A stretch of DNA of 64,000 bases from contig URLJ01000001.1 in NCBI GenBank assembly GCA_900548675.1, positions 73,855-137,854 of the forward strand, given 5' to 3'. How positions within the stretch are numbered: the stretch's first letter is position 1; every line of letters starts with the position of its first letter. This document shows positions 1 to 64,000 of the stretch, one piece after another. The notes beneath the pieces are model-generated. The model worked only from the letters and a program-made list of their open reading frames with translations. It did no database searches and had not been told where the DNA came from. The position numbers were made by a program, and so were the translations under genes. The stretch comes from an uncultured Mollicutes bacterium (GTDB lineage Bacteria > Bacillota_I > Bacilli_A > ML615J-28 > CAG-313).

Positions 1-140
1 ATATTACATTTAAAGCTGGAGATAGAATTGCACAAGGAGTGTTAAATATAGTACCAAGAGGGGTATTTAATCAAGTAGATGATATTTTAACTGTCGCAGG
101 TTCTAATAGACAAGGTGGATACGGCTCGTCAGGGCAATAA
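1..140 (+). CDS. dut: dUTPase, C-terminal fragment (5' end lies outside the window)
   Basis: Reading frame from position 3 translates to ...FKAGDRIAQGVLNIVPRGVFNQVDDILTVAGSNRQGGYGSSGQ*. This contains dUTPase motif IV (GDRIAQ) and motif V (R-G-x-x-G-F/Y-G-S-S/T-G). Stop codon at 138-140. Confidence 0.6.
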   Translation, partial: ITFKAGDRIAQGVLNIVPRGVFNQVDDILTVAGSNRQGGYGSSGQ

Positions 141-156
141 AAGTAGGAGGTTATCA

Positions 157-822
157 ATGAAAATAATAGAGCCATCAATAGAAGTACAAAACTTTAATGG
201 AGAACAAATAATGAAAAATATAGAACAAGCTTGTAGAACTTGTTATAGGTCAGAAGATAAGATTTCAAATGAAAGTTATAAAACTCTATTAAAAAATTGT
301 ATAACTCGTGGACACGAAAGTGTTATGGAACATGAAAAAATTACTGTAAGAATGGTTTGCGATATTGGAGTTTATAAAGATTTAACTAGACATAGAATTG
401 CATCATTTTCAATAGAAAGTACGAGATATTGCAATTACGGAAAAGATAAATTTGATAATGAAATTAAATTTATTAAACCTTGTAATATAGATGAAGATAG
501 TGATTTATATGTATTTTGGGAACATACAATGAGAAGAATAGAAATGAATTATCTTCATATGGCTGAACACGGAGCAACTCCAGACCAAATGAGAATGATA
601 TTACCACATTCAACTGCGGCAGAAGTGTGTATGACAGCTAATATTAGAGAATGGAGACATATATTAGATTTAAGAACTAAAAAAATGACACACCCCTCTA
701 TTAGACAAATTTTAATTCCGCTATTACTATTATTCAAAACTGAAATGCCAGAACTATTTGGGGATATAGAATATGACACAGATTTTGAAAAAGAAAAATA
801 TGCGACACTTACGGTGAAATAA
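157..822 (+). CDS. thyX: FAD-dependent thymidylate synthase ThyX
   Basis: RBS AGGAGG at 145-150 followed by ATG at 157. ThyX signature RHR-X7-S is present as TRHRIASFSIES. The track ORF 115..822 overlaps dut, so the internal ATG is preferred as the start. Confidence 0.6.
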   Translation: MKIIEPSIEVQNFNGEQIMKNIEQACRTCYRSEDKISNESYKTLLKNCITRGHESVMEHEKITVRMVCDIGVYKDLTRHRIASFSIESTRYCNYGKDKFDNEIKFIKPCNIDEDSDLYVFWEHTMRRIEMNYLHMAEHGATPDQMRMILPHSTAAEVCMTANIREWRHILDLRTKKMTHPSIRQILIPLLLLFKTEMPELFGDIEYDTDFEKEKYATLTVK

Positions 823-823
823 A

Positions 824-1573
824 ATGAGCAAAATTAAATATGAAGATATAAAAGATGCTGCCAGCTTTCATGGCTGGGAGCTTATAACGAAAGAATATGT
901 AAATTTACAAACTGAAATGGAATTTAAATGTCCTGAAGGTCATATTGTAAATTCAAATTGGAAAAAAGTGCGCGAAAATTTTCTATGCCCTATTTGCGAA
1001 CAAGCTAAACAACAATATGGTACAGTAGAAATAAAAAGTAAAACAAAAGGTAGTACAAGAGTGTTAGCTTTAGACCAAGCAACAAACGTAAGTGGTTGGT
1101 CAGTTTATGACAATAAACAATTAATAGCTTATGGGAAAATTAGTTTTACACAGTCTGATACTGTAGAAAGAATGAGCAAAATTCGTCAATGGTTAGTTAA
1201 TATGATAGAAAATTGGAAACCAGACAAAGTAGCTTTAGAAGACATACAATTACAAAAATTTGCAAATAAACACGGAAAAGAAGAAGGCGCAGTCACTACT
1301 TATAAAGTATTAGCGCAATTGCAAGGAACGTTAATGGTTACAATTTTTGAAAAAGGAATAATTCCAATAATCGTTCATACTGCAACTTGGCGCTCTCACT
1401 GTAAAATTGGTGCCAAATCAAGAAACGACCAAAAACGCGCAGCTCAATTATTAGTTCAAAAAAAATTTGAAAAAAATGTAACACAAGACGAAGCTGATGC
1501 AATTTGTATTGGTTTATATGTAACAGAAAAATATTTAAAAAATAACGAAATGATAGATTTCGATAGTTTATAA
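824..1573 (+). CDS. RuvC-like Holliday junction resolvase with N-terminal CxxC...CxxC zinc-ribbon
   Basis: LALDQATNVSGWSV matches the RuvC motif-I Asp. ALEDIQ and DEADAICIG match the later acidic catalytic residues. N-terminal CPEGH...CPIC. ATG starts 1 nt after the thyX stop. Confidence 0.45.
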   Translation: MSKIKYEDIKDAASFHGWELITKEYVNLQTEMEFKCPEGHIVNSNWKKVRENFLCPICEQAKQQYGTVEIKSKTKGSTRVLALDQATNVSGWSVYDNKQLIAYGKISFTQSDTVERMSKIRQWLVNMIENWKPDKVALEDIQLQKFANKHGKEEGAVTTYKVLAQLQGTLMVTIFEKGIIPIIVHTATWRSHCKIGAKSRNDQKRAAQLLVQKKFEKNVTQDEADAICIGLYVTEKYLKNNEMIDFDSL

Positions 1574-1584
1574 AGGAGAATTTT

Positions 1585-1971
1585 ATGGAAATTAGTTTAA
1601 GACAAGTGGAAGTATTAAATAACACAATACAAGAATTATTACCACTTAAATTAGAATTATCTTTAGCTTTTCAATTAGCTTCATTAGCAAGAGAAATTCA
1701 TGAAGCTTTTGATATGTTAAATACAGAAAGAACAAAAATAGTTACTAAATATGCTAAAAAAGATGACAATGGACAAATAGTAGTAGATAAAGAAAATAAC
1801 AATATGATAGAAATTCCTGATGAAGATGTGAAAAAAGTAGATGCAGAGTTAGATGAACTATTTGCAAGAAAAATAGAATTACAAAGCAATAAAATTCAAT
1901 TAGAGGCAATTAAAGATTTAGATTTAACAGTTGGACAAATTGAAGTTTTAGTGCCTTTTATAGAAAAATAA
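1585..1971 (+). CDS. hypothetical protein
   Basis: 128-aa ORF with RBS AAAGGAG upstream, followed by the bidirectional terminator at 1977-2010. Confidence 0.4.
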   Translation: MEISLRQVEVLNNTIQELLPLKLELSLAFQLASLAREIHEAFDMLNTERTKIVTKYAKKDDNGQIVVDKENNNMIEIPDEDVKKVDAELDELFARKIELQSNKIQLEAIKDLDLTVGQIEVLVPFIEK

Positions 1972-1976
1972 AAAAT

Positions 1977-2010
1977 AGGGAAGTCATTTGACTTCCCTTT
2001 ATTTTTTTTA
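1977..2010. terminator. bidirectional intrinsic terminator between convergent operons
   Basis: Stem AGGGAAGTC / GACTTCCCT (1977-1998) with T-runs on both sides. Confidence 0.6.
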
Positions 2011-2391
2011 TTCTTTATTTTCTTCAATAATTTCAGGTTCTTTTTCTTCTTCTATATCTTCATCAATTATTTCATAATTAATAACTTTTTTAGTTGTTAT
2101 AAACTTTTTATTAATTAAATTTTGGAACCATTCATATCCACCTGTTGCAGCCCATCCTAAAATTAAACCAATTGAAACTTGTTTAATAAAATCTGCCACA
2201 ATAAAAATTTCTGCTCCTGTTGCATAAATAATTCCTATTATTATAGCTCCTAAAATTGGTAACACAGTTGTTAAAAAATAATTTGGTAAAGTAGTAAATT
2301 TTTTAAACATTTCACCTAAAACTATTAATCCACCAACTATTAAAATATAATCGAATGGAATATATTCAAATACTAAATTAATTAAATCCAT
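2008..2391 (-). CDS. putative holin
   Basis: 127 aa with hydrophobic TM segments and a highly acidic C-terminus. Sits immediately downstream of the endolysin. RBS AAGGAGGA. Confidence 0.45.
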   Translation of the reverse strand: MDLINLVFEYIPFDYILIVGGLIVLGEMFKKFTTLPNYFLTTVLPILGAIIIGIIYATGAEIFIVADFIKQVSIGLILGWAATGGYEWFQNLINKKFITTKKVINYEIIDEDIEEEKEPEIIEENKE

Positions 2392-2405
2392 TAACTAAAT
2401 CCTCC

Positions 2406-3347
2406 TTAAACAACTTTTAAATATTGGCTAGAAACCCATTGATTTTCACCAATTTTTGACCAACCATCTTGTTCTTCTGTTACAGTTACAACTGTTCCAT
2501 TTTTTAAAGCTCCTACTTTTGTCCCCGCTGGTGCATTTCTAACATTTAATCCTTTAGCTGTATTAACTTTCATTTTTTTATTTGTTGTTGTAGAATGTGA
2601 TTTGCCTACTTCTGTTGTATAATCTAAACAAATCCACCCCATTCCAGATTTTAATTTACCCCAGTTGCCATTTGTTTCAACAATTGTATAAGTTCCTTTG
2701 TCTGTAATTTGTCCTGTAATTGCATATTGAGTTCCAGGTTTTTCTCTAATGTTTAAACAATTTGCAGTTACTTTTACTAAATAGCCTTCTACTGGCGCAG
2801 GAGCTGGTTCTGGTTGTGGCTCTGGTTGTGGCTGATTATTATCTAATCTTTCATTAACAATTCGAGCTAATTCCTCCATTTTACTTTTTAAGTATGGACC
2901 AGGACATGCTGTTGCCGCAAACATACTATGATATGTTAAACTTCCATTTGGTGTTCCGTCGAATTCTAATCTAAATCCGTATCTTCTACAAACGTCTTCT
3001 GCTAAATTAACTAATGAATTCCAAGCGGCTTCTGAAATAGACCAATTTCCACCAATTTCATTATTGGCAACTTCAACTGTAATTGCTTGTCTATCATTTA
3101 AAGCATTAGAAGATGTCCATCCTCTATAAGCTTCATCTACATATAAAGCTATTCTTCCATCTGTTCCTATTCCATAATTAGAACTTGCTCCTCTATTAGG
3201 ATTTTGAAATAATTTTCCACATTGTTCTACACTTAAATTACCAGCCATGTGATGAGGTGTAAATTTACATACTTTATAACCTTTTCTATCTGAATAGTTA
3301 TTAGAACTTGCAGGTACCACTACTGTAGCTAAATCAGATTTTATCAT
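2406..3347 (-). CDS. endolysin: N-acetylmuramoyl-L-alanine amidase (Amidase_2/PGRP-like) with two C-terminal SH3b domains
   Basis: N-terminal amidase-like region (FTPHHMAGN, zinc-ligand-like H/C pattern). PEPQPEPAP linker. Two repeated SH3b-like modules (GYLVKVTANCLNIREKPG..., AKGLNVRNAPAGTKVGALKNGTVV...). RBS GGAGGAAG. Confidence 0.65.
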   Translation of the reverse strand: MIKSDLATVVVPASSNNYSDRKGYKVCKFTPHHMAGNLSVEQCGKLFQNPNRGASSNYGIGTDGRIALYVDEAYRGWTSSNALNDRQAITVEVANNEIGGNWSISEAAWNSLVNLAEDVCRRYGFRLEFDGTPNGSLTYHSMFAATACPGPYLKSKMEELARIVNERLDNNQPQPEPQPEPAPAPVEGYLVKVTANCLNIREKPGTQYAITGQITDKGTYTIVETNGNWGKLKSGMGWICLDYTTEVGKSHSTTTNKKMKVNTAKGLNVRNAPAGTKVGALKNGTVVTVTEEQDGWSKIGENQWVSSQYLKVV

Positions 3348-3521
3348 TATTCTTCCTCCCCTCTATTATTTGATAATTCTTCTTCCATTTCTGGAGATAA
3401 ATAAATATCGTTTTCGTTCATTTTATTCCTCCTTGAAAAACTTATTAAAAGATATAAAATATCTTTTCTTCTTTTGTTAATGTATTATTTTCTTTTGTTT
3501 TATTCAAATTTTATAATCAAA

Positions 3522-4602
3522 TTAAGCCGTTCTTCTCCAAATATATACCGCATAATATGGTGGCATATTATTATGATTTCCTCCGTCGCACATGTAGCCA
3601 GTATTGCCTGAAACACTATGAGTATGGTCACCAACTGAACTTGCATATAAGTTACCATAGCTTGCGTTTACCCATTGATATGAATTTAAATTTAATATGC
3701 TTAATGAACCACTTTCATAAGAAACATTTAAATAACTTCCTGCGGCTCCACCATATCTAATTGTATGATAATGACTACCTCCTCCACCAGAAGTAATACT
3801 AACAGAGTGACGATGTGAAGGTATTTGCGCTGTGGTTAGAGTATGAAAATCTTCTCCACCTTTTGAACCTGCGCGCGCATTCCATGCTGTATTTTTAATT
3901 GAACCAAAATAGGTATCTGTATTTGCATCACAATTTCCTACTCCCAATAGAAATCTACCTTTAATTTGTTCCCACGTTCCACCAATTATATAAGTTGGAT
4001 TTGTATTACTAGTACTCATATAAATTGAACCAACTGGATAATGAGCTAATGCATCTCCTACATGTTGACAAGTACAAAGTACAGTAAAACCGCTCATATC
4101 AGAGACCATTGCTGTTCCCCAACCTGACCAAAGATTTTGATAACCATTAATACTCCAAGAAACATATACTTTATCAATATAAATTGTTGTATAACTCCAT
4201 TGCTGGCCTCCATTGGTAAATACTAAATAAACATAACCATCAGTCCCTGTTGCCCAATGTACATCTTTTACCATTGTTCGATTATCAATTTTACAAGTAC
4301 AATTATGATAAGCTGTATTTGTTCCATTATTACAAAAATAACAAGACGCTTCCCATTCAGTAACTCCACTATAATTAAAAAAATGTCCTTTTACTGTTAT
4401 CATAAAATTTTCATTTGATTGTTTTACATTTCCAACTTTTAATGCCAAATGTCCAGTTATACTAGGGTCTCTTGCAAACATATGACAATACAAATCAGAA
4501 AAAAATTCTGCTGTAGTTCCTACTATTTTATGGTCATTTGCGCTTCTTGGATAAAAATTATTTCCTCTTTCATCTTTTAAAGTTCCTGCATAATTTGCCA
4601 TA
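3522..4602 (-). CDS. tail fibre / receptor-binding-like protein
   Basis: Last gene of the tail-fibre run. Gly- and His-rich (GGGGSHYH). ATG (MANYAG) preferred as start; the track start is a TTG that lies inside an RBS-like AAAGGAGG. Confidence 0.3.
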
Positions 4603-4690
4603 TTTATTCTATTATTCAATTGTTGGAGGAAACAATTAAATAATTGTAACCTCCTTTTTCTCAAAAATTACTTTCATTTTAAATTTCCTC

Positions 4691-6607
4691 CTACCATGAT
4701 GATTCTACATTAAAGCCAGTCATTGGCATACCTGCTAATTGCGCAGCTCCTCCGGTTGATTCGTTATATAATCCTCCAAAACAAATCCCTTCATCTTTTT
4801 TTGCTGTAAATAAAAATTTACCAGAGGATACTGTTGTATTTTTTATTGCTCTTAAATTTGCATAACTACCACCTTCAGCGCAGAAAGCGTCGTTTATTTC
4901 AAAACGTGCATCATATTCAGTTCCTAATGTAAATTCAATTGCAGAGCCTGATGTTCCTTCTGATAATAATGGTAGGTTAGAACATCTAAAATTATTACCA
5001 TCAATTGTTAAAATACCAGAACCTAAATTATAACCTGTTTCATTAGAAGCTCCCTTTTCTTTTATCCAAACTTTCACATTTCTAATAGAATTTGCTACAG
5101 CTCCAAAATTACCATTCCAAAAAGTTCCTTCTAATGTTACGAAAGCAGATCTCCCTTCACCAGTGTTTCGAGTTATTGTTGCTACATTAATTTTAGGAAG
5201 GAAATAATCTAATAAATTAACTTCTGCAGTTCTACTCAAACCAAAATTTCTTGAATCGGTTGCGTAAATACTATAACTTTTTACAGTTACATTATTTATA
5301 GTGTGCGATGTTGCTACCGTACTAGTTTTACTTGCACTACCACCCAATGAAATATATTTATTAGTCGCATATGCTCTTGTTGTTAAAGGATTCGCTGGCG
5401 CACTTATTGTTAAACCGCTATAACCTTTAATCAAATTCAATTGTGATACATTGGTTGTTCCAGTTGCAGTATCAGAATATGATTTGGCCGCACCATTGCT
5501 CCATGAACCAGTTAAAGTTCCTATATAAGATTGAGTTTCTTTATAAGTGCATTCAGCTAATGCCGTAGGTCCACAATTTGCTTCTGATATTATTGCAACA
5601 ATTGGATAAACACTCCAAAAACTACCATAAAGACCTGTAGATTGAACAACAGCTTGTACTCCAGAAGTGGCACGTAAATCGCCATGTCCATTATATGGAG
5701 TAGTTACATTTGCATGCTCTTGGTATAATTGATTTTGTACAGTAGTATTAATAGTAAAAGTCCCTGTTTGGTCTTTCCCTTTCTTATCTCCATTAACAAC
5801 AGTCATGCCTCCAGAAGTACGTTCTAAATATGCTTTTGTCCCGCCATTGTCAGCAATTGTATAATTAGTAGTTACTGTTGCAGTTGAAGAGTTCCCTGAC
5901 CAGGCGCTCAAATAAAAATTATTTGCAGAAGCCATTCTTGCAATTTTAGATGTTGGAATTGTCCACCAAACTTCATTAAGTTGATTCGACACTGAACGTC
6001 GAATTTGCACTCCTAAACTATAATTTGTATTAGGATTTAAAGCTGACGTTCTAAAAGTGCCCGATGAAGCATTAATATCTCCTATAAAATTCCATCCATT
6101 ACCAACGCTCCACCAATGAGCATTACATGTAGCATCAGCAGTCCAATGTGCATCAATATAATCATAGTAGCCAGTCGAACCATATCCTGTAAAATTAGCT
6201 TTACGTGGCAAATTATCTAGATAAAAGGTTTTTGTACCTCCACTAACGTTAACTGCATAATCATACATTGCACCTTCAACATAGGCAGTAAAACTACCGT
6301 CTCCAGTGCTTGTATTATGATAAACAGTATAATCTCCTTCTGTAATATAAGTATCAGCATATACTTTTATATCAGATTCATTATAATATTTTTGCGCACC
6401 GTCAATTAATAACTTAATTTTTCTTCCCCAAATATAATTTCCGCTAGCAGACGAACTTCCTTTTATAGTTAATGTCCAATGAATTGTACTATAAGGAGTA
6501 TCACCATTGGCACTTCCAGTCCAATACCAGTAAAAATTTATATATCTTGAATTATTCCCGGAAGACGTTGTATAAGTGTTACTTGTAAGCGTTCCATTCG
6601 TAGCCAT
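4691..6607 (-). CDS. tail fibre-like protein (638 aa, Ser/Thr/Gly/Asn-rich)
   Basis: Composition and position within the distal tail gene run. Confidence 0.35.
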   Translation of the reverse strand: MATNGTLTSNTYTTSSGNNSRYINFYWYWTGSANGDTPYSTIHWTLTIKGSSSASGNYIWGRKIKLLIDGAQKYYNESDIKVYADTYITEGDYTVYHNTSTGDGSFTAYVEGAMYDYAVNVSGGTKTFYLDNLPRKANFTGYGSTGYYDYIDAHWTADATCNAHWWSVGNGWNFIGDINASSGTFRTSALNPNTNYSLGVQIRRSVSNQLNEVWWTIPTSKIARMASANNFYLSAWSGNSSTATVTTNYTIADNGGTKAYLERTSGGMTVVNGDKKGKDQTGTFTINTTVQNQLYQEHANVTTPYNGHGDLRATSGVQAVVQSTGLYGSFWSVYPIVAIISEANCGPTALAECTYKETQSYIGTLTGSWSNGAAKSYSDTATGTTNVSQLNLIKGYSGLTISAPANPLTTRAYATNKYISLGGSASKTSTVATSHTINNVTVKSYSIYATDSRNFGLSRTAEVNLLDYFLPKINVATITRNTGEGRSAFVTLEGTFWNGNFGAVANSIRNVKVWIKEKGASNETGYNLGSGILTIDGNNFRCSNLPLLSEGTSGSAIEFTLGTEYDARFEINDAFCAEGGSYANLRAIKNTTVSSGKFLFTAKKDEGICFGGLYNESTGGAAQLAGMPMTGFNVESSW

Positions 6608-6619
6608 TTGTTACCTCCT

Positions 6620-9600
6620 TTAGTAGAATAAAAAGTACCAATCGCCGCTTTCTGTTTGTAATTGTTTAAACACGAACGCGCCGTCTTCGCTTTTTGTTCT
6701 ATTACTAATTTTTAATTCGTCATAAATTATTGTTTTTTGTAATTGTGTTTCAGCACCAGAAATTTGAAAAACTGGATTATCCAAATCTGGTTCTTTTATT
6801 GTTTCACCCTCTACTGTTGTTGTTTCCTCTAATTGATATGCCGCAATTTGATTTTCATCAATAAACATCATATTTTGGTCTGATGAAATACTGAAACCCT
6901 TTTCATCCATTCTATATTTTTTAGAATAAGATTCATCTAAATTTTGTGTCCAATAAACACTTGTGCTATCATATTCAAGTTTTAAATCTGCAATTTCAAC
7001 ATTTCCTACAAAATTGCTTGATATTGTAGCTCCACAAATACCAATAATAACTCTAACAGTATCAATGTTAGAACTATTTGATGTATTATCATATAAATTA
7101 TTACTTAAATAATAACTTTTTGTAAAAGGATTGTAAACATAAATTTTGTTAGAACTTGAATTATAACAAATTGTAGTTTCAGCATCAGGCATAGAATTGG
7201 TTTTCGTTTGTGCGTCTGTTGTGCTTGTTGCTGTTTTAAAAGTTTCAATTGAGCGATTATAAGTTGCTGTCACAATTGTTTCTTCTAAAAGGGCGGCCGG
7301 TAATGTAACTAATCTACTATCTGATGCGCTAACAACTCCTTGAACCCCACTTGGACTTACTAAAACAATATTTGAGCCAGTTTGTGGTAAATAAGTTAAT
7401 TCTATTTGACCTTCTTCTGCGACTAAAGTTTCATTTACTTCTTTTGTTACGTGAGCTTCTGGTGTTGCTAAAGGCATTGTTTTATATATATAATCTTGTG
7501 TAAAACTTGCATTAATTTTTTTAATATTTGTTCCCTCGGCTGCCGCGTAGCAATTAATAGGTACATAATATGCATTTGTAATATATGGATTGGAACTACT
7601 TGATGTAAAACTTAATCCATTGGGTTGGTCTATTAAATGTTTATAAAAAACTAAACCAACAAAACAATTTCCTGCAGAAATATTTCCTTTTATTTTATAA
7701 GCCAATAATAAATTTTCTACATTTTCTTTTAAGTCTATTGGTGAACTTAAGATAAAGTCGTATTTAACTTCGTCTGTAGTTTTTGTACGAATTTGGAAAC
7801 TATTACCGCAGACAGTAGCTTTTCTTACTAAAGCTTCTTCATTATAATAAACATTTGAAAAATAATCTTCTTCTAAATTTTTATTTAACCAAAAATCTGC
7901 TTTAATAACTCCACTTGCAACTGCTGTTTTGTGTTGTTGCATAACGCTATTTTTTAATAAATTTACTCCTTTTGTTCTATCAAAAGAAATATCTAATGAC
8001 TCACCAGATAATAACATATTAGAAACAGTTTGTGTTAATGCTTGTGTTTTTTTTTCGTTCTCATCAACCAAAGATACTAAAGTAGTCGCTTGTTGACTAA
8101 CAACACCTAAATCTTCTTTCATTGTTTTTGTATCTGCTATTTCTTGTGCTAGTTTGTCATTAATTGCCGCAATATCATTATTTACTAAATCATTATATTT
8201 TCCAGTTAAATCTCCTTCTACTTGCGTAATTCTATCGTCTGTATCTTCTGGCGCAGGCGTCCAGTCTGTTGCTTGATTACCTTTTTCAATTTTAACTTTT
8301 TTATAAGTATTAACAACGCCATCAGAGCTTCGATAGCCAAGACGTATACCATAACAGTTTGCTGGAACTGTACAATAACCTACCAAACGAGAATATTCAG
8401 TTTTCACTGTTCCTGTTATCCATTGATAACTTGTGCGATTACCTCCTTCAACAGTAGGAAAAAATTCAATTAAACCAGTATTTCCAGTGTACTCGCTTTC
8501 ACCTTTTATATCAAAACTAATTGCCCATTGTTCTCCCGGTTCACATGCAATTAAATTAGTGCTGTTTGCCGTACCATTTAAAGCTTGGGTAAATTCTTTT
8601 AAGCTATCACGTGCGTAATTCCTTGCTCCGATTTGCAAATCATCAATACTATCGACAATACCAATTGTTAAAGTATCTAGCGCATTTGTCGTTCCTCCAG
8701 CCGCATACATTGTACATTTAACTAAATTAGTTGTTTTTGTTGGTGTATAAACTTTTGAACTTTCGTTCGCACTTGAAGTATATTTTGTTGTCCAAGAAGT
8801 TCCGTTTGAACTTTCTTGAATTATAAATCTTCCAGAATAAGCTGTTGATGTTGCACTTGTACCATCTCTATAATATGCACCAAAAGTAATTGTTGCTGGT
8901 GTTAAAGTTCCTTTCATAGAACGAGTAACTGTATTTGCGCTACTTGTTACCCAATAAGTTCTTGCAGTTGTACCATTTGTACCATTTCTACCTACACTAT
9001 AAGAAGTAGAAGTCGTATTATCTGTATAAGTAATTATTGTACGAGTCCATAAATATTGTCCCGCACTTACACTAGGTATTGATGTAACCCAGTCTCCAGT
9101 AGGAACTGTTGTTCCATTTGAAGAAACTTGATAAGTGATTGCAGTTGAACTAATACCTTTGCCTGCAGTACCTGTTTCACCCATTTTACCGATACTATAA
9201 GAAGTACTTGTTGTATTATCCGTATAGGTGATTATTGTTCTAGTCCATAAATATTGACCAGCACTTACGCTCGGTACAGTTAAACTCCATGTACCCGTTG
9301 GTGCGGTTGTTCCTGATGTTCCAACTTGATATGTTACAGTAGTTGAGCTAACACCTTTCCCTGCCGCTCCAGCAGAGCCCGTTGCACCAGTTTGCGCTTT
9401 GCTCCAGCTAAAAGTTTTATTAAATGTCTTTCCAACTACTGTAACTGGAATTGTTAAAACTCCATTATTCGCAATTGATGAAGTTAATGCAGTTGTTACA
9501 GCTACTGTAATTGAAGTATTTGTTTGTCCATTGTTATTAATTGTTGTTGTCATTCCAGCAGAGGGTTTCCCAGATATAGTACCAACTGTAGTTGCTACTT

Positions 9601-10081
9601 GTGTATTACCCTGATATCCATATACTTGAATCGTAACATTATTAGCAATAGCAGTATTATTTTTATCTGCGCGAAAAACATGTGATTCATTTGAAATAAC
9701 AACGTTGCATTCTTCATGAATTTCCGCAATTGTATATTGCGCACTTGCTTTTACCATTTCATCCCCTCCTCTATAAATTTTAAAAGTTTGTTGTTGCTCG
9801 TTGCTTAAACCATGAAATAGTAATATACGAGCATAAATATTTGTTTTTAATGTGACCGCAGCTGAATTACAACTTATACTTTCTCTATAAGTCCCATCGC
9901 TGTTATACACTCTTAGTCGCCATTCTGTAATTGTAGCGCCTTCAATTGTATAAGTGCCAGCAGGGAAGAAAATTAAATCTGAATAAATAGAATTAGGATA
10001 AGAGCTGCTGGTTTCAACAGCTCCTGTATTCAAATTTAAAAAGCCAGTGTGCCATATACCATTAAAATACTGTCTTCCCAT
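6620..10081 (-). CDS. large tail fibre/baseplate protein (1153 aa) with an internal ~62-aa tandem duplication
   Basis: Two near-identical segments (...PSVSAGQYLWTRTIITYTDNTTSTSYS...) encoded around 9010-9380. Ser/Thr-rich beta-type composition. Confidence 0.35.
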   Translation of the reverse strand: MGRQYFNGIWHTGFLNLNTGAVETSSSYPNSIYSDLIFFPAGTYTIEGATITEWRLRVYNSDGTYRESISCNSAAVTLKTNIYARILLFHGLSNEQQQTFKIYRGGDEMVKASAQYTIAEIHEECNVVISNESHVFRADKNNTAIANNVTIQVYGYQGNTQVATTVGTISGKPSAGMTTTINNNGQTNTSITVAVTTALTSSIANNGVLTIPVTVVGKTFNKTFSWSKAQTGATGSAGAAGKGVSSTTVTYQVGTSGTTAPTGTWSLTVPSVSAGQYLWTRTIITYTDNTTSTSYSIGKMGETGTAGKGISSTAITYQVSSNGTTVPTGDWVTSIPSVSAGQYLWTRTIITYTDNTTSTSYSVGRNGTNGTTARTYWVTSSANTVTRSMKGTLTPATITFGAYYRDGTSATSTAYSGRFIIQESSNGTSWTTKYTSSANESSKVYTPTKTTNLVKCTMYAAGGTTNALDTLTIGIVDSIDDLQIGARNYARDSLKEFTQALNGTANSTNLIACEPGEQWAISFDIKGESEYTGNTGLIEFFPTVEGGNRTSYQWITGTVKTEYSRLVGYCTVPANCYGIRLGYRSSDGVVNTYKKVKIEKGNQATDWTPAPEDTDDRITQVEGDLTGKYNDLVNNDIAAINDKLAQEIADTKTMKEDLGVVSQQATTLVSLVDENEKKTQALTQTVSNMLLSGESLDISFDRTKGVNLLKNSVMQQHKTAVASGVIKADFWLNKNLEEDYFSNVYYNEEALVRKATVCGNSFQIRTKTTDEVKYDFILSSPIDLKENVENLLLAYKIKGNISAGNCFVGLVFYKHLIDQPNGLSFTSSSSNPYITNAYYVPINCYAAAEGTNIKKINASFTQDYIYKTMPLATPEAHVTKEVNETLVAEEGQIELTYLPQTGSNIVLVSPSGVQGVVSASDSRLVTLPAALLEETIVTATYNRSIETFKTATSTTDAQTKTNSMPDAETTICYNSSSNKIYVYNPFTKSYYLSNNLYDNTSNSSNIDTVRVIIGICGATISSNFVGNVEIADLKLEYDSTSVYWTQNLDESYSKKYRMDEKGFSISSDQNMMFIDENQIAAYQLEETTTVEGETIKEPDLDNPVFQISGAETQLQKTIIYDELKISNRTKSEDGAFVFKQLQTESGDWYFLFY

Positions 10082-10093
10082 TTAAATCCTCCT

Positions 10094-11902
10094 TTACTCA
10101 ACTTCACAAATGAAAGTTGTTTTTGTGTCTACTTCCGCGTCACTTACATAAATAACTTTTCCAGTTTTAAATACGGCACCGTTATCTAATGCATCCCCTT
10201 CAGCATCTAATCGATACCAATTATATGTGTAATCTTGAGCCTCTGTCGCAGTTGCCCAAGTACTTCCATTATATTTCATTAAAGTTACTGTTTTAGCATT
10301 TGTATCTACTTTGTACCAAAGCGTTCCACTTGTTGGACTACTTGGCGCACTTACACTAATATCTGCTAATAAACCGTCTGTTTCATTTCCATTTGCAAAT
10401 AATCTACAAGTTAAAGTTGTATTTCCAATTCCGTTTTTGAAAATATTTCCACCTGTACTTTCAATTGTTGCAACCATCGAATCTGATTTATCTTCTAAAG
10501 TAATTACGTCTTGATAAGTTTGTGAATTATATGTCATTGTGCATCTATAAGTTGCTATGTTTGCAACTGAGCTACCATCAACAGATAAAGTCGCTGCAGT
10601 TCCAACTTGAGACCAAGAGCCAGAGGCATATTTTTCCCATTTGTATGTAGCTCCAGAGCTGATTGATGTCGCACCATCATAAGCTTGAGTAGCTAATGTT
10701 AATGTGCCACTTTGATTAATGAAAACTGTTCCATTTGGAGCATAAACTGTAAATACCACTGCATTTTCTCCATCTTGTCCCGCAGCCCCTGCTGCACCTT
10801 TAACAGCCTTTGACCAACTAAATGTTTTAGTAACTGTTTGGCCATTTGAAGTAATTACTAATGGAATTGTTCCACTATCTACATTTCCTAAAGTGGCTCC
10901 TTTTGTAATTGATAATGTTAAAGTAACTACATTATTAGAAGTTGCTTGAGTTGCTGTCATTCCGCTTGGTAAACCTGTTGGAGTTGTTAAAGTACAACTT
11001 GTAATTGCTGTTCCTTTATAAGCTGTAATTGGAATAGTAATTGTTGTGGCGGCTGAAATTGGATGATTTGTACTTGCGTCTGCAATAATAGATTGCGCTT
11101 CGTTGCCAATAATTACTGATAAACCTCCCGCGCCCGCAGCGCCATTTGTTCCTGCTTTACCATCATATAATTTACTAATTGAAATTATGTCGTAAACATC
11201 AGTATTTTCTGTTGATAGTTTAATTGTAGCAACATCGTCAACAAAAATTCCATGAGAAGGTTTAACATTTAAAGTCCCGCTTGTAATATTTGCATTATCA
11301 GATGTTGTTGGATAATCAACAAAATTCCCACTACTGTTTTTATATTGCCATCTAATTGTAGAAACACCTTGTATTTCTCCAGTTAAACTAATTGAATCTG
11401 GACCTATTAAAGTTTTATCTCCATTATATTTAAAAATTTGTGCCCCACTAATTGTAGCTAACCTTGCGCTTGAAGCATTTTTTACTAAAGAATAAGAAAT
11501 ATCAGCTTGCGCATAAACTGTTTGTCTTGTTTGTGGGTCAATATATTGTATATAACATATATAAGTAACTAATCCCGAATTTGAACTTGATAATACATTT
11601 GTATTAACAGTTAATTTTCCACCGCTTACAGTTTCTCCAGTTGTAAGAGATGCCTCTGCCCCAGAGCCATCTCTTCTTTTATAATTAATTGTTAAACCAG
11701 AGGCATTTAATTGCACTGCAGTTTGATTAAGGAAAATTGTAGGTTCAACTACTAAATTTGTAGTTGTCCAGTTAGGATTAAAAGCATTTGTATCTTGGTC
11801 TAAAATTTGTGTTTTTGGTAAATTTGATGTTAAATATACTGATAGTTGTCTGCTATCTGATAAATCAACAATCGTAATTTGACCTGAAGCTTTTATTGCC
11901 AT
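10094..11902 (-). CDS. tail/baseplate structural protein (602 aa)
   Basis: Position and composition. Repeated GAAG/TNGAAGAGG segments. Confidence 0.3.
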   Translation of the reverse strand: MAIKASGQITIVDLSDSRQLSVYLTSNLPKTQILDQDTNAFNPNWTTTNLVVEPTIFLNQTAVQLNASGLTINYKRRDGSGAEASLTTGETVSGGKLTVNTNVLSSSNSGLVTYICYIQYIDPQTRQTVYAQADISYSLVKNASSARLATISGAQIFKYNGDKTLIGPDSISLTGEIQGVSTIRWQYKNSSGNFVDYPTTSDNANITSGTLNVKPSHGIFVDDVATIKLSTENTDVYDIISISKLYDGKAGTNGAAGAGGLSVIIGNEAQSIIADASTNHPISAATTITIPITAYKGTAITSCTLTTPTGLPSGMTATQATSNNVVTLTLSITKGATLGNVDSGTIPLVITSNGQTVTKTFSWSKAVKGAAGAAGQDGENAVVFTVYAPNGTVFINQSGTLTLATQAYDGATSISSGATYKWEKYASGSWSQVGTAATLSVDGSSVANIATYRCTMTYNSQTYQDVITLEDKSDSMVATIESTGGNIFKNGIGNTTLTCRLFANGNETDGLLADISVSAPSSPTSGTLWYKVDTNAKTVTLMKYNGSTWATATEAQDYTYNWYRLDAEGDALDNGAVFKTGKVIYVSDAEVDTKTTFICEVE

Positions 11903-11915
11903 TTATATTCCTCCT

Positions 11916-14900
11916 TTACACTTGAATAGAACAGTTAAATGTTGCTTGCGAATCTACATCTGCTTGCGTTAAAGAAATTGTTGAACCCATGCCTAAATGT
12001 GATTGATTCCAAGCTTCATCTCCTTCTTCGTCTTTTGAAACTCTAGTCCAAATAAAAGCAGAAGGTGATAATGTATTAGTTATATCTTCCTGTCCTTTTC
12101 TTACAACTGCCGTTAAGACAGTGTCTATATTTCTATTTTTAAAAACATTTCCGTTTGATGAAAGAATAGTTATATTATAAGCTATTGTTCCATCTATTAT
12201 ATTATCTATTGTATCATTTTTACCTGCATAATTGATTTTAAAGCCTTCTTGAGATACTTCAAAAAAAGTATGCCCATTCTCATTTAGACCTCTAATACCA
12301 TATTTAATAACAGATTCGCCTTGTACGGTCTCTTCCCATTTACCTACCTGTACTCTTAAATTGCGGTCTTTTCCATTGATAGAAACCTCATTTGGCTGTA
12401 ATACCTCTAAACCATTTTCAGAAGTTAATCTTAAAGCACCTTCCTGTGCGTCTAAACTTAAACCGTTCCAAGCCAAACTTACTGCATCTCTATAAACTTT
12501 AAAACTTTCTGTATAAATATAATCATCAATAAAAAATGGTAATTTATCTAATTCTTCTATAGTTGTAGTTACATTTTCTCCAAAAGTTGCCGTTAAGTCA
12601 ATTAACATTGGCTGAGTTAATTTTAATTGCCAATTAGATTGAATTTCTGATAACATAGCAGAAACTTCATATAAATTTTGATTATTTGCTCCACTTAGCA
12701 TTCCACTAATTGTTATCATACCATCATTTATAAAATAACTTATTGTTTTTGAATAATTTTGTAAACCTGCAATTAATTGATGTTGAATATTTCCATCCAC
12801 ATTTTCTAAACCAATTGTCGCTCTATAATAATATTTATGTGTGCTATCAATATCAATTGTATGATGTGTAATATTTAAATTTCTACTACCTACGTTTTGA
12901 GTGCTTACAAGACAATTATAATTGCCAACTGACTCAATGTCAAGTGTTGCATTTTCATCTGTGCTCCATTGATTTGTATATGTGCCTAAAAAGTTAGGAT
13001 TTTGAATTAAATTACGGAATTGTGTACCTTCTTTGCGTTCTACTAATTGTCTAAATTGTAAACCATTTTGGTTGTATAGTACATAAGTATTAAAATCAGT
13101 TTGTTTATTTGCGTCTTCTCCATAGGCATAAATACCATTTTCATTCCATAAAAAACGCGGTTGTGAGCTATTCCAAATTTGGATTTGACGAGTATCTAAT
13201 TTACCAACGGTCATTTTACTTGCATTTATATAACTTGGTGTAATTGCTGTCTCCCATTTGTAATTACCATATTCATCATAACTATCTGCAATAAAAATAC
13301 CATTTGAAGTAATTCTCATTTTACCATAAACGCCATTTTCGTTCTTTTCTTTATTTGTTACTGTAATACCTGTTTCATCCCAAACTACATCATTAAATTC
13401 ACTTAATTTCAATTCAACTTTGTTTTGCATTAAAGTATCTTCTAATAAGTTTTTATTAATATTTCCTGTTGCATCGGTGATTGTAGTTGCATAATCATAA
13501 TAATCACCTTTATTTTGTAATTGAATTGTTGCCGCAGTAATTTTTTGGAATAAATCTTCAAACTTATCTTTAAAATTACTAATAGTAATTTCTGTATTTT
13601 GAGGCTCTAGCAAATTAAAAGACACTGAATTAATAAATCCTACTAATCCATAAAATCTTAATTCTTCATCGTAAATTGGAATACGCGTTCCTGCAACAGG
13701 TTTGAAATTGCTATAATCTTTAACAGGGTGTTCTAGTTGTGCTAAATTAGCAACTGAAATAGTATAAGTTACTTGAGGAATTGAAGATTCTTTCATTGTA
13801 TCTAAAGCATCGTTATAATAATATTTTGAAGTTACGTCATAATTACAATCTAAAATATAGCTAGAAAACGCGCTTTCTTGGTCAAAAGACATTAATGGTA
13901 CATTTGTAGTATATTGTAATTTAATTTTTGTATATACTTTACCATCAATTGTTTCTTTATAAGAATAATAATCAGTTCCATAAATTAAAGTATAAGTTGA
14001 ATGTGTTAATTCTAAAGTTTCGTCATTAATATAATTAACTCCACTTGTATTAGCAGTAACTATAATTGAAGATAAAATAACATCTTCATGGTCAATTGTC
14101 AAAATCTGTTCTAGTGGAGAATAATACATTCTCGCGCGATTACCTAAATCATCAATATAAGTTTGATTATTTAAATAACCTTCATATATATAATAATTTG
14201 TTCCACGTGCCTTCGCTCTAACATAAATTCTTGTATCTGCAGTTTGTGTAAATACAGTTCCATCTTCAGGCTCGTAGAAATTAATATAAATACCTCTATT
14301 TGTTAAACTATTCTCATCGGTATTTGTATAACCATATTCTACTGTATAATCCGTTCCTTGCGTTGCATGAGTTGGCCCTTTAACATAAACTTTAAAATTT
14401 TCGTCATACTCGCTATTAACAATACTGTTGTTCATAACTTCAATGCTTTCAATATCGATTATATCATATAAATAAACATCTCGTTGAACTCCGTCAACTT
14501 GAACTTGCCCTACAATTTCATTTGGTATTTTATAACACCAATTATCAGTTGTCCATTGTTGAGTAGGTAGTAACTGTTCTGTTGGTAATTCACTTGGAAC
14601 TACTTCAGTAAAAGTTTCAGTTTTATTCATATAGGTTGTATAACTAGTATCTTCCCAATAGCCCTCTCTTACAAAAGGAGCTAATAATGATTCGAATTCA
14701 GTTACAACCTCTTGTTTTTCTAATTGAGCTAAAAATAAATTTAGTTTTAATTGGTCAACTTCAATTTCCTTTTCATAAATTAAACCTGTTGTATCACCAT
14801 TATCACGCCCTCTTCCTAATCGCGCCAGTTCAATTGTAGCTTCTGTTACTTTTGCTAACCAATATTGTCTTAGTTTAATATAAAATTCTAATGGATAATA

Positions 14901-16505
14901 TTCTAAATCCATTCTAAACGCTGCATAATCTTGTGTGTTGCCAATTTTACCATTTACAATTGAAGCTTCTAAAATAGTTTCTGTAATAGGTTCTACTTTA
15001 TGAACTTTTAGTTGCAAATTACTAATTGTATCATTAGTATATAAAGTATCGTTTAAATCAGCAATATTATTAGGTTCTCTAAAAGTTGCGGCGTTAGGTA
15101 AGTATTTTACACCTGTTTCGCTGAAACGAATAATCGTATAACCCGCATCTTCATACAAATAAGCAATTCTATTCTCTTTCCATTGCGCACCTTTTGGAAT
15201 AAGTGCCATTTCTTCCATTGCTTTATTTGCTTGTTCTAAAGCGCTATCTCTTTGCGCCAAATAATATTCATATTGAGTTTTTAATTCAGTTAATTCTTCT
15301 TTTGCTTGATTTAATTGTTGAGAAGTTTGATTAATATATTTGTTTCTAAAACGCATATTTTGTTGGTAATCTTCAATTAAATCTTTTGTTCCCTCAATTG
15401 TGTGCTCTTCAATTGTAGGAGTAGCAAAATCAGTTACATGAAAAGTCATTGATAAATCAGGATTAATTAACTGTTTATTTTTTAAATCCGTATCTGTTCT
15501 TTCATCGCCTAAATACCAGCTGAAATCTAACAAATAGTTCTCTTTCATATAGTTTTTTTCATTATTTGCAATCGCTACAATTCCATTGTCTGTATTAGGA
15601 TTTGTTAGCGGCGTTACGTACATTTTTGTAACTATTTGCGAATCATCTACTTGACGAGAAATACTTTTTAAATTCTTTGTATATCTTACTGAAAATAAAG
15701 CATCTTCTGGAATATCATTTCTGAAAATAATTGTCTTACTTGTAACTTTCTTATTTTCATATGTAATTTTGTAGTCTGCCCAAACTTCAAAACTTTCACA
15801 TAAATCTTGTGTTAAATTCCAGCGATTTGATTTTTCAGCTTTGATAATTCTCTCTTTAATATCGTATTCATCTTTTTTAATTGGATTGTTATTATCGTCG
15901 TAATCTACAATTCTATCATTTTCGTAAAATTGATTACTTTGACGATTATCTTCAGCCATTTCTGTATCAACATCGTAATAGCTTTTAACTTCATAATTCC
16001 AATCTGTATTTTCCACAATCTTACTTGCCCAAAAATGAATATCAGAATCAGATACTCCTATTGGCTCTGAATCCGGGTCACTTGGGTCTACATTGTCAGG
16101 ATATATATAAAGAGTTTCTTCGCTAAAAGTTAAGTTGTAGCCAGTTTGGCCAAGTTCAAACTCAGCCAAACTCATACAATTTATATCAACCATCATTTGG
16201 TCACTTTCAGAATGAGATTCTGTATAATCTCTTAATACAAACTCTTCTATCTCTTCTCCTTTGCGCTCAACTCTTATTTTATATTGGTTAGTAATATATT
16301 GCCAACGAATATTATCTACATATTGATTAGTTTTAGTATCAAAATGTCTAAGTGGTAAACTTAAAGATAAGGTTTTCGCGCCGTTTGCATTTACAGTAAG
16401 AATAGGATTAGAACACTGTCCGATAAATTCTTTATCAGAACTGTAAAGTAAATCAATATATTCATCATCATGAGAATATAAAGAAATTTTTAAATCACTA
16501 TTCAT
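11916..16505 (-). CDS. large tail tip/baseplate protein (1529 aa), Tal-like position
   Basis: Second gene after the tape measure in transcription order. Size typical of tail-associated tip proteins. Confidence 0.35.
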   Translation of the reverse strand: MNSDLKISLYSHDDEYIDLLYSSDKEFIGQCSNPILTVNANGAKTLSLSLPLRHFDTKTNQYVDNIRWQYITNQYKIRVERKGEEIEEFVLRDYTESHSESDQMMVDINCMSLAEFELGQTGYNLTFSEETLYIYPDNVDPSDPDSEPIGVSDSDIHFWASKIVENTDWNYEVKSYYDVDTEMAEDNRQSNQFYENDRIVDYDDNNNPIKKDEYDIKERIIKAEKSNRWNLTQDLCESFEVWADYKITYENKKVTSKTIIFRNDIPEDALFSVRYTKNLKSISRQVDDSQIVTKMYVTPLTNPNTDNGIVAIANNEKNYMKENYLLDFSWYLGDERTDTDLKNKQLINPDLSMTFHVTDFATPTIEEHTIEGTKDLIEDYQQNMRFRNKYINQTSQQLNQAKEELTELKTQYEYYLAQRDSALEQANKAMEEMALIPKGAQWKENRIAYLYEDAGYTIIRFSETGVKYLPNAATFREPNNIADLNDTLYTNDTISNLQLKVHKVEPITETILEASIVNGKIGNTQDYAAFRMDLEYYPLEFYIKLRQYWLAKVTEATIELARLGRGRDNGDTTGLIYEKEIEVDQLKLNLFLAQLEKQEVVTEFESLLAPFVREGYWEDTSYTTYMNKTETFTEVVPSELPTEQLLPTQQWTTDNWCYKIPNEIVGQVQVDGVQRDVYLYDIIDIESIEVMNNSIVNSEYDENFKVYVKGPTHATQGTDYTVEYGYTNTDENSLTNRGIYINFYEPEDGTVFTQTADTRIYVRAKARGTNYYIYEGYLNNQTYIDDLGNRARMYYSPLEQILTIDHEDVILSSIIVTANTSGVNYINDETLELTHSTYTLIYGTDYYSYKETIDGKVYTKIKLQYTTNVPLMSFDQESAFSSYILDCNYDVTSKYYYNDALDTMKESSIPQVTYTISVANLAQLEHPVKDYSNFKPVAGTRIPIYDEELRFYGLVGFINSVSFNLLEPQNTEITISNFKDKFEDLFQKITAATIQLQNKGDYYDYATTITDATGNINKNLLEDTLMQNKVELKLSEFNDVVWDETGITVTNKEKNENGVYGKMRITSNGIFIADSYDEYGNYKWETAITPSYINASKMTVGKLDTRQIQIWNSSQPRFLWNENGIYAYGEDANKQTDFNTYVLYNQNGLQFRQLVERKEGTQFRNLIQNPNFLGTYTNQWSTDENATLDIESVGNYNCLVSTQNVGSRNLNITHHTIDIDSTHKYYYRATIGLENVDGNIQHQLIAGLQNYSKTISYFINDGMITISGMLSGANNQNLYEVSAMLSEIQSNWQLKLTQPMLIDLTATFGENVTTTIEELDKLPFFIDDYIYTESFKVYRDAVSLAWNGLSLDAQEGALRLTSENGLEVLQPNEVSINGKDRNLRVQVGKWEETVQGESVIKYGIRGLNENGHTFFEVSQEGFKINYAGKNDTIDNIIDGTIAYNITILSSNGNVFKNRNIDTVLTAVVRKGQEDITNTLSPSAFIWTRVSKDEEGDEAWNQSHLGMGSTISLTQADVDSQATFNCSIQV

Positions 16506-16520
16506 CTCCTTTTCCTCCTT

Positions 16521-19500
16521 TTATATATAAGTATGTTTCCAATCTACATACACATTTTTTAATCTATAATTTTGCGCGCTTGAAGCTACTGATAATTTGT
16601 TGAAAATAGTATTTTCAATTGCGCTATTACTTATCGCTGTTATAGATGTAGGAAAAGGTTTTAGATAGTCTACAAATTTGCAGTTAGCAAGTGAAAGGAA
16701 TGATTGTTCATCATTAAATTTGTTTAGACTAATTATTTTAGTTTTGTCTATTTTATGTTTAACATAAATTTCACAAAGCTCACTATCTATTTCAATTTGC
16801 CAATTGTCTAAATTGCCATCATAGATATCTAAGAAAGGTTTAAAATTAGCAAAGTTACTAATACTAATTAAAGACTCTTCGTTTAGTATTTGAATACCAT
16901 TATCGGTTAATTTGCAACTTTCAGTTTTTATTATTAATGGACTATTCTCGGTTGGAATAATTAAATCAAAAATTAAATTTAAGTTTGCGCGAGAAGTACC
17001 TGCATTATATAAATAAACTGGTCTATTTGTGCTAATTCCAGATTTTGTAGCGTCTCCTGTGTCTATGTCAAAATAAGATTTTTTATAAATATCATTATCA
17101 TGATAGAAACTTGAGTCATTTAATAGATTACTACAATTTACCATATAATCTATATAAATATTTTGTTGTGGAATATAAGTTAAAGCTAATTCTGCGTTAT
17201 CTACATAAATATTATTTATTCCAGTATATAAGTAAATATTTTTTAAAGCTTCTTCTTGTTCTTGAGTATATGGAATTACCTCTTCTTTTTCTAATTCGTA
17301 TTCTATCATTATTGGAGTGCCATTTTCATAACGTTCTTTAAATAAAGCTTGTAAACCTTCAATTGTTCTATTAGCAGCTGAAAAATATATATATTTATCT
17401 TCTCCCCATTGAGAAAAAGCCATATAATTATCTGAATTTACTACTTGATTTTGTGTTGTAGTTTCAAAACAATTGCTAAGTACATTAGATAAATTTCCTG
17501 TATAATCAAGCATATTTATTTTAATTTCGTTTAGCGCGGCTACTCTTTTTGACGATGTACACAATCTTGTTCCACTATCAATAGTTGTTATATATTCTTC
17601 GCCTGTAAAAATATATTGTCTTCTCGTATTGTGAATTCCATCTTCAGCCAAATAACTTCCTTCATATAATTTTTGTCCTTCAGAAAGAGGGAAAGTTACT
17701 GTTTGTGATTGATGGTCTACATATTCTGTCGCAGTTTTTCCTTGCTCTAATTGTATTTCTATTATTAAATTATCAAAACTAAAACCTGCAAGAGCATATA
17801 TAATTAATCTAGGACTATAGCCATCTTCGGTAATTTTAATAGTTGTTGATAATTCTTCATTTTTTAAATTTACCGATTGCAAACTCCAATTATCAACTGT
17901 ATCATTTTTAAAACTGGTATGCACTAATAAATAATCAGAAAAACTTCCTGAAACTTTTTTGCAAGACAAAGTGTAAAAATTATCTTTTTTATAATAAATA
18001 TCATTATTGCCTAATAAATCATAAGAAAAATTATTAGTTGCCGTACCATTTATTTTTATTCTATGTTCATCTAATATTTCTATAGTTATTCCATAAGCAG
18101 AAATAGTATGACCTTTATCATATCCAAATGGTATTAAATTTTTATTACAAATTTGAATATCTACTTTTTCTTCTGTATTCTGAATTTCACTAGGAATTTT
18201 AATACTTGGAATTGGTGTTAAATAATTATAATGTAATTTTACATTATCATTACCAATAATATTTGTTATATTTTGATATAGTGTTGAATTTTCTAAAGCG
18301 TCTAATTGAGCTATTAAAATTTCATCTGTAATTTCTTGATAAAACGGTTTTTCTAATGGATAAATTATATACATTGGATTTCCTATATTATATAATTCAA
18401 TTAGTTTAGCTTTAAAATTATCTGGATTATCATAATTTTCACATTTAAAGAAAACATTATTTCCAGTACCATACTTTTGTAATGCAAATTCATAATTTGT
18501 AAGTATATTATTAATTCCGCTTTGAACAGGATTATAAGTAAAATAATTAGAATATGCTTTACATTCAGCTTTAAAAGGATTGTCATTAAGTAAATTACCT
18601 ACGCTAAATAAATTTGTACCATAAGTATTTGCAAAATTTTCATTACCAGTAAATATATATTTATACCAATTTAATTTATAATACCATTTATTATTTCGTT
18701 TTACAATTGCATCTTTAATTATTTCATTGTCATATAATTCTCTATCTAAATAAATTGGATAGGTTTGTAATTGGTGGGGTTCGTAGTCGGTTTTTGTTTT
18801 TCTCTCTAATTGCACATCTGTTACTTCAACGTAACTATTTCCTTCTGTTACTGCTGTACCTGTACAATTACTCCAAAATCTTAAGATAATATATTTATAA
18901 TTAGATGTATTAAAACTTAATGATAATTCTCTTTGATTATTTTTAGTAATATCTACAATGCTTGAAGATATCTCTATCATGCTTGAAGTGTTCTCTTCAT
19001 CATTACCATAAACAGATATTCCCACTTTTGAAGTCGCAGCAACTGTTTCTAAAAACTTAGAAGATATAGTTAAGTCTTCATTAGGATATATATTTTCAAA
19101 TATGGAAGCACAATTTCCCCAAGTTCCAGTACTTATCATATCAAAACTATTTATTGCTCGATTTAAATATCTCGCAGCACTACCTTTTAATGTGAACACT
19201 GTTAAATCTGCTAAATTCTTATTACAAACCTCTACTTCAATACTACCTTGTCCATAAGGAGACCATGATGTTGCTTTTGTTCCTTTTTCTATTTTTATAC
19301 TATCTAATATTTCTTGTTCTGTTAAAGTATCATACTGTTGCGTATAATAATAAACACATAAATATTTATCGTTTTCACTACTTGTTATAGATAATTCGTC
19401 AACATCAGCATTTGATATACAATTAGTAAACACACTATCTTGAGATGGAACATTTTCACTAGTTCCAATAATAAATCTCTTACTGATGATTTTTGATATT

Positions 19501-20786
19501 GTATATGTTGTATTAGGTTTGCACTCTATATATATTGATTTTTGTATCGAAGCTTCCTTAAAAGTTTTACTTGATATATCAATAGACCCATTTAAAACAT
19601 TTGCATTATCTTTATCAAATTCATTAATATTACTTCCAACACCCTCAACAGGACTTTCAAATTCAAGGCTTGGCATTATTCCATATGGTTCGAATTCTGT
19701 AGTGTCTGTTATTCCATCGGCTACTAAAATACCAACTTTATAGTTTGTAAATGTTCCACCTTTTATTCCTACAACCACCCTTGTGTATGTTAAATTTGGG
19801 GCATAACTTACTATTGCACTACTTATAATCCCAGTAGCAACTATATTTGCCCAATTAACATAAGTATATATGTTAGGCTGATATGTATCACTACAACTTC
19901 CACCTAACTGGAATGCTTTTAATTTAGTTGTACTTGTTGTTGTGAATTCATTTGAAGTTAAATTAAATACACTTTCAGTTCCATTATTTGTTCCGTTAAA
20001 TGTCATTATTCCGTCTTTAATTTCTAATGTTATTCCATTACTACTAAATGTTTGATTTGGTAATTGTAATTTGTTATATCCTTTTCTAGTTTCCTGACTT
20101 GAATTACCTTCAATTATAAACTCATGTTCTTTTGTCGCATCCACATCATTCAAACTAATCATCTCACCTTCAACTGTCTCTCCTTCTTCCGCCGCTCTAG
20201 TTTCTTGACGACTAACTCCTTGAATACCAATTTCAGTTTCAACATTCATAGCATCATTAACACTAATTACACCATTTGTAGAATTAACCACTTCTGCTAA
20301 ATAATCATAATTCTCATCAAAACTTTGCCAATCACTGTATCCATAATTGTCAAAACAAACAAATTGAATATTAAACTCTCCTTTATAAATACCTTGTTTA
20401 AACTCAATTCCATTTACTACCTTAGTTTCTTCTAAAAAAGGCACAAAATTTAATTCTGGTTCACTATTTAAAGTAACCCAATAATATTTAAAAGGTTCCT
20501 CTTTAAAAGTTAACTTATCAATTTTAAAAGGATGTAACCATTCTTTTATTTGATTTAAAGTTTGCCCGTTAATATTATCAAAAGCAATATTAATATTAAA
20601 TACCTTTTCTCCTATTTGAGATTTCCATTTGTAAACCCCTACTTTACCTGCAACTGTCGTAGTATTAGGATTAACACTACCGTAAACAGGAGGAGAATAG
20701 CGGTCTCCTGAAGAAACCGCTATTAAATTAAATTCGCTTGCCCAATGGTCTCCGAATTTAAAATCTATAAAATCTCTATCCTCCAT
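16521..20786 (-). CDS. large distal tail protein (1421 aa), Dit-like position
   Basis: Immediately follows the tape measure gene (TMP stop 20789, this start 20786). Confidence 0.35.
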   Translation of the reverse strand: MEDRDFIDFKFGDHWASEFNLIAVSSGDRYSPPVYGSVNPNTTTVAGKVGVYKWKSQIGEKVFNINIAFDNINGQTLNQIKEWLHPFKIDKLTFKEEPFKYYWVTLNSEPELNFVPFLEETKVVNGIEFKQGIYKGEFNIQFVCFDNYGYSDWQSFDENYDYLAEVVNSTNGVISVNDAMNVETEIGIQGVSRQETRAAEEGETVEGEMISLNDVDATKEHEFIIEGNSSQETRKGYNKLQLPNQTFSSNGITLEIKDGIMTFNGTNNGTESVFNLTSNEFTTTSTTKLKAFQLGGSCSDTYQPNIYTYVNWANIVATGIISSAIVSYAPNLTYTRVVVGIKGGTFTNYKVGILVADGITDTTEFEPYGIMPSLEFESPVEGVGSNINEFDKDNANVLNGSIDISSKTFKEASIQKSIYIECKPNTTYTISKIISKRFIIGTSENVPSQDSVFTNCISNADVDELSITSSENDKYLCVYYYTQQYDTLTEQEILDSIKIEKGTKATSWSPYGQGSIEVEVCNKNLADLTVFTLKGSAARYLNRAINSFDMISTGTWGNCASIFENIYPNEDLTISSKFLETVAATSKVGISVYGNDEENTSSMIEISSSIVDITKNNQRELSLSFNTSNYKYIILRFWSNCTGTAVTEGNSYVEVTDVQLERKTKTDYEPHQLQTYPIYLDRELYDNEIIKDAIVKRNNKWYYKLNWYKYIFTGNENFANTYGTNLFSVGNLLNDNPFKAECKAYSNYFTYNPVQSGINNILTNYEFALQKYGTGNNVFFKCENYDNPDNFKAKLIELYNIGNPMYIIYPLEKPFYQEITDEILIAQLDALENSTLYQNITNIIGNDNVKLHYNYLTPIPSIKIPSEIQNTEEKVDIQICNKNLIPFGYDKGHTISAYGITIEILDEHRIKINGTATNNFSYDLLGNNDIYYKKDNFYTLSCKKVSGSFSDYLLVHTSFKNDTVDNWSLQSVNLKNEELSTTIKITEDGYSPRLIIYALAGFSFDNLIIEIQLEQGKTATEYVDHQSQTVTFPLSEGQKLYEGSYLAEDGIHNTRRQYIFTGEEYITTIDSGTRLCTSSKRVAALNEIKINMLDYTGNLSNVLSNCFETTTQNQVVNSDNYMAFSQWGEDKYIYFSAANRTIEGLQALFKERYENGTPIMIEYELEKEEVIPYTQEQEEALKNIYLYTGINNIYVDNAELALTYIPQQNIYIDYMVNCSNLLNDSSFYHDNDIYKKSYFDIDTGDATKSGISTNRPVYLYNAGTSRANLNLIFDLIIPTENSPLIIKTESCKLTDNGIQILNEESLISISNFANFKPFLDIYDGNLDNWQIEIDSELCEIYVKHKIDKTKIISLNKFNDEQSFLSLANCKFVDYLKPFPTSITAISNSAIENTIFNKLSVASSAQNYRLKNVYVDWKHTYI

Positions 20787-20788
20787 TT

Positions 20789-23700
20789 TTACCTCCTTCT
20801 ATTGATTTTCATATTGTTGCCGCTTGTTGCGTCTTTATAAATTGAATCTTTAACTGTTTTAACAACTTTATCAATTGAGTCTGTATCTGCAAGTTCTTTA
20901 ACATCTATTGTTAAATTTTCAATTGTAATATTGTCTCCTACACTTTTTTCTCTCGTATTAATAGAAGACACAATTGCTAAACTATTTTTTAAAGCTTCAA
21001 ATAATTGAGTTTGTTTCGCGTTTAAGAAAGCCTCTGGTTTACCAGCTTTACCATGCACCGCCGCAAGACCTGTATAATCTACGTATCCACCTTGGCTATA
21101 AGCTTTTAAATCAGATAAATTAAACCATCCAGTATACCCGCTTGAAAGTTTATGATAACGAACTAAAGCACGATTACCTAGAATTTTCAATACTGTATAA
21201 ATTGGGTCATTTGCATAATATTGCCCATAACCTGAGCCACCATTATAGCTACTATATATTCTCGCGCTTCCAGCGTTAACTCGAGAACCTACTGCAACCT
21301 GTCCTACAGAATCTCCTGTATCTACTGGAGTAGAAACTACTGGAGGAGGTGGTGGTTCTACCGGTTTCAATGTTGGCATTTGATAAATACCATTTTCATC
21401 TATTATTCCAGTATTATATCCGCCAGCTTCAGTCTTCCCAGTTAATTCATTTAAGTATTTAAATAAAGTCAACATTGTCGCTAAGAATTTTTCAGTACCT
21501 GTTTGTACTGCATCTGTAATTGCAGTAGCATTTGAAACAATTGAAGAAGGAATTTCTGAAATTGGCTCTGAAACAAAATTTTTAATATCTTGTCTTAAAT
21601 TAATGCTTTCAAATCCAATATCGTTACCTAATGTAGTATTTGCAGTTTTGATTGTATCGTTTAATTCTTCAAATTGTTTTTCTTGTGCTTGGTCACTTAA
21701 TTTACGATAATCTTCACTACTTGTTAAAATACCAATAATAGAAGCTGGCCCATTGGCAATGATGTTTAATACGTCTTGCCAATAAATACCGTTTTCATCT
21801 TTAAACGTCAATAAATTTTCCATTTGGGTAATTTGCATTTGTCTATCTTCTTCTCTTTGTTGTTGTTCTCTTGCAATTCTTTCCATTTCTAAATTAATTG
21901 CTTGGTCAGCTTGTGCTTGTAAACTTTGATTAATTTGCTCTTGTAAAGAAACAATTTCGGCATTATATTTTCCAGAATTATCTTGTTGTAAAACAGATAA
22001 TCTATTTTGCATTTGAGTTAAGTTTTGTTGGTCTTGAAGTCTTGAACGTGCGTCTCTTGCATCAGCAATTTTTTGTTGTAATTGAGAATAATACTCGTTA
22101 TCAAGCGCACTCATTTTATCATATTTTTCTTGTAAGTCTTCAATTTCTTTTTCATCCAATGCTATTAATTCTTCATATAATTGGTCTTTTAAATCTATAA
22201 TTGCATCACGTTTAGCTTCTTCCATTTCTTTAATTTGCTCTATATAATCATAAAATTTATCGTTCATTTCTTCAATTTGCTCATTTGAATCATAATATAA
22301 TTGATACAATTGTAACAAATCAGCTTTTTGACCTTCAGTTAAAGTGTCACTTTCTTCAATCGCCATTTTATTAATATAAGCTACTCCATCTACCATTTCA
22401 ACATATTGAGCATAATCTTTCATTAAAGTTTCTAATATTAATTGATTATTTTCTTTTAACTCGGCTAAAACAGCTTTTGAATGTTGTGCAACCGTTTCTA
22501 AATATTGGAATTGTTGTTCTAAATTACTTGAATCTACACCAAATAAATCATTTTCAGTGCCTAATGCTGCAATCTTATCTTCATAAATACCATAGAATTT
22601 ATTAAGTTCATCTGTTGCTTTTTCAAAAATTTCATCTATTGTAGAAATTCTTTCTTCAAGTAAATCTTTTAATGCTTCTCGCGCAGACATTAACTGTTCA
22701 TTTACTTCTTCTGTACTATCAACAATTTTTTGACTTGCTGCGGCAACTGCATTAACCCAAGTTACAATATCTTGCCAACTATAGCCTTGCTCTTCAAATT
22801 GTTTTCGGATTGCTGAGTCTTCCATTGCATCATTATTAACTAAATATTTATTTAATGTTTCATCCCAAGTTAATAGTGACTTAAATGCGCTTTTTTCTAT
22901 TATTTCGTTAAGGTCATTAAAATCTCCTTCTAATTCATTAACTCCTTTTTGCGCATTTAATAACATATCAGTTGTTGTTTTGATTTGGTCTGATAATAAT
23001 CCTAATTTTTCAATTGAGCCGAAACTCATTTCAACTTTATGTTCTGAAATACTATTTAAATATTCTAAACGTTCGCTAATGTCAGTAATTTTTTGTAAAA
23101 CTTTGTCATAAGCTGCATTTATATTTTCAACAATTGTTGCTTGAATATTGTATAATAAATTCTGATTTTCAAGCATTGTATTATATTCATTTTGATACTC
23201 TTCTAACAATTCTGAAAATGCTTCGTAACGTTTTTCTTCTTCTTCTGAATTTATGGCAAATTCTGTTTGTTTTACTTGAATAACGCCTTCGTCATTAAAA
23301 TATACCCATTCTTCATAGGTTGTTAACAACGCCTGTCTTAATGTTGCTAAATAATCAATTTCATCATCGATGTATCTGCCATATAGACTTGCTTGCTCTT
23401 TTAATAATTCATTTTCTTCTGCTAAATCTTTTATATAATAATTTTGAGTAGCATCAATTAAATTACGTTTTTCACGAATTTTATTAATTTTCTCTTCTAA
23501 TGCTTCAATTTGACGTAAATAATTATAAAAATGCTCTAATTTTTCAACCATGCTTTCATAAGCATCGTCACTTCCGCCACCTTTTGATGGTTCGTCTCCT
23601 GTAAATTTAGATAAATCCGCACCTTTCATAGATTCAATAAAATCTATTCTGCTATCATATTGTCCTACTAAAGCAGAAACAATTTCTTTTTGTTTTTGTA

Positions 23701-26700
23701 AATTTGCTAAATTTGATTCTAGTTGGCCTAATAAAGCTGTTTGTTCTTCTTGATTAAAAATATCGTTTTTATCTTTATCAAAATTAGCTAAACTATCTGA
23801 ATATTCCCAATCATTATTTTCTGATGTAATTCTTTCTGCTTCAGCTCTTAAGCTTAATAAGGCATCACCATTTCCATCTGCTACAGCTTGGTAATATTTA
23901 CCCCAAGCTTCAGCTACTGTGCTTAAATTACCTAATACAGTTTTTGACCATTGTGCTTGATTATATATGTCTGCGCCATATCCTTCCGTTAAAGCCTGTA
24001 CAGCCGTATCAAAAGAACTTGTAGTTGCTTTATTTGCCGCTTCAGAAATTTCAGAAGCTGCAATATCTGCCCCACCTTTGCTTTTAATAGCCTCAATCGC
24101 CGCGGCGGTTCCATCAATTTGAGCCTGAATATATGCTTCTTGTGTTTCGGCTTCAGCTTTTTTTGCTCTTAGGCTATTTTGGATATTAGTTAATTCTGCT
24201 TGAACTTGCATTTGTTGAATTGCCTGTAAAGATTGTAACGCTTCTCCGTTTGCTGTAATCATACCATTAGCTGCATCAAAACGTAATTTTAAATTATCAA
24301 TTGCATTAGCAAATTGTTGCACAGTATTTGTATTATGCGTTAAATCATATGAAGCAAGTGCATCCATATTAATATTGTCAAGTACTGCAGCAAGGTCCAT
24401 AAAAGTATCTAATGAAATTCCAGCATTTTCGTCAAATTCTTCAGTAATACTATTTAAAGTTCTTAAATCTGAAGAAATGCTATCAATTTCTTTTCCTAAA
24501 TCAGTAAAAGACCATGCTCGTGGTAATGTTAAATCATTAAAAGCTTCATCTCGAATTTTTTCCCATTGTTCTTTTAACTCTTTATCTGCATCTGAATCTC
24601 CCAATTCTGCAATTGCATTATTGGCATATTCTACAATAAAATTCGCACGAGATTGATTATTGTCTAAAGTTTCTAATCCCGCTTGTAGTTCTCCAAAACT
24701 ATTTGCATATCTTTCTGTTGCTTCAGCGCCTAAATTTTCAGTTTCATAAAGAGTTGCAACTGTACCCATATATTCTGCCGTCGTTGCTGACGTTGATTGC
24801 AGTATTTTTGCCATTTCTATACGAGCATTTAAAAGTTTTTCAGCTTCTGCATAAATTTTAGTTATTTCTAAAGGATTTATAAAACCATCTGTTCCTTCTA
24901 CTCCATGCTCTTTAGCATAATTCATTATAAAACCATTACGTTCTTTTAATAATAAATTGTAAGATTCAACTAAACTATCTAGCTCTTTAGCTTTTGTATC
25001 CCCTTCTTTAAAACGAAAAAGACTAGGTCCCCAATTACCATATTGAGTAGTTGCACCCTTTTTAACATATTCCATCAATTCATCTGCGTTATTGACACTA
25101 ATTTCTTCACCGTTATATTTTACTCCTACAAATGCGCTAATTGGATTATGTTTTGCTGTATTTTCATAATCTACAACTTTTTCTCTAATTTTTTGTTCCA
25201 AACCTGCTAATTGTGAATCAAATTTTTCTCCTGTCCAACTATCTTGTTCATCTTGAACTTTAGCATAAAAATCTAATAAAGGAGAATTATCAAAAACCGT
25301 CCCATTAATAGCATCTACTAATATTTTCCATTCTTCTGTAGTTAATCCTAACTCATCTCTAAATTTATTAAAGAAATTGTCTAATTCAACTTGTGCATTA
25401 CTAAAAGTTAAATTATCGCCTTGTTGTTGTAAACGATTGATTAACGTAGAAATTCTATCCCAATTATTACCTTTTTTTAAAGCGTTATTAATATTATCAC
25501 TAATTTCTCCAACAACATCTGTAACGTCTCCCGTATAAGCCAAAACATTGTTTTCTACATTAGTCATAATAGCAGTTTTTAAATTACTATTTAAATTATT
25601 AAACATATTAGCTGTTACGTTATCTGACGATTCAATTAAATCTTTATCTAAATCATTAATTAATGTTTTTAAAGTACCTTTATAATTATTTAAAAACTCA
25701 TTATAAAAGTCTTTTACATTGTTTGTATTACCAATTCCAGATAAAGCTTCGGTTAAAGTTTGTGTTTCAATTTCATCTAATTCTCGTTTTGAAGTTTCTA
25801 ATTTACTATTTAAATCATCTAACACTGAGTTTACTTCGCTAATATTAATTCGTAAATTGCCATAGGCGTCTGCAGTTGTTTCAATATTATAAGTATCTGC
25901 CATTTCTTGTATTGTAGAATTTAATTTTTCTTGTTCGGTTGTTGTTAAATATGCTTGCTGACTTAAACTTGTATAAGTACTTTTTAAATTTTCTAAATTG
26001 GTTGTTTGAGTCATTTGTTGGGAAACTTTTTCTACAGCTTCATTTAATTTAATTGCTGATTCGGTCAATCTTTTTTCTAAATTTTCTTCCCAATTTTCCA
26101 ATGTTGAAGTTATTTGTTTAAAAGCCGTTACACCACTAATAATAGCTCCCAAATAATTTCCACTAAGTGCCTGCCCAATAGCCATAACTCCAGTACCAGT
26201 TCCAGATACTAAGCTTCCTGCATTATCATCAAATTGAGAAATAGCTAAACCTGCACCACTAATTGCCATTCCCGCTGTTGTAACTTTTTGTGCCATTAAT
26301 TCTTTGCGTTGTTTATTTTGTTGTTTAATTAATTCACTTTCTTTTTCCGTTAATTTAGTTTGTTGCTCTTTTAATTTTTTAATTTGTTCTTCTAAAACAA
26401 TTTTTTCTTTTAAATTTTGTGTATTTTGCATAGAAGCAGTTAATTGTTGAATTTCAGTATTTACCATACCTTGAGCTTCTTGATTTTTTTGCAATGCAAT
26501 TTGAGTACCGTTAATTTTTTCTTTTTCTTTTCTATGTGTAATTTTATTCCAAGCAAAGTCTTGAACTTTTTTTAATTGGCCTCCCAATAGTGCAAATGCC
26601 GTTGACAATAAAGCCACTGGTTTTTGCCCTGTACTGATTAAATTTAACAATCGTGTTAAAACCGTTAATGTATCTTTAATAGTATCGCTAGAAGTTATAT

Positions 26701-28582
26701 TGGAAATAAATTCTTGCCAAGTAACACTTAATTGCTCAGCCTTAGATTCAACACTATCCATTGCTTTGGCATGCATTAATGCCTGCTGTCCCGCACTTTC
26801 TTGTGATTCGGTTGATAATTCAAGAACTCTATCCCAATTTTGCATTAACGTAATAAAACGAGATTGTTGACGAGTACCAGCAATAATAGTTCCTAAATAT
26901 GCCTGTGTATTTCTATCTAAAGAATTCCATTTTGGTCCTAATTCAGCAAATACTTCTTCTAAATCTCTTAATTCTCCATTAGCATCTCTTAACGCAATAC
27001 CAACTGATTCTAAAGCTGTTTCAACTTTATTTACATCTGTATCGCCATCTTCTGTTGTTCCTGATGTTTTAACTTGTTGCATACGAGACATAATTGTTTT
27101 CAATGAAGTACCTATATTTTCTGGAGCCTCACGAGTTGCTTCAACCATAGTAGCAATATATGCTAAATAATTATCCATCCCTATTCCGGCTTGATTAGCT
27201 TGTGCCGCAGCTTTAGAAAACGCTGTAGATAATTCATCAATATCAGCCGCAGATACTGCTGCTACCTTATTAAATTTATCTGCTACCAAAGATGCATCTT
27301 CCGCACTTAAACAATAACCATTAATAGCTGCAGTTAATTTATCAGCTGCGTCTACTGCATCAATGCCTGCAACTTTTGCAAATTCTGAAGTAACACGAGT
27401 CATTTCCATAACTTCTGCGGTATTTAAACCTTGTTGATAAAATAATACTGCGGAACGAGTAACATCGTCTAATGCCATACCTGTTTCTTTTGCCATTTTT
27501 ATAAAATCTGTTTTTAAACCATTAACTGCTTCAGATGATAAATTAGAAACTACATAAATTTCATTTAAAGCACTGTCTAAAGATTTATAAAAATCATATG
27601 CATCAGTTAACAATTGTTTAAAATAACTTGCAAAAGCCGAAGCCGATAATATGATTCCAAATTGTGATAAAATTTCATTTAAAGTAGTTTGAGTTTTTGC
27701 AAATTCTTCAGCTTCTCTTTGCCCTTTAATTAAAGCTTCTTCAAATTGGTCTCCCATTGAATCTGCAGCATTTATTGTTTGTTGTGTTTGTTGTTCTATT
27801 GCTTCAAATTGTTGTTTATCTTTTTCAAAATTTTCTGTACTATAAACTTGTAAATTAAGCTCGTCAATCATTTTAGTCGTAGTTATAATTGCATTATCAA
27901 CAGTGTTATCCCCAGTTAATGCCGCAGCTTCAGCATTTTTTGCAATAATATTATTTTGATGCTGTTCAATTTGTTGCAAATGCATAATCACATTTTTTAA
28001 TGCTTTATTATCTATTCCAGATGCTTGAAGAAAATTTTCTTGAGTTGGAGTAAGCTTTTGTTTATTTGTTTTACGTTGCTGTAAATCTAAAAGCATATTT
28101 TTATTTTTAGCATTATAACTTAAACCAGTTTCTGCTTCAAATTTTTCTGTGGCATTTTTTTTATATCTTTTAGATGTATTTTGTTCTTTACGCAATTTTT
28201 CCAATTGTTCTAATTGTTCTTTATAAGCTTTTAATTGTTTAATAGCCTTGGTATTATCACTACCTTTAAAAATGTTCGTTAATTGACTTTGTAAAGAAGT
28301 AATATTTTCTAAACTATCTTGAATTTGAGAATTTAATGTTTTAAAAATATTGGTATATTCTTTACTACTTAAACCAGGTTTATTTAAACGTTGACTCATT
28401 TTGTCTAAGTTTGTATAAACTTCTTTAAAACTTTTATTTAAAGAGGTACCAAATCCTTTAGTTAAACCACTGTCTAGTTTTAACGAAGAAGTTGATTTTT
28501 CAAGCTCTTTAACAAGATTTTTTGTGTTTGCAACAAAAGATACATCTATTTGCATATTGGCTTGAACATTCTTTTTACCCAT
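20789..28582 (-). CDS. tail tape measure protein (2597 aa)
   Basis: Very long protein rich in Q/E/K/L heptad-like coiled coil. Lies between the tail chaperone-sized genes and the distal tail genes. Pro-rich linker before a Gly-rich C-terminal globular domain. Confidence 0.65.
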   Translation of the reverse strand: MGKKNVQANMQIDVSFVANTKNLVKELEKSTSSLKLDSGLTKGFGTSLNKSFKEVYTNLDKMSQRLNKPGLSSKEYTNIFKTLNSQIQDSLENITSLQSQLTNIFKGSDNTKAIKQLKAYKEQLEQLEKLRKEQNTSKRYKKNATEKFEAETGLSYNAKNKNMLLDLQQRKTNKQKLTPTQENFLQASGIDNKALKNVIMHLQQIEQHQNNIIAKNAEAAALTGDNTVDNAIITTTKMIDELNLQVYSTENFEKDKQQFEAIEQQTQQTINAADSMGDQFEEALIKGQREAEEFAKTQTTLNEILSQFGIILSASAFASYFKQLLTDAYDFYKSLDSALNEIYVVSNLSSEAVNGLKTDFIKMAKETGMALDDVTRSAVLFYQQGLNTAEVMEMTRVTSEFAKVAGIDAVDAADKLTAAINGYCLSAEDASLVADKFNKVAAVSAADIDELSTAFSKAAAQANQAGIGMDNYLAYIATMVEATREAPENIGTSLKTIMSRMQQVKTSGTTEDGDTDVNKVETALESVGIALRDANGELRDLEEVFAELGPKWNSLDRNTQAYLGTIIAGTRQQSRFITLMQNWDRVLELSTESQESAGQQALMHAKAMDSVESKAEQLSVTWQEFISNITSSDTIKDTLTVLTRLLNLISTGQKPVALLSTAFALLGGQLKKVQDFAWNKITHRKEKEKINGTQIALQKNQEAQGMVNTEIQQLTASMQNTQNLKEKIVLEEQIKKLKEQQTKLTEKESELIKQQNKQRKELMAQKVTTAGMAISGAGLAISQFDDNAGSLVSGTGTGVMAIGQALSGNYLGAIISGVTAFKQITSTLENWEENLEKRLTESAIKLNEAVEKVSQQMTQTTNLENLKSTYTSLSQQAYLTTTEQEKLNSTIQEMADTYNIETTADAYGNLRINISEVNSVLDDLNSKLETSKRELDEIETQTLTEALSGIGNTNNVKDFYNEFLNNYKGTLKTLINDLDKDLIESSDNVTANMFNNLNSNLKTAIMTNVENNVLAYTGDVTDVVGEISDNINNALKKGNNWDRISTLINRLQQQGDNLTFSNAQVELDNFFNKFRDELGLTTEEWKILVDAINGTVFDNSPLLDFYAKVQDEQDSWTGEKFDSQLAGLEQKIREKVVDYENTAKHNPISAFVGVKYNGEEISVNNADELMEYVKKGATTQYGNWGPSLFRFKEGDTKAKELDSLVESYNLLLKERNGFIMNYAKEHGVEGTDGFINPLEITKIYAEAEKLLNARIEMAKILQSTSATTAEYMGTVATLYETENLGAEATERYANSFGELQAGLETLDNNQSRANFIVEYANNAIAELGDSDADKELKEQWEKIRDEAFNDLTLPRAWSFTDLGKEIDSISSDLRTLNSITEEFDENAGISLDTFMDLAAVLDNINMDALASYDLTHNTNTVQQFANAIDNLKLRFDAANGMITANGEALQSLQAIQQMQVQAELTNIQNSLRAKKAEAETQEAYIQAQIDGTAAAIEAIKSKGGADIAASEISEAANKATTSSFDTAVQALTEGYGADIYNQAQWSKTVLGNLSTVAEAWGKYYQAVADGNGDALLSLRAEAERITSENNDWEYSDSLANFDKDKNDIFNQEEQTALLGQLESNLANLQKQKEIVSALVGQYDSRIDFIESMKGADLSKFTGDEPSKGGGSDDAYESMVEKLEHFYNYLRQIEALEEKINKIREKRNLIDATQNYYIKDLAEENELLKEQASLYGRYIDDEIDYLATLRQALLTTYEEWVYFNDEGVIQVKQTEFAINSEEEEKRYEAFSELLEEYQNEYNTMLENQNLLYNIQATIVENINAAYDKVLQKITDISERLEYLNSISEHKVEMSFGSIEKLGLLSDQIKTTTDMLLNAQKGVNELEGDFNDLNEIIEKSAFKSLLTWDETLNKYLVNNDAMEDSAIRKQFEEQGYSWQDIVTWVNAVAAASQKIVDSTEEVNEQLMSAREALKDLLEERISTIDEIFEKATDELNKFYGIYEDKIAALGTENDLFGVDSSNLEQQFQYLETVAQHSKAVLAELKENNQLILETLMKDYAQYVEMVDGVAYINKMAIEESDTLTEGQKADLLQLYQLYYDSNEQIEEMNDKFYDYIEQIKEMEEAKRDAIIDLKDQLYEELIALDEKEIEDLQEKYDKMSALDNEYYSQLQQKIADARDARSRLQDQQNLTQMQNRLSVLQQDNSGKYNAEIVSLQEQINQSLQAQADQAINLEMERIAREQQQREEDRQMQITQMENLLTFKDENGIYWQDVLNIIANGPASIIGILTSSEDYRKLSDQAQEKQFEELNDTIKTANTTLGNDIGFESINLRQDIKNFVSEPISEIPSSIVSNATAITDAVQTGTEKFLATMLTLFKYLNELTGKTEAGGYNTGIIDENGIYQMPTLKPVEPPPPPVVSTPVDTGDSVGQVAVGSRVNAGSARIYSSYNGGSGYGQYYANDPIYTVLKILGNRALVRYHKLSSGYTGWFNLSDLKAYSQGGYVDYTGLAAVHGKAGKPEAFLNAKQTQLFEALKNSLAIVSSINTREKSVGDNITIENLTIDVKELADTDSIDKVVKTVKDSIYKDATSGNNMKINRRR

Positions 28583-28608
28583 TTTTACCTCCTTATTTAT
28601 TATTTACT

Positions 28609-29154
28609 CTATTCTTTTATTTCCTCTTCTTTCGTTTGGTTTATTACATTATTTTTTAAATTATCAGTAATTTTTGTTAATTGTTCTTGAAGTTTTTCTG
28701 TTCTATCTCGATAAGCTTGTTCAGCTATTTTTGCCGTACCATTTAAAACTTCTTTTTTATCTTCTATACCCATAGCTTCAATTGAAGTTAATAAAGCATC
28801 TAATATTCCCATAAATGAATGTTGTTTTTCATAAAGTTTTTGATAATAATCGCTAAAAATACGTTTAACGTTATTAAACATTGTTTCGTATTGACTCTCT
28901 TTTTCTATTAAATTTAAAAAGAAAGGCTCAATTTCTAACGCTACAATATTATTTAAATCTCTACCATCGTTGTTGCATTCTTGAATTAAATCTTCTTCAA
29001 TAATTGCATTAACTAAAGCAATCATTAAATAAATATCTTTTTCTGTTTCTAATGCTTCCTCCCTTCCACTCATAAGTGTAATAGCCTGTGTTAAAATATT
29101 GTGTTGTAATACTAATGATTTAGTATTTACATTCTCCTTTAAAGTTATTTTCAT
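28609..29154 (-). CDS. putative tail assembly chaperone (by position)
   Basis: 181 aa immediately upstream of the TMP. Confidence 0.3.
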   Translation of the reverse strand: MKITLKENVNTKSLVLQHNILTQAITLMSGREEALETEKDIYLMIALVNAIIEEDLIQECNNDGRDLNNIVALEIEPFFLNLIEKESQYETMFNNVKRIFSDYYQKLYEKQHSFMGILDALLTSIEAMGIEDKKEVLNGTAKIAEQAYRDRTEKLQEQLTKITDNLKNNVINQTKEEEIKE

Positions 29155-29166
29155 ATTATTCCTCCT

Positions 29167-30570
29167 TTAACTCTTATATGTAGTCAATCCTTTAGCTTGA
29201 CTAATTAATAAATTTAATTTAATTTCATTTACATAAATTTCATCGTAAGCTCGTTGTCCCATTTCGGTACCGACTTCTCTAACTTCTGGGCCATATGCTT
29301 CTGGTCTGCGCGCCGCAATACCTGCATTTATTTTAGCTTCGTGATAATATTCCTCATCTAAATCGGCCCTAGAAACAGCAGCTACATAAATTTTATTACC
29401 TTCATCTTTGATTAATTTTAATAATTTAGACATAGGTAATAAACCAATACCTTCAATTAAGAAAAAATCTACATTGTCATTAGCTGTAGTAATATCATTA
29501 ACTAATTGAACTCCAAACCACGCGGCCGCCAAACTTTTAACAATGTTTAAAAATTCAACAACTGGCTCAGATTTTTTAAAAGTTGTTTTATGCAATGCTT
29601 CATTGACTAAATTATAATAAAAATTATCTGTTGTTAATCCATCAGCAATTTCATTAACAGTGTTAGTAATAACACTATTACCTGTAACACTTCTTAAATC
29701 GCGTAAACGATTAACAAAAGTATTGAAATTAGTCCCATTGCCTCCTCCTTGTAGTGTAAATGCCAAATGCCCTGGGCTCGCAGCTTTTCTATTTACCGCT
29801 GAAAAATTAAAATCTTTTCCATTTTCTAAATGTACTGTTAAATGTGATTTTGCGCCCTTCCCACTTGTACTAAAATTCTTTAATACTTTTACATTTTTTA
29901 CATTGTCAAATTGAGTTAATAAATGACTTAAAGCATGTACCGTTGCTTGATTTTTCCACTGTGCAAATGCTTGTTCTGATAATTTGTATAATTCTTGATA
30001 TTCTAATTCTTTATCGTCTGTAAATGAATTAAAAACACTTAATAAATCACTTCGCACTGCCGATAATTGTGTTCCACCAGTATTAGCTGAAACTAAAATT
30101 TTATCAAAATTTTGAGAATAGTCAGCACCTAATTTTCGCATTTTTTGTTTCATTACTTTATCTAAACCTTCTTGTATTTGTTGGCCTTTAATCGTTCCAC
30201 TATTTTTAAATGCATCAAAATTATTTGCTCCTAAACCTGCAAGTGCGCCATCGCAAATCATTTGATAAAATTGTTCTAAATCATTTGTAACAAAATTACT
30301 AATTCCTTCATCTGTAAATAATTGTTGATTTAATTGTTTTAAACTCTTTACACCCAATTGTTTTAAAACTCCAGTTTCACGACGCGCTTGAATTGCAATA
30401 ATTTTATCGACCAAAGTGTTTATTTTTGCATAGCTAATAATTTCATCAAAGCCTACTTTTTGAGATTTAATAATTTGAAAACGCTCATAATCATTATGTA
30501 AATATCCTTCATCTACTAAATAATCACTTTGTCTTAAAGCAGACTTTGTAACTGAATTGTAATTTCCCAA
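29167..30570 (-). CDS. hypothetical tail-associated protein (467 aa)
   Basis: Position between the tail-tube paralogs and the chaperone-like gene. Intrinsic terminator upstream at 30583-30616. Confidence 0.3.
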   Translation of the reverse strand: MGNYNSVTKSALRQSDYLVDEGYLHNDYERFQIIKSQKVGFDEIISYAKINTLVDKIIAIQARRETGVLKQLGVKSLKQLNQQLFTDEGISNFVTNDLEQFYQMICDGALAGLGANNFDAFKNSGTIKGQQIQEGLDKVMKQKMRKLGADYSQNFDKILVSANTGGTQLSAVRSDLLSVFNSFTDDKELEYQELYKLSEQAFAQWKNQATVHALSHLLTQFDNVKNVKVLKNFSTSGKGAKSHLTVHLENGKDFNFSAVNRKAASPGHLAFTLQGGGNGTNFNTFVNRLRDLRSVTGNSVITNTVNEIADGLTTDNFYYNLVNEALHKTTFKKSEPVVEFLNIVKSLAAAWFGVQLVNDITTANDNVDFFLIEGIGLLPMSKLLKLIKDEGNKIYVAAVSRADLDEEYYHEAKINAGIAARRPEAYGPEVREVGTEMGQRAYDEIYVNEIKLNLLISQAKGLTTYKS

Positions 30571-30582
30571 AATATCACCTCA

Positions 30583-30616
30583 ATAAAAAAACGGGTTAGC
30601 GCAAAGGCTAACCCGT
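30583..30616 (-). terminator. intrinsic terminator
   Basis: Hairpin ACGGGTTAGC-gcaaa-GGCTAACCCGT followed, on the - strand, by a T7 run. Confidence 0.55.
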
Positions 30617-30628
30617 ATATTCTTTTCT

Positions 30629-31444
30629 TTAAATATCATTATCAATATCATCGCTCAATAAATACATTTTGCTTACAACCCATTGATTTTTCTCCTTTAT
30701 TGGTAAACCAATTACATTAAAGACCGAAATTGTCGGACTTGCCTTTTCTCCCATTACTATGTCTAAATTAGATGTAATTTTCATTTTTGGTATCTCAAAT
30801 AAAAACGTCTTATTTAGCCCAGTAACTTCATCTTTAAAATATGCTTTACCTTCTAAACAAAGAATTTCATCAATTTTTTCACTACCAATTATATAATTAG
30901 TATAAGCATTTATATATTCAAAATAATAATCAATAACGATTTGTTTATTATTGTATTGTTCTCCTACAATAATTTTTCTTCCATCAACTGTATAACTTCT
31001 TATTTCTTCTTCTGTAACTCCATCGTCATTTAAAGCATAAATGAATAATTTTTCAGTTAATGGTGCATACATTGCAGTAACATATCCGCCATAAACCGTT
31101 AAAATTTCTCTCTTTGGAACTTTCTTTATCATTTCTCCAGCTTCTCTTTCGAAAGCCCCAGCATTAGACAATATGCTAAAACTAGCTTTAGACAATACAC
31201 CTTCTGTCAATCTAAAACGAAAATCTCCAAAGTTTTCCCAAACAACGTGAGGATAGTTTCCATGTCCTCCACGTGCCATTATTAATTTTGTATTTTCTTG
31301 TAATTCACTAATTTGAATTTTTTCAAAATATAAGATTGGTTCTCCGGCTCTATAAAATTTTGTCCCAATAGTTGTATCTTTATAAGCTCTAATAACAACC
31401 GAGTTTAACTCTTTTAAACCAAAATATTGCTGTGTATTTTGCAT
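30629..31444 (-). CDS. major tail protein paralog
   Basis: N-terminus (QQYFGLKELNSV...ARGGHGN) parallels that of the 31510-32277 product (EQYGLKEVANV...ARGGWGN). Confidence 0.35.
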   Translation of the reverse strand: MQNTQQYFGLKELNSVVIRAYKDTTIGTKFYRAGEPILYFEKIQISELQENTKLIMARGGHGNYPHVVWENFGDFRFRLTEGVLSKASFSILSNAGAFEREAGEMIKKVPKREILTVYGGYVTAMYAPLTEKLFIYALNDDGVTEEEIRSYTVDGRKIIVGEQYNNKQIVIDYYFEYINAYTNYIIGSEKIDEILCLEGKAYFKDEVTGLNKTFLFEIPKMKITSNLDIVMGEKASPTISVFNVIGLPIKEKNQWVVSKMYLLSDDIDNDI

Positions 31445-31449
31445 AGTGT

Positions 31450-31496
31450 CCTCCTAAAAACAAAAAAGAGGGAATAGGATGACTCCTATTCCCTTC
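31450..31496 (-). terminator. strong intrinsic terminator after the tail tube gene
   Basis: 11-bp stem AGGGAATAGGA/TCCTATTCCCT, followed on the - strand by TTTTTTGTTTTT. Confidence 0.6.
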
Positions 31497-31509
31497 ATTT
31501 TATTTTAAC

Positions 31510-32277
31510 CTACATAGAAACTGTTGGCATATTATATTTAATCATTTTAAACATAGCACCGTTGTCGTCTCTTAAAACTCTTAATGGTAAATTAAATGTA
31601 GCTGGGTCACCTTCAGCTTCCATTGTGAATGTTACTTCAGATTGGATTTTAGCTTTTTCGATTACGAATTGGAATGGTTCGTCTTCCCCAGTTTCTTTAC
31701 TTCTTACGATTGTATCTCCAACTACTCTATATGTTCCACCGAATTTACCAGCGTCTATAGTAATTGTTAAAGCACTTCCGTTTGTTCCGTCAACTTCTGT
31801 TTTGTAGAATACTCTAATTAATTTTCCTTCATCAGCTGCTTCTCCAACTGTGATTTCAGCTGCTGCTGCAACTCTTACGTATTCTCCATTAGCTTCATCT
31901 AAGTAGCTTACAGATGTTCCTGCTTTTGGAGCATAAGATAATTTTACTTTACCAGTAGCATCGATTGTTAATTCTTCGTTAATATCGATTGTAGCTTTAG
32001 ATTCTGCAGATGCAACGTCAATTCCAGCTCCCATTATTGTTCTTAATGATGCAGCTGAGAATAAAGCATCTTCTAATGTTACATTAACTTCTTTGTTATA
32101 ATCCCAAGAAATTAATGCTGGGTTACCCCATCCACCTCTAGCTTCTACGTTTTCAGCTGTTGTTTCAATTGTAGATACTTTTAATGTGTCTAAAAATAAA
32201 ACTGGCATTCCTGTTTTTATATCATAAAAAGTAACGTTTGCAACTTCTTTTAAACCATATTGTTCAAAAATGTTCAT
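31510..32277 (-). CDS. major tail (tube) protein
   Basis: 255 aa followed by a strong terminator, the usual pattern for a highly expressed major tail protein. Paralogous to the next gene. Confidence 0.4.
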   Translation of the reverse strand: MNIFEQYGLKEVANVTFYDIKTGMPVLFLDTLKVSTIETTAENVEARGGWGNPALISWDYNKEVNVTLEDALFSAASLRTIMGAGIDVASAESKATIDINEELTIDATGKVKLSYAPKAGTSVSYLDEANGEYVRVAAAAEITVGEAADEGKLIRVFYKTEVDGTNGSALTITIDAGKFGGTYRVVGDTIVRSKETGEDEPFQFVIEKAKIQSEVTFTMEAEGDPATFNLPLRVLRDDNGAMFKMIKYNMPTVSM

Positions 32278-32290
32278 TTATTTTCCTCCT

Positions 32291-33049
32291 TTATGATTTT
32301 TCATTATTTATTGGTCTTAACCAATGTTTTAATTCGACCTTTTTAGGGTCTGCGCCTGCTAATAGTGATTGTCGAGAACTTTCAAATTCTTCAATCATTT
32401 GCATACGCTTAAATTGGTCGTTAAATGCATAATAGGTTAAATCCCATACATTTAGTGCATTTAAACCATTGCCTTTGGCCGCAAGTGAAGCAACCAAATC
32501 TACAAAAGATAAGTTAGAGTTAGAATTTTTCTTTTCTCTAATTTTTCTTCCTTCTTTAAGCTTTTTAATAATCTGCTCAGCCTTACTGTTAGCTGGATTA
32601 TTCATTTTTTCTTCAGCGCTTTCTTTATGCACCACATTTTGCGCGGCAACTATGGCACAAATTGTATTAAAATCTTCTTCCATTATTAGACGTTCTTCAC
32701 GAATATCTCCTAGGACTATAGCCTCATTACCTACAAGAATCGTAATATTTTCTTCATGCAAAAAGAATTTAAAAGCTTTTTGTAAATTATTAAAATATTG
32801 CTTATCTTCATGAGCATTTATTAAAGTAAATTGAAAAGGAGTAACTTGTACTTCCATTTTTTGCTCTTTTAAAAAATCGTCAATATCTTCTTTTTCTAAT
32901 GTAAAAAAACTAAGATAACTGTAAAAGTTTTTTGCGCCAATTTCTGCAATTTCTCTTACTGTTACTGGATAGACTTTACATATATTTTTAATTTCTGTTG
33001 GAATGCCAACAAAAAATTGTTCGGGATTAATTAAATTCTGTATGTCCAT
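32291..33049 (-). CDS. hypothetical virion/assembly protein
   Basis: ORF in the structural operon. Confidence 0.3.
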   Translation of the reverse strand: MDIQNLINPEQFFVGIPTEIKNICKVYPVTVREIAEIGAKNFYSYLSFFTLEKEDIDDFLKEQKMEVQVTPFQFTLINAHEDKQYFNNLQKAFKFFLHEENITILVGNEAIVLGDIREERLIMEEDFNTICAIVAAQNVVHKESAEEKMNNPANSKAEQIIKKLKEGRKIREKKNSNSNLSFVDLVASLAAKGNGLNALNVWDLTYYAFNDQFKRMQMIEEFESSRQSLLAGADPKKVELKHWLRPINNEKS

Positions 33050-33536
33050 ACTTTAACGAATATCCTGATAAATATGGAGATACTACCAAACGATTTGAAC
33101 TTATAAAAGATAAATTGCCAATACCAGCCAATTTCTTTTCATTAAATTCTTTATCAATCTCATTCATCATTAAATAAGGTCTTAAAGATTTTCCGTTTAC
33201 TACCCATCTATCCATTGGGCATAAAACATCAAAACGTACAGTAGCAATTTTAAAATCCGCATTTTGAGGGTCTACTATATATTTATCTAATAAAATAATA
33301 ATATAGCAATTCTTGTCTTGGTCCTCGTCTGGAATTTTTGGTGTGATTAATATATTTTTATGCAACATTTTATCTATTTCATCTTGAGGAATATCAGGAT
33401 GAGATAATGGGTCACGATCGGTATATTTTATTAACTTTAATAAATTTTGATTTTGTAATAATTTATTAACGATTTTAAAAATATCTTCCCCCATTACTTC
33501 AAATCGTCTTTGAGTGCCTATTTTTGTCTCAGCCAT
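33027..33536 (-). CDS. hypothetical head-tail joining protein
   Basis: ORF in the structural operon. Overlaps the downstream gene by 23 nt. Confidence 0.3.
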   Translation of the reverse strand: MAETKIGTQRRFEVMGEDIFKIVNKLLQNQNLLKLIKYTDRDPLSHPDIPQDEIDKMLHKNILITPKIPDEDQDKNCYIIILLDKYIVDPQNADFKIATVRFDVLCPMDRWVVNGKSLRPYLMMNEIDKEFNEKKLAGIGNLSFISSNRLVVSPYLSGYSLKYGHTEFN

Positions 33537-33544
33537 AATTCACC

Positions 33545-34762
33545 TCACATCCATAAACTTGTTACATTAACTGTTTTTGTTATAATAGAACCATCTTCAA
33601 AAGTACATTCTATCATAATTGAACCAGTTTTATTTTCTGTATTTGCTGTAATAGTTACTGACGAACTACTAACCTCATACGATTGCAATACTTCATCTAT
33701 ATCAGTTATAGTAAATGTTGCCGCACTAGGTTCTTCAACACCATTAATAACTTTCACGGCTGAAAGAACTTTTGTTCTACCCCATTTGATACTAGAATCA
33801 CCTTGTATAGTGTAATAATAGTTATCTTGAGATTCTGCGCCAATTGTAATTACTAATTCCTTATAAACTTCATTATTTTCTTCCATACAAACTCTTAACT
33901 TAACTTTTCCTTCTTTATTGCAAGTAAGTTTTAAGTTTTCATCAATTGAAACTAAATTTTTGCCTTGAATTATCTCAACAAAAATTGCATCTGAATATTT
34001 GTTACCGTTTAAGAAAATTTCTCCATTAATTTGATACTCATCTCCTACACCCAAATTAACTTCAGTTGCGCCAATTTCAACATCAAATTTATTTAAATCA
34101 ACAATATTAGCAATATTGTTGTCCAAATCATCATTATATAAATCTTTCTTATCTTCTGTTAAAGATAAGTAAATAATATTTTTTACACTAATATAATCGC
34201 TTTCTACTACAAACCATGCAGTTTCATCAACTAAGAATTTTTGTCCTAGTTGAATATCTCTACGAGAAGTAATAATTTCCATATATTTATTTGGCTGCGG
34301 TGTAATCATATTGTTCCAAGTTCTAAAATTAGCTTTAACTTTATCATCGTTTTGAGCAACCAAATAACAAGGTACTTCTTGAAGTATACCATATTGATTA
34401 ACCCATTTGATATTATGTCTACATTCAAGACCTTCAAACTTATCATAGGCATTAATTGTATCCACAGTTTTTCTTATCATCAACCAAACGGTATTATCCC
34501 AATATAAAAAGTCTCCTATTCTTATCCCATCTTCAATTGCGCATAAAAAATATCTTCTTGTAAGAGTATCACTTTCTTTACTCTCAATTGTGGCAACTCT
34601 AGTTTGTGTACCAGTTACCTTATTAATATTAACTTCTATTGCGTTTGGTGAACTTTGTAGGAAATATTTAAAATCATGGCGCGCTTGTGCTTGAACGAGA
34701 TTTTTAAATCCCTTACCATGATTTTTCCCTCTTTTTTCAAATACTTGATAATAATCAGTCAT
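33545..34762 (-). CDS. structural protein with C-terminal Ig-like repeats
   Basis: C-terminal beta-rich repeats of a kind common in head or tail decoration proteins. Confidence 0.3.
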   Translation of the reverse strand: MTDYYQVFEKRGKNHGKGFKNLVQAQARHDFKYFLQSSPNAIEVNINKVTGTQTRVATIESKESDTLTRRYFLCAIEDGIRIGDFLYWDNTVWLMIRKTVDTINAYDKFEGLECRHNIKWVNQYGILQEVPCYLVAQNDDKVKANFRTWNNMITPQPNKYMEIITSRRDIQLGQKFLVDETAWFVVESDYISVKNIIYLSLTEDKKDLYNDDLDNNIANIVDLNKFDVEIGATEVNLGVGDEYQINGEIFLNGNKYSDAIFVEIIQGKNLVSIDENLKLTCNKEGKVKLRVCMEENNEVYKELVITIGAESQDNYYYTIQGDSSIKWGRTKVLSAVKVINGVEEPSAATFTITDIDEVLQSYEVSSSSVTITANTENKTGSIMIECTFEDGSIITKTVNVTSLWM

Positions 34763-35067
34763 TAGTCCATACTATCATAGATACTTGAGATTAAATTCAT
34801 ACATTCAAAAATAGTTTTTCTAAAGTATGAAAATCTTAAATATCTTAAAGAGCTAATTTTTGCGCGCAATGTATAATAATTAATTGACGCAAGCTCATCT
34901 TCTAAACCAATTAGTTCAATTTCAATAGTACCAAGAAACTTTTCCCATTCACCACGTTTCTCACGTTCGCCTAAAAGTCCATATAATTTATCTTTAAGCT
35001 TATCTCCATAAGCTACTTTAAAAACTTTATTATCCACTATTTTCCTCCTCCTGCTAGCTGTGACCAA
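34762..35067 (-). CDS. hypothetical protein
   Basis: ORF whose start/stop overlaps its neighbour, suggesting translational coupling. Confidence 0.3.
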   Translation of the reverse strand: MVTASRRRKIVDNKVFKVAYGDKLKDKLYGLLGEREKRGEWEKFLGTIEIELIGLEDELASINYYTLRAKISSLRYLRFSYFRKTIFECMNLISSIYDSMD

Positions 35068-35489
35068 TTGAAAGGAGAGTGATTTTGCATACGACTATAA
35101 ACATTTGTCATATTTAAAACTTCTCTATTTGATAACTCAACTAAATTAATTAGTTTGGCCATATGATTAGCTTGAGATAGGAATTCAAAATCTTTAGTAT
35201 GATATTGTTGTTGAATTACTCTCCAAGTTGCTAAACATCTCTTTAACCATTCATTCTTCATTAACACAGCTAAAAATTGTATTTCTCCTTGACCTAATTC
35301 TTCAACAAAGCATTCTGACTCTTCATCATACTCTAAACTTATTTTTGGAAACATAAAACGTGCGATAGCCATTTTCATTAATTCAAACCAATCTCTTTTC
35401 AAATCAGCTAAATCAGTTGTTAATGACCACTCATCTTGTTCTATTCTTCCAAGAAAAGCTTCATTTACCACTTTGAATGGAGTGCCCAT
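35037..35489 (-). CDS. hypothetical head-tail connector-region protein
   Basis: ORF in the structural operon. Confidence 0.3.
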   Translation of the reverse strand: MGTPFKVVNEAFLGRIEQDEWSLTTDLADLKRDWFELMKMAIARFMFPKISLEYDEESECFVEELGQGEIQFLAVLMKNEWLKRCLATWRVIQQQYHTKDFEFLSQANHMAKLINLVELSNREVLNMTNVYSRMQNHSPFNWSQLAGGGK

Positions 35490-35505
35490 TTTACACCTCC
35501 ATTAA

Positions 35506-35979
35506 TTATTGGTCATTGTTTTTAACTAAAGTAATAATATCTACTCCTAATACATCTTTTATAATTTTTTGTTTATTATAATCTACATTTTTTAATGTAT
35601 AAGCTGTACTAATTAATGTTTCGATACTTCCAGGTCTTAAAGAACGAACTTTATTTTCAAAAACTGTTAAATCAGTTTCATCTACTAGTAATCTTCTTGC
35701 ATCTGCTACTGAAAATGGTACAACCATATCTCCGCCTTCGTATTCTAAACCAACTAGTTTACGATGGTCTGGATTAACAATTCCTAAATAACCTTGAACA
35801 AATAAATTGTATGTTCCTTGGTCATATATAGCCTCTTGTAATTCATCAGCTGGGATAGGAATTTGTTGACCTTGTCTTTTCCATTCTCTTCTAACGTGTC
35901 TAGCTTCGCAATTGTACACTACTGAACCTGGTACTAAGCTTTCAACAACCACTCTAATTTTTCTTAAATCTTCTTCCAT
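35506..35979 (-). CDS. hypothetical head-completion protein
   Basis: RBS AAAGGAGGAA sits 6 nt before the internal ATG (MEEDLRK). The track ORF extends further to 36030. Confidence 0.3.
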   Translation of the reverse strand: MEEDLRKIRVVVESLVPGSVVYNCEARHVRREWKRQGQQIPIPADELQEAIYDQGTYNLFVQGYLGIVNPDHRKLVGLEYEGGDMVVPFSVADARRLLVDETDLTVFENKVRSLRPGSIETLISTAYTLKNVDYNKQKIIKDVLGVDIITLVKNNDQ

Positions 35980-36059
35980 TTTGTTTCCTCCTTTAAACTC
36001 ATTCGCGTGTGGGCTCGGCGCCCACCGCAAACCTATTTTGAACTATTCTCAAATTCAAA

Positions 36060-37070
36060 TTACATACTTAAAACATCTTCAGAAATTGAAGTGTCTTTAT
36101 AAATTCCCCAGTTGTTGTAATATAACATTCCTACACCATATTTTTTGTAGAATTGCATTTCTAATGACCAGTCTTTATTTACCCAATCATTCATTTGTAA
36201 TTCTCCTTCTAATACGATTTTAACAACTTTTTCTTTTCCTGCTGGCATAACGAAAGCGTATGCTGGGTCATAAGCCCATTTTAAGTTAGCTTCTGTTTCT
36301 GTAGCCATAGGTAATACTACTACTGGTGTTCCATGATAGATACCAATATAACCTTGTGTTCTTACTTCCATTTTGTCTGTATCATTTAAATAAGTTCCTT
36401 TAACTTCATTGTCAATGTTTCTAGCAAATAATGGTGTACAGAAGATTATAGCGTTATCTCCATATGATTTAACAACAGATATTAATCTATCCATTCCTAA
36501 TTTATCGAATCCATTAGCTGTAACTTTATTAGCTGAAGGCATTTTTACTGATGTATAAGCAGCTATTAATTGTTCATAAACAGCTTTATATATAGCATCT
36601 TCTAATCCTTCCATAATAATGTCAACTAAATCAGCCATATCATCTAAACCATCTAAATATCTTTCCCAGTCGATGATTGCAGCTGCACCAACAGCTTGTG
36701 TTGTGATTTCGATAGTTTCGCTATCTAATCTGAAAGCTTCATATGTACCAGCTGGTGATACTTTTGTTATGAAACTTTTAGCTCTTTGTTTTCCAAGTCT
36801 TTTCTTGAATGTTGCTTTATTTCCTTGTCCAACTTGTTGTACTTCAGCAAATTGTCCCATTATATCAATTACTCTTGTAGGGATTATTTCATCTGCTGTT
36901 TGTTGGATTAATTCAAATAAATCCCATTTATTTTTTTGATAATCTTTCATTGAACCAGCTAATTTTCTGATTTCTTCTCTTAAAGCGAATTCAGAATCTT
37001 CTCTAGTAAAGTTTGCAACTGCTTTACCTGTAGCTGCAGCCAATGCTAATTCTCTTAAATTTTTATCCAT
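36060..37070 (-). CDS. major capsid protein (putative, HK97-fold size class)
   Basis: 336 aa. Lies downstream of the portal and scaffold-like genes and is followed by a GC hairpin at 36008-36030. Confidence 0.45.
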   Translation of the reverse strand: MDKNLRELALAAATGKAVANFTREDSEFALREEIRKLAGSMKDYQKNKWDLFELIQQTADEIIPTRVIDIMGQFAEVQQVGQGNKATFKKRLGKQRAKSFITKVSPAGTYEAFRLDSETIEITTQAVGAAAIIDWERYLDGLDDMADLVDIIMEGLEDAIYKAVYEQLIAAYTSVKMPSANKVTANGFDKLGMDRLISVVKSYGDNAIIFCTPLFARNIDNEVKGTYLNDTDKMEVRTQGYIGIYHGTPVVVLPMATETEANLKWAYDPAYAFVMPAGKEKVVKIVLEGELQMNDWVNKDWSLEMQFYKKYGVGMLYYNNWGIYKDTSISEDVLSM

Positions 37071-37099
37071 TATTGTTTCCTCCTTTAAAAATTAACTGA

Positions 37100-37657
37100 C
37101 TAGTCAGCTTTGATTACTGCAAATTTAATTCCAGCGTCTCCGTTTGGTATTGTTGTAACTTTAACAACTTTTAATACTACTTTTCCTGTTGGAGCTGTTT
37201 TTGTTAATTCAATGCATCCTTTGAATCCAGCAACTTCACATGGTTTTCCATAAACTGCTGTTCCAGCTTCTACTGTTGCAGCGATTGCATCAACATCAGC
37301 AAATACTGCGTTGTCATATACTACTGTAGAAGTAGTGAATCTATCATTAACTTCTAATTTACCTAATCTTGGCATATATCCATATTCAGGTGATAAGTAA
37401 TGTTGGTCTAAACCAACTACGTTTACATCATATTCTTTTTCTGCGCTATCTAAAATCATTATAGCGTCAGCGCTTGTAGATGGATATTCAATTACACCTT
37501 TAGCGTAATTAACTCCTAATAACATCCCGTTTTCAGCTTTTGTAACTGATTCATCTAATGGATACATAGCCATTATGTTTCCTGTTCTTGGGTATGTTAC
37601 AGCATTTTTTTCTAAAACACCGTTAGCGTTAGCTACTAATCTTGTATTAACTGTCAT
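37100..37657 (-). CDS. head protein (decoration or scaffold-associated?)
   Basis: Position between the scaffold-like gene and the capsid gene. Confidence 0.25.
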   Translation of the reverse strand: MTVNTRLVANANGVLEKNAVTYPRTGNIMAMYPLDESVTKAENGMLLGVNYAKGVIEYPSTSADAIMILDSAEKEYDVNVVGLDQHYLSPEYGYMPRLGKLEVNDRFTTSTVVYDNAVFADVDAIAATVEAGTAVYGKPCEVAGFKGCIELTKTAPTGKVVLKVVKVTTIPNGDAGIKFAVIKAD

Positions 37658-37673
37658 TTTGTTTCCTCCTTAA

Positions 37674-38978
37674 CTATTTTTTAACATATTGAGCTACTAT
37701 TGCAGCCGCACCTGTTAAACTATCTTTGTGGTTATTAACCAAACTGTATTGTGATGTTTCATCTTCTAATTCTTCGTTGCTTTCTTTATCTAATATGCAA
37801 ATTGCAATATCTTTTTTAAGTTCAACTGCAGAATCATAAGAATCCATTTTAGATTTAAAGCTTTCAATTTCTTCTTCTGTTAATTTGTTAGAATAAGAAT
37901 TTAAAACAGTTTCTTTTTCTTCTTTAATTTTTTGAGCTTTATAAGATTTTAAACCTTCTAATTCTTCTTTTAAACTAGCGATTTCTTCATCTTTTTTAGC
38001 TAATTCAGCATTTAAGTCAACTTCAGGTTCTTCTTCAGACTCTTCTTCTTCAGATTCTTCGTCTTCTTCTTCACCTTCTTCTTCGTCAGACTCTTCATCA
38101 GATTCTTCTTCTGGTTCTTCTGAACCTTCTGTTTCTTCTTCTTCAGATTCTTCCTCAGATTGTTCCTCAGAAGCAGCTCCTTCTTCAACTTCTTCTTCAG
38201 GTTTAGCTTCTGCCGCACCATCTTCTAATTCATTGTTTGCAGGAACTTCTTTTTCTTGTTCTTCTTCAGGAGTGATAGTAGACTCTAAAGCATCTTTGTT
38301 TTCTTCTTCCATTTCTTGACCTCCTGTTGATTTTTTGTCTACGCCGTCTAATGTATTATATAAACTGAACATTTCTACTAACTCTTTACTAAATTCAGCT
38401 TTTTTATCAGCTTTATTGTTTAATTCATAGAAAGATGACCCTTCAAAACAAGGTTCATATTCTTCTCCTAAAACACATAAACCAAAAAATTCTGCATTTG
38501 TAAATTGATAATAGAATTCATCATCTTGTTCAACCCATTCACCTTCAATAGTGTTTGGATTTAATTCCATTGAATGACTTTTACCAACTATCCTTGAGGC
38601 TATAGGATAGCGCCCAGTCCATAAGATTATATCTGTGCAGGCATATGTTCTATATACTCCATCTGGGTCTAAATTCATTTCCCAGCTAAAGTTCATTGTT
38701 TCTGGCACAAATCCATAGGCTTTTAATTCTTCAGGAGCCCATGGTGAATGTCCTTCAAAATCATCTTTTTCTCCTTGAAAATTTCCAACAATTGGAGTTC
38801 CAGGTAAAGAAGCGATTAATTTCTCAGCGATTTCTTCAGTAATATATGAACCATTTCTGTTAAGTCCTTTATAAAATATTTTTAATCTTGCTTTTGAAAA
38901 AGCAGAATTATTCAATGGAGTTAAGTTTCCATAGACTGTCGCAACAAAATTTGTTGGAGTAGATTTATTATTTGACAT
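37674..38978 (-). CDS. scaffolding-like protein with an extremely acidic Glu/Asp-rich region and a C-terminal coiled coil; possible protease fusion
   Basis: EEEESEEE-type low-complexity stretch and LKEELEGLK coiled coil. RBS TAGGAGGAAG before ATG (MSNNKSTP). The track start at 39098 overlaps the portal gene. Confidence 0.3.
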   Translation of the reverse strand: MSNNKSTPTNFVATVYGNLTPLNNSAFSKARLKIFYKGLNRNGSYITEEIAEKLIASLPGTPIVGNFQGEKDDFEGHSPWAPEELKAYGFVPETMNFSWEMNLDPDGVYRTYACTDIILWTGRYPIASRIVGKSHSMELNPNTIEGEWVEQDDEFYYQFTNAEFFGLCVLGEEYEPCFEGSSFYELNNKADKKAEFSKELVEMFSLYNTLDGVDKKSTGGQEMEEENKDALESTITPEEEQEKEVPANNELEDGAAEAKPEEEVEEGAASEEQSEEESEEEETEGSEEPEEESDEESDEEEGEEEDEESEEEESEEEPEVDLNAELAKKDEEIASLKEELEGLKSYKAQKIKEEKETVLNSYSNKLTEEEIESFKSKMDSYDSAVELKKDIAICILDKESNEELEDETSQYSLVNNHKDSLTGAAAIVAQYVKK

Positions 38979-38988
38979 ATTCTTCCTC

Positions 38989-40563
38989 CTATTTAGACTC
39001 TTCGTTCTGACGAGTCTTATCTGATTTTTCCTTGTCTTTCTTCTCCGGCGCACCACCATTATCAGATTTAAGAGTGTTGCCCTCTCCTTCTTTTCCACTT
39101 GTCGTGTGAGAAGATTGTAGTGGTACCATTCGAGATGCTAAATCTAAGAACTCATTTTCAAGAGTTATTAAATTCAATAAGTTACTTTGTTTTATACCTG
39201 ATGCAATTCCGGCTAATATTTTACTATAACCATATTGAGCACCTTTCAAATATAAATCAAACATTTCCTCTCGATTATAATGTGTTATTGGTAATATAGT
39301 AACTTCAAAAAAAATCTTTTTGTCAGCAAATTTTTTGTTAACGTGATATGTTAAAAATGCATCAAACATTTTTGCTATATCTAATACTAATGCCATGTCT
39401 ACTTTTTGAGAATATTCTAATGCGGTTGTTCCATCTGAAGCAAATAAGTTTTTACTTACTCCGGCTTCATTATAAACTGAACGTTCCATTTTTTCTAGAT
39501 TATCTCTATTAGCTTGTTTACTATCTTGTAATTCTAACATTTCAACTTCCGCAAAAGTGGTTAAAACATCAACGTCAGGATTGTTTTTTAACATTTTTAC
39601 AACTGCTTTATGTATTTCTAACGCTTCGTCAGTTGTAAACAATAATTCTCCGTTATCATCCATTGGAATTTTTTGCAATAAAATTTTCTTTAATTCTTGT
39701 TTGTCTAAAGCTTTTTCTATTCCTTTGTAATCATTTAAATCTTCAATAGCTTTAATTGTACTTGCGAATAAAGGTTTTGTATCTTTATAATAAAACACAA
39801 TTCCTAAATTATCTGGTATAAGCATCCATCTACTATTTAATTTTTTATTTTTTAAATAAGTTTTACCGTTTGATGCTCTATCAGTAATCTCATTAAAATA
39901 TTTATAATATTCGTTTCTTACAATTTTAGGATAAAGTTTTAATTCATCAACGTTAGTCATTACTTCTCTTCCTTTTAATACTATAAAATAATTTAAATCA
40001 AATTCCAATACAGGTAAATCATTCATAGATTTGTATCTGCTACGACAATAAGTTGGGTCTAAATCTTGGAAAATAAATTTTCCATTTGAGCATTCTTTAA
40101 AAAATCCATAATATGCACCATCTACTAATACAGATGCCACAATTCTAGATAATTCTTTTTCAAGATGTAAGTCATCAATAAAATAACATGCGTCATTTAA
40201 AACTTTAATTGTTTTAGTTTTGTCTCCATCTTTTCCTGCTTTAATTTTTGGTGTTACTAACACATCATAAGTTAACATAGTAGCTAAATAGATGATTAAA
40301 CGTCTATAAAGGCCACTAATGTCCCAATATAAACGAGAAAGTGTTCTTAATTCTGTTTCGTTTCCGCGCTGTAAAATATCTTCAATTTCTTCTGATGTTT
40401 TTCTAACATTAAATCTTTGTTTTTTGTTAGTTCCATTGTAATAAGTATTTAAGCTTTCTGCCGCAATGTCTTCAAGAGCTTTTTTAAAAGTAGTAAAGTC
40501 TCTTTTACCTGCTACGACTACCGCATTTTCTGGCGCAGATTTTTGTGTTTTTTCTTCGTTCAA
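38989..40563 (-). CDS. portal protein (putative)
   Basis: 524 aa immediately downstream of the terminase large subunit. TTG start abuts the terL stop (TAATTG), with RBS GAGGAGGTG 8 nt upstream. Confidence 0.45.
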   Translation of the reverse strand: MNEEKTQKSAPENAVVVAGKRDFTTFKKALEDIAAESLNTYYNGTNKKQRFNVRKTSEEIEDILQRGNETELRTLSRLYWDISGLYRRLIIYLATMLTYDVLVTPKIKAGKDGDKTKTIKVLNDACYFIDDLHLEKELSRIVASVLVDGAYYGFFKECSNGKFIFQDLDPTYCRSRYKSMNDLPVLEFDLNYFIVLKGREVMTNVDELKLYPKIVRNEYYKYFNEITDRASNGKTYLKNKKLNSRWMLIPDNLGIVFYYKDTKPLFASTIKAIEDLNDYKGIEKALDKQELKKILLQKIPMDDNGELLFTTDEALEIHKAVVKMLKNNPDVDVLTTFAEVEMLELQDSKQANRDNLEKMERSVYNEAGVSKNLFASDGTTALEYSQKVDMALVLDIAKMFDAFLTYHVNKKFADKKIFFEVTILPITHYNREEMFDLYLKGAQYGYSKILAGIASGIKQSNLLNLITLENEFLDLASRMVPLQSSHTTSGKEGEGNTLKSDNGGAPEKKDKEKSDKTRQNEESK

Positions 40564-42345
40564 TTATTTTCCACCTCCTCTTGATGAAAATAACATAAAT
40601 TGTTTTAAATCTCTTTTTTGCCTAGATTTTCGTTTCATATATTGCATTTCATGTTCTTTAATTCTATATAAACCATATTCAAAAGCTGAAAATTTATCCT
40701 TACTCATACCTGTATTAATACGTTCTAAAGTTAAATTATTTTGATTAATATTCCCATCTTTAATACGCATATTTAAAATTTCTTCAATTAAAATTCCTTG
40801 TAAAGTATAAGGGCGTAATTTTCTAATTCTCATTTCAATCGGCATTTTCATTCCTTTTTCAGTTGCTAACAATCTATCTTTAGCATCTTGCTCTCTAATT
40901 AAGAAATGAACTTTTCCACTAACCAGTTCAGAAAAACAAGTACTGTTAATAACTCCTTGATTAGTTGCTCCTGCTTTCATTACATAAATTAATTTTTGAC
41001 AATCTCTAGGCTGTTTTTGTAAATAATCTTCATCGTTAAAAGAGCCATAAGGCGGATAAACTTGTTTAGTTAAATCGTGTCTACTATATTGTATCATATA
41101 GTCCATTAAACCAACACCCAAACCATTACCGTCTATTACAACCTCTTTAGGTTGATATGCTACAATCATTTCTTTAATTCTTGCAGCTTGATGTTCAAAG
41201 TGTAGTTTTTCTGGTAAAACTTCTAAATTAACCAATTTTTTAGTAAATCCGTTTTCGTGCGCTAAAACTTTAAACACACAAATCGTGGTTTCCGCGCAAA
41301 GTCTGGCTACATCTATACTTAAGATGTAAAATTGTTCAGTATTATATCCAAGTTTTTGCGCATTATTCTTTGCTTTAAATTCTGTATTAACAACAACTCT
41401 ATGTCTTACAAGTGTGTCGAAGTTAATCCAGCTATCAGATGAACCTCCGGTCCATATTGACATATACTCACGAGCAAAATCGTCTTCTTTAAACGTCCCA
41501 CTCATTTTTAATTCAGATACATATGTCTTAGGTATAAGTCCTGCCATTACAGGAATCCTATAATCACAGCCCCATACAAAAGCTTGACTCGCATCAATTA
41601 CCGAATTTACCATTAATTCTTTCATTCTTTCATATGCATATGAATTTTTACTTCCCGCAGATGAAATATAAATTTGAGCTTGATGCGGTTCATTGTTATT
41701 AAGTTCTCCATTAACAGTTCTTCTATTAACGTTCATCAGTGGTAATACAACTGAGTTAAGCATGTCTCCGTCATGGTCACGAACTTCGTCTATAATTCCT
41801 GCGTGTCTACGACCACCACGTTGTGCATCTTGTGCAGCAACTATATCAAATACAGAACCGTTACGAAAAACTATACGTACTAAAGTGGCTTGAAAGTTTT
41901 TACTAATAACTTCCTTTTCTAGAATTGGGAATAAGTCCCACAATTCTGTTAATTTTTCCATTGCAATTTTAGTACCTTGTTCTTTACCTGGCGCACAAAT
42001 AAACACTTTTGAACGAGGTAAGAATATACATCTTAAATACAAAGCTAAAATTGATAAGAATGATTTGGCGAACGCTCTAGGCGCCGTACAATAATGATAA
42101 CGATATCTCATGCAAGCGCGCAAGAATATTCTTTGATATGGGAATAATTTAAAGTTTGAGTCTTTAGGTGTAATCATATCAACAAATAAATCTGGGTAAG
42201 CAGTAAAGAAATTAACATACCAAGTATATAAATCATAATTCTTATCAATACGGTCTTCGGTTAAAATAACACCTTTGTCAATTTTAATACCTTCGCGTGT
42301 ATCTTCTTTGTCTACTACAATTTCTTTAGTCAGTTGAATAGCCAT
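40564..42345 (-). CDS. terL: terminase large subunit
   Basis: Deviant Walker A (TAPRAFAKS), Walker B (AGIIDEV), and a C-terminal RNaseH-like nuclease segment (VIDGNGLGVGLMD). 593 aa. Confidence 0.55.
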   Translation of the reverse strand: MAIQLTKEIVVDKEDTREGIKIDKGVILTEDRIDKNYDLYTWYVNFFTAYPDLFVDMITPKDSNFKLFPYQRIFLRACMRYRYHYCTAPRAFAKSFLSILALYLRCIFLPRSKVFICAPGKEQGTKIAMEKLTELWDLFPILEKEVISKNFQATLVRIVFRNGSVFDIVAAQDAQRGGRRHAGIIDEVRDHDGDMLNSVVLPLMNVNRRTVNGELNNNEPHQAQIYISSAGSKNSYAYERMKELMVNSVIDASQAFVWGCDYRIPVMAGLIPKTYVSELKMSGTFKEDDFAREYMSIWTGGSSDSWINFDTLVRHRVVVNTEFKAKNNAQKLGYNTEQFYILSIDVARLCAETTICVFKVLAHENGFTKKLVNLEVLPEKLHFEHQAARIKEMIVAYQPKEVVIDGNGLGVGLMDYMIQYSRHDLTKQVYPPYGSFNDEDYLQKQPRDCQKLIYVMKAGATNQGVINSTCFSELVSGKVHFLIREQDAKDRLLATEKGMKMPIEMRIRKLRPYTLQGILIEEILNMRIKDGNINQNNLTLERINTGMSKDKFSAFEYGLYRIKEHEMQYMKRKSRQKRDLKQFMLFSSRGGGK

Positions 42346-43364
42346 TAATCATCCACCTCGAATTCTTCATTTAATTCATCTGCTAATTCATCATCAATTG
42401 TCACACCATTATATTTCTCATCTTCAAAATTATCATCTTCTTCAATTCTATTCATTTGTTGAATTTGTTCTAACTTATTATTAAGCTCTTCCGCAATGTT
42501 GGTTTCTCCAATAACAATACGTTTTGTATATTTTTGAAGGTTTTGCATAACCTTATCAATCTCATCTCTTGGCGCCCAATCGTAAAATTTATTTTTATAA
42601 CCACGTTTTTCAAGGAACGCGCATAATTCACCAATTGATTCGAAATCTCCAACATTCTTTGCAGTTTTTGGAGTAAAATCGGCAGCTTTAGCAAGTTGGT
42701 CATATGCTCCAATAAGAGCTTTAACTTCAGTTCCAGTTTTGTTATATCCTTCTTCCTCTTTCCAAATTGCTTTCTCAATTTGATAAGATAACATACACAT
42801 TTTTCGCGCGTTATCTCGTTGAATAGCAGTTGTAATAGATTGAGTTTTATCAATTTCATTATACATATTTTCAAAATATAATAATTGTTCTTGAGTAAAA
42901 TCTCTTCCCCATTTTTCTTGCAAGTCTTTAAAATCTTCTTGACTTAAAAGTTTAATACGAGAACGAGTTTCATTATTTTGAATAATCATATCCCACTCGC
43001 GCTGAACTTCTTTCCAATTAATAGTTTCATAAATTTTACCCCAGTTTTGAGTTGCATACAACTTGAATGCACCTTGACCATTGCTATCAGCAAGTGTCAT
43101 CCAAACATTTGGGTCGAATGGTAAATCCGCATACTGACAAAACTTATCGGCTTTCTCAATATCATGACAATCTCCAAAATATTTATCTAAACACTCATTA
43201 CAAATATCAATATAACCGTCTGGAAAGAACCAAGAAGTACTGGCTAAATAACCATCTTGTCTGCGGTATTCACCACATTTACGGCAATTCTTGCCGACAA
43301 TTCGTGTTGCTTTTAAAGGTTCTACTCTATTACTATTATCACTAATCAAATCTTTAAAATCCAT
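42345..43364 (-). CDS. hypothetical protein with CxxC...CxxC zinc-ribbon (terminase small subunit candidate)
   Basis: Translationally coupled upstream of terL. Confidence 0.25.
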   Translation of the reverse strand: MDFKDLISDNSNRVEPLKATRIVGKNCRKCGEYRRQDGYLASTSWFFPDGYIDICNECLDKYFGDCHDIEKADKFCQYADLPFDPNVWMTLADSNGQGAFKLYATQNWGKIYETINWKEVQREWDMIIQNNETRSRIKLLSQEDFKDLQEKWGRDFTQEQLLYFENMYNEIDKTQSITTAIQRDNARKMCMLSYQIEKAIWKEEEGYNKTGTEVKALIGAYDQLAKAADFTPKTAKNVGDFESIGELCAFLEKRGYKNKFYDWAPRDEIDKVMQNLQKYTKRIVIGETNIAEELNNKLEQIQQMNRIEEDDNFEDEKYNGVTIDDELADELNEEFEVDD

Positions 43365-44644
43365 TATTTAGTCCCCTCCTTAGCTTTCTTTTCTTTCCTT
43401 TTCTCTCTATCACAAATCTTACATCTGGCGGCAAGGCCATCTCGTGAGTTTTGTTTCTGCGTAAAATTACGAATATCACGTAATAAGGTTTTCCCGCAAG
43501 TTGAACAAACTTTAAACTTTGATGGGTCATTTCTAGCTTCCCATGCATCTCGCGCCAACTGAGCAGTCTTTGCAATTTGGCCGCAAATCATTTTGGTATA
43601 AATTGTGCTAATATAGTTGTCACTATAATTTAAACCAAATTTTTGTTGTAATTCTTCTCTAATATATTCGTTTGTTGTTTTGTCAATTTTCCTAATTAAA
43701 ATATAACGACGAGCTTCACTTAAGTCAGCTTGGTCAATATAGTCCTCAAGTTCCCAAACTAAATACTTAAGGTCAGAATTCAGTTGCTCATAAGTTAACT
43801 GTTTAAGCTCTCCATAAAATTCTAAAAACCAATACACATGTGTCGGATTAGTAAAGTCAATATAATTCTTACTAACCTCAACCCATTCCCAACCATCAAT
43901 GCCGTTTCGTAGTTGTTCGGCAAGTTCCTCTTGCTCATTCGCATACCATGTTTCCCCAAAATGCTTACGGTAATGGTCTGCGCGCCAACTTTTATAACAC
44001 CAATCTGTGTAAAGGTCTTTTACATAACCCGTATCAGATGTATAAACAAATGGCACAGCACTACTAAAACTGAATTTTGCGCGAAGAGGTTCAACGTATG
44101 CGTCCTTAAGCGCAAATTGTTCTTGTCTAAGTTGAATTAGTAAGTGATTTTTCTTATAAAACTCAAGTCCAAGTTTTTGTTTCTCCTTAAGTTCCTTAAC
44201 TCTAGCAGCCAAAGGGTCAATAATGTCCCATAAGCCTCTCATACCAGGAATTTTAGCGTCAGGTCCGTCAGGGTTACGACTAATTGTCGGTTTAACTTTT
44301 TTGTAACAGTTGCGTTGGACAGGCTTAAACTGGGTTTCGTTTGTTAAGGGGTCTTCCAGTAGGGCGTCTAACGACTCAGCTTTCTTACGTTGGTAAGCGC
44401 TGTGAGCTTGCTCAATTTGAATTTCTTTAGTCTGGCAAAAGTTTTTGTCAGTTTTAGGGTCTTTGCCGTAAAGTATAAAGTTAGCAATTTTTTCTAAGTC
44501 AGCTTGAACAGACGGACTATCATAATTGGCTTCGTAGTAGTTGGCGGCGGAACCATTATTTTCTGAAAAAAGGTCGGAAACTTGGTTGGCACGGTCAACG
44601 TTCGAATAAAGGTTATAGTCTAAGTTTTTACTAATTAAGTCCAT
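43364..44644 (-). CDS. hypothetical protein with C-terminal zinc-ribbon; first gene of the leftward late operon
   Basis: 426 aa ending CSTCGK...CKICDREKRK. Confidence 0.25.
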   Translation of the reverse strand: MDLISKNLDYNLYSNVDRANQVSDLFSENNGSAANYYEANYDSPSVQADLEKIANFILYGKDPKTDKNFCQTKEIQIEQAHSAYQRKKAESLDALLEDPLTNETQFKPVQRNCYKKVKPTISRNPDGPDAKIPGMRGLWDIIDPLAARVKELKEKQKLGLEFYKKNHLLIQLRQEQFALKDAYVEPLRAKFSFSSAVPFVYTSDTGYVKDLYTDWCYKSWRADHYRKHFGETWYANEQEELAEQLRNGIDGWEWVEVSKNYIDFTNPTHVYWFLEFYGELKQLTYEQLNSDLKYLVWELEDYIDQADLSEARRYILIRKIDKTTNEYIREELQQKFGLNYSDNYISTIYTKMICGQIAKTAQLARDAWEARNDPSKFKVCSTCGKTLLRDIRNFTQKQNSRDGLAARCKICDREKRKEKKAKEGTK

Positions 44645-45081
44645 AGGCTGTCATATTCTCCTTTATAAATTTATATTGTGTCATAGTTGTGTCTCCTTTT
44701 AAGTTTAGTAGACAAGTAATTGTCTATAATTAAAGTATAAGGGAAAGTTGACGAAAAGTCAAGTAGGGGAGTTAGTATTAAAATAAGTGTAATTTCTGAA
44801 AAAAATTTTGGTCGGTAGGTGTAATTTTTAAAATAAAAATTAGTCAGTAGGTGTAATTTCCAGGTGACCCCGATACAATTTTGTCAAAAAGTAAAAGTCC
44901 CAAAACCCTTCCCCCAGTAGGATTTGCGGGCTCGCCTTTGCACCCCTTGTCAGAAAGACAACCGTTTGTCTGAGGTATAGCGTTTGTCAGAAAGTCAAAA
45001 AAAAGTTTGTCAAAAAAACAACTTTGTAATAATTTTGTAATATTGTAATATAAATGTAATGTAAATGTAATGTAAATGTTC

Positions 45082-45110
45082 TTGTATTTTCGACAGTTTT
45101 CGCATATAAT
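45082..45110 (+). promoter_or_regulatory. sigma-70/SigA-type promoter (TTGTAT-N17-TATAAT) preceded by TGTAAT x6 tandem repeats
   Basis: -35 at 45082-45087 and -10 at 45105-45110, in the divergent region. Confidence 0.4.
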
Positions 45111-45365
45111 AACATCATCAGGAGAAGGAAGGCGAAGGACTGAACCAAAAAGACAAAATATAATTATGTAAACCGTTCAGGTATTATGTAAACTATAAAT
45201 AAAATATGGCGTTTTGTCAAAAGGTCAAAAGGAGCTGGGTTTTGGTCGAAAAAGCTGGACTTCACCAGATGCAAAAAATTTAAAATTTTTTTCAAAAAAA
45301 AGCAGGAATTTTAAATTTTTTATAGAATATTATAATATAAAGATATGAAAGGAAGGAAGAAAAAA

Positions 45366-45860
45366 ATGGACGAAAAACAACTTTTTTTAGGAATAAGTAA
45401 AGAAAAATGGCTTGAATTATTCGAAGGGCTAGGAGGTTGCAACTGCTACGAGTTGTACTTTATATTTAAACATAATCTATATAAAATCGAATTGAAAGAA
45501 CTAGAGAACGATATAGTAAAAGTAGGAAGAGAAAGCAGTTCAAAAGGAGGACACTTAAAACTTAGACTTTATGTAAACAGTGCAAAGAAGCAACAATGGA
45601 TAATCAGCAACAAAGCAAAAAAAATTATGTCAGAAGAGAAAATGATAACATCAGCTAAAGAATTAAATTTAAACAAAGGGCAATTTTGTGAATACCTTTC
45701 AGCCAAAGCTAGAAAACAAGAATACACCCTAGATAATGTAAGATTTGACAAAGCTGGAGACGTAAACTTAAAAAGAAAAAAGATACAAGTAAAATTCGAG
45801 AACGCAAGTCTAACACAATTAAGAACAATAGCAAAGGTTGCTAAGCTAAACTTAGCTTAG
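45366..45860 (+). CDS. hypothetical early protein
   Basis: RBS GAAAGGAAGGAAG before ATG 45366. The upstream ATG at 45345 has no RBS. Confidence 0.4.
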   Translation: MDEKQLFLGISKEKWLELFEGLGGCNCYELYFIFKHNLYKIELKELENDIVKVGRESSSKGGHLKLRLYVNSAKKQQWIISNKAKKIMSEEKMITSAKELNLNKGQFCEYLSAKARKQEYTLDNVRFDKAGDVNLKRKKIQVKFENASLTQLRTIAKVAKLNLA

Positions 45861-45911
45861 TACCTTGCAAATATGATATAAAATAAATAAATAAAAAGGA
45901 GCTGTATTATT

Positions 45912-46094
45912 ATGAAAAAATTATTAGGTATGTTATTAGGAAGTATATTATTAGGAAGTGTTTTAATGTTAATATTAGGAGCTATAAACTGGTTCATTGA
46001 CTGGGCTACTATGGACGAAGGAAGGTTTATCCTATCAATGATAATCATAGGATATGTAGTTGTTAAAATGATAAAAAGAGAGCTAGAACTATAA
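45912..46094 (+). CDS. small hydrophobic membrane protein (60 aa)
   Basis: RBS AAAGGAG. Two predicted TM helices. Confidence 0.4.
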   Translation: MKKLLGMLLGSILLGSVLMLILGAINWFIDWATMDEGRFILSMIIIGYVVVKMIKRELEL

Positions 46095-46102
46095 CTAGCT
46101 CT

Positions 46103-46137
46103 TTATGTAAACCGCTTCTCGCGGCAAGTTTACATAA
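46103..46137. repeat. gene-terminal inverted-repeat element, family member A (TTATGTAAAC-GC core-GTTTACATAA)
   Basis: Arms at 46103-46112 and 46128-46137 flank CCGCTTCTCGCGG. Confidence 0.6.
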
Positions 46138-46225
46138 ATACTTTACTAAATTAATGAATTAATTAGTAGACTTATAAGTTTACATAATAACTTTACAAAT
46201 AAATAAATTATTTTTGTATAAACTA

Positions 46226-46254
46226 TTGACTTCTGGATAAAATAATGATATAAT
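46226..46254 (+). promoter_or_regulatory. consensus early promoter TTGACT-N17-TATAAT
   Basis: -35 at 46226-46231 and -10 at 46249-46254. One of roughly 38 near-identical promoters in 45-61 kb. Confidence 0.55.
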
Positions 46255-46281
46255 ATAAGAGTAGAAAGGAAAGGGATAAAT

Positions 46282-46473
46282 ATGGCAAATAAATTTATTA
46301 ATCATTTTACAGTTGCAGAATTGGAAATAATAAATTGGTACTTAAAACAAGCCCAAGAACAAGAAAGTAAAAGACTAAATGAAATGGGAGAAATAGCAAA
46401 AAAGAGATATATTGACTTAAGGTTTATAATTGTTAAAAACAAAAACTTAATTAAAAAATACAAAAAAGTTTAG
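46282..46473 (+). CDS. hypothetical small protein (63 aa)
   Basis: RBS AAAGGAAAGGG before ATG. Confidence 0.35.
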   Translation: MANKFINHFTVAELEIINWYLKQAQEQESKRLNEMGEIAKKRYIDLRFIIVKNKNLIKKYKKV

Positions 46474-46754
46474 CAAAATGCTAAACTTAATATAAAACAA
46501 TTATAATGGCATTTATTTACAAAGTAATTTTATTTTTCAATTTTATTTTAATTTTAATTTTGATTTTGATTTTATTTTGATTAACCCCAGCCCCTAAAAT
46601 AGAATTGCTTTAACCCCTATTTTGATTATAACCCCAAAATAATTTTAAAAAAATGTATAAAAACACTTGACAAAGGTTATAATATATAGTATAATATATA
46701 TATAATAAATAAGACAGATGATAAAGTCTTTAAAACATAGAAGGAGAGATGTTT

Positions 46755-47108
46755 ATGGAAAAATTAACAATTGCAAAGAAAAATGAAATTTTAAGAGAAA
46801 GAGCATTTGATATGCTAATTAAGGAAGGTTTACTAAATGACAAACTATTTAAGGTTGCAGGTTCAAAATTTATGGTAAATGTTGAATTTGAAGGAGAACA
46901 AGTTCCAGTAAGAATTGATTTTGTAGTTCCAAAAATTGACCCAGAAGATACTTGTCAATTTGCAGAAGATTTTGCAGAACTTTATGAACAAGAACAAGAA
47001 GGAAAAAGAATTGCAAAAGAAGAAAAACAAAAAGCAAAAGAAAAGAAAATTGCAAGAGATAAAGCATTAAGAGAGAAAAAGAAAAAAGAAAAAGAAGAAG
47101 GACAATAG
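46755..47108 (+). CDS. hypothetical protein, paralog family A (lysine-rich C-terminal tail)
   Basis: RBS AAGGAGAG 6 nt before ATG 46755. Paralogous to the 49575-49946 product (shared L-x-AK-E, VRIDxVVPK, AEDxxxL, K-rich tail). Confidence 0.45.
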   Translation: MEKLTIAKKNEILRERAFDMLIKEGLLNDKLFKVAGSKFMVNVEFEGEQVPVRIDFVVPKIDPEDTCQFAEDFAELYEQEQEGKRIAKEEKQKAKEKKIARDKALREKKKKEKEEGQ

Positions 47109-47120
47109 TCCTTCTTTTTT
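47091..47120 (+). terminator. intrinsic terminator
   Basis: GAAGGAC-aata-GTCCTTC followed by T7. Confidence 0.5.
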
Positions 47121-47138
47121 TATTTTATTGTAAAGATA

Positions 47139-47200
47139 TTATGTAAACCTTTATGTAAAGGTATTATGTTAACCGCTTCCGGCGCCCGAAGTTTACATAA
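47139..47200. repeat. gene-terminal inverted-repeat element B (three left-arm copies, GC core CCGGCGCCCG, right arm GTTTACATAA)
   Basis: Left arms TTATGTAAAC at 47139 and 47151 and TTATGTTAAC at 47165. Right arm at 47191-47200. Confidence 0.55.
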
Positions 47201-47313
47201 CAACTTACAAATAATTTAAAAATATTTTAATTTTTTTTGCATATTTTACTTGACATTTGGAAATAATTATAGTATAATATAATTACAAAAGGGAAAGGTA
47301 AAAGGTGGTTAAT

Positions 47314-47790
47314 ATGAAAAAAATATTTTTAGATTTAGATGGAACATTAGCAAAATTTAATGTAAGAAATGCTTTACAAAGATTTGATAAAGAAATTGGC
47401 TTTTTTGCAAAACTTGGAGCATATAAAGGAATTGAAACAATAAACGAATTAGCAAAAAATGGAAATGTATATATAATTTCAGCAAGTCCAAACACACAAG
47501 CAGATTTTGACAAAATAGTTTGGATAGAAAAATATTTAAACAATATACCAAAAGCAAATAGGCTAATTTGTAGAGTTGGAGAAAACAAAGCAGAATATTT
47601 AAAAACAAAAGGAATACAAATTGACAAAAATTGTTATTTGTTAGATGATTACACAAAAAACTTAACAGAATGGGAAACAGTTGGAGGAGTAGGCATTAAA
47701 AGAATTACAAAATGTGCTGATAATTCAACAAAAAAATGGTTAGGTTTAGAATTAAAAGATTTATGTAAACTAAGCGAAGTTTTGGCTTAG
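47314..47790 (+). CDS. HAD-superfamily 5'(3')-deoxyribonucleotidase-like protein (paralog 1)
   Basis: HAD motif I DLDGTL at the N-terminus. Later DD and K motifs. Paralogous to the 60875-61378 product. Confidence 0.5.
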   Translation: MKKIFLDLDGTLAKFNVRNALQRFDKEIGFFAKLGAYKGIETINELAKNGNVYIISASPNTQADFDKIVWIEKYLNNIPKANRLICRVGENKAEYLKTKGIQIDKNCYLLDDYTKNLTEWETVGGVGIKRITKCADNSTKKWLGLELKDLCKLSEVLA

Positions 47791-47825
47791 TTTTTCTTTT
47801 TGACAACCCGCTTCTGGTAAAGTTA

Positions 47826-47865
47826 TTATGTTAACTTGGCGCGCCGTCCAAAAAGGTTTACATAA
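47826..47865. repeat. gene-terminal inverted-repeat element C
   Basis: TTATGTTAAC (47826-47835)...GGCGCGCC...GTTTACATAA (47856-47865). Confidence 0.6.
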
Positions 47866-47958
47866 TATGTTGCAAATAAATTAAAAAATTTTTGCATAAA
47901 CTATTGACAAAAGGGAATAATAGTAGTATAATTAATACAACAAAGGGGGAATATAAAA

Positions 47959-48273
47959 ATGAAATTTATAAATATGATAAGAGAAATTATGCAAATGGAT
48001 ATTGAAAAAGGATTTAAAAGAAAAATGTTATTTTTGGGTTGTTTAGAGGCAATTTTAGGAGCTTATAAACTATTAATAAAATTACCAGTATATTTTTTTG
48101 GTTTACCTTTTAATATTTTACACAAAATTGGTGAATTTGTTGCTGATGGTTGTATGAATATAATGTGGGCTATTGATGAGTTACCAGATGTCAAATTGGC
48201 TAAAAAAGAAGACAAAGATATATTAGTTCAAAAATTAAAAGAAAAATATAATAGAAAAGTATTGACAAAATAA
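47959..48273 (+). CDS. hypothetical protein with hydrophobic segment
   Basis: RBS AAAGGGGGAA. 104 aa. Confidence 0.4.
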   Translation: MKFINMIREIMQMDIEKGFKRKMLFLGCLEAILGAYKLLIKLPVYFFGLPFNILHKIGEFVADGCMNIMWAIDELPDVKLAKKEDKDILVQKLKEKYNRKVLTK

Positions 48274-48322
48274 AATGTATATGTTATAATATAATTAAGT
48301 TAAGAGAAGGGAAGAGATTAAA

Positions 48323-49021
48323 ATGAAAATTGATAAAAGAAAAAAATATTTAATGGTGTTAGATGTTGAAACTGCAAACTCAAATGTAGAAAAAGGTGCA
48401 AAAAACGATGGTTTAGTTTATGATTTAGGACTAACAGTAATTGATAAAAAAGGACAAATTTACGAAAAGAAAAGTTTTGCAATAAAAGAAATTTTTGACT
48501 GGTCTGAGCTTATGTCAACTGCTTATTATAAAAATAAATTACCAAAATATTATGAGAAATTAAAAAACAAAACAATGGAAAAAGTAAGTATTTGGACTGC
48601 ACGAAAAATAGTTAAAAATTTAATAGAAAAATATAATATAACAGAAGTTTATGCTTTTAATGCTTTATTTGATTATACAACATTAAATAACACAGTTAGA
48701 TATTTAAGTGGTTCAGGTTGTAGATGGTTTTTCCCTTATGGTACAAAAATATGTGATATTTGGCACATTGCTTGTCAAGTGTTAGGAACACAAAAAACTT
48801 TCCAATGGGAAAATGTTAGAAATGCAAAAGGAAATCTAATAACAAACGCAGAACGAATGTTTGGTTATATAGACCAAAATGAAGATTTTGAAGAAGAACA
48901 CACAGGACTTGCAGATACACTAATTGAGGGGCAAATACTTGTTCGTTGTTTTAATAATCATAAATCAATTGATAAAAAAATCAATAGAAGTTGTTGGAGA
49001 ATACCACAAAAAGTTGCTTAG
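48323..49021 (+). CDS. DEDDh 3'-5' exonuclease (DnaQ-like), paralog 1
   Basis: Exo I LDVETAN, Exo II YAFNALFD, Exo III HTGLADT. Paralogous to the 57683-58447 product. Confidence 0.55.
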   Translation: MKIDKRKKYLMVLDVETANSNVEKGAKNDGLVYDLGLTVIDKKGQIYEKKSFAIKEIFDWSELMSTAYYKNKLPKYYEKLKNKTMEKVSIWTARKIVKNLIEKYNITEVYAFNALFDYTTLNNTVRYLSGSGCRWFFPYGTKICDIWHIACQVLGTQKTFQWENVRNAKGNLITNAERMFGYIDQNEDFEEEHTGLADTLIEGQILVRCFNNHKSIDKKINRSCWRIPQKVA

Positions 49022-49049
49022 GCAACTTTTTCTTTTTGACAAAATAATA

Positions 49050-49116
49050 TTATGTTAACTTATCCCGCCGGCGCGAAAACGAACAAATGTTTGGTGTAAC
49101 CTTCAGGTTTACATAA
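49050..49116. repeat. gene-terminal inverted-repeat element D, enclosing a Cheo-box-like site
   Basis: TTATGTTAAC (49050-49059)...CCGCCGGCG...CGAACAAATGTTTG...GTTTACATAA (49107-49116). Confidence 0.6.
49080..49093. promoter_or_regulatory. LexA Cheo-box-like site CGAACAAATGTTTG
   Basis: GAAC-N4-GTTT matches the Gram-positive SOS box CGAACRNRYGTTCG with one mismatch. Confidence 0.4.
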
Positions 49117-49224
49117 TAACTTACAAATAATTGTCAAAAAGAATTTTAAAAAATTTTGTATATTCTCTTGACTTTTGCATATAATAGTAGTATAATAAAT
49201 ATATAAAGAAAAGGGGATGATAAT

Positions 49225-49362
49225 ATGAATGAAATAATTAATAGGTTAGTTGAAAATGCAATACAAAAATATGGATTTGAACACAAAAAGACAATAGCAA
49301 TTGTAAAAAATGCTGAAAACTTAAAAGAAAAATATGAGTTAGGAATTTTAAAAATTTGTTAA
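49225..49362 (+). CDS. small hypothetical protein (45 aa)
   Basis: RBS AAAGGGGATGA before ATG 49225, behind its own TTGACT-N17-TATAAT promoter at 49167-49196. Not in the ORF track because it is under 60 aa. Confidence 0.3.
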   Translation: MNEIINRLVENAIQKYGFEHKKTIAIVKNAENLKEKYELGILKIC

Positions 49363-49574
49363 AAAACTATTGACAAGATAAACAAAGTATGTTATAATAT
49401 AAGTACAGTAAGAAAAGAAGTCAAGACAAAATAAAAATAAAAAGTTTTAAAAAAGTCTTGACAAACACAATAAAGTATGTTATAATAAATACATAAAGAG
49501 AAGTAAAAAATCTTGAAAATTCTCTGAAAAGATTTATAAAAAAATTAAAATTTGAAAGGATTAGGTGATGTTTT

Positions 49575-49946
49575 ATGGCAAAATTAACAGTAGCAAAAAT
49601 CAATGAAATGGCAAGAGGAGTTGCAATGGAGGAAATAGCAAAAAATGGCTTAGTAAACTTCCTACAAATAGAAGGAACTAAATTTGCAAAAGATTTTGAA
49701 TTTGAAACAGAAGAAGGCAAAATGACAAAAACTGTAAGAATTGATGTAGTTGTTCCAAAATTAGAAGAAGGGGAAAATGCTGAATTTCTAGCAGAAGATT
49801 ACCAATTAAGACTAAAAGAAAAAAAAGAAAATGCTAAAGCAAAAGCAGAAGCAAAGGCTAAAAAAATTGCAAGAGATGAAAAAAGAAGAGCAGAAAAAAA
49901 GGCAAATGAAACAAACCCAGTAATTAAGAGAACTATAAAAGAATAG
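49575..49946 (+). CDS. hypothetical protein, paralog family A (second copy)
   Basis: Shares MxKLTxAK, VRIDVVVPK and AEDY motifs and a K-rich tail with the 46755-47108 product. Confidence 0.45.
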   Translation: MAKLTVAKINEMARGVAMEEIAKNGLVNFLQIEGTKFAKDFEFETEEGKMTKTVRIDVVVPKLEEGENAEFLAEDYQLRLKEKKENAKAKAEAKAKKIARDEKRRAEKKANETNPVIKRTIKE

Positions 49947-49949
49947 TCA

Positions 49950-49978
49950 AAAGGGCAAAATGCCCTTTTGTTTTTTGT
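49950..49978 (+). terminator. intrinsic terminator
   Basis: AAAGGGCAAAATGCCCTTT followed by TGTTTTTTGTTT. Confidence 0.55.
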
Positions 49979-49990
49979 TTGGTAAAGATA

Positions 49991-50035
49991 TTATGTAAAC
50001 CAAACATTTGTTCAGGCCGGCACAAGTTTACATAA
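49991..50035. repeat. gene-terminal inverted-repeat element E, enclosing a Cheo-box-like site
   Basis: TTATGTAAAC (49991-50000)...CAAACATTTGTTCAG...GGCCGGC...GTTTACATAA (50026-50035). Confidence 0.6.
50001..50015. promoter_or_regulatory. LexA Cheo-box-like site (reverse complement CTGAACAAATGTTTG)
   Basis: GAAC-N4-GTTT. Confidence 0.4.
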
Positions 50036-50127
50036 AATTCCAAAAATTTTTTAATAAAATTAGTATAAACTATTGACATTTGCACATAATAGTAGTATAA
50101 TATAAATATAGAAGGGGAGTTGATAAT

Positions 50128-50562
50128 ATGAAAAATAAAAAACTTATGGAGGCTAAAAAGTTAATTAAATCAATAGATAATGATATTCAAATCATTGTAG
50201 AAAGACACAAATATACAAGAGGGTTAACCTGTGAACCAACAGAAAAAAGAATTTATTTAGGTTTTAGGGCTACAAAAATTGAAAACCAAACATTCATAGA
50301 TTTAGTTAATGAATTAGAACCTAATTTCTTCCAGAAGTACAAAGTTAGTTTATGGCTATTAAGTGTATTACACGAAATAGGACACATTCAAACCCACGAT
50401 GAAGAACTTGAAGACGATTACAATTTTTGTGTTGATTTTCTTAATGAGTTGAAATTAAACAATGAAATTACAGAAAAAGAACAAAACGAATATTATGTAA
50501 GGTTAGACTTAGAACAAATGGCAACACAATGGGCAATAGATTATGTAAAGAAGGCATTTTAG
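50128..50562 (+). CDS. putative zinc metallopeptidase (HExxH; ImmA/IrrE- or SprT-like)
   Basis: HEIGH motif inside LLSVLHEIGHIQTHDEE, with a downstream Glu. 144 aa. Confidence 0.4.
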   Translation: MKNKKLMEAKKLIKSIDNDIQIIVERHKYTRGLTCEPTEKRIYLGFRATKIENQTFIDLVNELEPNFFQKYKVSLWLLSVLHEIGHIQTHDEELEDDYNFCVDFLNELKLNNEITEKEQNEYYVRLDLEQMATQWAIDYVKKAF

Positions 50563-50591
50563 CCTTCTTTTTTTATACCATAATTACCATT

Positions 50592-50627
50592 TTATGTAAA
50601 CTTGGCTTGCCGGCGCGGTTTACATAA
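50592..50627. repeat. gene-terminal inverted-repeat element F
   Basis: TTATGTAAAC (50592-50601)...GCCGGCGCG...GTTTACATAA (50618-50627). A degenerate Cheo-like CAAACATTTGTTTG follows at 50649-50662. Confidence 0.55.
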
Positions 50628-50689
50628 CAACTTTACATAATGCCGCACCAAACATTTGTTTGTCAAATTTCAACTCTTTATTGCCGGCA

Positions 50690-50835
50690 CGCTCGCAGCC
50701 TACTGTCAAATTTCTACCACCCTCGCCGCCTCCTAAGGAGCTGCAAAGGAGCTGGGAGCTGCGTTGTCAAATTTTCGCCAGGAGCTGCGTTCAACCTCCC
50801 AGGTTTACATAATATGTTTACAGGAGCTGCAAAGC
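50690..50835 (+). repeat. GC-rich GGAGCTGC repeat island with TGTCAAATTT x3
   Basis: (A/C)AGGAGCTGC occurs 5 times and TGTCAAATTT(C) 3 times. The track ORF 50640-50852 is judged a spurious product of these repeats. Confidence 0.5.
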
Positions 50836-50906
50836 CAACGTTTGACTTTTAGTACAAATTCATGTATAATTATATTATAGAAAAAATAAAGAAAGGGTTG
50901 ATTTAA

Positions 50907-51212
50907 ATGGGTAATAGAGATAGAATAATTAGATGGGACGACGAAAACAATGCACACAGATATTTTGTTAATGGCAGATTAGTAGGATGTGGATATGACT
51001 TTTTAGAAGTATTCGAGAAAGCTGCACCATTCTTACACATTGGCAGAGAAATAGTAACTCGTCAAGTTTGTCTTTGTGATATTGACAGCGACTTATCAGA
51101 TACAAAAACAGGTATGATAGTAGATTTCTTAAACGAAGCTAAAAGATTAACAGAATTTCAAGAAAAAGCATTATACGAATTTGACTTCACATCTTTGTTA
51201 GAATTGATATAA
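50907..51212 (+). CDS. hypothetical protein (101 aa)
   Basis: RBS AAAGGGTTGA. Promoter at 50845-50875. Confidence 0.4.
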   Translation: MGNRDRIIRWDDENNAHRYFVNGRLVGCGYDFLEVFEKAAPFLHIGREIVTRQVCLCDIDSDLSDTKTGMIVDFLNEAKRLTEFQEKALYEFDFTSLLELI

Positions 51213-51219
51213 CGCACAT

Positions 51220-51248
51220 TTGACTTTTAGTTAAAAGTGTTATATAAT
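51220..51248 (+). promoter_or_regulatory. promoter of the tRNA/ncRNA operon (TTGACT-N17-TATAAT)
   Basis: -35 at 51220-51225 and -10 at 51243-51248. Confidence 0.55.
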
Positions 51249-51280
51249 ATTATTATAGAAAATAAATAATATTTTCTTAG

Positions 51281-51612
51281 CGATGAAAACCACCGTATCA
51301 GTGGCTAGTCGCACACAAATCCTTAGGTCAGTAATTAAGCGCAGTCATGATGGGCTTAGTGAAGGATAAGGTTGACTGTTAGTGAACGAGGACTATCAAG
51401 TTATCAGTAGGAAGAAACTGTTCCCAGGTTGTTGGAATCGGGGTGAGAGAACCAACCAGACCGAAACTGAAAGAGGCTCCGCACCTATGCGTTAAATGGC
51501 GATAGCAGAGATTAGTTATCTGCGAGTAAGAGACATATTATTTAATTAGTGCACACTCTCTTGCGTGCGGGGTTTGTATCATTTAGAACTATAGTCGCCC
51601 CGCAATTTATAT
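51281..51612 (+). ncRNA. structured RNA with group-I-intron-like core motifs (R-like GAACGAGGACTATCA, S-like AGAACTATAGTCGCC); no exons recognised
   Basis: P7-like pairing between GACTA (51392-51396) and TAGTC (51592-51596). Many nested hairpins. Lies between the promoter and tRNA-Leu(TAG). No ORF. Confidence 0.3.
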
Positions 51613-51689
51613 GCATTAGTATGCAAACTGGCAAAGCAGCTGGTCTTAGAAACCAGTGTATGAAAGTTCGACTCTTTCCTAATGCACCA
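51613..51689 (+). tRNA. tRNA with anticodon TAG (Leu by codon table) but class-I architecture (5-nt variable loop)
   Basis: Acceptor GCATTAG/CTAATGC, A73, CCA encoded. Anticodon stem CTGGT/ACCAG around loop CTTAGAA. T-arm GAAAG-TTCGACT-CTTTC. Confidence 0.6.
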
Positions 51690-51757
51690 AATTATGGTTT
51701 GCGAGGCACCCATCGGTGAGAGCTGCACATCTCACATGAGAAAACCTCGGTGCATAT

Positions 51758-51844
51758 GCACCTTTGGCGGAATAGGCAGACGCGTGGGACTTAAAATCCC
51801 ATGGACGAGAGTCCGTCCCAGTTCGATTCTGGGAAGGTGCACCA
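51758..51844 (+). tRNA. tRNA-Leu(TAA), class II with long variable arm
   Basis: Acceptor GCACCTT/AAGGTGC. Anticodon stem TGGGA/TCCCA around loop CTTAAAA. Variable arm TGGACGAGAGTCCGT. T-arm CCCAG-TTCGATT-CTGGG. CCA encoded. Confidence 0.7.
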
Positions 51845-52002
51845 GCAGGGCGAACCCGTAACGTCCCTTTGCAAATAGAATATCGGGTGGTGTGGATAAG
51901 CGAAGCTACAATGCTCAATAATAGTAGTTCTTGTTATTTATTTTTTCGTATACCATTTGGGTATACAGAACGCGCGGCGTCGCAAGCGACAGCCGTTTAT
52001 AT

Positions 52003-52089
52003 GGGTCTTTGGGTGAGCTGGCTAAAACCGCCAGACTGTAAATCTGGTCTCTTCGGAGTACCCTGGTTCGAATCCAGGAGGGCCCACCA
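52003..52089 (+). tRNA. tRNA-Tyr(GTA) with long variable arm
   Basis: Anticodon stem CCAGA/TCTGG around loop CTGTAAA. Variable stem CTC-TTCG-GAG. T-arm CCTGG-TTCGAAT-CCAGG. Acceptor GGGTCTT/AGGGCCC. CCA encoded. Confidence 0.65.
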
Positions 52090-52095
52090 TTATAT

Positions 52096-52171
52096 TCGCG
52101 GGTGGTGTAATTGGTAACACGACGGACTTTGACTCCGTAGAGTGTTGGTTCGAGACCAGCCCCGCGAGCCA
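52096..52171 (+). tRNA. tRNA-Gln(TTG)
   Basis: U1-A72 acceptor TCGCGGG/CCCGCGA. D-stem GTGT/ACAC. Anticodon stem ACGGA/TCCGT around loop CTTTGAC. T-arm GTTGG-TTCGAGA-CCAGC. G73 then CCA. Confidence 0.65.
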
Positions 52172-52254
52172 CAGCTACGCAAGTAGCGAAACACACCCCT
52201 TTCTTTTGTAGGTCAGCTGTCTCGTGTAGACCTGACAGCTGGCTAATTTCAAAT

Positions 52255-52283
52255 TTGACTTTTAGTGTGAATTTTGATATAAT
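52255..52283 (+). promoter_or_regulatory. internal promoter TTGACT-N17-TATAAT upstream of tRNA-Val
   Basis: -35 at 52255-52260 and -10 at 52278-52283. Confidence 0.5.
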
Positions 52284-52306
52284 ATTATTATAGTAAAAGT
52301 AAATAT

Positions 52307-52382
52307 AGTCCGTTAGCTCAGCTGGTAGAGCATCGCCCTTACAAGGCGGAGGTCGTTGGTTCGAACCCAACACGGACTACCA
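52307..52382 (+). tRNA. tRNA-Val(TAC)
   Basis: Acceptor AGTCCGT/ACGGACT. D-arm GCTC-AGCTGGTA-GAGC. Anticodon loop CTTACAA. T-arm GTTGG-TTCGAAC-CCAAC. CCA encoded. Confidence 0.7.
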
Positions 52383-52550
52383 TTCGAGGATAACTAACTG
52401 GTCTCACCTCTTTAAAAATGAGAACTCTGCTGCGGAGCGCGTACCATCGCAGGGACAAATAAATTAGGCGGAGCAATGCCCTAAATGCTCTGAACAAATA
52501 TGGGCACTTATATAGCGGGGTGGAGCAGTTGGCAGCTCGCCAGGCTCATA

Positions 52551-53111
52551 GAAAATTGTGGCTCCATGTAGAAATACATAGATGAACTGTGGATGAATTC
52601 AGAGGAGGCTAAGTCTTTTGGAAAAGAAAATTATAGGTTATGATGATGTATATACAATAGATACTAATGGTATTGTATATAGAAATGGTAAACCAATGTC
52701 CCCAAGGGATAATGGTATAGGTTATCAGCAAATAGGATTGCGTTTAAATCGCAGACGATACAATGTTTATATTCACAGATTGGTTTGGGAAACTTTTAAA
52801 GGAGATATACCAAATGGATATGAGATTAACCATATAGACCATAATAAACATAATAATAACTTAGATAATTTAGAGTTAGTATCTCACTCTACCAATTTAA
52901 AAAAATCAGTAGAAAGATATGGATACTATGGTTCTATGAATAGACCAAAAGATATGCGAACTTTGAGCCAAGCCGAAGATACATCTTCGGAAGGTGCAGA
53001 GACTACTGGAGAGGTATAGTCCTCTTAATAACCAGTTTAAGTATCCACTACCTAAGTCGTAAGATATGGTAAAGACATAGTCCACTCTATAATGAAAATT
53101 ATAGGTAAGTA
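52551..53111 (+). mobile_element. group-I-like intron carrying an HNH homing endonuclease ORF
   Basis: R-like TTCAGAGGAGGCTAAGTC (52598-52615) and S-like AAAGACATAGTCC (53071-53083) could pair to form P7 (GGCTA/TAGTC). The ORF lies between them, and its RBS GAGGAGG (52602-52608) is embedded in the R element. Confidence 0.45.
52618..53019 (+). CDS. intron-encoded HNH homing endonuclease (TTG start)
   Basis: Layout typical of phage HNH homing endonucleases (HNH_3/NUMOD-like): conserved YIHRLVW, then EINHIDHNKHNNNLDNLELVSHSTN. RBS 9 nt upstream of the TTG start. Confidence 0.55.
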   Translation: MEKKIIGYDDVYTIDTNGIVYRNGKPMSPRDNGIGYQQIGLRLNRRRYNVYIHRLVWETFKGDIPNGYEINHIDHNKHNNNLDNLELVSHSTNLKKSVERYGYYGSMNRPKDMRTLSQAEDTSSEGAETTGEV

Positions 53112-53177
53112 AACCCGAAGGTCGTAGGTTCAAATCCTACTCCCGCAACCAATAGAAGATCATAGAGGTTGGTAAAA

Positions 53178-53459
53178 ATGGCAATTATCTATTATATAGA
53201 CAACAAAGCAAACTGGAAAGGATATGTTGGTTGTTCTAAAACTCCACTATCTCATAGATGGGGGAAACATAAATATTTATTAAGGCATAACCTACATTCT
53301 AACAAGGAACTGCAAGATGACTGGAATAAATATGGAGAGCACAGCTTTAGTGCTTTTGTTATAGAAACCTGCCCAGATAGTAAGATGCTAGAGAGAGAAA
53401 AGTATCATATAAACAGATTACAAACAAATGTCAGAGGGGTTGGGTACAACCAGAAGTAA
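53178..53459 (+). CDS. GIY-YIG endonuclease, catalytic-domain-only (93 aa)
   Basis: IYYIDNKANWKGYVGCS...R...KH...E...N is the classic GIY-YIG motif set. Starts 27 nt after the tRNA-Met 3' exon. No DNA-binding extension. Confidence 0.5.
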   Translation: MAIIYYIDNKANWKGYVGCSKTPLSHRWGKHKYLLRHNLHSNKELQDDWNKYGEHSFSAFVIETCPDSKMLEREKYHINRLQTNVRGVGYNQK

Positions 53460-53748
53460 CTGATTTTTAAGAGGGATAGTTTGGTGGGCACCTCACCATT
53501 AAGAGCTGGTGCTGAATTGGACAACTATTATTTGCTACCAATTATTTGAAAAAAGTTTTAAAAAAGACTTGATTCAAGGTAGCAACATAGTTTATAATAT
53601 AAATGTAAAATGAAAAAGGAAAAATAAAAAAGACTTCTAATCCTTTACCATTTAGCGTAATAGCTCTGGTTTATTAGAAGCAAAAAATATTTATTTTAGA
53701 AAGGGTATCCAATTGGCTGCTATAAGGTTGGATATTAGGGTGAAAATT

Positions 53749-54000
53749 ATGGCTAAAGAAAGATTTAATGTAATGGGAAAAGAACTTACTGCAAATGAAA
53801 AAGCAGTATATGAATTCGTAAGGGACAACGGAGTAGTTGATTACAAGATGGTTGCTGAAAAACTAAATATCAGTCCAAAGAGTGCATCAAGCACACTAGC
53901 AAGACTAGAAGCAACTCATTCACTATTAAAGAAAAATGCTCCAAAAGTTGCTACAACTTATGAAGTAGAAGCTGAAGCTGACGAAGTTGAAGCTGAATAG
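53749..54000 (+). CDS. small winged-helix-like protein, family W paralog 1
   Basis: MAKERFNVMGKELTANEKAVYEFV...SPKSASSTLARLEATHSLLKK aligns with four other copies. Acidic C-terminus. Confidence 0.4.
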   Translation: MAKERFNVMGKELTANEKAVYEFVRDNGVVDYKMVAEKLNISPKSASSTLARLEATHSLLKKNAPKVATTYEVEAEADEVEAE

Positions 54001-54002
54001 TA

Positions 54003-54040
54003 ATAGGAGTATCGGCTTAGCCGAGCTCCTATAATATATT
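54003..54040 (+). terminator. hairpin terminator (weak T-tract)
   Basis: ATAGGAG-TATCGGCTTAGCCGA-GCTCCTAT. Confidence 0.35.
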
Positions 54041-54366
54041 AAGGTTTTTATTCTTCACAATATAAAAGGGGTTGCTTGTGGTTGCCCCAACCAAAAACAT
54101 AAGTGGTGGTAGGTTTGCTCGTTAGGGGCTGCGAGGGTAAATAAAGAACAGCAGAACTGGTTGCATAATACGAGTGGCAAGGCAAGAGCCTTGTCTTTTT
54201 TTTATTTTTTAATTTTAGACTTGACAAACGGTACTTGCATATGATAAAAAAACTTTTTTATTTTTTTTTGCAAAAAAGACTTGACGAGATCCCTTAAAAT
54301 GAATTATAATTATTATAATGGGAGTGATATATATAAAAAAAAAGAAAAATTTACGGAGATGATATT

Positions 54367-54858
54367 ATGTGGAAATCGTATGATGATATATATGAGATAA
54401 GCACTGGTGGTAAGATAAGAAATAAGAAAAGTCCTGATAAGATATTAAAGACATATGTTAATAATTGTGGATATGAGAAATTCAAGGGCCACAATGTACA
54501 TCAGTATGTACATAGAATGGTAGCGGAGACATTCATACCTAATCCATCTGGTAAAGAACAAGTGAACCATAAAAATGGGGATAAGCTGGATAACAGGGCA
54601 GAAAATCTTGAATGGGTAACTCGTAGTGAGAACGTATCTCACGCTTATAAGTGCCTAGGAAGAAAACGTAGTTACTGTGGTTCAAAAGGACATAATGCTA
54701 AAAAGGTATATCAGTATTCATTAGAAGGTCAGCTCCTTACTACCTATAATTCGGTGGGTGCAGCTGCAGAAGCTGTCGGAGGTGCAAGTCCTAACATCAG
54801 CAGATGTTGCAATGGGCATATTAAAACATACAAAAACTTTGTATGGAAAAATGAATAA
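54367..54858 (+). CDS. HNH homing endonuclease (free-standing)
   Basis: YVHRMVAETF and NHKNGDKLDNRAENLEWVTRSEN follow the same pattern as the intron-encoded HNH. Own promoter TTGACG...TATAAT at about 54287-54320. Confidence 0.5.
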   Translation: MWKSYDDIYEISTGGKIRNKKSPDKILKTYVNNCGYEKFKGHNVHQYVHRMVAETFIPNPSGKEQVNHKNGDKLDNRAENLEWVTRSENVSHAYKCLGRKRSYCGSKGHNAKKVYQYSLEGQLLTTYNSVGAAAEAVGGASPNISRCCNGHIKTYKNFVWKNE

Positions 54859-54913
54859 AAATACTTGACTTGTCCTTCCTTAAAGATTTATGATATAATG
54901 GGAGAGTATTATT

Positions 54914-54927
54914 AAAAAAAAAAAAAA
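54914..54927 (+). repeat. A14 homopolymer at the 5' end of an ORF-less transcript
   Basis: 14 consecutive A immediately after TATAATGGGAGAG. Confidence 0.7.
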
Positions 54928-55345
54928 TAGATCCCAGCTCCCTTAGCCTGATCCAGCTCCAAATCCCAGCTCCCACCTAAGGGGTTAGCTATGAGGGCGC
55001 AGCTCCAGATTGCTACCAGGGGATAGGTGGCAATGAATTATTTCCTGGGAAATATTTGCTAGCAAAAAATGGGTAGACTCCCCCCTCCCCTTCTTCTGGC
55101 AGTTAGATCTCATTACACGGCTCGGGTCTAACTATCGCCCACATAATTAATTTTTCTTTTCCTCCTTTCTTTATAATATAATTATACATCTTTCAGCTCC
55201 CAATAGTCAAGTATTTTTTGAAAAATTTTAGCAGCTCCCATTGCCCCCCACCTTCCAGCTCCCATAGCGCAGCTCCGGTAGGTAAAGCGCAGCTCCCACC
55301 CAGCTCCCAATAGGTGGCAATGCCAGCTCCCTGCTACCAAATTAT
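54928..55345 (+). repeat. CCAGCTCC(C) / ATAGGTGGCAA repeat island (the minus strand reads GGGAGCTGG)
   Basis: At least 10 copies of CAGCTCC and 3 copies of ATAGGTGGCAA in two blocks (54928-55010 and 55193-55345). Promoter-driven with no credible ORF; the track ORF 55182-55433 (-) is judged a spurious product of these repeats. Confidence 0.5.
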
Positions 55346-55492
55346 AGGTGGCAACACCTGATCTGATCCACCTTGACCGGATCTCTTGCCCTTGGGATAA
55401 TTTTTGCAATAAATTTTTAAAAAAGACTTGCATTTTACTCCATAATTTGATATAATTATATTGTAAATAAAAAAGAAAGGAAGAGTGGTAAA

Positions 55493-55672
55493 ATGAAACA
55501 AAAACTAATTAAAAAATTGCACGATCTAATGCTACAAATAATTACTTGTAATGATGCTGAACTTGACAAGATAGGAATTGAACTTGCCGAAATAGAAAAA
55601 CAATTAATTAATTGGCAAGAAAAAAATCTCAAAAAAAATAAAAAAATACTTGACTTTAAGGACAAGATGTAG
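55493..55672 (+). CDS. small hypothetical protein (59 aa)
   Basis: RBS AAAGGAAGAGTGG before ATG 55493. Its 3' end overlaps the next promoter. Confidence 0.35.
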   Translation: MKQKLIKKLHDLMLQIITCNDAELDKIGIELAEIEKQLINWQEKNLKKNKKILDFKDKM

Positions 55673-55740
55673 TATAATTAATATATCAAATGAAGAAATA
55701 AAAGAAAAGTAAAAAAAGTTAAAAAAATTAAAAAAAACAC

Positions 55741-55769
55741 TTGACTTTTAAATCTGAATTTGATATAAT
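55741..55769 (+). promoter_or_regulatory. consensus promoter TTGACT-N17-TATAAT
   Basis: -35 at 55741-55746 and -10 at 55764-55769. Confidence 0.55.
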
Positions 55770-55833
55770 ATATATGTAAATAAAAAAAGAAAGGGCATTA
55801 ACAAATTAGTCGGTTAATGTAATGGTGATTAAA

Positions 55834-56079
55834 ATGGCTAAAACAAAAGAATTATTTAATGTTAGAGGAGTAAACTTAACTGCTCACGAAAAAAATGTTT
55901 ACGACAAAGTAAAGGAATTAGGCACTGTTGACTACAACCAAGTAGCAACTGCTTGTAATGTATCTACTAAGTCTGCTATTGCAACATTAGCAAGATTAGA
56001 AAAAACTCACGGTTTATTAAGAAAAAATGAACCAGTAAAAGTAACTACTTATGAAGTTGCTGATGTAGAGGGCGAATAG
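55834..56079 (+). CDS. small winged-helix-like protein, family W paralog 2
   Basis: MAKTKELFNVRGVNLTAHEKNVYDKV...STKSAIATLARLEKTHGLLRKNEPVKVTTYEV. Confidence 0.45.
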   Translation: MAKTKELFNVRGVNLTAHEKNVYDKVKELGTVDYNQVATACNVSTKSAIATLARLEKTHGLLRKNEPVKVTTYEVADVEGE

Positions 56080-56092
56080 TCCTCTTTTTTTA
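56063..56092 (+). terminator. intrinsic terminator
   Basis: AGAGG-gcgaatagt-CCTCT followed by T7. Confidence 0.5.
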
Positions 56093-56104
56093 TTTACTGT
56101 AAAG

Positions 56105-56118
56105 CGAACAAATGTTTG
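56105..56118. promoter_or_regulatory. LexA Cheo-box-like site CGAACAAATGTTTG
   Basis: GAAC-N4-GTTT, 8 nt upstream of a TTGACA. Confidence 0.4.
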
Positions 56119-56207
56119 TCAAATACTTGACAAAAAATTTTTTTATTTTTTTTATTAAAAATACTTGACTTTGTGGGGGAAAGTGTGATATAATTAAAGG
56201 GGAAGTA

Positions 56208-56227
56208 TTTTTTTTTTTTTTTTTTTT
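56208..56227 (+). repeat. T20 homopolymer
   Basis: 20 consecutive T directly downstream of promoter 56170-56198, at the 5' end of an ORF-less GC-rich transcript. Confidence 0.7.
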
Positions 56228-56271
56228 AGTAGCTTCGCAGCTGCCACAGCAGCAGCTCAGCTCCCAGCTCC

Positions 56272-56291
56272 GACACACCCGGGTGCGTTGT
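56272..56291 (+). repeat. conserved 21-nt motif copy 1 (GACACACCCGGGTGCGTTGT)
   Basis: Member of the 7-copy family with consensus TGATACGCCCGGNTGAGTTGTA. Confidence 0.5.
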
Positions 56292-56352
56292 TGCCCCCCG
56301 TTAGGGGGTAAGGGGCTAGGTGGTTGCCCCTGGGTTGGGTTAACCCAAGATC

Positions 56353-56374
56353 TGATACGCCCGGTTGAGTTGTA
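56353..56374 (+). repeat. conserved 21-nt motif copy 2 (TGATACGCCCGGTTGAGTTGTA), flanked by AGATCT and preceded by the GGGTTAACCC palindrome
   Basis: Direct sequence match. Confidence 0.55.
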
Positions 56375-56403
56375 AGATCTTTTTGATCCGGGAGAGGATC
56401 TCA

Positions 56404-56425
56404 CGATACGCCCGGATGAGTTGTC
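56404..56425 (+). repeat. conserved 21-nt motif copy 3 (CGATACGCCCGGATGAGTTGTC)
   Basis: Direct sequence match. Confidence 0.55.
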
Positions 56426-56535
56426 TTTCATTATTATAATATAAAAAAACTTGAAAAACTTTTATAAAAATGCTTGACTTCTTTTTCTTTATTTGGTATA
56501 ATTAAGATGTAATAAAGAAAGGAAAGGTGTTAAAA

Positions 56536-56727
56536 ATGACTGAAACACAAGAATTGATTTTAAATAAGTTAGGGGAATTATGTAGAATTTATCCACAACA
56601 AAGATTAGGACAAATAATCTATAATTATATTTTAAGGTATTGTCCTAATAACGATTGTTTCTTTATAGAAGATACTAAACTTTTAGAATTATTAGAAACA
56701 ATTACAAAAGAAATTGAAGAAAAGTAA
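56536..56727 (+). CDS. hypothetical small protein (63 aa)
   Basis: RBS AGGAAAGGTG before ATG 56536. Promoter at 56473-56503. Confidence 0.4.
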   Translation: MTETQELILNKLGELCRIYPQQRLGQIIYNYILRYCPNNDCFFIEDTKLLELLETITKEIEEK

Positions 56728-56797
56728 AAAAAATACTTGACTTTAATTTCTACCTATGATATAATTAAGATGTAATAAAGAAAGGAAAGTGATAAAA

Positions 56798-56920
56798 ATG
56801 GCAATGACACCTGCAAAAAGACATCAAATAAGAGCAAAGCAAGAGGCAATGCAAAAAGCAAGAAAAGAGGAAAGACTTGGACTTGCTAAAAAAACAGCAA
56901 AGAAAAAGGGAAGAAAATAA
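56798..56920 (+). CDS. small basic protein (40 aa, Lys/Arg-rich)
   Basis: RBS AAAGGAAAGTG before ATG. Own promoter. Followed by the hairpin GGGAAGAAA-ataa-TTTCTTCCC. Confidence 0.35.
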   Translation: MAMTPAKRHQIRAKQEAMQKARKEERLGLAKKTAKKKGRK

Positions 56921-56964
56921 TTTCTTCCCCCCTCAAAAAAAATTAAAAAAAGTTAAAAAAGGTA

Positions 56965-56993
56965 TTGACATTTGACCTAATAAATGTTATAAT
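56965..56993 (+). promoter_or_regulatory. consensus promoter TTGACA-N17-TATAAT
   Basis: -35 at 56965-56970 and -10 at 56988-56993. Confidence 0.55.
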
Positions 56994-57045
56994 TAATATG
57001 TAAATGAGAGATAGCCACTCTCAAAAAGAAAGGAAAGTGATAAAA

Positions 57046-57291
57046 ATGGCAAAAACTAAAGAAACTTTTAATGTAAGAGGTGTAGAACTAACTGCACACG
57101 AAAAAAATGTTTATGAAAAGGTTGTAGAACTTGGAAAAGTTGACTATAATCAAATTGCTACAAGTTGTAATGTAAGTCCTAAAAGTGCGATAGCAACACT
57201 TGCTAGACTTGAAAAAACACACGGACTTCTAAAGAAAAATGAACCTGTAAAGGTTACAACTTACGAAATCGCCGAAGATATAGAGGACTAG
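57046..57291 (+). CDS. small winged-helix-like protein, family W paralog 3
   Basis: MAKTKETFNVRGVELTAHEKNVYEKV...SPKSAIATLARLEKTHGLLKKNEPVKVTTYEI. Confidence 0.45.
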   Translation: MAKTKETFNVRGVELTAHEKNVYEKVVELGKVDYNQIATSCNVSPKSAIATLARLEKTHGLLKKNEPVKVTTYEIAEDIED

Positions 57292-57308
57292 AAACCTCTA
57301 TATTTTTT
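57270..57308 (+). terminator. intrinsic terminator
   Basis: TATAGAGG-actagaaa-CCTCTATA followed by T7. Confidence 0.5.
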
Positions 57309-57320
57309 TATGTTCTAATA

Positions 57321-57334
57321 CGAACAAATGTTCG
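57321..57334. promoter_or_regulatory. LexA Cheo-box, perfect match CGAACAAATGTTCG
   Basis: Exact fit to the Gram-positive SOS box consensus CGAAC-N4-GTTCG. Confidence 0.5.
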
Positions 57335-57465
57335 CTTTTGGCCCCCCCAAAAAAAATTAAAAAAATTACAAAAAACTATTGACTTTCACTTGCATTTTTG
57401 CTATAATTATGTTAGAGGTGGAGGAGAGCCCCTTATAAAAAAGATCTTCCTTTAGATCATCTGAT

Positions 57466-57487
57466 GATACGCCCGGATCAGTTGTAT
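57466..57487 (+). repeat. conserved 21-nt motif copy 4 (TGATACGCCCGGATCAGTTGTA)
   Basis: Sits in an ORF-less unit behind promoter 57383-57412, preceded by the AGATCT...AGATC inverted repeat. Confidence 0.55.
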
Positions 57488-57682
57488 GGGTTGGGATGCT
57501 CCCAAAAAAATTAAAAAAAATATAAAAAAAGTATTGACTTTTGATTTGGTCTATGATATACTTAATATGTAATCAAGGAAAGACACCAAAGAAAAAAAAT
57601 AAAAAAAATTATAAAAAAGTGTTGACACTGATTAGAAAGTATGTTATAATAAATATGTAATTAAGAAAGGAAAGTGAATTAA

Positions 57683-58447
57683 ATGGAAACAAAAGGTTAT
57701 CCACAAAAACAAAAAAATATCAATGTTAGAAAGGTTAAAAATGTTTTAGGAATTGATACTGAAACTATAATGGACTTACAAAATGCAATGCCATTTGATA
57801 TCGGTTATGTTGTTTACAATAACAAAGAAGATAAAATCGAAAAACAAGGAACTTATCTTGTTAGAAAGTTTGTAAATAATAAATACATTATTTTATCAAG
57901 TTGGAGTGCTAACAAGTACGAAAGATATTATAAACCACTTTTAAACACTAAAACAAAAGATGTTAAAGTTGAAAGTGTAGAAAAAATAGCAAAAGAATTT
58001 GCTAAAATAATTAAAAAATATGATATCAAATATATGTTTGCACACAATGGACAATTTGATTATCAAGCACTTAAAAGATTATTTGAAGATGTTGGAGTTA
58101 AAAACCCTTTTGAAAATCTTGATATAATTGATACAATGATGTTAAGTTATAAAACTATTACAACTACAAAAGAATATGAAAACTTTTGTAAAGAAAATAA
58201 AAACATCACAAAATTACAAGATAAAAAAGTTGTTAGTCGTTTTATTACTGATAGTAATAGAGTAAGACAAACTGCCGAAAGTATCTTCGCATTTATAGAT
58301 AAAAATATTGATTTTGAAGAAAATCACACAGGACTTGAAGATATAAAAATTGAATTAGAAATCTTTAAGTATTGCAAGGGTAAAAAAGCAATTTTCCCTA
58401 TCAATACACAACCAACTTGGCGTGATTTTGCAAAATTAGAAAGTTAA
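57683..58447 (+). CDS. DEDDh 3'-5' exonuclease (DnaQ-like), paralog 2
   Basis: Exo I GIDTETI, Exo II HNGQFDY, Exo III HTGLEDI. Confidence 0.5.
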   Translation: METKGYPQKQKNINVRKVKNVLGIDTETIMDLQNAMPFDIGYVVYNNKEDKIEKQGTYLVRKFVNNKYIILSSWSANKYERYYKPLLNTKTKDVKVESVEKIAKEFAKIIKKYDIKYMFAHNGQFDYQALKRLFEDVGVKNPFENLDIIDTMMLSYKTITTTKEYENFCKENKNITKLQDKKVVSRFITDSNRVRQTAESIFAFIDKNIDFEENHTGLEDIKIELEIFKYCKGKKAIFPINTQPTWRDFAKLES

Positions 58448-58585
58448 AAAAACTTTCTTTTTTTTGTAAAAAAGTATTGACTTTATACCAAAACAATGCT
58501 ATAATTATAATGGGGGTGGATGATGATGATATATATAACAACGCCGCCTGGCGTGTCATAAACGTCCCCCTTGGGTTAACCCAAA

Positions 58586-58607
58586 TGATACACCTGGATG
58601 AGTTGTA
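58586..58607 (+). repeat. conserved 21-nt motif copy 5 (TGATACACCTGGATGAGTTGTA), preceded by the TTGGGTTAACCCAA palindrome
   Basis: Sits in an ORF-less unit behind promoter 58477-58505, whose transcript starts ATAATGGGGGTGG. Confidence 0.55.
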
Positions 58608-58745
58608 GACAAAAGCCTAGAATAAAAAAGTTAAAAAAGTTTTAAAAAACTATTGACAATGACCTAATACTATGCTATAATATATATGTAAGATAAAGAA
58701 AGATATATCTTACAAATGATTATTTAAGAAAGGAAAGTGATACAA

Positions 58746-58976
58746 ATGAATAATCAAAAAACTAAAAAAAGAGTATTAAAGAAAGGTGTTGAAAAGGTAT
58801 TCAGTACAATTGTTGCTATTTGGTTTTTTTGGATAATGACTACAATTGACACAATAGACAACCCATTTAATGAAATTAAAAGTTATTTAATCATTACTGG
58901 AATATTAACAATACTTGCCTTATTTAGTTTCATAATGCTAATGAAATACTCTAATTTATTTGAAGATGCCGACTAG
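58746..58976 (+). CDS. small membrane protein (two TM helices)
   Basis: RBS AAAGGAAAGTG. Hydrophobic segments FFWIMTTI and ITGILTILALFSFIML. Confidence 0.4.
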   Translation: MNNQKTKKRVLKKGVEKVFSTIVAIWFFWIMTTIDTIDNPFNEIKSYLIITGILTILALFSFIMLMKYSNLFEDAD

Positions 58977-59119
58977 TGCATCTTTTTTTATTATTGCATC
59001 AGGTATAAAAAAAATAAAAAAAAATTGCAAAAAAGTATTGACTTTTGTTTCACAAAATGATATAATTATAATGGGAGAGAATAATAATAATATAAAAAAA
59101 GATCTAGGGGTGGATCTGA

Positions 59120-59141
59120 TGACACGCGTGGGTGAGTTGTA
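59120..59141 (+). repeat. conserved 21-nt motif copy 6 (TGACACGCGTGGGTGAGTTGTA)
   Basis: ORF-less unit behind promoter 59036-59064. Preceded by AGATCTAGGGGTGGATCT. Confidence 0.55.
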
Positions 59142-59238
59142 AGAAAGTTAAAAAAAATTAAAAAACTTTTAAAAAAGTATTGACTTTAATCTAATAAAGT
59201 GGTATACTTAATATGTAATCAAGAAAGGAATGAAAAAA

Positions 59239-59601
59239 ATGAATTATAGAAACTTTAAAATTGAAATGGAAGAAAAGGACTTAAAGAAAACAAACTTAAT
59301 CTATAAATGGTTAATAACTATGAAAGATGGAAAAGTTGCTACTTATGTTGGAATATCAACAAGACCACTTGATGAAAGAACAAAAGAACACATAAGAGAT
59401 AAAAGAACATATTTTGATAAGTTCTTAACTGAAAATGAAAACAATATCAAAAGTATTAAAATTGAGGTTGTAAAAGAGTTAAAAAGAAACTTTAAAGATA
59501 TGAAAACACAACTTGAAAAAAGAGAAACTAAACTTATAATAAAAGATAAGTTAGAAAATGCTTTTAATCTTAATAGTAAAATTGATAAAAGATTTGCATA
59601 A
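59239..59601 (+). CDS. GIY-YIG-like endonuclease (divergent)
   Basis: LIYKWLITMKDGKVATYVGIS...R...EH fits the GIY...YIG...R...H/E spacing loosely. Confidence 0.3.
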   Translation: MNYRNFKIEMEEKDLKKTNLIYKWLITMKDGKVATYVGISTRPLDERTKEHIRDKRTYFDKFLTENENNIKSIKIEVVKELKRNFKDMKTQLEKRETKLIIKDKLENAFNLNSKIDKRFA

Positions 59602-59780
59602 AAAGTATTGACTTTTAAAAAGATATTTGATATAATAATATTGTCAATAGGAAATGAACTTAATAAAAAAAATTAAAAAAGTTAAAAAAACTATTGACAA
59701 TATCAATTATATTTGATATAATAAATATGTAAATAAGAAAAGAACTTATTTACAAGTAGCAAAGAAAGGAAAGTGATATT

Positions 59781-60026
59781 ATGGCTACAAAAAAAGAATT
59801 ATTTAATGTAAAGGGTGTTGAAATGACAGCACACGAAAAAATGGTTTTTGATAAGGTTGTTGAACTTGCAAGACCAGTAAGTTATAAGGAAATTGCAAAA
59901 GAGTGCAACATTAGTGAAAAAAGTGCTTGTGCTACACTTGCAAGATTAAATGCTACAAAGGGAGTTTTGAAGAAAAACGAACCTATCAAAGTTACAACTT
60001 ATGAAATAAATGAAGATATCGATTAA
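59781..60026 (+). CDS. small winged-helix-like protein, family W paralog 4
   Basis: MATKKELFNVKGVEMTAHEKMVFDKV...SEKSACATLARLNATKGVLKKNEPIKVTTYEI. Confidence 0.45.
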   Translation: MATKKELFNVKGVEMTAHEKMVFDKVVELARPVSYKEIAKECNISEKSACATLARLNATKGVLKKNEPIKVTTYEINEDID

Positions 60027-60040
60027 GATATCTTTTTTTT
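60008..60040 (+). terminator. intrinsic terminator
   Basis: AAGATATC-gattaa-GATATCTT followed by T9. Confidence 0.5.
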
Positions 60041-60251
60041 TAGTGCAAAAAAAAATTAAAAAAATTTGCAAAAAAGTATTGACTTTATACTTAAAGAGTG
60101 ATATAATTATAATGGGGGAGAATAATAATATATAAAAAAAACGATCTACTTTTGGATCACAAAAAAATGAAAAAACTTTAAAAAAAATATTGACTTTATA
60201 CCATTTATTTGGTATAATATATATGTAAGATAAAGAAAGGAATGATTAAAA

Positions 60252-60464
60252 ATGAAAAAGAAAAGAGTGTTAAAAAGTTGGGTTAAGGAAACATTATTAT
60301 TTATTGCTTGTGGTATTGCTTTATTTGGTTGTTTCAAGTTATTACAATTACAAGACCAACACGAATACAATAAAGCAATTGAAAGATGTGGAAGTGTTGA
60401 AAACCTAAACACACACTACACACAACAAGGCGACAAATACTACACTTGCAAGGTTGAAAAATAA
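60252..60464 (+). CDS. small secreted/membrane protein with N-terminal signal-like segment and a conserved Cys pair
   Basis: MKKKRVLKSWVKETLLFIACGIALFGC... resembles a signal peptide; a lipoprotein reading is uncertain. Confidence 0.35.
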   Translation: MKKKRVLKSWVKETLLFIACGIALFGCFKLLQLQDQHEYNKAIERCGSVENLNTHYTQQGDKYYTCKVEK

Positions 60465-60571
60465 CCTTGTAAGTGATAGAAAAAAAACTTAAAAAAGTTT
60501 TAAAAAAGTGTTGACTTTATACCAATAGTATGATATACTATATATGTAATCAAGGAAAGGAAAGTGATAAA

Positions 60572-60841
60572 ATGATTACTAGAAACCATAAAAACATTAT
60601 GAAATATGCAAACATAATGACAAACATTAAAGATATTGCAAAAGCAACTAAACAAACTGAAAGTCAAGTTGAAAGTGCAATAATCACACTTGCAAGAAAA
60701 GACTTAATGACAAAGTCAAAAGCAAAAGAACTTTTGAAAGACAAGAAGTCAGTTAAGTTCATAGACTTGCCATTTGGAAGTAGACTTGCAAAACCACTTC
60801 CAGTATCAACTGAAAAAGTAAAGACTATTTATTGCAAATAG
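60572..60841 (+). CDS. winged-helix-like protein, distant family W member (paralog 5)
   Basis: ATKQTESQVESAIITLARKDL parallels the (S/T)xKSAIATLARLEK core. Own promoter at 60512-60540. Confidence 0.35.
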   Translation: MITRNHKNIMKYANIMTNIKDIAKATKQTESQVESAIITLARKDLMTKSKAKELLKDKKSVKFIDLPFGSRLAKPLPVSTEKVKTIYCK

Positions 60842-60874
60842 TCTTTACAAAAAAAATGAAAGGAATTGATTAAA

Positions 60875-61378
60875 ATGAGAAAAGCCGATAACCTACCTAT
60901 TAAATGGGTGTTAGATATGGACGACACACTAGCACACTTTCACGAACAAAAAAACGCACTTGAAAGATTTGCTACTGAAAAAAACTTCTTTAATATTTTG
61001 AAACCTAGTAAAATGACAAAGTTTATCAAACAACTTGTTGAACGCAACGAACTTGACGCAAAAGATATTTTTATTGTTAGTGCTTCACCTAATGAACAAG
61101 CCGACAAAGATAAACTACAATGGATTGAAAGACACTTGCCTGAAATACCAAAAAGTAACATTATGTTTACAAGACTTGGAGAAAATAAAGCCGAATTGTT
61201 TATCAATAAATACCACTTATCAAAAGATGACTTCAAGTATTTTATGCTAATTGATGACTACACAAAAAACCTTATTGAGTGGAAAAACTTTGGTGGAATT
61301 GCTAAAAAGTACATCAATGAATACAACAACACAACAAAGAACTATCTTAACTACAACATCAGTACAATAGTATTATAA
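60875..61378 (+). CDS. HAD-superfamily 5'(3')-deoxyribonucleotidase-like protein (paralog 2)
   Basis: DMDDTLAHF (HAD motif I). Collinear with the 47314-47790 product (ISASPN, WIEKYL/WIERHL, GENKAE, LLDDYTKNL/LIDDYTKNL). Confidence 0.5.
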   Translation: MRKADNLPIKWVLDMDDTLAHFHEQKNALERFATEKNFFNILKPSKMTKFIKQLVERNELDAKDIFIVSASPNEQADKDKLQWIERHLPEIPKSNIMFTRLGENKAELFINKYHLSKDDFKYFMLIDDYTKNLIEWKNFGGIAKKYINEYNNTTKNYLNYNISTIVL

Positions 61379-61391
61379 ATGATAAATCAAA

Positions 61392-61417
61392 AGACTAATA
61401 ACAAAGTCTTTTTTATT
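61392..61417 (+). terminator. intrinsic terminator
   Basis: AAGACT-aataaca-AAGTCTT followed by T6. Confidence 0.5.
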
Positions 61418-61428
61418 ATAATAACTAT

Positions 61429-61500
61429 AACACAAACAACACAAACACAAACACAAAGTCAAACACAAACAACACAAAGTCAAAGACAAAGTCAAACCAA
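61429..61500 (+). repeat. CA-rich microsatellite-like tract (ACACAAAC / ACAAAGTCAA units)
   Basis: Generates the low-complexity TQTQSQ track ORF 61379-61579, judged non-coding. Confidence 0.5.
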
Positions 61501-61733
61501 AATACTTAAAACACTATCTGTACCACCTAGCATAGCACGATACGAACAAAACGGAACAAAAAGACCAATTATATTATAAAGATAAAACACGCCTAAAAAC
61601 GCCCTTAAAATGCGTCTAGTGGTGTATTAAAAAAATAGGGTTGGATCGATAGGAAATAAAAAAAGACTTTTAGAAATTAAAAAGTCTTTTGCTACAAACT
61701 TATGTTTGCTATTTCTTGCAAGTTGCCAAACAC

Positions 61734-61747
61734 CGAACAAGTGTTTG
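61734..61747. promoter_or_regulatory. LexA Cheo-box-like site CGAACAAGTGTTTG
   Basis: GAAC-N4-GTTT. Confidence 0.4.
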
Positions 61748-61790
61748 AGTCTTAGCATTCTAATCCCGAGAGTGCCAACATAAACACGAA

Positions 61791-61805
61791 CGAACAAGCG
61801 TTCAG
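61791..61805. promoter_or_regulatory. LexA Cheo-box-like site CGAACAAGCGTTCAG
   Basis: GAAC-N4-GTTC with both half-sites perfect. Confidence 0.45.
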
Positions 61806-61829
61806 CTGAAGGGGGGATATGTTTAGTAA

Positions 61830-61850
61830 TGATACGCCTGGGTGCGTTGT
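61830..61850 (+). repeat. conserved 21-nt motif copy 7 (TGATACGCCTGGGTGCGTTGT)
   Basis: Direct sequence match. Confidence 0.5.
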
Positions 61851-61865
61851 TATGGGTGCATGCGT

Positions 61866-61980
61866 CCTATACGAAATCACATATTCAATTTTCTGTACCT
61901 ATACGAAATCACTTACTCAATTTCTGCTAGTTCACTCACTCAATTTCTCATTCCCGAAATCACTTACCCAGTTTCTACTT
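61866..61980. repeat. four iteron-like direct repeats (~30-bp period; core ATCACTTACTCAATTTCT)
   Basis: CCTATACGAAATCACATATTCAATTTTCTG, CCTATACGAAATCACTTACTCAATTTCTG, TTCACTCACTCAATTTCTC, CGAAATCACTTACCCAGTTTCTAC. Confidence 0.6.
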
Positions 61981-62259
61981 CTCGGGCTCTCCCTTTAGTA
62001 TTTTCAGAATACTTTCCTCTCTGTGTATAGCTATGTTACATTTTTCGTAAGCGCCTTGGCTATCATTTTCACAAAAAGTAATTCCTCTTTCAAGTTCATG
62101 AACTGCTTTCGCTATTATATCTTTCAATTCTTGGTTTTGTCTAGTCAAAATTCTTACTTTTCTTTCCAAGTCTTCTATTTTTTCATTTATTTGATAACCG
62201 CTAGCTACATCTCCATCAGGACTTGTGACTAAACATCCAGATTCATAATCATAAAACAT
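61975..62259 (-). CDS. hypothetical protein with coiled-coil segment
   Basis: 94-aa ORF. Last gene of the leftward operon. Confidence 0.35.
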   Translation of the reverse strand: MFYDYESGCLVTSPDGDVASGYQINEKIEDLERKVRILTRQNQELKDIIAKAVHELERGITFCENDSQGAYEKCNIAIHREESILKILKGEPEK

Positions 62260-62649
62260 TTAATCCACCAATCCGTAATCTTTTAATATTTTTACTAATT
62301 CCTGTCCAATTGCACGTTGCATTGGGTCGGGACTGCTTTTTAATTCATTTGCCTTATGCACCATTCCATCAATTTTGTCTTTTTGCATAAAATATCTACC
62401 ATAGTCGCCAGTCATATCGTTAAGCGGTGCGATTGGAATTCGTTTTTCTTTTGAAACAAGAAAAAGTGCCCTGTCATCAGCTTCTAGAGTTAGTTTCTCA
62501 TTTGGCTCGATTGCAAAATCTTCAACTCTGCCGCCAATAGTCTCTATCTTAACACTAACATTAACTTTGTAACTAGTAGTGGTAAAATCCATTGCTTGCC
62601 AATTATGAGTGTCGAAGTTTACATAAGTTGTATTAAATCCATTATTCAT
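62260..62649 (-). CDS. hypothetical protein
   Basis: 129-aa ORF translationally coupled to its neighbours. Confidence 0.35.
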   Translation of the reverse strand: MNNGFNTTYVNFDTHNWQAMDFTTTSYKVNVSVKIETIGGRVEDFAIEPNEKLTLEADDRALFLVSKEKRIPIAPLNDMTGDYGRYFMQKDKIDGMVHKANELKSSPDPMQRAIGQELVKILKDYGLVD

Positions 62650-63328
62650 TTAAGTCCTCCTCAAAAAATTTTTTTAGCCTTTCTTGGCACATACGCTCGA
62701 TTGGGTCGTTTGTTTCTTTCGTAATAAAATTAAAAAGTTTTCGGCAAAAATCATTACCATAAAGCCCAAGCATTTGCGTTGGTGTTGCAATTACACGTTT
62801 GTACCAACCTCCAGAATATTTTTCTATATATTCAATTCCATTTGGCGTAATACTAAGCTCGCCCGAATTTTGTATCACATAGTCATTAAGGTTATTTGTC
62901 ACATAAAACTGGTGTTCATCTTTTAGGTCGCATGCGGCAATAGATTTTCTTGGAACAACTTTAATTACAGGACTTGAGCTAAATATCGTAAGGACGTCAC
63001 TGTTTTGGACATTATCAATTGTGCCCATATAATCACGTACAGCGAAACCATTATAAGTACGCATTATAAGGCCACCTGCTCTATAAATATTGTTCATATA
63101 TCTAGCTAAACGGCATTCGTCTTTGTTATAGCAAAAAACAGGGATAGCACGCCATGGATTTTCATTAGTGATAAACAAAAAGTTGTCGGCATCCAAAATA
63201 CTAAATACAGGGTGATGGTAAGGAAATCCTTCACGATAGAATTTTTCTATGTCTTCTGGCGTTGATACGTCTGCCCATTTTTGCAATTCTATTAGGGCGT
63301 TGCGGATTTGATAGTCCAAACTAATCAC
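62642..63328 (-). CDS. hypothetical protein (228 aa)
   Basis: Long ORF overlapping its neighbours by 8 nt on each side. Confidence 0.35.
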   Translation of the reverse strand: MISLDYQIRNALIELQKWADVSTPEDIEKFYREGFPYHHPVFSILDADNFLFITNENPWRAIPVFCYNKDECRLARYMNNIYRAGGLIMRTYNGFAVRDYMGTIDNVQNSDVLTIFSSSPVIKVVPRKSIAACDLKDEHQFYVTNNLNDYVIQNSGELSITPNGIEYIEKYSGGWYKRVIATPTQMLGLYGNDFCRKLFNFITKETNDPIERMCQERLKKFFEEDLNE

Positions 63329-63665
63329 CTTGCTTTCCGGCTGCCATTGTGCGGATTTTGTCTAGTCCCCACATATGCTTCATAAACTCAATAATACACC
63401 AATTAACTTCAGTAATTTGGGCATCGGGTTTGTCTTTTTTATAATTAGCCCATATGTTGCATAAGCCCAAACTATATACAAGCAAATCATATAGCGTGTC
63501 TGTGTCATTTGAATAAACATATGTATTTTGGTCAAATGCCTTACATTTTTCGGCAAGGTCAAACACTTCATTGACCGTAAGCTCGGGTTTGTCTGTATCT
63601 ATTTTACCGATTAGGTCTTGCATAAGGGCATCTAATTCTATTTTAAGAGTTTCTCTTACTTTCAT
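63321..63665 (-). CDS. hypothetical protein (114 aa)
   Basis: RBS AAGGAGG upstream. Confidence 0.35.
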   Translation of the reverse strand: MKVRETLKIELDALMQDLIGKIDTDKPELTVNEVFDLAEKCKAFDQNTYVYSNDTDTLYDLLVYSLGLCNIWANYKKDKPDAQITEVNWCIIEFMKHMWGLDKIRTMAAGKQGD

Positions 63666-63689
63666 AACATAAACCTCCTTAGCTTTTTA

Positions 63690-63724
63690 AGAAAAAAACC
63701 TGCAAATTTTTATTCTTCTGCAGG
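63690..63724 (-). terminator. intrinsic terminator / attenuator
   Basis: CCTGCA-aatttttattcttc-TGCAGG followed, on the - strand, by T7. Confidence 0.45.
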
Positions 63725-63943
63725 CTTTTCTACTTTGGCATTTTTAGAGTCGAATTCGGCTTTAAAAACGGGATCTAATAAGCAAAGTAAATTTGCATAA
63801 GAATTAGCATAGCCGCTTTCAAATCCATTTTGGAAATTATCATAAGGACTAGCTTCCACATCTTCTTTTGTGAATAAGTCATTATCACTAATGTTTTCAC
63901 GAAGATAATTTGCTAAGTCTTTTAAGTTTTCTATTTTTTCCAT
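63710..63943 (-). CDS. hypothetical small acidic protein (77 aa)
   Basis: ORF with RBS GGAGTGAAG upstream. Confidence 0.3.
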   Translation of the reverse strand: MEKIENLKDLANYLRENISDNDLFTKEDVEASPYDNFQNGFESGYANSYANLLCLLDPVFKAEFDSKNAKVEKPAEE

Positions 63944-64000
63944 TTCTTCACTCCCTGTTAGTTAAGACTAACACCAATTATTGCATATCTATATCCTAAA

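What the first reader, a model, noticed from the sequence alone, without database searches (positions are those of the whole stretch)
53749..60841. Five paralogous ~85-aa winged-helix-like proteins, each in its own promoter-RBS-gene-terminator cassette
Copies sit at 53749, 55834, 57046, 59781 and 60572 (a distant member). They share MAKTKELFNV(R/K)GVxLTAHEKxVYxKVxELGxVDYxQ(I/V)A...SxKSAIATLARLEKTHGLLKKNEP(V/I)KVTTYE(V/I).

Each has a consensus TTGACT-N17-TATAAT promoter and a T-tract terminator. The copies alternate with the motif-bearing ORF-less units.

Diversified multicopy DNA-binding proteins in a host-takeover-like region suggest a set of specificity variants: regulators, sigma/anti-sigma-like factors, or partners for the repeated 21-nt motif.
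Basis: seen in the sequence. Interest (0 to 1): 0.55.

Follow-up and report, generated by a model that had tools for sequence, protein, structure and literature searches.

The report
Four paralogous phage winged-helix proteins
An uncultivated human-gut phage carries four old, conserved copies of a previously undescribed ~80-residue winged-helix protein in its strongly transcribed early region, and two of the copies are each followed by a bacterial SOS (LexA-type) operator, which suggests a phage regulatory circuit but does not prove one.

The parts
53749..54000 (+). Copy 1, type A paralogue (83 aa; helix 3 KSASSTLARLEATHS; acidic tail EAEADEVEAE)
   Evidence: ORF. HMM E = 4.8e-45. Type A orthologues occur in L001, L006, L009, L010, L011, L018 and L020. 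Pfam Fe_dep_repress 27.5 bits.
53569..53598 (+). Type A promoter, TTGATT-N18-TATAAT (10/12). The spacer element AAGGTAGCAAC is conserved in relatives, and a ~150-nt leader follows.
55741..55769 (+). Promoter of copy 2, TTGACT-N17-TATAAT with TG extension
55834..56079 (+). Copy 2, type B paralogue (81 aa; helix 3 KSAIATLARLEKTHG)
56067..56092 (+). Intrinsic terminator of copy 2. The hairpin overlaps the stop codon and is followed by T7.
56105..56118 (+). Cheo/LexA-type box CGAACAAATGTTTG, starting 26 nt after the copy 2 stop codon
56965..56993 (+). Promoter of copy 3, TTGACA-N17-TATAAT (12/12)
57046..57291 (+). Copy 3, type C paralogue (81 aa; 86% identical to copy 2, but synonymous sites are saturated)
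57274..57312 (+). Intrinsic terminator of copy 3
57321..57334 (+). Perfect Cheo/LexA-type box CGAACAAATGTTCG, starting 30 nt after the copy 3 stop codon
59694..59722 (+). Promoter of copy 4, TTGACA-N17-TATAAT (12/12)
59781..60026 (+). Copy 4, type D paralogue (81 aa; helix 3 KSACATLARLNATKG)
60015..60041 (+). AT-rich hairpin (GATATC-N6-GATATC) plus T9 after copy 4
   Evidence: Read from the sequence. It falls below the GC threshold of the scan.
60572..60841 (+). The 'fifth copy': member of a separate HTH family (signature S.I.TLARK). It is co-transcribed with the NT5C gene at 60875-61378.
54935..55330 (+). ORF-less unit or units with 11 CAGCTCC copies and TTGCTACC..GGTGGCAA inverted repeats. 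It lies between the type A and type B genes, as in related phages.

Best explanation
The four genes encode old paralogues (types A, B, C, D) of an orphan family of ~80-residue winged-helix proteins. The family is confined to a clade of uncultivated ~100-135 kb low-GC phages from the human gut. Their promoters and SOS boxes are of the Firmicute type.

Each gene is transcribed early, by host sigma-A RNA polymerase, from its own strong promoter. I infer that the proteins are sequence-specific double-stranded-DNA binders that work as dimers on palindromic operators inside the phage's own early region. There they would set the timing or shut-off of the many consensus promoters and ORF-less transcription units they are interleaved with.

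The B and C types are hard-wired to a LexA-type operator (CGAAC-N4-GTTCG). It lies just past their terminator and about 85-90 bp upstream of the next transcription start. One possibility is that B/C proteins occupy these boxes themselves, as uncleavable LexA-like operator binders. The other is that they act next to host LexA bound there.

Shown: paralogy, purifying selection, conserved order, winged-helix fold, early-promoter context and gene-box coupling. Inferred: DNA binding, dimerisation, the identity of the operator and the regulatory outcome.

For: Conservation. Helix 3 and the following segment are nearly invariant. LARL is invariant in 114 sequences, and K46, S47, A48 and T51 are conserved in at least 90%. 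In the hhalign alignment K46 aligns with K38 of GIL01 gp6, a residue shown to be essential for DNA binding (PMC6182141).

Selection and age. pS is 0.55-0.75 and dN/dS is 0.06-0.35. The same four types occur in the same order in divergent phages.

Dimer hint. Natural tandem two-domain fusions exist: P0126, P0127, L009 11723-12178 and L025 6002-6457.

Operator coupling. A Cheo box starts 24-32 nt after the stop codon in 25 of 25 distinct B/C-type gene ends, including the distant L016. Type A shows this in 0 of 16 cases and control ORFs in 2 of 392. Boxes are enriched in the window: 6 found against 0.34 expected, 5 of them in the early region. CGAAC(N)4GTTCG is the B. subtilis LexA consensus (PMC4551915).

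Precedents. T7 Gp5.7 is a 7-kDa wHTH-like repressor of host-RNAP promoters on the phage genome (PMC5569994). GIL01 gp6 is a small wHTH activator acting next to LexA boxes (PMC6182141).
Against: There is no direct evidence of DNA binding.

The family does not match LexA_DNA_bind. None of 114 members hits it, and the family HMM gives B. subtilis LexA only 7 bits, against 22 bits for a MarR.

The boxes match host LexA specificity perfectly, so host LexA alone could explain them.

L018/L019 carry three family genes with nearly the same helix 3 but no Cheo box in 10 kb.

The box lies downstream of the gene and about 85-90 bp upstream of the next start site. That is not a classical repression position.

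The proteins are near neutral or acidic overall, with acidic tails.

DSSP did not assign beta-strands in the wing region.
Confidence: 0.5

Rival explanations
1. Host LexA, not the phage proteins, binds the Cheo boxes. On this reading the boxes are part of the ORF-less units, or act as a LexA sink. The wHTH proteins would be host-takeover factors that act on host DNA or host proteins and are unrelated to the boxes.
For: The boxes are perfect matches to the Firmicute LexA consensus (PMC4551915). Boxes also occur away from family genes: 49080, 61734 and 61791 in the window, and inside ORF-less units in L001. The family is not LexA-like by profile. L018/L019 have family genes without boxes. The region looks like a host-takeover module, with dense consensus promoters, two NT5C nucleotidases and two DEDD exonucleases.
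Against: It does not explain why the box sits at a fixed +24 to +32 after B/C-type genes only (25/25) and never after type A (0/16), across divergent phages.
Confidence: 0.25
2. The proteins are protein-binding adaptors, for example sigma-region-4-like or anti-sigma-like factors, or LexA or RNA polymerase modulators comparable to GIL01 gp7. They would use the winged helix and the acidic tail as an interaction surface rather than binding DNA.
For: Sub-threshold Sigma70_r4_2 hits occur in 30 of 114 members, and one PHROG sigma-factor hit has E = 0.0037. Acidic C-terminal tails ending in ..DAE or ..EAE recur, even in distant members. Variation concentrates on the H1/H2 surface rather than on helix 3.
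Against: No sigma factor appears among the top structural matches. The helix-3 pattern S-x-K-S-A and the invariant Arg are typical of DNA-reading helices. All hits are far below family cut-offs.
Confidence: 0.12
3. The proteins bind the RNAs made from the interleaved ORF-less units (21-nt motif, CAGCUCC repeats). In that case the proteins and the non-coding RNAs form ribonucleoprotein partners.
For: The genes are interleaved with promoter-driven ORF-less units in all related phages. The 21-nt motif is conserved next to a distant family gene in L013. Z-alpha domains, which bind Z-form nucleic acids, are among the lowest-rmsd structural matches (1.4-1.5 A).
Against: The units show weak or no excess folding stability (z = +0.4 to -2.8). 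Nothing matched Rfam. The Z-alpha similarity is generic to minimal winged helices. No specific gene-motif spacing was found, unlike for the Cheo box.
Confidence: 0.08

Closest known systems
GIL01 gp6 (Bacillus tectivirus; truncated LexA homologue, 66 aa)
   Same: It is a small stand-alone phage wHTH protein that works in a promoter region also containing LexA (CGAAC-N4-GTTCG) boxes. Its recognition-helix Lys (K38) aligns with the family's conserved K46 (PMC6182141).
   Different: gp6 is a clear LexA_DNA_bind member (PF01726, E = 7.9e-14), and this family is not. gp6 is single-copy in a temperate phage and binds a non-LexA site. hhalign probability between the two is only 10%.
T7 Gp5.7
   Same: [quoted passage not shown] That is the functional role proposed here for a phage with more than 30 consensus promoters.
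   Different: No sequence relationship was tested or is expected. Gp5.7 is single-copy and belongs to a phage with its own RNA polymerase.
LexA N-terminal DNA-binding domain (PF01726)
   Same: It has the same fold class. It shares the local LARLE.(K)G.(L/I) signature with B. subtilis LexA (32% identity over 50 columns; hhalign probability 54%). T. maritima and E. coli LexA DBDs appear among the structural hits. LexA operators sit next to the genes.
   Different: It fails the profile test (7 bits; no Pfam hit). It has no S24 cleavage/dimerisation domain. It has an extra N-terminal beta-hairpin and an acidic tail.
MarR / DtxR(MntR) / TrmB / Csa3-type wHTH regulators
   Same: These give the best sub-threshold sequence matches: MarR 5aip E = 8.5e-4; 9z72 E = 1.1e-3; TrmB in 92 of 114 members; Fe_dep_repress in 63 of 114; Csa3 wHTH.
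   Different: At 81 aa the proteins have no dimerisation, metal-binding or ligand-binding domains. Only copy 1 just passes one Pfam cut-off (27.5 against 26 bits).
Host-takeover / pre-early modules of SPO1 and T5 (from general knowledge, not tested here)
   Same: Both are arrays of very strong host-type promoters that drive many small monocistronic genes. T5 also has a 5'-deoxynucleotidase there (dmp), and this region has two NT5C genes.
   Different: No homologous proteins were detected: tblastn against 50,697 phage records found nothing. The LexA boxes and the conserved four-paralogue set are not features I know from those modules.

Membership tests
Winged helix-turn-helix fold | Three-helix bundle with an H2-turn-H3 motif | tested here: met
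Winged helix-turn-helix fold | Beta-hairpin wing after helix 3 | tested here: inconclusive
   Residues 60-75 are modelled at pLDDT 77-83, but DSSP assigned no strands. The alignment to the LexA wing is plausible.
LexA DNA-binding domain (PF01726) / truncated LexA homologues such as GIL01 gp6 | Significant match to the LexA_DNA_bind profile | tested here: not met
   LexA_DNA_bind was not among the matches listed for the four copies (E <= 1) or among the 25 most-matched of 69 families for the 114 members. The family HMM gives B. subtilis LexA 7.0 bits and gp6 2.6 bits. Positive controls pass: B. subtilis LexA 100 bits and gp6 51.6 bits.
LexA DNA-binding domain (PF01726) / truncated LexA homologues such as GIL01 gp6 | Binds CGAAC-N4-GTTCG operators | not testable with these tools
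   Only positional association is available: a box at +24 to +32 after 25 of 25 B/C-type genes.
MarR family | Pfam MarR/MarR_2 above cut-off, with N- and C-terminal dimerisation helices (~140 aa) | tested here: not met
   MarR_2 is sub-threshold in 14 of 114 members. The protein is 81 aa with no flanking helices.
DtxR/MntR (Fe_dep_repress) | N-terminal wHTH above cut-off, plus metal-binding and dimerisation domain | tested here: not met
   Copy 1 scores 27.5 bits (cut-off 26), and copies 2 and 3 score 14-16 bits. There is no second domain (81-83 aa).
Sigma-70 region 4 / anti-sigma factors | Sigma70_r4 profile match or structural similarity to sigma region 4 | tested here: not met
The paralogue family itself (applied to the fifth ORF 60572-60841) | Family HMM match and the same architecture (N-hairpin, wHTH, acidic tail) | tested here: not met
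   HMM E = 0.46. hhalign probability 22-66% over H2-H3 only. The AF2 model has five helices, with no hairpin and no wing.

The most novel reading that the evidence does not exclude
The B/C-type proteins are uncleavable, DBD-only functional surrogates of host LexA that arose independently of the LexA family. On this reading they occupy CGAAC-N4-GTTCG operators on the phage, and possibly on the host chromosome, during lytic infection. That would take control of SOS-box-dependent transcription while host LexA is being cleaved. The A and D types would read other repeated early-region motifs, such as the CAGCTCC arrays and the GGTRGCAA inverted repeats. Together with the interleaved ORF-less transcription units, they would form a multi-operator early-region control system of a kind not yet described.
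Probability: 0.15. Interest if true: 0.75.

Novelty: new variant of a known kind. Interest (0 to 1): 0.45.

Why it matters
Small early phage proteins are mostly uncharacterised. Here an orphan winged-helix family has a clear and conserved genomic grammar. Four ancient paralogues sit in fixed order, interleaved with non-coding motif units. Two of the types are invariably followed by a canonical SOS operator.

This gives a directly testable hypothesis about how a large lytic gut phage interacts with, or imitates, the host LexA/SOS system, and how it shuts off an array of more than 30 consensus promoters. If the proteins do bind LexA boxes, it would be a case of convergent operator mimicry by a non-LexA fold variant. 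If they do not, the boxes still show that host LexA is wired into the early region of a phage that was not found as a prophage in one representative genome per species.

Tried and rejected
1. Known phage homologues. tblastn of copy 3 and of two distant members against 50,697 phage records found nothing. Megablast of the region found only a trivial 80-nt hit.

2. Prophage or host genome copies. The genome-contig scan found none, so the host is not identified.

3. LexA-DBD homology. The LARLE motif and the boxes suggested it. The Pfam, HMM and hhalign tests rejected it as a membership claim.

4. My recollection that B. subtilis LexA Arg-49, the R of LARLE, contacts the operator could not be checked. 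The paper (Groban 2005) is not held, so it is not used as evidence.

5. The fifth ORF as a distant paralogue is rejected on architecture. It is kept only as a possible remote HTH relative.

6. The chimeric protein P0125 joins the fifth-ORF N-terminus to the copy 3 C-terminus at SAI.TLAR. It could be a real recombinant or an assembly chimera, so it is not used as evidence of homology.

7. Rfam found nothing for the ORF-less units, and RNA folding gave weak z-scores.

8. Defence and anti-defence libraries (PADLOC, NCBIfam) gave only sub-threshold Csa3/CasR wHTH hits.

9. A correlation between helix-3 residue 56 (E versus N/Q) and presence of the box looked suggestive (L018, L020 8522) but is contradicted by L020 9986.
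Full report
CONTEXT

The window is part of a large low-GC (~30%) tailed phage. Structural genes lie on the minus strand from about 2,000 to 44,600. The large terminase (40564-42345, minus strand) is 45% identical to that of Geobacillus virus E3 and 34-38% identical to terminases of large Enterococcus, Bacillus and Brevibacillus phages.

From about 46.2 to 60.5 kb the plus strand carries more than 30 sigma-A promoters that match the consensus at 11-12 of 12 positions, all in one orientation. The same region holds five tRNA genes, HNH and GIY-YIG homing-endonuclease genes, two NT5C 5'-deoxynucleotidase genes and two DEDD exonuclease genes. It therefore looks like an early, host-takeover-type region.

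Near-identical sequence occurs on IMG/VR contigs of 102-131 kb and on human-gut metagenome contigs. No cultured phage and no bacterial genome carries it.

THE OBSERVATION

Four ORFs are unmistakable paralogues: 53749-54000, 55834-56079, 57046-57291 and 59781-60026. They share 53-86% aa identity. A family HMM scores them at E 1e-45 to 1e-50, and nothing else in the window comes close.

Their synonymous sites are saturated (pS 0.55-0.75), while dN/dS is 0.06-0.35. They are therefore old duplicates under purifying selection, not recent copies.

Copies 2-4 have 11-12/12 consensus promoters, a purine-rich leader with a Shine-Dalgarno sequence, and a terminator hairpin that overlaps the stop codon. 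Copy 1 differs. It has a weaker promoter (TTGATT-N18-TATAAT) whose spacer element AAGGTAGCAAC is conserved in relatives, and a ~150-nt leader.

The fifth ORF (60572-60841) is not a fifth copy:
- The family HMM gives E = 0.46.
- Profile-profile probability is 22-66% and is confined to helices 2-3.
- Its AlphaFold model (pLDDT 78) is a three-helix HTH followed by two more helices, with no N-terminal hairpin and no wing.
- It belongs to its own small family of 12 clusters, with the signature S.I.TLARK.
- That family co-occurs with the main family in relatives as distant as L016 (32% identity). It sits directly upstream of the NT5C gene in the window and in L001.
- In another distant phage (L013), a bona fide family member occupies the slot before NT5C.

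WHAT THE PROTEINS ARE

An AlphaFold model of copy 3, built on 114 homologues, has pLDDT 82. It shows a beta-hairpin (residues 7-16), H1 (17-29), H2 (34-41) and H3 (45-57), followed by a well-predicted but unassigned region where a wing would sit and an acidic tail.

Sequence profiles give only sub-threshold or borderline hits:
- TrmB in 92 of 114 members.
- Fe_dep_repress in 63 of 114 members; copy 1 scores 27.5 bits against a cut-off of 26.
- MarR structures at E ~1e-3.
- The Csa3/CasR winged helix.

The family is narrow. It has 154 clusters at 90% identity, all metagenomic. An exhaustive HMMER pass over 1.84 billion representatives found only 32 hits. Distant members keep the signature S(A/V)R(A/S)TLARLEKTHGLL and the acidic ..DAE or ..EAE C-termini. 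Several are tandem two-domain fusions.

CONSERVED ORGANISATION

Related phages each carry the same four types in the same order. Examples are L001 and L006-L010; L020 and L021 are broadly similar, with a more divergent last member.
- Type A: AKERFNVMGKELTANEK..SASSTLARL.., with a long acidic tail.
- Types B and C: MAKTKE.FNVRGV..SAIATLARLEKTHG.
- Type D: MATKKE..ARPVSYKEIA..SACATLARLNATKG.

Variability maps to the exposed faces of H1 and H2, the tail, and only two helix-3 positions (49/50 = IA, SS or CA). Helix 3 and the segment after it are nearly invariant: LARL is invariant, and K46, S47, A48 and T51 are at least 90% conserved. This argues against a rapidly diversifying set of DNA-specificity variants. 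It fits four long-standing sub-functions that share most of one binding surface.

Other genes in the region are also duplicated: the NT5C genes, the DEDD exonuclease genes, and a 119/123-aa pair. Unequal recombination between the near-identical promoter/leader cassettes is a plausible origin for these duplications. That is an inference.

THE NEW LEAD: LexA-TYPE OPERATORS

The palindrome CGAACAAATGTTCG fits CGAAC(N)4GTTCG, the B. subtilis LexA consensus (the Cheo box, PMC4551915). With at most one mismatch it occurs six times in the window against 0.34 expected, and five of these lie in the early region.

Two boxes start 26 and 30 nt after the stop codons of copies 2 and 3. Across all fetched loci the pattern holds:
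- B/C-type gene ends: 25 of 25 distinct examples have such a box at +24 to +32. This includes the distant L016, whose proteins share only the core signature.
- Type A: 0 of 16.
- Type D: 1 of 11.
- Unrelated ORFs: 2 of 392.

These counts include close relatives. Even so, at least seven divergent lineages show the coupling. The two-domain fusions are also followed by boxes.

The box lies about 85-90 bp upstream of the start of the next unit, which is usually ORF-less (read).

Likewise, arrays of CAGCTCC (18 clustered copies in the window; 28 matches in the whole window against 2.3 expected) lie between the type A and type B genes in almost every relative.

IS THE FAMILY A LexA DOMAIN?

The local similarity is striking:
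- B. subtilis LexA: ..[23 protein letters not shown]
- Family: ..TLARLEKTHGLLKKNEPVKVTTYEI

hhalign gives 54% probability with 32% identity. In the alignment with GIL01 gp6, the family's K46 matches gp6 K38, which is essential for DNA binding (PMC6182141).

The membership test nevertheless fails. LexA_DNA_bind is absent from the matches listed for the 114 members. The family HMM gives B. subtilis LexA 7 bits, less than it gives a MarR protein. The controls pass easily: B. subtilis LexA scores 100 bits and gp6 scores 51.6 bits. I therefore do not file the family under LexA.

One lineage (L018/L019) has three family genes and no Cheo box in 10 kb. A different 5-N4-5 palindrome, AGCAA-N4-TTGCT, lies 44 nt after one gene. 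This is easier to explain if the boxes track host LexA specificity than if they track the phage protein.

MOST LIKELY MECHANISM (confidence about 0.5 for the general statement)

These are early, abundantly expressed winged-helix proteins that bind DNA as dimers. They would act on palindromic operators within the phage early region to time or shut off its many consensus promoters and ORF-less units. The role would be analogous to T7 Gp5.7 (PMC5569994) or GIL01 gp6 (PMC6182141).

Whether the B/C types themselves bind the adjacent LexA-type boxes (about 0.25) or merely act beside host LexA is unresolved.

The rivals are host-directed takeover factors unrelated to the boxes, protein-binding adaptors (sigma, LexA or RNAP), and RNA-binding partners of the ORF-less transcripts. 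They are listed with their evidence in the Rival explanations section.

NOVELTY AND SCORE

The fold and the general role, a small phage wHTH regulator, are known kinds. Three things are new. The family is an orphan. Its conserved four-paralogue, interleaved organisation has not been described. The strict coupling of two types to canonical SOS operators is also new, and it occurs in a phage that was not found as a prophage in one representative genome per species.

I rate this a new variant of a known kind, with interest 0.45. The most novel reading not excluded is convergent LexA-operator mimicry as part of a multi-operator early control system. I give it a probability of about 0.15.

Noticed in passing
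window 49080-49093, 56105-56118, 57321-57334, 61734-61747, 61791-61804 (also 50003-50013 and 50651-50661, reverse orientation): Firmicute LexA-type (Cheo) boxes CGAAC-N4-GTTCG are strongly enriched in the early region: 6 in the window against 0.34 expected. Relatives have up to 8 boxes in 20 kb (L001).
   Followed up: yes
window 50737-50829 (-), 54935-55006 (+), 55194-55330 (+), 56258-56271 (+): Clustered CAGCTCC(C) heptamers or octamers: 18 clustered copies out of 28 matches in the window, against 2.3 expected. The array between the type A and type B genes is conserved in nearly all related phages, including the distant L012.
   Followed up: partly
window 56272, 56354, 56405, 57466, 58587, 59121, 61831; L001 9430-9570; L013 ~310: The 21-nt motif generalises to GAYACRCSYGG-N-(T/G)-(G/C)-(A/C)-GTTGT. 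All copies are on the + strand in ORF-less units downstream of promoters. It persists in distant phages. RNA folding of the units gives weak z-scores (+0.4 to -2.8), and nothing matches Rfam.
   Followed up: partly
window 52853-53104 (+): Full-length match to the Rfam group I intron model: 40.8 bits, below the gathering score of 50, E = 1.7e-7. It overlaps the end of an HNH_3 ORF (52618-53019) and precedes a GIY-YIG ORF (53178-53459). No interrupted host gene was identified.
   Followed up: no
window 47305-47790 / 60875-61378; 48323-49021 / 57683-58447; 46749-47108 / 49575-49946: Three further paralogue pairs lie in the early region: NT5C 5'-deoxynucleotidases, DEDD/RNase T-like exonucleases, and 119/123-aa proteins of unknown function. 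This suggests segmental duplication driven by the repeated promoter cassettes.
   Followed up: partly
window 46226-60540 (+): There are two promoter classes. In class I the -10 is followed by (A/T)ATGTAA..AAGAAAGGAAAGTGAT-ATG (coding cassettes, often with a 5'-terminal hairpin). In class II, TATAAT(TATAAT)GGGRGWG starts the ORF-less units.
   Followed up: no
window 55210-55103 (-): A minus-strand consensus promoter (TTGACT-N18-TATAAT) is followed by a perfect AAAGGAGG Shine-Dalgarno sequence and a 13-codon ORF. Beyond it lies a GGGAGCTG-rich stretch ending in a T14 run (~54905). The SD/-10 segment is conserved in L012. The CAGCTCC unit may therefore be transcribed from the minus strand.
   Followed up: no
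window 53577-53585, 55009-55034, 55312-55320, 55330-55354: AGGTRGCAA occurs 4 times against 0.9 expected. One copy is in the spacer of the type A promoter and three are in the CAGCTCC units, two of them within TTGCTACC..GGTGGCAA inverted repeats. It is a candidate operator for another paralogue.
   Followed up: partly
window 49060-49130, 49985-50045, 50590-50830: Repeated intergenic modules combine GTTTACATAA, TTGTCAAATTT, GCCGGC and Cheo-like half-sites in both orientations. The layout resembles iteron or regulatory arrays.
   Followed up: no
protein P0125 (ENA contig of 1161 bp): A 69-aa chimera joins residues 1-36 of the fifth-ORF type to the C-terminal half of copy 3, exactly at the shared SAI(I/A)TLAR codons. 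It is either a natural recombinant or an assembly artefact.
   Followed up: partly
L009 11723-12178, L025 6002-6457; proteins P0126, P0127: Natural tandem fusions of two family domains in one ~150-aa protein occupy the type D position. They are followed by one or two Cheo-like boxes.
   Followed up: partly
window 54040-54205: A GC-rich ~160-nt segment lies downstream of copy 1 and ends in a strong terminator (54176-54195 plus T8). It is partly conserved in L010 (GCTCGTTAGGG.GCTGCGAGGGTAAATAAAGAACAGC). It may be a 3' UTR element or a small RNA.
   Followed up: no

Follow-up and report, generated by a model that had tools for sequence, protein, structure and literature searches.

The transcription factor WhiA, conserved across Gram-positive bacteria and Mollicutes, has a C-terminal helix-turn-helix and an inactive LAGLIDADG-like domain. 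Its site is bipartite: the HTH domain binds an 8-bp core, GAYACRCY, and after a gap of 7 bp the degenerate LAGLIDADG homing-endonuclease domain reads an auxiliary GTTGT; binding to core and auxiliary has been established by EMSA, MST, FRET and reporter experiments (PMC11701221). The Mollicutes sites at the rpsJ (S10) operon lie downstream of the transcription start, at +22 to +40; Mycoplasma WhiA represses at low ATP and is relieved at high ATP, and in M. gallisepticum an intergenic site 1 kb downstream of the promoter had only a weak effect (PMC11701221). Going by published abstracts, B. subtilis WhiA is not known to act as a classical regulator. The WhiA proteins of Streptomyces and Mycobacterium have an asymmetric GACAC core and a sigma-region-4-like C-terminal domain, and Streptomyces WhiA uses sites on either strand at a variable distance from the -35 (PMC3781837, PMC10243135).

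The window, the 64-kb stretch of DNA from an uncultivated phage analysed here, contains a short repeated motif in its early region, and we consider it probable (roughly 0.78), from sequence comparison, that the copies represent eight WhiA-type DNA operators. Seven copies lie on the plus strand, with GAYAC starts at 56272, 56354, 56405, 57466, 58587, 59121 and 61831, at most 1 nt from the positions given in an earlier sequence-only reading of this DNA. The 22-mer proposed there occurs six times at up to three mismatches, against none expected (100 shuffles), and the degenerate 20-mer GAYACRCSYGGNTSMGTTGT matches 7/7 plus-strand copies exactly, against 0.06 expected. An eighth, inverted copy, two mismatches from the degenerate 20-mer, had escaped that reading. 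The consensus is (T/C)GAYACRCC-YGGNTGM-GTTGT, and conservation is confined to positions -1 to +20, with flanks that carry no information, as befits a discrete element. The boxes are as follows.

56272..56291, plus strand: box 1, GACACACC-CGGGTGC-GTTGT, exact 20-mer match with CAGCTCC repeats immediately 5'; 31.4 bits
56354..56373, plus strand: box 2, GATACGCC-CGGTTGA-GTTGT, between AGATCT...AGATCT; 19.9 bits
56405..56424, plus strand: box 3, GATACGCC-CGGATGA-GTTGT, ending 49 nt 5' of the -35 of the promoter at 56474; 31.7 bits
57466..57485, plus strand: box 4, GATACGCC-CGGATCA-GTTGT, ending 48 nt 5' of the -35 at 57534; 22.2 bits
58538..58557, minus strand: box 5, GACACGCC-AGGCGGC-GTTGT (minus-strand sequence); 30.7 bits
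58587..58606, plus strand: box 6, GATACACC-TGGATGA-GTTGT, ending 46 nt 5' of the -35 at 58653; 20.5 bits
59121..59140, plus strand: box 7, GACACGCG-TGGGTGA-GTTGT, ending 39 nt 5' of the -35 at 59180; 18.6 bits
61831..61850, plus strand: box 8, GATACGCC-TGGGTGC-GTTGT, non-coding, 3' of the last early gene; 26.0 bits

The bit scores come from a weight matrix built solely from 49 published rpsJ-operon sites of Firmicutes and Mollicutes and scanned over both strands of the window. Its top eight matches are the eight boxes, at 18.6-31.7 bits, followed by a match of 14.1 bits; the best match per shuffle averaged 13.0 bits and reached a maximum of 22.9 (n=50). The M. gallisepticum oligonucleotide TGATACACC-AAAAACC-GTTGT has an 8+7+5 layout identical to that of the phage motif, and the ACRCC(C/T/A)GG continuation of the phage boxes is shared by Firmicute sites (Table S3, PMC11701221). 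Box 7 is similar to the published Lachnospiraceae rpsJ site GATACGCGTGGGAGTGTGTA, and for the spacer, sequence comparison suggests an extended consensus of Clostridia type, YGGNTGM. The rpsJ sites of Mollicutes and Firmicutes thus share with the phage boxes the GAYACRCY core, the 7-bp spacer, GTTGT, the T or C before the core, the sense orientation 3' of a strong promoter and, in Firmicutes, the CC(C/T/A)GG continuation (PMC11701221). They differ in being single in each operon, whereas eight boxes occupy 5.6 kb of a phage genome, and in directly preceding the regulated genes, whereas the phage boxes precede another promoter. The actinobacterial use of either strand fits the mixed orientations in the phage clade and at the host loci described below, although actinobacterial WhiA has a partner, WhiB, that is absent from Firmicutes, a motif without the GTTGT half and a role in activating division genes.

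Two other systems bear comparison. The SPBRE operators of the Bacillus phage SPbeta, bound by the phage master repressor MrpR/YopR (PMC10516654), are likewise a short repeat that recurs in some ten early regions, intergenic or promoter, of a large SPbeta-like siphovirus, and the terminase and capsid genes of the window are distantly SPbeta-like. However, SPBRE has an AT-rich consensus, AAATACAAAWAATATGTATATAAT (re-derived here), that overlaps the -10 and has no similarity to the GC-rich box, and in the SPbeta genome no WhiA-type box reaches 14 bits. In the first-step-transfer DNA of phage T5, DnaA boxes lie in untranslated repeat regions and have a proposed role in injection arrest (bioRxiv 10.1101/866236). 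These too are clustered sites for a conserved host DNA-binding protein in a non-coding early region, which like that of the window phage is rich in repeats, inverted repeats and palindromes; the host protein and the sequence are different, and the window phage is not T5-like.

The boxes lie in long untranslated stretches that have a strong sigma-70-type promoter at the start and the next early promoter at the end. The promoters and associated features of these units are listed here.

56165..56194, plus strand: upstream promoter of unit 1, ORF-less, TTGACT-18-TATAAT, with boxes 1-3 at about +71, +153 and +204
56474..56502, plus strand: gene-proximal promoter 3' of box 3, driving a 66-aa ORF (56527-56727)
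57379..57407, plus strand: upstream promoter of unit 2, ORF-less, with box 4 at about +52
57534..57562, plus strand: promoter 3' of box 4, followed by a promoter at 57622 and an exonuclease-like gene (57683-58447)
58477..58505, plus strand: upstream promoter of unit 3, ORF-less, with boxes 5 and 6 at about +26 and +75
58653..58681, plus strand: gene-proximal promoter 3' of box 6, driving a small membrane-protein gene (58737-58976)
59038..59066, plus strand: upstream promoter of unit 4, ORF-less, with box 7 at about +48
59100..59117, no strand: GATC-containing short hairpin or palindrome, AGATCT-N6-GGATCT, just 5' of box 7
59180..59208, plus strand: gene-proximal promoter 3' of box 7, driving the gene 59230-59601 (weak, sub-threshold GIY-YIG match)
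60079..60160, plus strand: degenerate sister unit with the promoter type and GATC hairpin of the boxed units but no box

The four upstream promoters are near-consensus (11/12 matches). The first sense-oriented box of each unit starts 83-110 nt past the -35 hexamer, which places it at about +48 to +75 relative to the inferred start of transcription, and four boxes end 39-49 bp short of the next early promoter's -35. The downstream placement described in the sequence-only reading holds for the four units, but boxes 56354 and 56405 lie deeper in unit 1, and box 61831, which adjoins iteron-like repeats, has no strong promoter near or upstream of it. A terminator-like site was sought 3' of each copy and none was found, so transcripts from the ORF-less promoters would continue into the next promoter and gene. 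As had been claimed, the units hold no credible ORF, only ORFs of 30-60 aa that span promoters and a 113-aa minus-strand ORF across the T20 run. That T20 run is present at 56208-56227, whereas the A14 run attributed to the same interval lies outside it, at 54914-54927, in a motif-free unit; the TATAATGGGRG start is found at 58506 and 59067 but also in motif-free units at 54314, 54894 and 60108. Both GGGTTAACCC palindromes (56337, 58573) and the AGATCT/GGATC inverted repeats (56348/56375, 56385/56396, 57442/57455, 59100/59112) are where they had been reported. The GATC hairpin of unit 4 has equivalents at 56348-56380, 56385-56400 and 57442-57459, and in relatives its stem is retained while the loop varies. 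A relative, L002, has a deletion of ~108 bp within unit 1.

Genome searches returned 59 matches to the element. It is conserved, multicopy and intergenic, and present on both strands, in related AT-rich phage contigs that come from several metagenomes. Box 5 is kept in L001-L003 and L008, and in L003 and L008 another variant of the box, displaced by ~8 nt, stands in for box 8, a sign that a box may be under selection there. Of the 59 matches, 21 are Clostridia loci beside rpoB (14, with the element 18-125 nt upstream) or rpsL (7, ~157 nt upstream). All 21 share one orientation, opposite to rpoB or rpsL, with unrelated flanks, and the same 20-mer in invariably one orientation at these genes points to a host factor. 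At rpsL the element lies 47 bp upstream of the -35, compared with 39-49 bp in the phage, although relative to the nearest gene the phage boxes have the opposite orientation to these host elements. The Clostridia genomes with exact matches have a G+C content of 46-66%, against 31% in the phage, and for that reason are probably not those of its host.

The suggestion of the sequence-only reading that the motif is a protein-recognition site gains support from the match to the published WhiA site, but in place of the binders that it put forward, a homing endonuclease (here meaning an active one) or the winged-helix paralogs close by, the best candidate becomes WhiA of the phage's host, by which the eight boxes would presumably be bound. 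The homing endonuclease was a close guess, since WhiA holds a degenerate LAGLIDADG domain that reads the GTTGT half. A site for a phage-encoded protein, whether one of the five winged-helix paralogs, a WhiA-like protein encoded beyond the window or an endonuclease of homing or nicking type, is in our judgement improbable. The paralogs are indeed present (53749, 55822, 57046, 59781 and a more distant one at 60530; one exceeds the Pfam cut-off for the Fe_dep_repress winged-helix domain) and the boxes are interleaved with their genes; there are HNH genes at 52618 and 54367 besides the weak GIY-YIG match at 59230, GGATC-N4 abuts two boxes, and the window covers only 64 kb of a phage genome of ~100-130 kb. 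Yet the identical extended 20-mer stands at rpoB and rpsL in chromosomes without these phage genes, no winged-helix paralog was found within the fetched loci of the box-bearing L006, L007, L019, L023, L027 and L034, and the window proteins tested gave no match to a WhiA Pfam domain.

Even less probable is that the ORF-less promoters make RNAs of ~80-150 nt in which the motif is a conserved 3' module that works at the RNA level, for instance by pairing with its complement in host rpoB leaders. Four units do combine a strong promoter with no credible ORF, and plus-strand RNA would pair without a mismatch with the element in the host rpoB 5' leaders. The motif can also be folded into a small hairpin, the one plausible fold, with wobble-compatible variable positions (82% of hairpin cells paired, against 19-47% with the partner slid), but its covariation score equals that of shuffles and, in line with the lack of compensatory pairing noted earlier, 0/8 candidate pairs vary on both sides. 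With no terminator or defined 3' end after the motif and no Rfam family match even at E<=10, the 3' module of the sequence-only reading is left unsupported. Relatives moreover have copies on both strands, some of them, for instance in L006, L007 and L023, lacking a same-strand upstream promoter; the chromosomal copies face away from the direction of rpoB and rpsL, and the rpsL element, upstream of the promoter, lies outside that mRNA. The published DNA-binding site fully explains the sequence. It is scarcely conceivable that the motif is coding, as a micro-ORF ATG-AYA-CRC-SYG-GNT-SMG-TTG-TAR or as an Asp-Thr-Pro-Gly peptide tail (GAY-ACR-CCY-GGN with third-position variation). The variable positions 2, 5, 8, 11 and 14 have a 3-nt period and four copies have an ATG start and a TAA or TAG end, but in half of the copies the ATG or the stop is missing, the codon after the Asp-Thr-Pro-Gly frame varies between TGA and TGC, no ORF of at least 30 aa terminates at the motif in that frame, and the host copies lie in non-coding DNA, inverted with respect to the genes beside them. 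The Y/R degeneracy is already within the published core GAYACRCY (PMC11701221).

If the boxes are WhiA operators, then the published site suggests by analogy that the HTH domain would read the core GAYACRCC and the endonuclease-like domain the GTTGT 7 bp on; with both domains contacting one site, one protein would clamp about 20-34 bp. Bound host WhiA could act on the upstream promoter, at initiation or promoter escape, on how the downstream promoter fires, or on both promoters, and early-gene output would thereby track the growth or energy signal that WhiA imposes on ribosomal-protein operons. We put forward such regulatory gating, tying early transcription to host physiology, only tentatively, at a little under even odds, and the sign of WhiA regulation at the phage boxes is one that we infer. 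Counting against the operator reading are the distance of the boxes from the transcription start, greater than that of the Mollicutes sites, the weak effect of the remote M. gallisepticum site, the orientation opposite to that at the host rpoB and rpsL loci, the B. subtilis protein not known as a classical regulator, and the promoter-less position of box 61831. The main alternative, which we regard as unlikely, is that the boxes are WhiA sites that titrate the host protein rather than regulate the phage: eight high-scoring sites in each genome, multiplied by replication, would draw WhiA off its few chromosomal targets, the rpsJ, rpoB and rpsL regions and cell-division functions, and the phage would benefit from de-repressed translation and transcription machinery or disturbed division. 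In unit 1 three boxes follow one another in tandem, and boxes 5 and 6 of unit 3 stand head-to-head, 29 bp apart; this very high density, against one box per 8 kb at the host loci, would suit titration, as would the tightly packed arrays in L017, L024 and L059 and the lack of promoter association of box 61831. The ORF-less sister units bear CAGCTCC x14 arrays in place of the box, which suggests "motif-array" modules. A pure decoy, however, has no need of the narrow 39-49 bp spacing to the next -35 in four boxes, and a few dozen to a few hundred added sites may not deplete WhiA, since it has non-specific DNA binding as well and is described as coating the nucleoid (PMC11701221). As probable WhiA-type operators between early promoters, the boxes suggest that this phage exploits, or soaks up, a growth-state regulator of its host.

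The conserved element of the ORF-less early units is probably a DNA operator of the WhiA type, a reading to which we give a probability of roughly 0.8 and which rests on its match to published WhiA sites. Seven plus-strand copies of the motif had been described in the sequence-only reading, and they hold up: its 22-mer matches six times at three mismatches or fewer, against none in 100 shuffles, and the degenerate form GAYACRCSYGGNTSMGTTGT is matched exactly by all seven, where 0.06 matches would be expected. An eighth box, inverted, was recovered with the same degenerate pattern. Each box is a 20-mer consisting of a core (GAYACRCY), 7 bp and an auxiliary element (GTTGT).

WhiA-type boxes in the window (start positions, except box 5)
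56272, plus strand: box 1, unit 1 (ORF-less, promoter at 56165)
56354, plus strand: box 2, unit 1
56405, plus strand: box 3, unit 1
57466, plus strand: box 4, unit 2 (ORF-less, promoter at 57379)
58538-58557, minus strand: box 5, inverted, unit 3 (ORF-less, promoter at 58477)
58587, plus strand: box 6, unit 3
59121, plus strand: box 7, unit 4 (ORF-less, promoter at 59038)
61831, plus strand: box 8

The core is exact in seven of the eight boxes, the exception being the box at 59121 with GACACGCG; G as the last core position is also known from published Clostridium and Lachnospiraceae sites (Table S3, PMC11701221). GTTGT stands exactly 7 bp past the core in all eight. In M. gallisepticum, where WhiA is a repressor of the rpsJ operon, the HTH domain of the protein contacts the core GAYACRCY and its homing-endonuclease-like domain a downstream auxiliary GTTGT, the latter contact being loosened by ATP (PMC11701221). 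The site used in those experiments, TGATACACC-AAAAACC-GTTGT (PMC11701221), and the phage motif, GAYACRCC-YGGNTGM-GTTGT, have an identical layout of core, 7 bp and auxiliary element. Published Firmicute sites share the CC(C/T/A)GG continuation of the phage boxes (Table S3, PMC11701221), a likeness exemplified by the Lachnospiraceae site GATACGCGTGGGAGTGTGTA and the box at 59121, GACACGCGTGGGTGAGTTGTA. When both strands of the window were scanned with a weight matrix built only from 49 published Firmicutes and Mollicutes sites, the eight boxes were the top eight matches at 18.6-31.7 bits, followed by a ninth at 14.1; the best scores in 50 shuffled windows had a mean of 13.0 bits and reached 22.9 at most. 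The protein-recognition site proposed as one of two possibilities is supported, and its probable binder, predicted from the match to published sites, is WhiA. The variable motif positions show a 3-nt periodicity, and an ATG...TAA frame is present in four copies, both of which are explained by the degeneracy already described for the WhiA core. A micro-ORF or an Asp-Thr-Pro-Gly coding frame was rejected because the other copies and the host copies lack the frame.

The phage is a large, uncultivated siphovirus of 31% G+C, with a tape measure protein of 2597 aa, a terminase sharing 45% identity with its counterpart in Geobacillus virus E3, a capsid protein resembling those of SPbeta-like phages, an amidase+SH3 endolysin, ThyX (115-822) and five tRNAs. 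No close match was found among 50,697 deposited phage records; related IMG/VR contigs measure 100-131 kb, and one of them, 3300045988_165374 (101,681 bp), matches the winged-helix protein of the window with 100% identity. Its endolysin, sigma-A-type promoters and style of ribosome-binding site point to a low-G+C Gram-positive host, and whiA is widespread among such bacteria according to the literature. Strong promoters crowd the early region (45-61.4 kb, plus strand), each small gene having its own and several standing with no gene behind them. Two early genes (47305-47790 and 60866-61378) belong to the NT5C family of 5'-deoxyribonucleotidase-like proteins and, together with ThyX, suggest that the phage reshapes nucleotide pools at an early stage of infection. 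The late (structural) operon opens with a gene (43364-44644, minus strand) for a 426-aa protein whose residues 256-414 match phrog_5767, a PHROG annotated 'sigma factor' (E=1e-23); an endonuclease-VII/Lar-like match lies at the C-terminus, and Pfam gives no match. At 52502-53148 the anticodon loop of a tRNA-fMet(CAT)-like gene, which ARAGORN does not call, is interrupted by an insert of about 570 nt, within which lies an ORF for an HNH endonuclease (52618-53019). Rfam Intron_gpI matches 52853-53104 (E=7e-9) at 40.8 bits, short of the gathering score of 50.

Related phages carry the box as well. In IMG/VR, 31 stretches match the exact pattern, among them the AT-rich loci L006, L007/L035, L009, L011, L012, L015, L017-L019, L023, L024, L027 and L034 (L-numbers denote loci with the motif or kin to the window phage), with one to four intergenic boxes each, on both strands and in wholly different flanks. 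The edges of conservation are sharp, at position -1 and about +20, and close relatives keep the boxes even as the loops of hairpins and the lengths of homopolymers drift; L003 and L008 have, in place of the last box, another variant displaced by about 8 nt. The matrix of published sites also recovers boxes in related phage loci. The GC-rich IMG/VR matches (L005/L032, L014/L016/L022/L029, L028, L033) are attributed to chance, being single copies whose count is near the estimate of about seven, a figure derived from pattern degeneracy and an assumed collection size. SPbeta and the 50 kb of Phass-1 that were scanned gave no box with the matrix. A Bacilli-type box pattern (GACACRCCCGGCCRCWTTGYC) had no match in IMG/VR, so the trait belongs to this phage clade and is not general to phages. 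Three low-G+C genome-collection contigs (L054, L059 and L066) are kin of the window phage, share its NT5C-like and other early genes and have two to four boxes each; they are binned into Bacilli, 'Alphaproteobacteria' and Clostridia MAGs, and as phage contigs in MAG bins they make the taxon labels weak hints of host.

A second setting of the box is bacterial. The exact pattern occurs 59 times in 185,579 bacterial and archaeal genomes, about the chance expectation, and 21 of these matches come from loci in Clostridia (Oscillospiraceae, Lachnospiraceae and relatives) with a box in a single orientation and otherwise unrelated flanks, 18-125 nt upstream of rpoB in 14 loci and about 157 nt upstream of rpsL in seven. 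The matrix places exactly one box in each 8-kb host locus. These Clostridia genomes have a G+C content far above the 31% of the phage.

Clostridia loci with a box found by the pattern scan
rpsL-adjacent box: L039, L046, L057, L060, L068, L069, L094
rpoB-adjacent box: L040, L058, L062, L067, L072, L074, L077, L080, L081, L085, L087, L089, L095, L096

WhiA was suggested by this setting, a 20-bp element with a GACAC core standing beside transcription- and translation-machinery genes of Gram-positives. At rpoB a well-conserved sigma-A-like promoter, TTGATT-17-TATACT, has the box about 20 nt upstream of it; this promoter is directed away from rpoB and converges on the rpoB promoter (TTGACA-17-TAGAAT), about 115-140 nt upstream of the box, a layout that suggests antisense or interference control. 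Published comparative work on the WhiA box deals with the rpsJ operon only (PMC11701221), and the rpsJ regions lie outside the Clostridia loci examined here; the rpoB and rpsL matches suggest that several transcription- and translation-machinery operons of Clostridia carry putative WhiA-type boxes beyond rpsJ.

The small-RNA interpretation, also raised in the sequence-only reading, is not supported. Near-consensus sigma-70-type promoters do lie upstream at 56165, 57379, 58477 and 59038, as had been reported, and the box units lack a credible ORF, a relative having a deletion within unit 1. A terminator-like site follows none of the boxes, so transcripts of the ORF-less promoters would run into the next promoter and gene. 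The motif can fold as a small hairpin (82% of cells paired); the reported lack of compensatory pairing was borne out, with a two-sided change in none of the eight pairs of the candidate hairpin and a covariation score (0.166) equal to the shuffle mean. Whole-unit folds gave z-scores of +0.6 to -2.7. Both box orientations occur in L007, L019, L023, L027 and unit 3 of the window, some boxes in relatives have no same-strand promoter upstream, and the host box lies upstream of the promoter at the rpsL loci and in the orientation opposite to the genes at both rpoB and rpsL. An Rfam search of the window and of 55.5-62.5 kb at E<=10 gave no match at any box to known ribozymes, riboswitches or leaders, and a search of 14 bacterial and MAG-binned loci at the gathering score gave none at boxes either. 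A promoter followed by a conserved motif and no ORF need not mean a small-RNA gene, a caution that applies to annotation.

All eight boxes are intergenic, at +26 to +204 from upstream promoters. The first sense box of each unit sits at about +48 to +75 from the ORF-less promoter, unit 3 has its inverted box at +26, and the last boxes of the units end 49, 48, 46 and 39 bp 5' of the next -35 element. At rpsJ, WhiA represses initiation rather than elongation from a site at +22 to +40 relative to the start of transcription (PMC11701221), an arrangement that the sense phage boxes resemble, and the spacing from box to promoter of 39-49 bp is close to the 47 bp at Clostridia rpsL, although the orientation there is inverted. 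In Streptomyces the GACAC motif is active on either strand and with variable spacing. Given this anatomy relative to both sets of promoters, we adopt the reading in which host WhiA would use the boxes as operators in the untranslated spacers of tandem-promoter early units, and the boxes would couple early phage expression to the growth or energy state of the host. That such coupling or gating of early transcription is their purpose is a possibility that we place slightly below even odds.

The main alternative retains the predicted binding of WhiA and differs in purpose: the boxes would act as a sponge that titrates the protein. The very high density of sites, the tandem and head-to-head arrays and a sister ORF-less unit with 14 copies of another short motif instead of boxes all speak for titration, which we nevertheless consider unlikely. 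Less probably, the binder would be a WhiA-like protein that the phage itself encodes beyond the window, which takes in about half of its genome; among the window proteins tested, none shows a WhiA domain. Returning to host WhiA as the predicted binder, the broader proposal that a clade of large gut phages co-opted the WhiA operator and multiplied it in the early region, as a growth-state sensor or a sponge, is tentative and on balance doubtful.

Several other identities were considered and set aside. Likeness to T5, in the form of a pre-early region, an injection stop signal or nick sites, was considered on account of an NT5C/dmp-like gene, a tRNA cluster and strong promoters; it was rejected because both terminase and capsid are of the SPbeta type rather than the T5 type, and because T5 repeats DnaA boxes (TTWTNCACA) in pairs and the phage motif is no DnaA box. 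In SPbeta, MrpR binds an operator, SPBRE, that recurs in the early region (PMC10516654); the SPBRE consensus, re-derived from SPbeta, is AT-rich (...ATACAAAWAATATGTAT...), overlaps the -10 element and is unrelated to the box. A promoter for a phage RNA polymerase or sigma factor was rejected since the spacing from core to auxiliary element is too short for a -35/-10 pair, the 2597-aa protein is the tape measure, a YonO-like gene is missing at the head of the late operon, and the box at 61831 would fire into convergent genes. No feature supporting a CRISPR-repeat mimic, a retron or a hammerhead was noticed. The motif has what we take to be a vague likeness to helix 44 of 16S rRNA, and the idea of a mimic was dropped once the WhiA match emerged.

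The early region is rich in other repeats. Both repeat types reported there, AGATCT/GGATC inverted repeats and a pair of GGGTTAACCC palindromes, are present; of the homopolymers, the T20 run lies in unit 1 (56208-56227), and the A14 run, at 54914, belongs to a motif-less unit outside the stretch occupied by the box units. GATC is strongly avoided across the window (24 sites, about 182 expected from composition), and 21 of the 24 sites fall in early non-coding units, in clusters between 53158 and 61644, most of them paired in 4-7-bp hairpins or palindromes adjoining WhiA boxes. GGATC-N4-GAYAC occurs twice, and GATC also stands beside boxes in L006, L007, L023, L027, L034 and L054. GGAGCTG/CAGCTCC has 28 copies in the window (about 1.4 estimated by base composition), 21 of them in three non-coding clusters (50737-50823, 54730-55324 and 56253-56271), one of which is an ORF-less unit of about 500 nt with 14 copies after the promoter at 54865; it is also seen in L011, L017, L024, L012 and L004 and adjoins WhiA boxes in several relatives. 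Gene-proximal early promoters (55764-60549) have in common TATAAT-WW-ATATGTAA, with six exact copies and three more of ATATGTAA immediately 3' of a -10 element, a form resembled by the SPbeta SPBRE operator (...AATATGTATATAAT). The ORF-less promoters begin TATAATGGGRG or TATAATTATGTTAGAGG, and the difference may reflect two promoter classes under different control. Repeats of TTTGTCA(A/G)AA(A/G) and TTTACATAA, probably operators of a phage regulator, occur at 44860-45230, in the divergent early/late control region, and at 50640-50790, upstream of the gene at 50907. The non-coding stretch 61380-62000, between convergent early and minus-strand genes, contains an (ACAAAC)-like tract (61430-61500) and four copies of an iteron-like repeat, each about 32 bp long (CGAAATCACTTACTCAATTTCT), that begin directly after box 8, and could be a replication origin or genome-end region.

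Few regulators of Gram-positive bacteria are as conserved as WhiA, which even the minimal genomes of Mollicutes keep. What it does physiologically in bacteria other than Actinobacteria is, to our knowledge, poorly defined, with no clear regulon in B. subtilis, and we know of no experimentally supported target in Mollicutes other than the rpsJ operon. An incomplete literature search found no paper on WhiA boxes in phage genomes; what it returned on phages and whiA concerned only a prophage attachment site at whiA or a passing mention. The WhiA-type element is of a kind already known, and its phage setting is, so far as that search shows, unreported. The 21 Clostridia genomes with a box at rpoB or rpsL widen the candidate set of WhiA-type boxes past rpsJ. 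A phage clade that retains many strong boxes under selection would naturally report WhiA activity, and it would be the first indication we have found of phages exploiting this protein. If the boxes form a sponge, WhiA would be stripped from host ribosomal-protein, RNA-polymerase and division genes; whether as sensor or as sponge, they would make WhiA a host factor targeted by phages.

Follow-up and report, generated by a model that had tools for sequence, protein, structure and literature searches.

The window, by which we mean the whole 64,000-nucleotide stretch analysed here, has a GC content of about 30% and comes from a large Firmicutes phage. Its late operon of 43 kb (terminase, head and tail genes) occupies 2-44.6 kb on the - strand and is followed on the + strand by an early region (45-61.4 kb), in which five tRNAs and over 20 strong sigma-A promoters lie, and from 62 kb onward by a block of small genes that lies again on the - strand. 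The large terminase (TerL) of the window showed 45% identity to that of Geobacillus virus E3 and 34-38% identity to proteins of Enterococcus, Brevibacillus and Bacillus phages, one of which is annotated as 'putative protein YonF', the name of the SPbeta terminase. The Pfam families YonB, YonD_N and YonG_N were likewise found among the called genes of contigs matching the window.

The locus of interest lies where the early genes and the - strand module meet, as an earlier reading made from the sequence alone had proposed: a + strand NT5C-like ORF ends at position 61378 and a - strand ORF of 94 amino acids ends at 61975. The early unit is closed immediately after the NT5C-like gene by a + strand hairpin and T-run terminator (61379-61422), an inverted repeat that is kept in relatives. 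Beyond it come, on the + strand, an A/C-rich tandem repeat of ACAAAC/CAAAGT units (61429-61501; TRF period 33, 2.2 copies), with A/C-rich tracts occupying the same position in relatives, and a conserved block, AAAACGCCTAAAAAYGMCCTTAWA, whose A-tracts recur every 11 nt (61583-61612; TRF period 11), which could be aligned in eight lineages. A second hairpin (61659-61690), preceded by an A-run and followed by a T-run, is a bidirectional terminator, stronger on the - strand, that shields the core of the element described below from the early-gene side.

The core starts with palindromes of the SOS (LexA/Cheo) type. The two Cheo-like sites reported ahead of the repeats are present at 61734-61747 (CGAACAAGTGTTTG, with a perfect CGAACAAGTGTTCG at the same site in relatives) and at 61791-61804 (CGAACAAGCGTTCA, conserved), and they are joined by a third, weaker palindrome, CAAACTTATGTTTG, at 61696-61709. 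The pattern CGAACNNNNGTTYR has seven matches in the window against 0.09 expected, the sites at 61734 and 61791 included; the boxes, putative sites for host LexA, fit the Firmicutes consensus CGAACRNRYGTTCG above chance. The G6 tract at 61811, the only run of at least six G on the + strand of the window, opens a G-run and TTTAGTAA motif (61811-61829, +) whose family consensus is GGGGGG(T)GGGTTTAGTAA and which is kept in about 30 loci. Next to it lies the seventh copy of a 21-nt motif (61831-61850, +), found where the sequence-only reading had put it; all seven copies in the window are on the + strand, against 0.01 expected. This copy is a clade-specific filler, and other lineages have another SOS box in its place. 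The anchor GCGTCCTATACG (61861-61873, +) follows 44-46 nt past the end of the G-run and marks a recombination breakpoint between lineages. The flank of the repeats had also been described as AT-rich, which was an error, since 61700-61860 is 43-50% GC and is the most GC-rich non-coding stretch nearby.

The four direct repeats claimed at 61866-61980 are real and run from 61872 to 61979 on the + strand, with a spacing of 32, 23 and 28 nt. The unit is 25 nt long, its four copies share 76-88% identity with the reference unit, and a 17-nt core, TCACWYAYTCAATTTCT, starts at 61877, 61909, 61932 and 61960. A stricter core, GAAATCACTTACTCAATTTCT, allowing at most three mismatches, gave two matches against 0.00 expected and occurs nowhere else in the 64 kb. 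Repeat 1 (61872-61896) is fused to the anchor and is the sole unit found in all relatives. Repeat 2 (61904-61928) arose with it from a 32-nt tandem duplication (CCTATACGAAATCAC...) whose halves, of which the two repeats are parts, are 92% identical; it is missing in L001, L002 and L005. Repeat 3 (61927-61951) is missing in L003, L008, L009 and L010, and repeat 4 (61955-61979) overlaps the stop codon of the 94-aa ORF. A small ORF spanning the repeats (61819-61998) was considered and set aside for want of conservation and because none of the repeat periods is a multiple of three.

The array is unstable even among close relatives, that is, contigs 95-100% identical to the window (L001-L010, L043-L046 and L398-L405). 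Four units are present in the window and in L004, L006, L402 and L405, three in L001, L002, L005 and L400, two in L003, L008, L009 and L010, and a single one in L043, while L033 has one unit and a fragment. The copy of the 21-nt motif is replaced by a variant in L002, L043, L046 and L398. The 94-aa coiled-coil ORF (61975-62259, -), which is the last gene of the - strand module, also sits at a variable cassette position and is deleted in L033 and replaced in L038 and other lineages.

For the wider comparison we used a set of about 30 related metagenomic and viral contigs, in which the distant lineages had been gathered through homologues of a 114-aa - strand protein, one MAG contig, and viral contigs anchored on TerL or on the motif; a search of viral contigs with the repeat pattern returned chance matches only. 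A common order emerged: zero to four SOS-like boxes (one to four in most loci, many of them perfect), GGGGGG(T)GGGTTTAGTAA, a filler, the anchor GCGTCCTAYACGAAATYACA or a near variant, and one to five direct repeats. SOS-like boxes are enriched 34-fold within the elements, at 10.6 per kb as compared with 0.31 per kb over the loci as a whole. In every locus of the 'B' arrangement defined below, 44-46 nt lie between the end of the G-run and the anchor, and the L385 clade keeps the same register, even though the filler is unrelated across lineages and consists of the 21-nt motif, another SOS box, or neither. The repeats vary by lineage in sequence, in period (12-51 nt) and in number while retaining a loose core, and the first unit, linked to the anchor, is the only one invariably present. 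More than 15 lineages, with TerL proteins 33-55% identical, keep the order and the orientation of the element, which lies 2.5-5.5 kb upstream of TerL and whose succession of G-run, anchor and repeats is aimed at the terminase operon in every relative. Two arrangements were found. In the 'B' arrangement, to which most lineages and every close relative of the 53-64 kb part belong, element and operon are kept apart by a 3-kb module whose small genes lie on the opposite strand, and in the 'A' arrangement the element directly adjoins the late promoter.

The comparison of L029 with L074 shows how the variable part is delimited. Both flanks are 83-88% identical, and a central 1.5 kb comprising two to three - strand genes and the repeats has been swapped, with one of the breakpoints falling exactly at the anchor, which places the repeats in a hypervariable zone with a conserved boundary at its start. 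L029, together with L072, also has an additional hairpin on the side of the - strand module. We consider it well supported that the supposed iterons are facultative duplicates of one conserved site, forming the distal arm of a rigid, bipartite element flanked by LexA boxes. The whole is a composite of about 170-280 bp made of one to four LexA-type palindromes, the G-run and TTTAGTAA, a spacer of 44-46 bp, the anchor GCGTCCTAYACGAAATYACA, and zero to four extra copies of the last part, and we are highly confident in this structural description. As judged from the sequence comparisons, it is a conserved, multi-part, terminator-flanked putative cis-element in many related phages, which lends support to the suggestion of a control hub made in the sequence-only reading, and it is a hallmark of the approach to the terminase and head operon in uncultured SPbeta-related Firmicutes phages. 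Among cultured phages, Geobacillus virus E3, the nearest relative by terminase, lacks the element, and a DNA similarity search of 50,697 phage records gave no match to the region or to a related copy of the element.

A second copy of the element lies in the window itself, inverted, at 44734-44960 (-; about 44.76-44.96 kb), directly upstream of the window late operon and thus in the A arrangement. It consists of the G-run GGGGGAAGGGTTTTGGG, 39 nt from G-run to anchor, GGGGTCACC, and three copies of GAAATTACACCTA at a regular spacing of 32 nt, and is followed by a TTGACT-17-TATACT promoter and by the first late-operon gene, encoding 426 amino acids. Six of the ten window matches to the shared core GAAATYACWYMYWY fall within the two arrays. 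The two copies are 17 kb apart and each points to its own operon. The 144.6-kb contig NODE_71 carries both, in the order window late operon, early region, element, - strand module, and a second, divergent late operon with 25-41% protein identity to the first. The B-type contigs of about 131 kb, in turn, share sequence with the window only from 53.4 kb onward; the one 131-kb IMG/VR contig checked for terminases has a single terminase, and four further B-type contigs, examined over their ±10-kb loci, have one copy of the element each. The window may thus be a recombinant or an assembly chimera across a shared 10 kb, which affects any argument from two copies in one genome and leaves the anatomy of the element untouched.

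In regards to function, the best explanation at hand is that the element is a cis-acting site of the late operon, most likely for the initiation of packaging (pac or cos type), to which we assign a probability of about 0.3. The four repeats would be a recently expanded array, unstable in copy number, of one conserved putative protein-binding site; the packaging machinery would recognise or cut the constant part, formed by the G-run and the anchor at their fixed distance, while the reiterated units, on the side to be packaged first, would help as additional sites of binding or bending. Both the binding of protein to the units and packaging as the process served are inferred, the latter from the linkage to the terminase operon in a fixed orientation, from the fixed internal spacing despite unrelated filler, and from the position of the reiterated sites on the operon side. 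The second, inverted copy points the same way, since it adjoins the promoter and the first gene of the window late operon and is aimed at it. Packaging is further favoured by the hairpin-shielded core, by the absence of a conserved sigma-A promoter inside it, and by the lack of any signal of RNA structure: Rfam, at gathering and at permissive thresholds, returned only tRNAs elsewhere in the window, RNA folding of the two strands gave z-scores of -0.33 and -0.64, like those of shuffled sequences, and an alignment fold of the seven contexts of the 21-nt motif gave no consensus pairs.

Known packaging sites offer precedents. In lambda cos, the conserved cosN is followed by reiterated R sites on the side of the terminase genes. 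Lambda cos (cosN and the R sites of cosB) and SPP1 pac (pacL-pacC-pacR) resemble the present element in being unique, orientation-fixed sites that head a terminase operon, with a conserved part at set distances from reiterated sites on the operon side and with phased A-tracts nearby. The element differs from both in its LexA boxes, in the 3-kb opposite-strand module that usually intervenes, and in repeats that do not co-vary with the terminase side. The packaging reading also draws on SPbeta, whose pac site was placed by restriction analysis in yonP-yonR, at the head of the late operon (PMC8270828), and on the architecture of SPP1 pac, a site that extends over the late promoters and the beginning of gene 1 and in which the regions bound by TerS flank the cut site (PMC6316719).

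Several observations nevertheless count against packaging. The small terminase (TerS) was not identified, and the 3-kb opposite-strand module stands between element and operon in most lineages. In L029 and L074 the repeats travel with the swapped 1.5-kb cassette and not with the terminase side, and since that side is about 83% identical while the repeats are wholly different, co-variation between the repeats and the genes of the terminase side is lacking. It would be unusual for a pac or cos sequence to be conserved between phages whose TerL proteins share 33% identity, and we know of no role for LexA-type boxes in packaging. Two oppositely oriented pac sites, if the 144.6-kb contig is real, would also be awkward. 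In 13 of about 42 long contigs the ends cluster ahead of the late operon, an ambiguous observation to which we give no weight: provirus trimming, low complexity or the variable repeats could each be the cause.

The SOS boxes would be better accounted for if the element were a LexA-gated, non-canonical promoter with a leader for transcription in the late direction, a reading that lacks a demonstrable promoter and that we regard as possible and somewhat doubtful. A phage sigma factor or RNA polymerase would then use the G-run and TTTAGTAA as its promoter, with the flanking LexA boxes as the operators of that promoter and with the anchor and repeats inside the early transcribed leader. Transcripts would, in most lineages, run antisense through the 3-kb - strand module into the terminase operon. 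The boxes, on both sides of the G-run motif, match CGAACRNRYGTTCG, many of them perfectly, and show the 34-fold enrichment given above. The L385 clade has one box between TTTAGTAAAA and a TATATAA resembling a -10 box, possibly a promoter with LexA in its spacer. The motif is strongly kept across divergent phages with its spacing fixed, as a promoter architecture predicts, no terminator-like site was seen between element and operon through the opposite-strand module, and the first late-operon protein matches a PHROG family annotated 'sigma factor'. In SPbeta itself seven SOS boxes are present, some of them bound by LexA in vitro, and yonI lies in reverse orientation upstream of yonH-yonF inside the yonP-bhlB cluster, which a review describes as one polycistronic mRNA made by YonO (PMC8270828).

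Against such a promoter, no conserved sigma-A promoter was found inside the core in the window clade or in most lineages, and no YonO homologue in the window or in the collected relative sequences. The repeats of L029 are followed by a hairpin and T-run reading in the same direction, and the motif occurs only once per late operon, so that there is no family of promoters for comparison. The SOS-linked lifestyle is moreover putative, since no integrated prophage copy was found among 185,579 reference genomes, the sole genome match being the 6.7-kb MAG contig. The boxes share with the SOS boxes of SPbeta and Bacillus (Cheo box, CGAACRNRYGTTCG) the same 14-bp consensus and their clustering in intergenic DNA; those of the window clade differ in bracketing the G-run motif and in overlapping no recognisable sigma-A promoter. 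The MrpR operator of SPbeta (SPBRE), compared by description and not by sequence, is likewise a short, repeated, intergenic regulatory element, to which one may liken the SOS-like boxes of the early region and its 21-nt motif. SPBRE differs in being placed within promoter regions, and an MrpR-like gene was not identified here.

The instability of the array raises the question of whether the extra repeats matter at all. Only the anchor-linked first unit, or only the core of G-run and anchor, might be functional, the remaining repeats being neutral products of slippage in a hypervariable zone. The range of one to four copies among genomes 95-100% identical, the differences of period and sequence in every lineage, the lineage breakpoint exactly at the anchor, and the deletion or replacement of the adjoining gene in relatives would all be expected under neutrality. 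On the other hand, nearly every lineage independently keeps at least two units, with a common core and in the same orientation, and the second copy in the window is also reiterated, with its regular 32-nt spacing. Such recurrent reiteration suggests either selection for it or a site-specific mechanism that generates it, and we regard neutrality of the extra repeats as rather unlikely.

The sequence-only reading had suggested a replication origin. The repeats would then be iterons bound by a phage initiator, and opening or priming might be aided, through an R-loop, by the early transcripts or by the G-run. Four direct units in the same orientation, with a 17-nt core, do lie in a non-coding segment bracketed by terminators beside variable accessory genes, the repeats co-vary with the adjacent cassette of fast-evolving proteins, and the G-run is on the non-template strand for transcription in the early direction. 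The arrangement also resembles SPP1, whose oriR is a non-coding segment bracketed by transcription signals beside moron genes and whose two origins, of like organisation, are about 13 kb apart (PMC6316719), as compared with 17 kb between the two window copies. Direct repeats in bracketed non-coding DNA near accessory genes, in two copies, are common to the element, to SPP1 oriL and oriR, and to lambda-type iteron origins; the element differs from these in having no AT-rich unwinding element and no initiator gene, in its irregular phasing, and in its unstable copy number.

By most of the marks that would place it among such origins, the element falls short. The spacing is irregular, at 32, 23 and 28 nt here and 12-51 nt elsewhere, close relatives carry as few as one repeat, no DnaA box with at most one mismatch was found in 61379-61990, and the flank, as noted, is 43-50% GC. 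The position and orientation of the element are tied to the terminase operon and not to replication genes. Scans of the neighbouring genes (PHROGs, Pfam, NCBIfam), a PDB sequence search with an 89-aa protein and a fold search with a 228-aa protein revealed no Rep, initiator or helicase-loader fold. The AF2 model of the 228-aa protein (pLDDT 76) gave no PDB fold match with Foldseek, and the family of this protein is absent from several lineages in which the element persists. The 89-aa protein, conserved and on the early side, had no family match (Pfam, PHROGs, NCBIfam), and its AF2 model, a low-confidence helical hairpin, was uninformative. This protein is about 93% identical (by eye, from an alignment) between two lineages with wholly different repeats, and thus does not co-vary with the repeats. 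The sequence-only reading would have counted a lack of conservation in related phages against the origin, and this applies by half: position and a core are kept, whereas number, period and sequence are not. An origin is decidedly unlikely.

It is also conceivable, if quite improbable, that the element with its G-run and anchor acts as a late switch of a novel type in SPbeta-related gut phages. A promoter independent of sigma-A, or one combined with a packaging signal, would be clamped by host LexA on both sides; upon DNA damage it would fire towards the terminase operon and silence the intervening accessory-gene module by antisense transcription, with the variable array tuning the switch. A centromere-like partition site of a plasmid-prophage, its array bound by an adaptor of the ParR, TubR or ParB type, is very improbable: centromere arrays tolerate copy-number variation, small winged-helix genes are abundant in the early region and no integrated prophages were found, but no ParA, ParM or TubZ homologue was noticed among the scanned ORFs, no adaptor gene adjoins the array, and the linkage to the terminase operon would be left unexplained. 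As for other identities, an attP site is unlikely, there being no integrase nearby and no genome match other than the MAG contig, and a ParB parS site and an RTP Ter site were ruled out on the order of their half-sites and the length of their spacers. The anchor may resemble the nic sites of MOBQ oriT.

The SPbeta-like phages are a model group in which, to our knowledge, the origin, the pac sequence and the late promoter are undefined at the sequence level. The array of so-called iterons is not a fixed origin array. The element to which it belongs is conserved and easily recognised, by a G-run, 45 bp, GCGTCCTAYAC, and LexA boxes on the flanks. It provides a concrete candidate site and, in uncultured relatives, a landmark by which the head of the late operon can be located.

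In most lineages the core repeat-bearing control element is preceded on its 5′ side by two further sequences, a strand-asymmetric microsatellite composed only of A and C (61429-61501 in the window) and a conserved block of 11-nt periodicity, GCCTAAAAA/GCCCTTAAAA (61583-61612). The 21-nt motif GATACGCCYGGRTGMGTTGT, which the window has in common with related IMG/VR contigs, occurs seven times (56272, 56354, 56405, 57466, 58587, 59121 and 61831), every copy being on the + strand. The copies lie in short GC-rich non-coding islands, 3′ of strong promoters, and folding an alignment of the seven contexts gave no consensus RNA fold. Additional SOS-like boxes are found in the early region at 49080, 56105 and 57321-57348, directly 3′ of terminators. 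The perfect palindrome at 57321 adjoins a C7 run, and the two reproduce on a small scale, in inverted orientation, the 'G-run - CCAAAAG - SOS box' order seen in the element of the related contig L280.

The divergent region separating the window's late operon from the early genes (44,734-45,080) carries two arrays in addition to the element's second copy, one of four GTTTGTCAGAAAGTCAA units (44879-45021) and one of 3.3 TGTAATGTAAA units (45044-45079). Promoter-like sites are also commoner there than expected by chance, with 10 against 3.4 in shuffled sequences. Further into the early region, between 46,200 and 60,560, small early genes have sigma-A promoters close to the consensus (TTGACW-17-TATAAT) upstream of them. 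These promoters number more than 20, and each has phased A6-8 tracts on its 5′ side which look like UP elements. The same region contains four winged-helix paralogues of 81-83 aa (53743-53994, 55834-56079, 57046-57291 and 59781-60026), all of them with a promoter of their own. One pair is contained in duplicated 239-nt cassettes, and a terminator and an SOS-like box come after each cassette. Several free-standing genes of homing-endonuclease type (HNH_3, GIY-YIG and HNH_3-NUMOD1) are dispersed among the early genes (52618-54858 and 59230-59601), and their presence varies between otherwise identical contigs (L011 versus L012).

Several viral contigs of 130-140 kb have an end that falls inside the repeat array or G-run 5′ of their late operon, or a few bases away from it (L311, 1-90; L358, 1-25; L298, 1-60). 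The end of L311, for instance, falls inside an array of at least five GTGAATTTTAAAAAGGTA units, and L358 starts 13 nt 5′ of a G8 run. Such contigs may stop at genuine genome termini, or their assembly may have broken off at variable repeats. In five viral contigs of the B-type, in which a 3-kb opposite-strand module separates the element from the late operon, the ends form two tight clusters just past window position 64,000 (8640-8860 in the related contig L001), in the stretch from which the - strand module and the second late operon diverge. At a GC-rich hairpin (AATAATACTCGCTTCGCAAGC...) the ends of two of these contigs lie no more than 1 nt apart. The clusters may mark a genuine end or be an artefact of trimming.

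The 144.6-kb contig NODE_71 has two divergent terminase/portal/head modules, one on each side of the early region, which share 25-41% protein identity. The first corresponds to window 2,000-44,644 and the second lies beyond 64,000 (L001, 1-8495; L401, from 20468 onward), whereas its relatives of about 131 kb have a single such module each. Either NODE_71 belongs to a recombinant phage, or it is a chimeric assembly joined near 53.4 kb.
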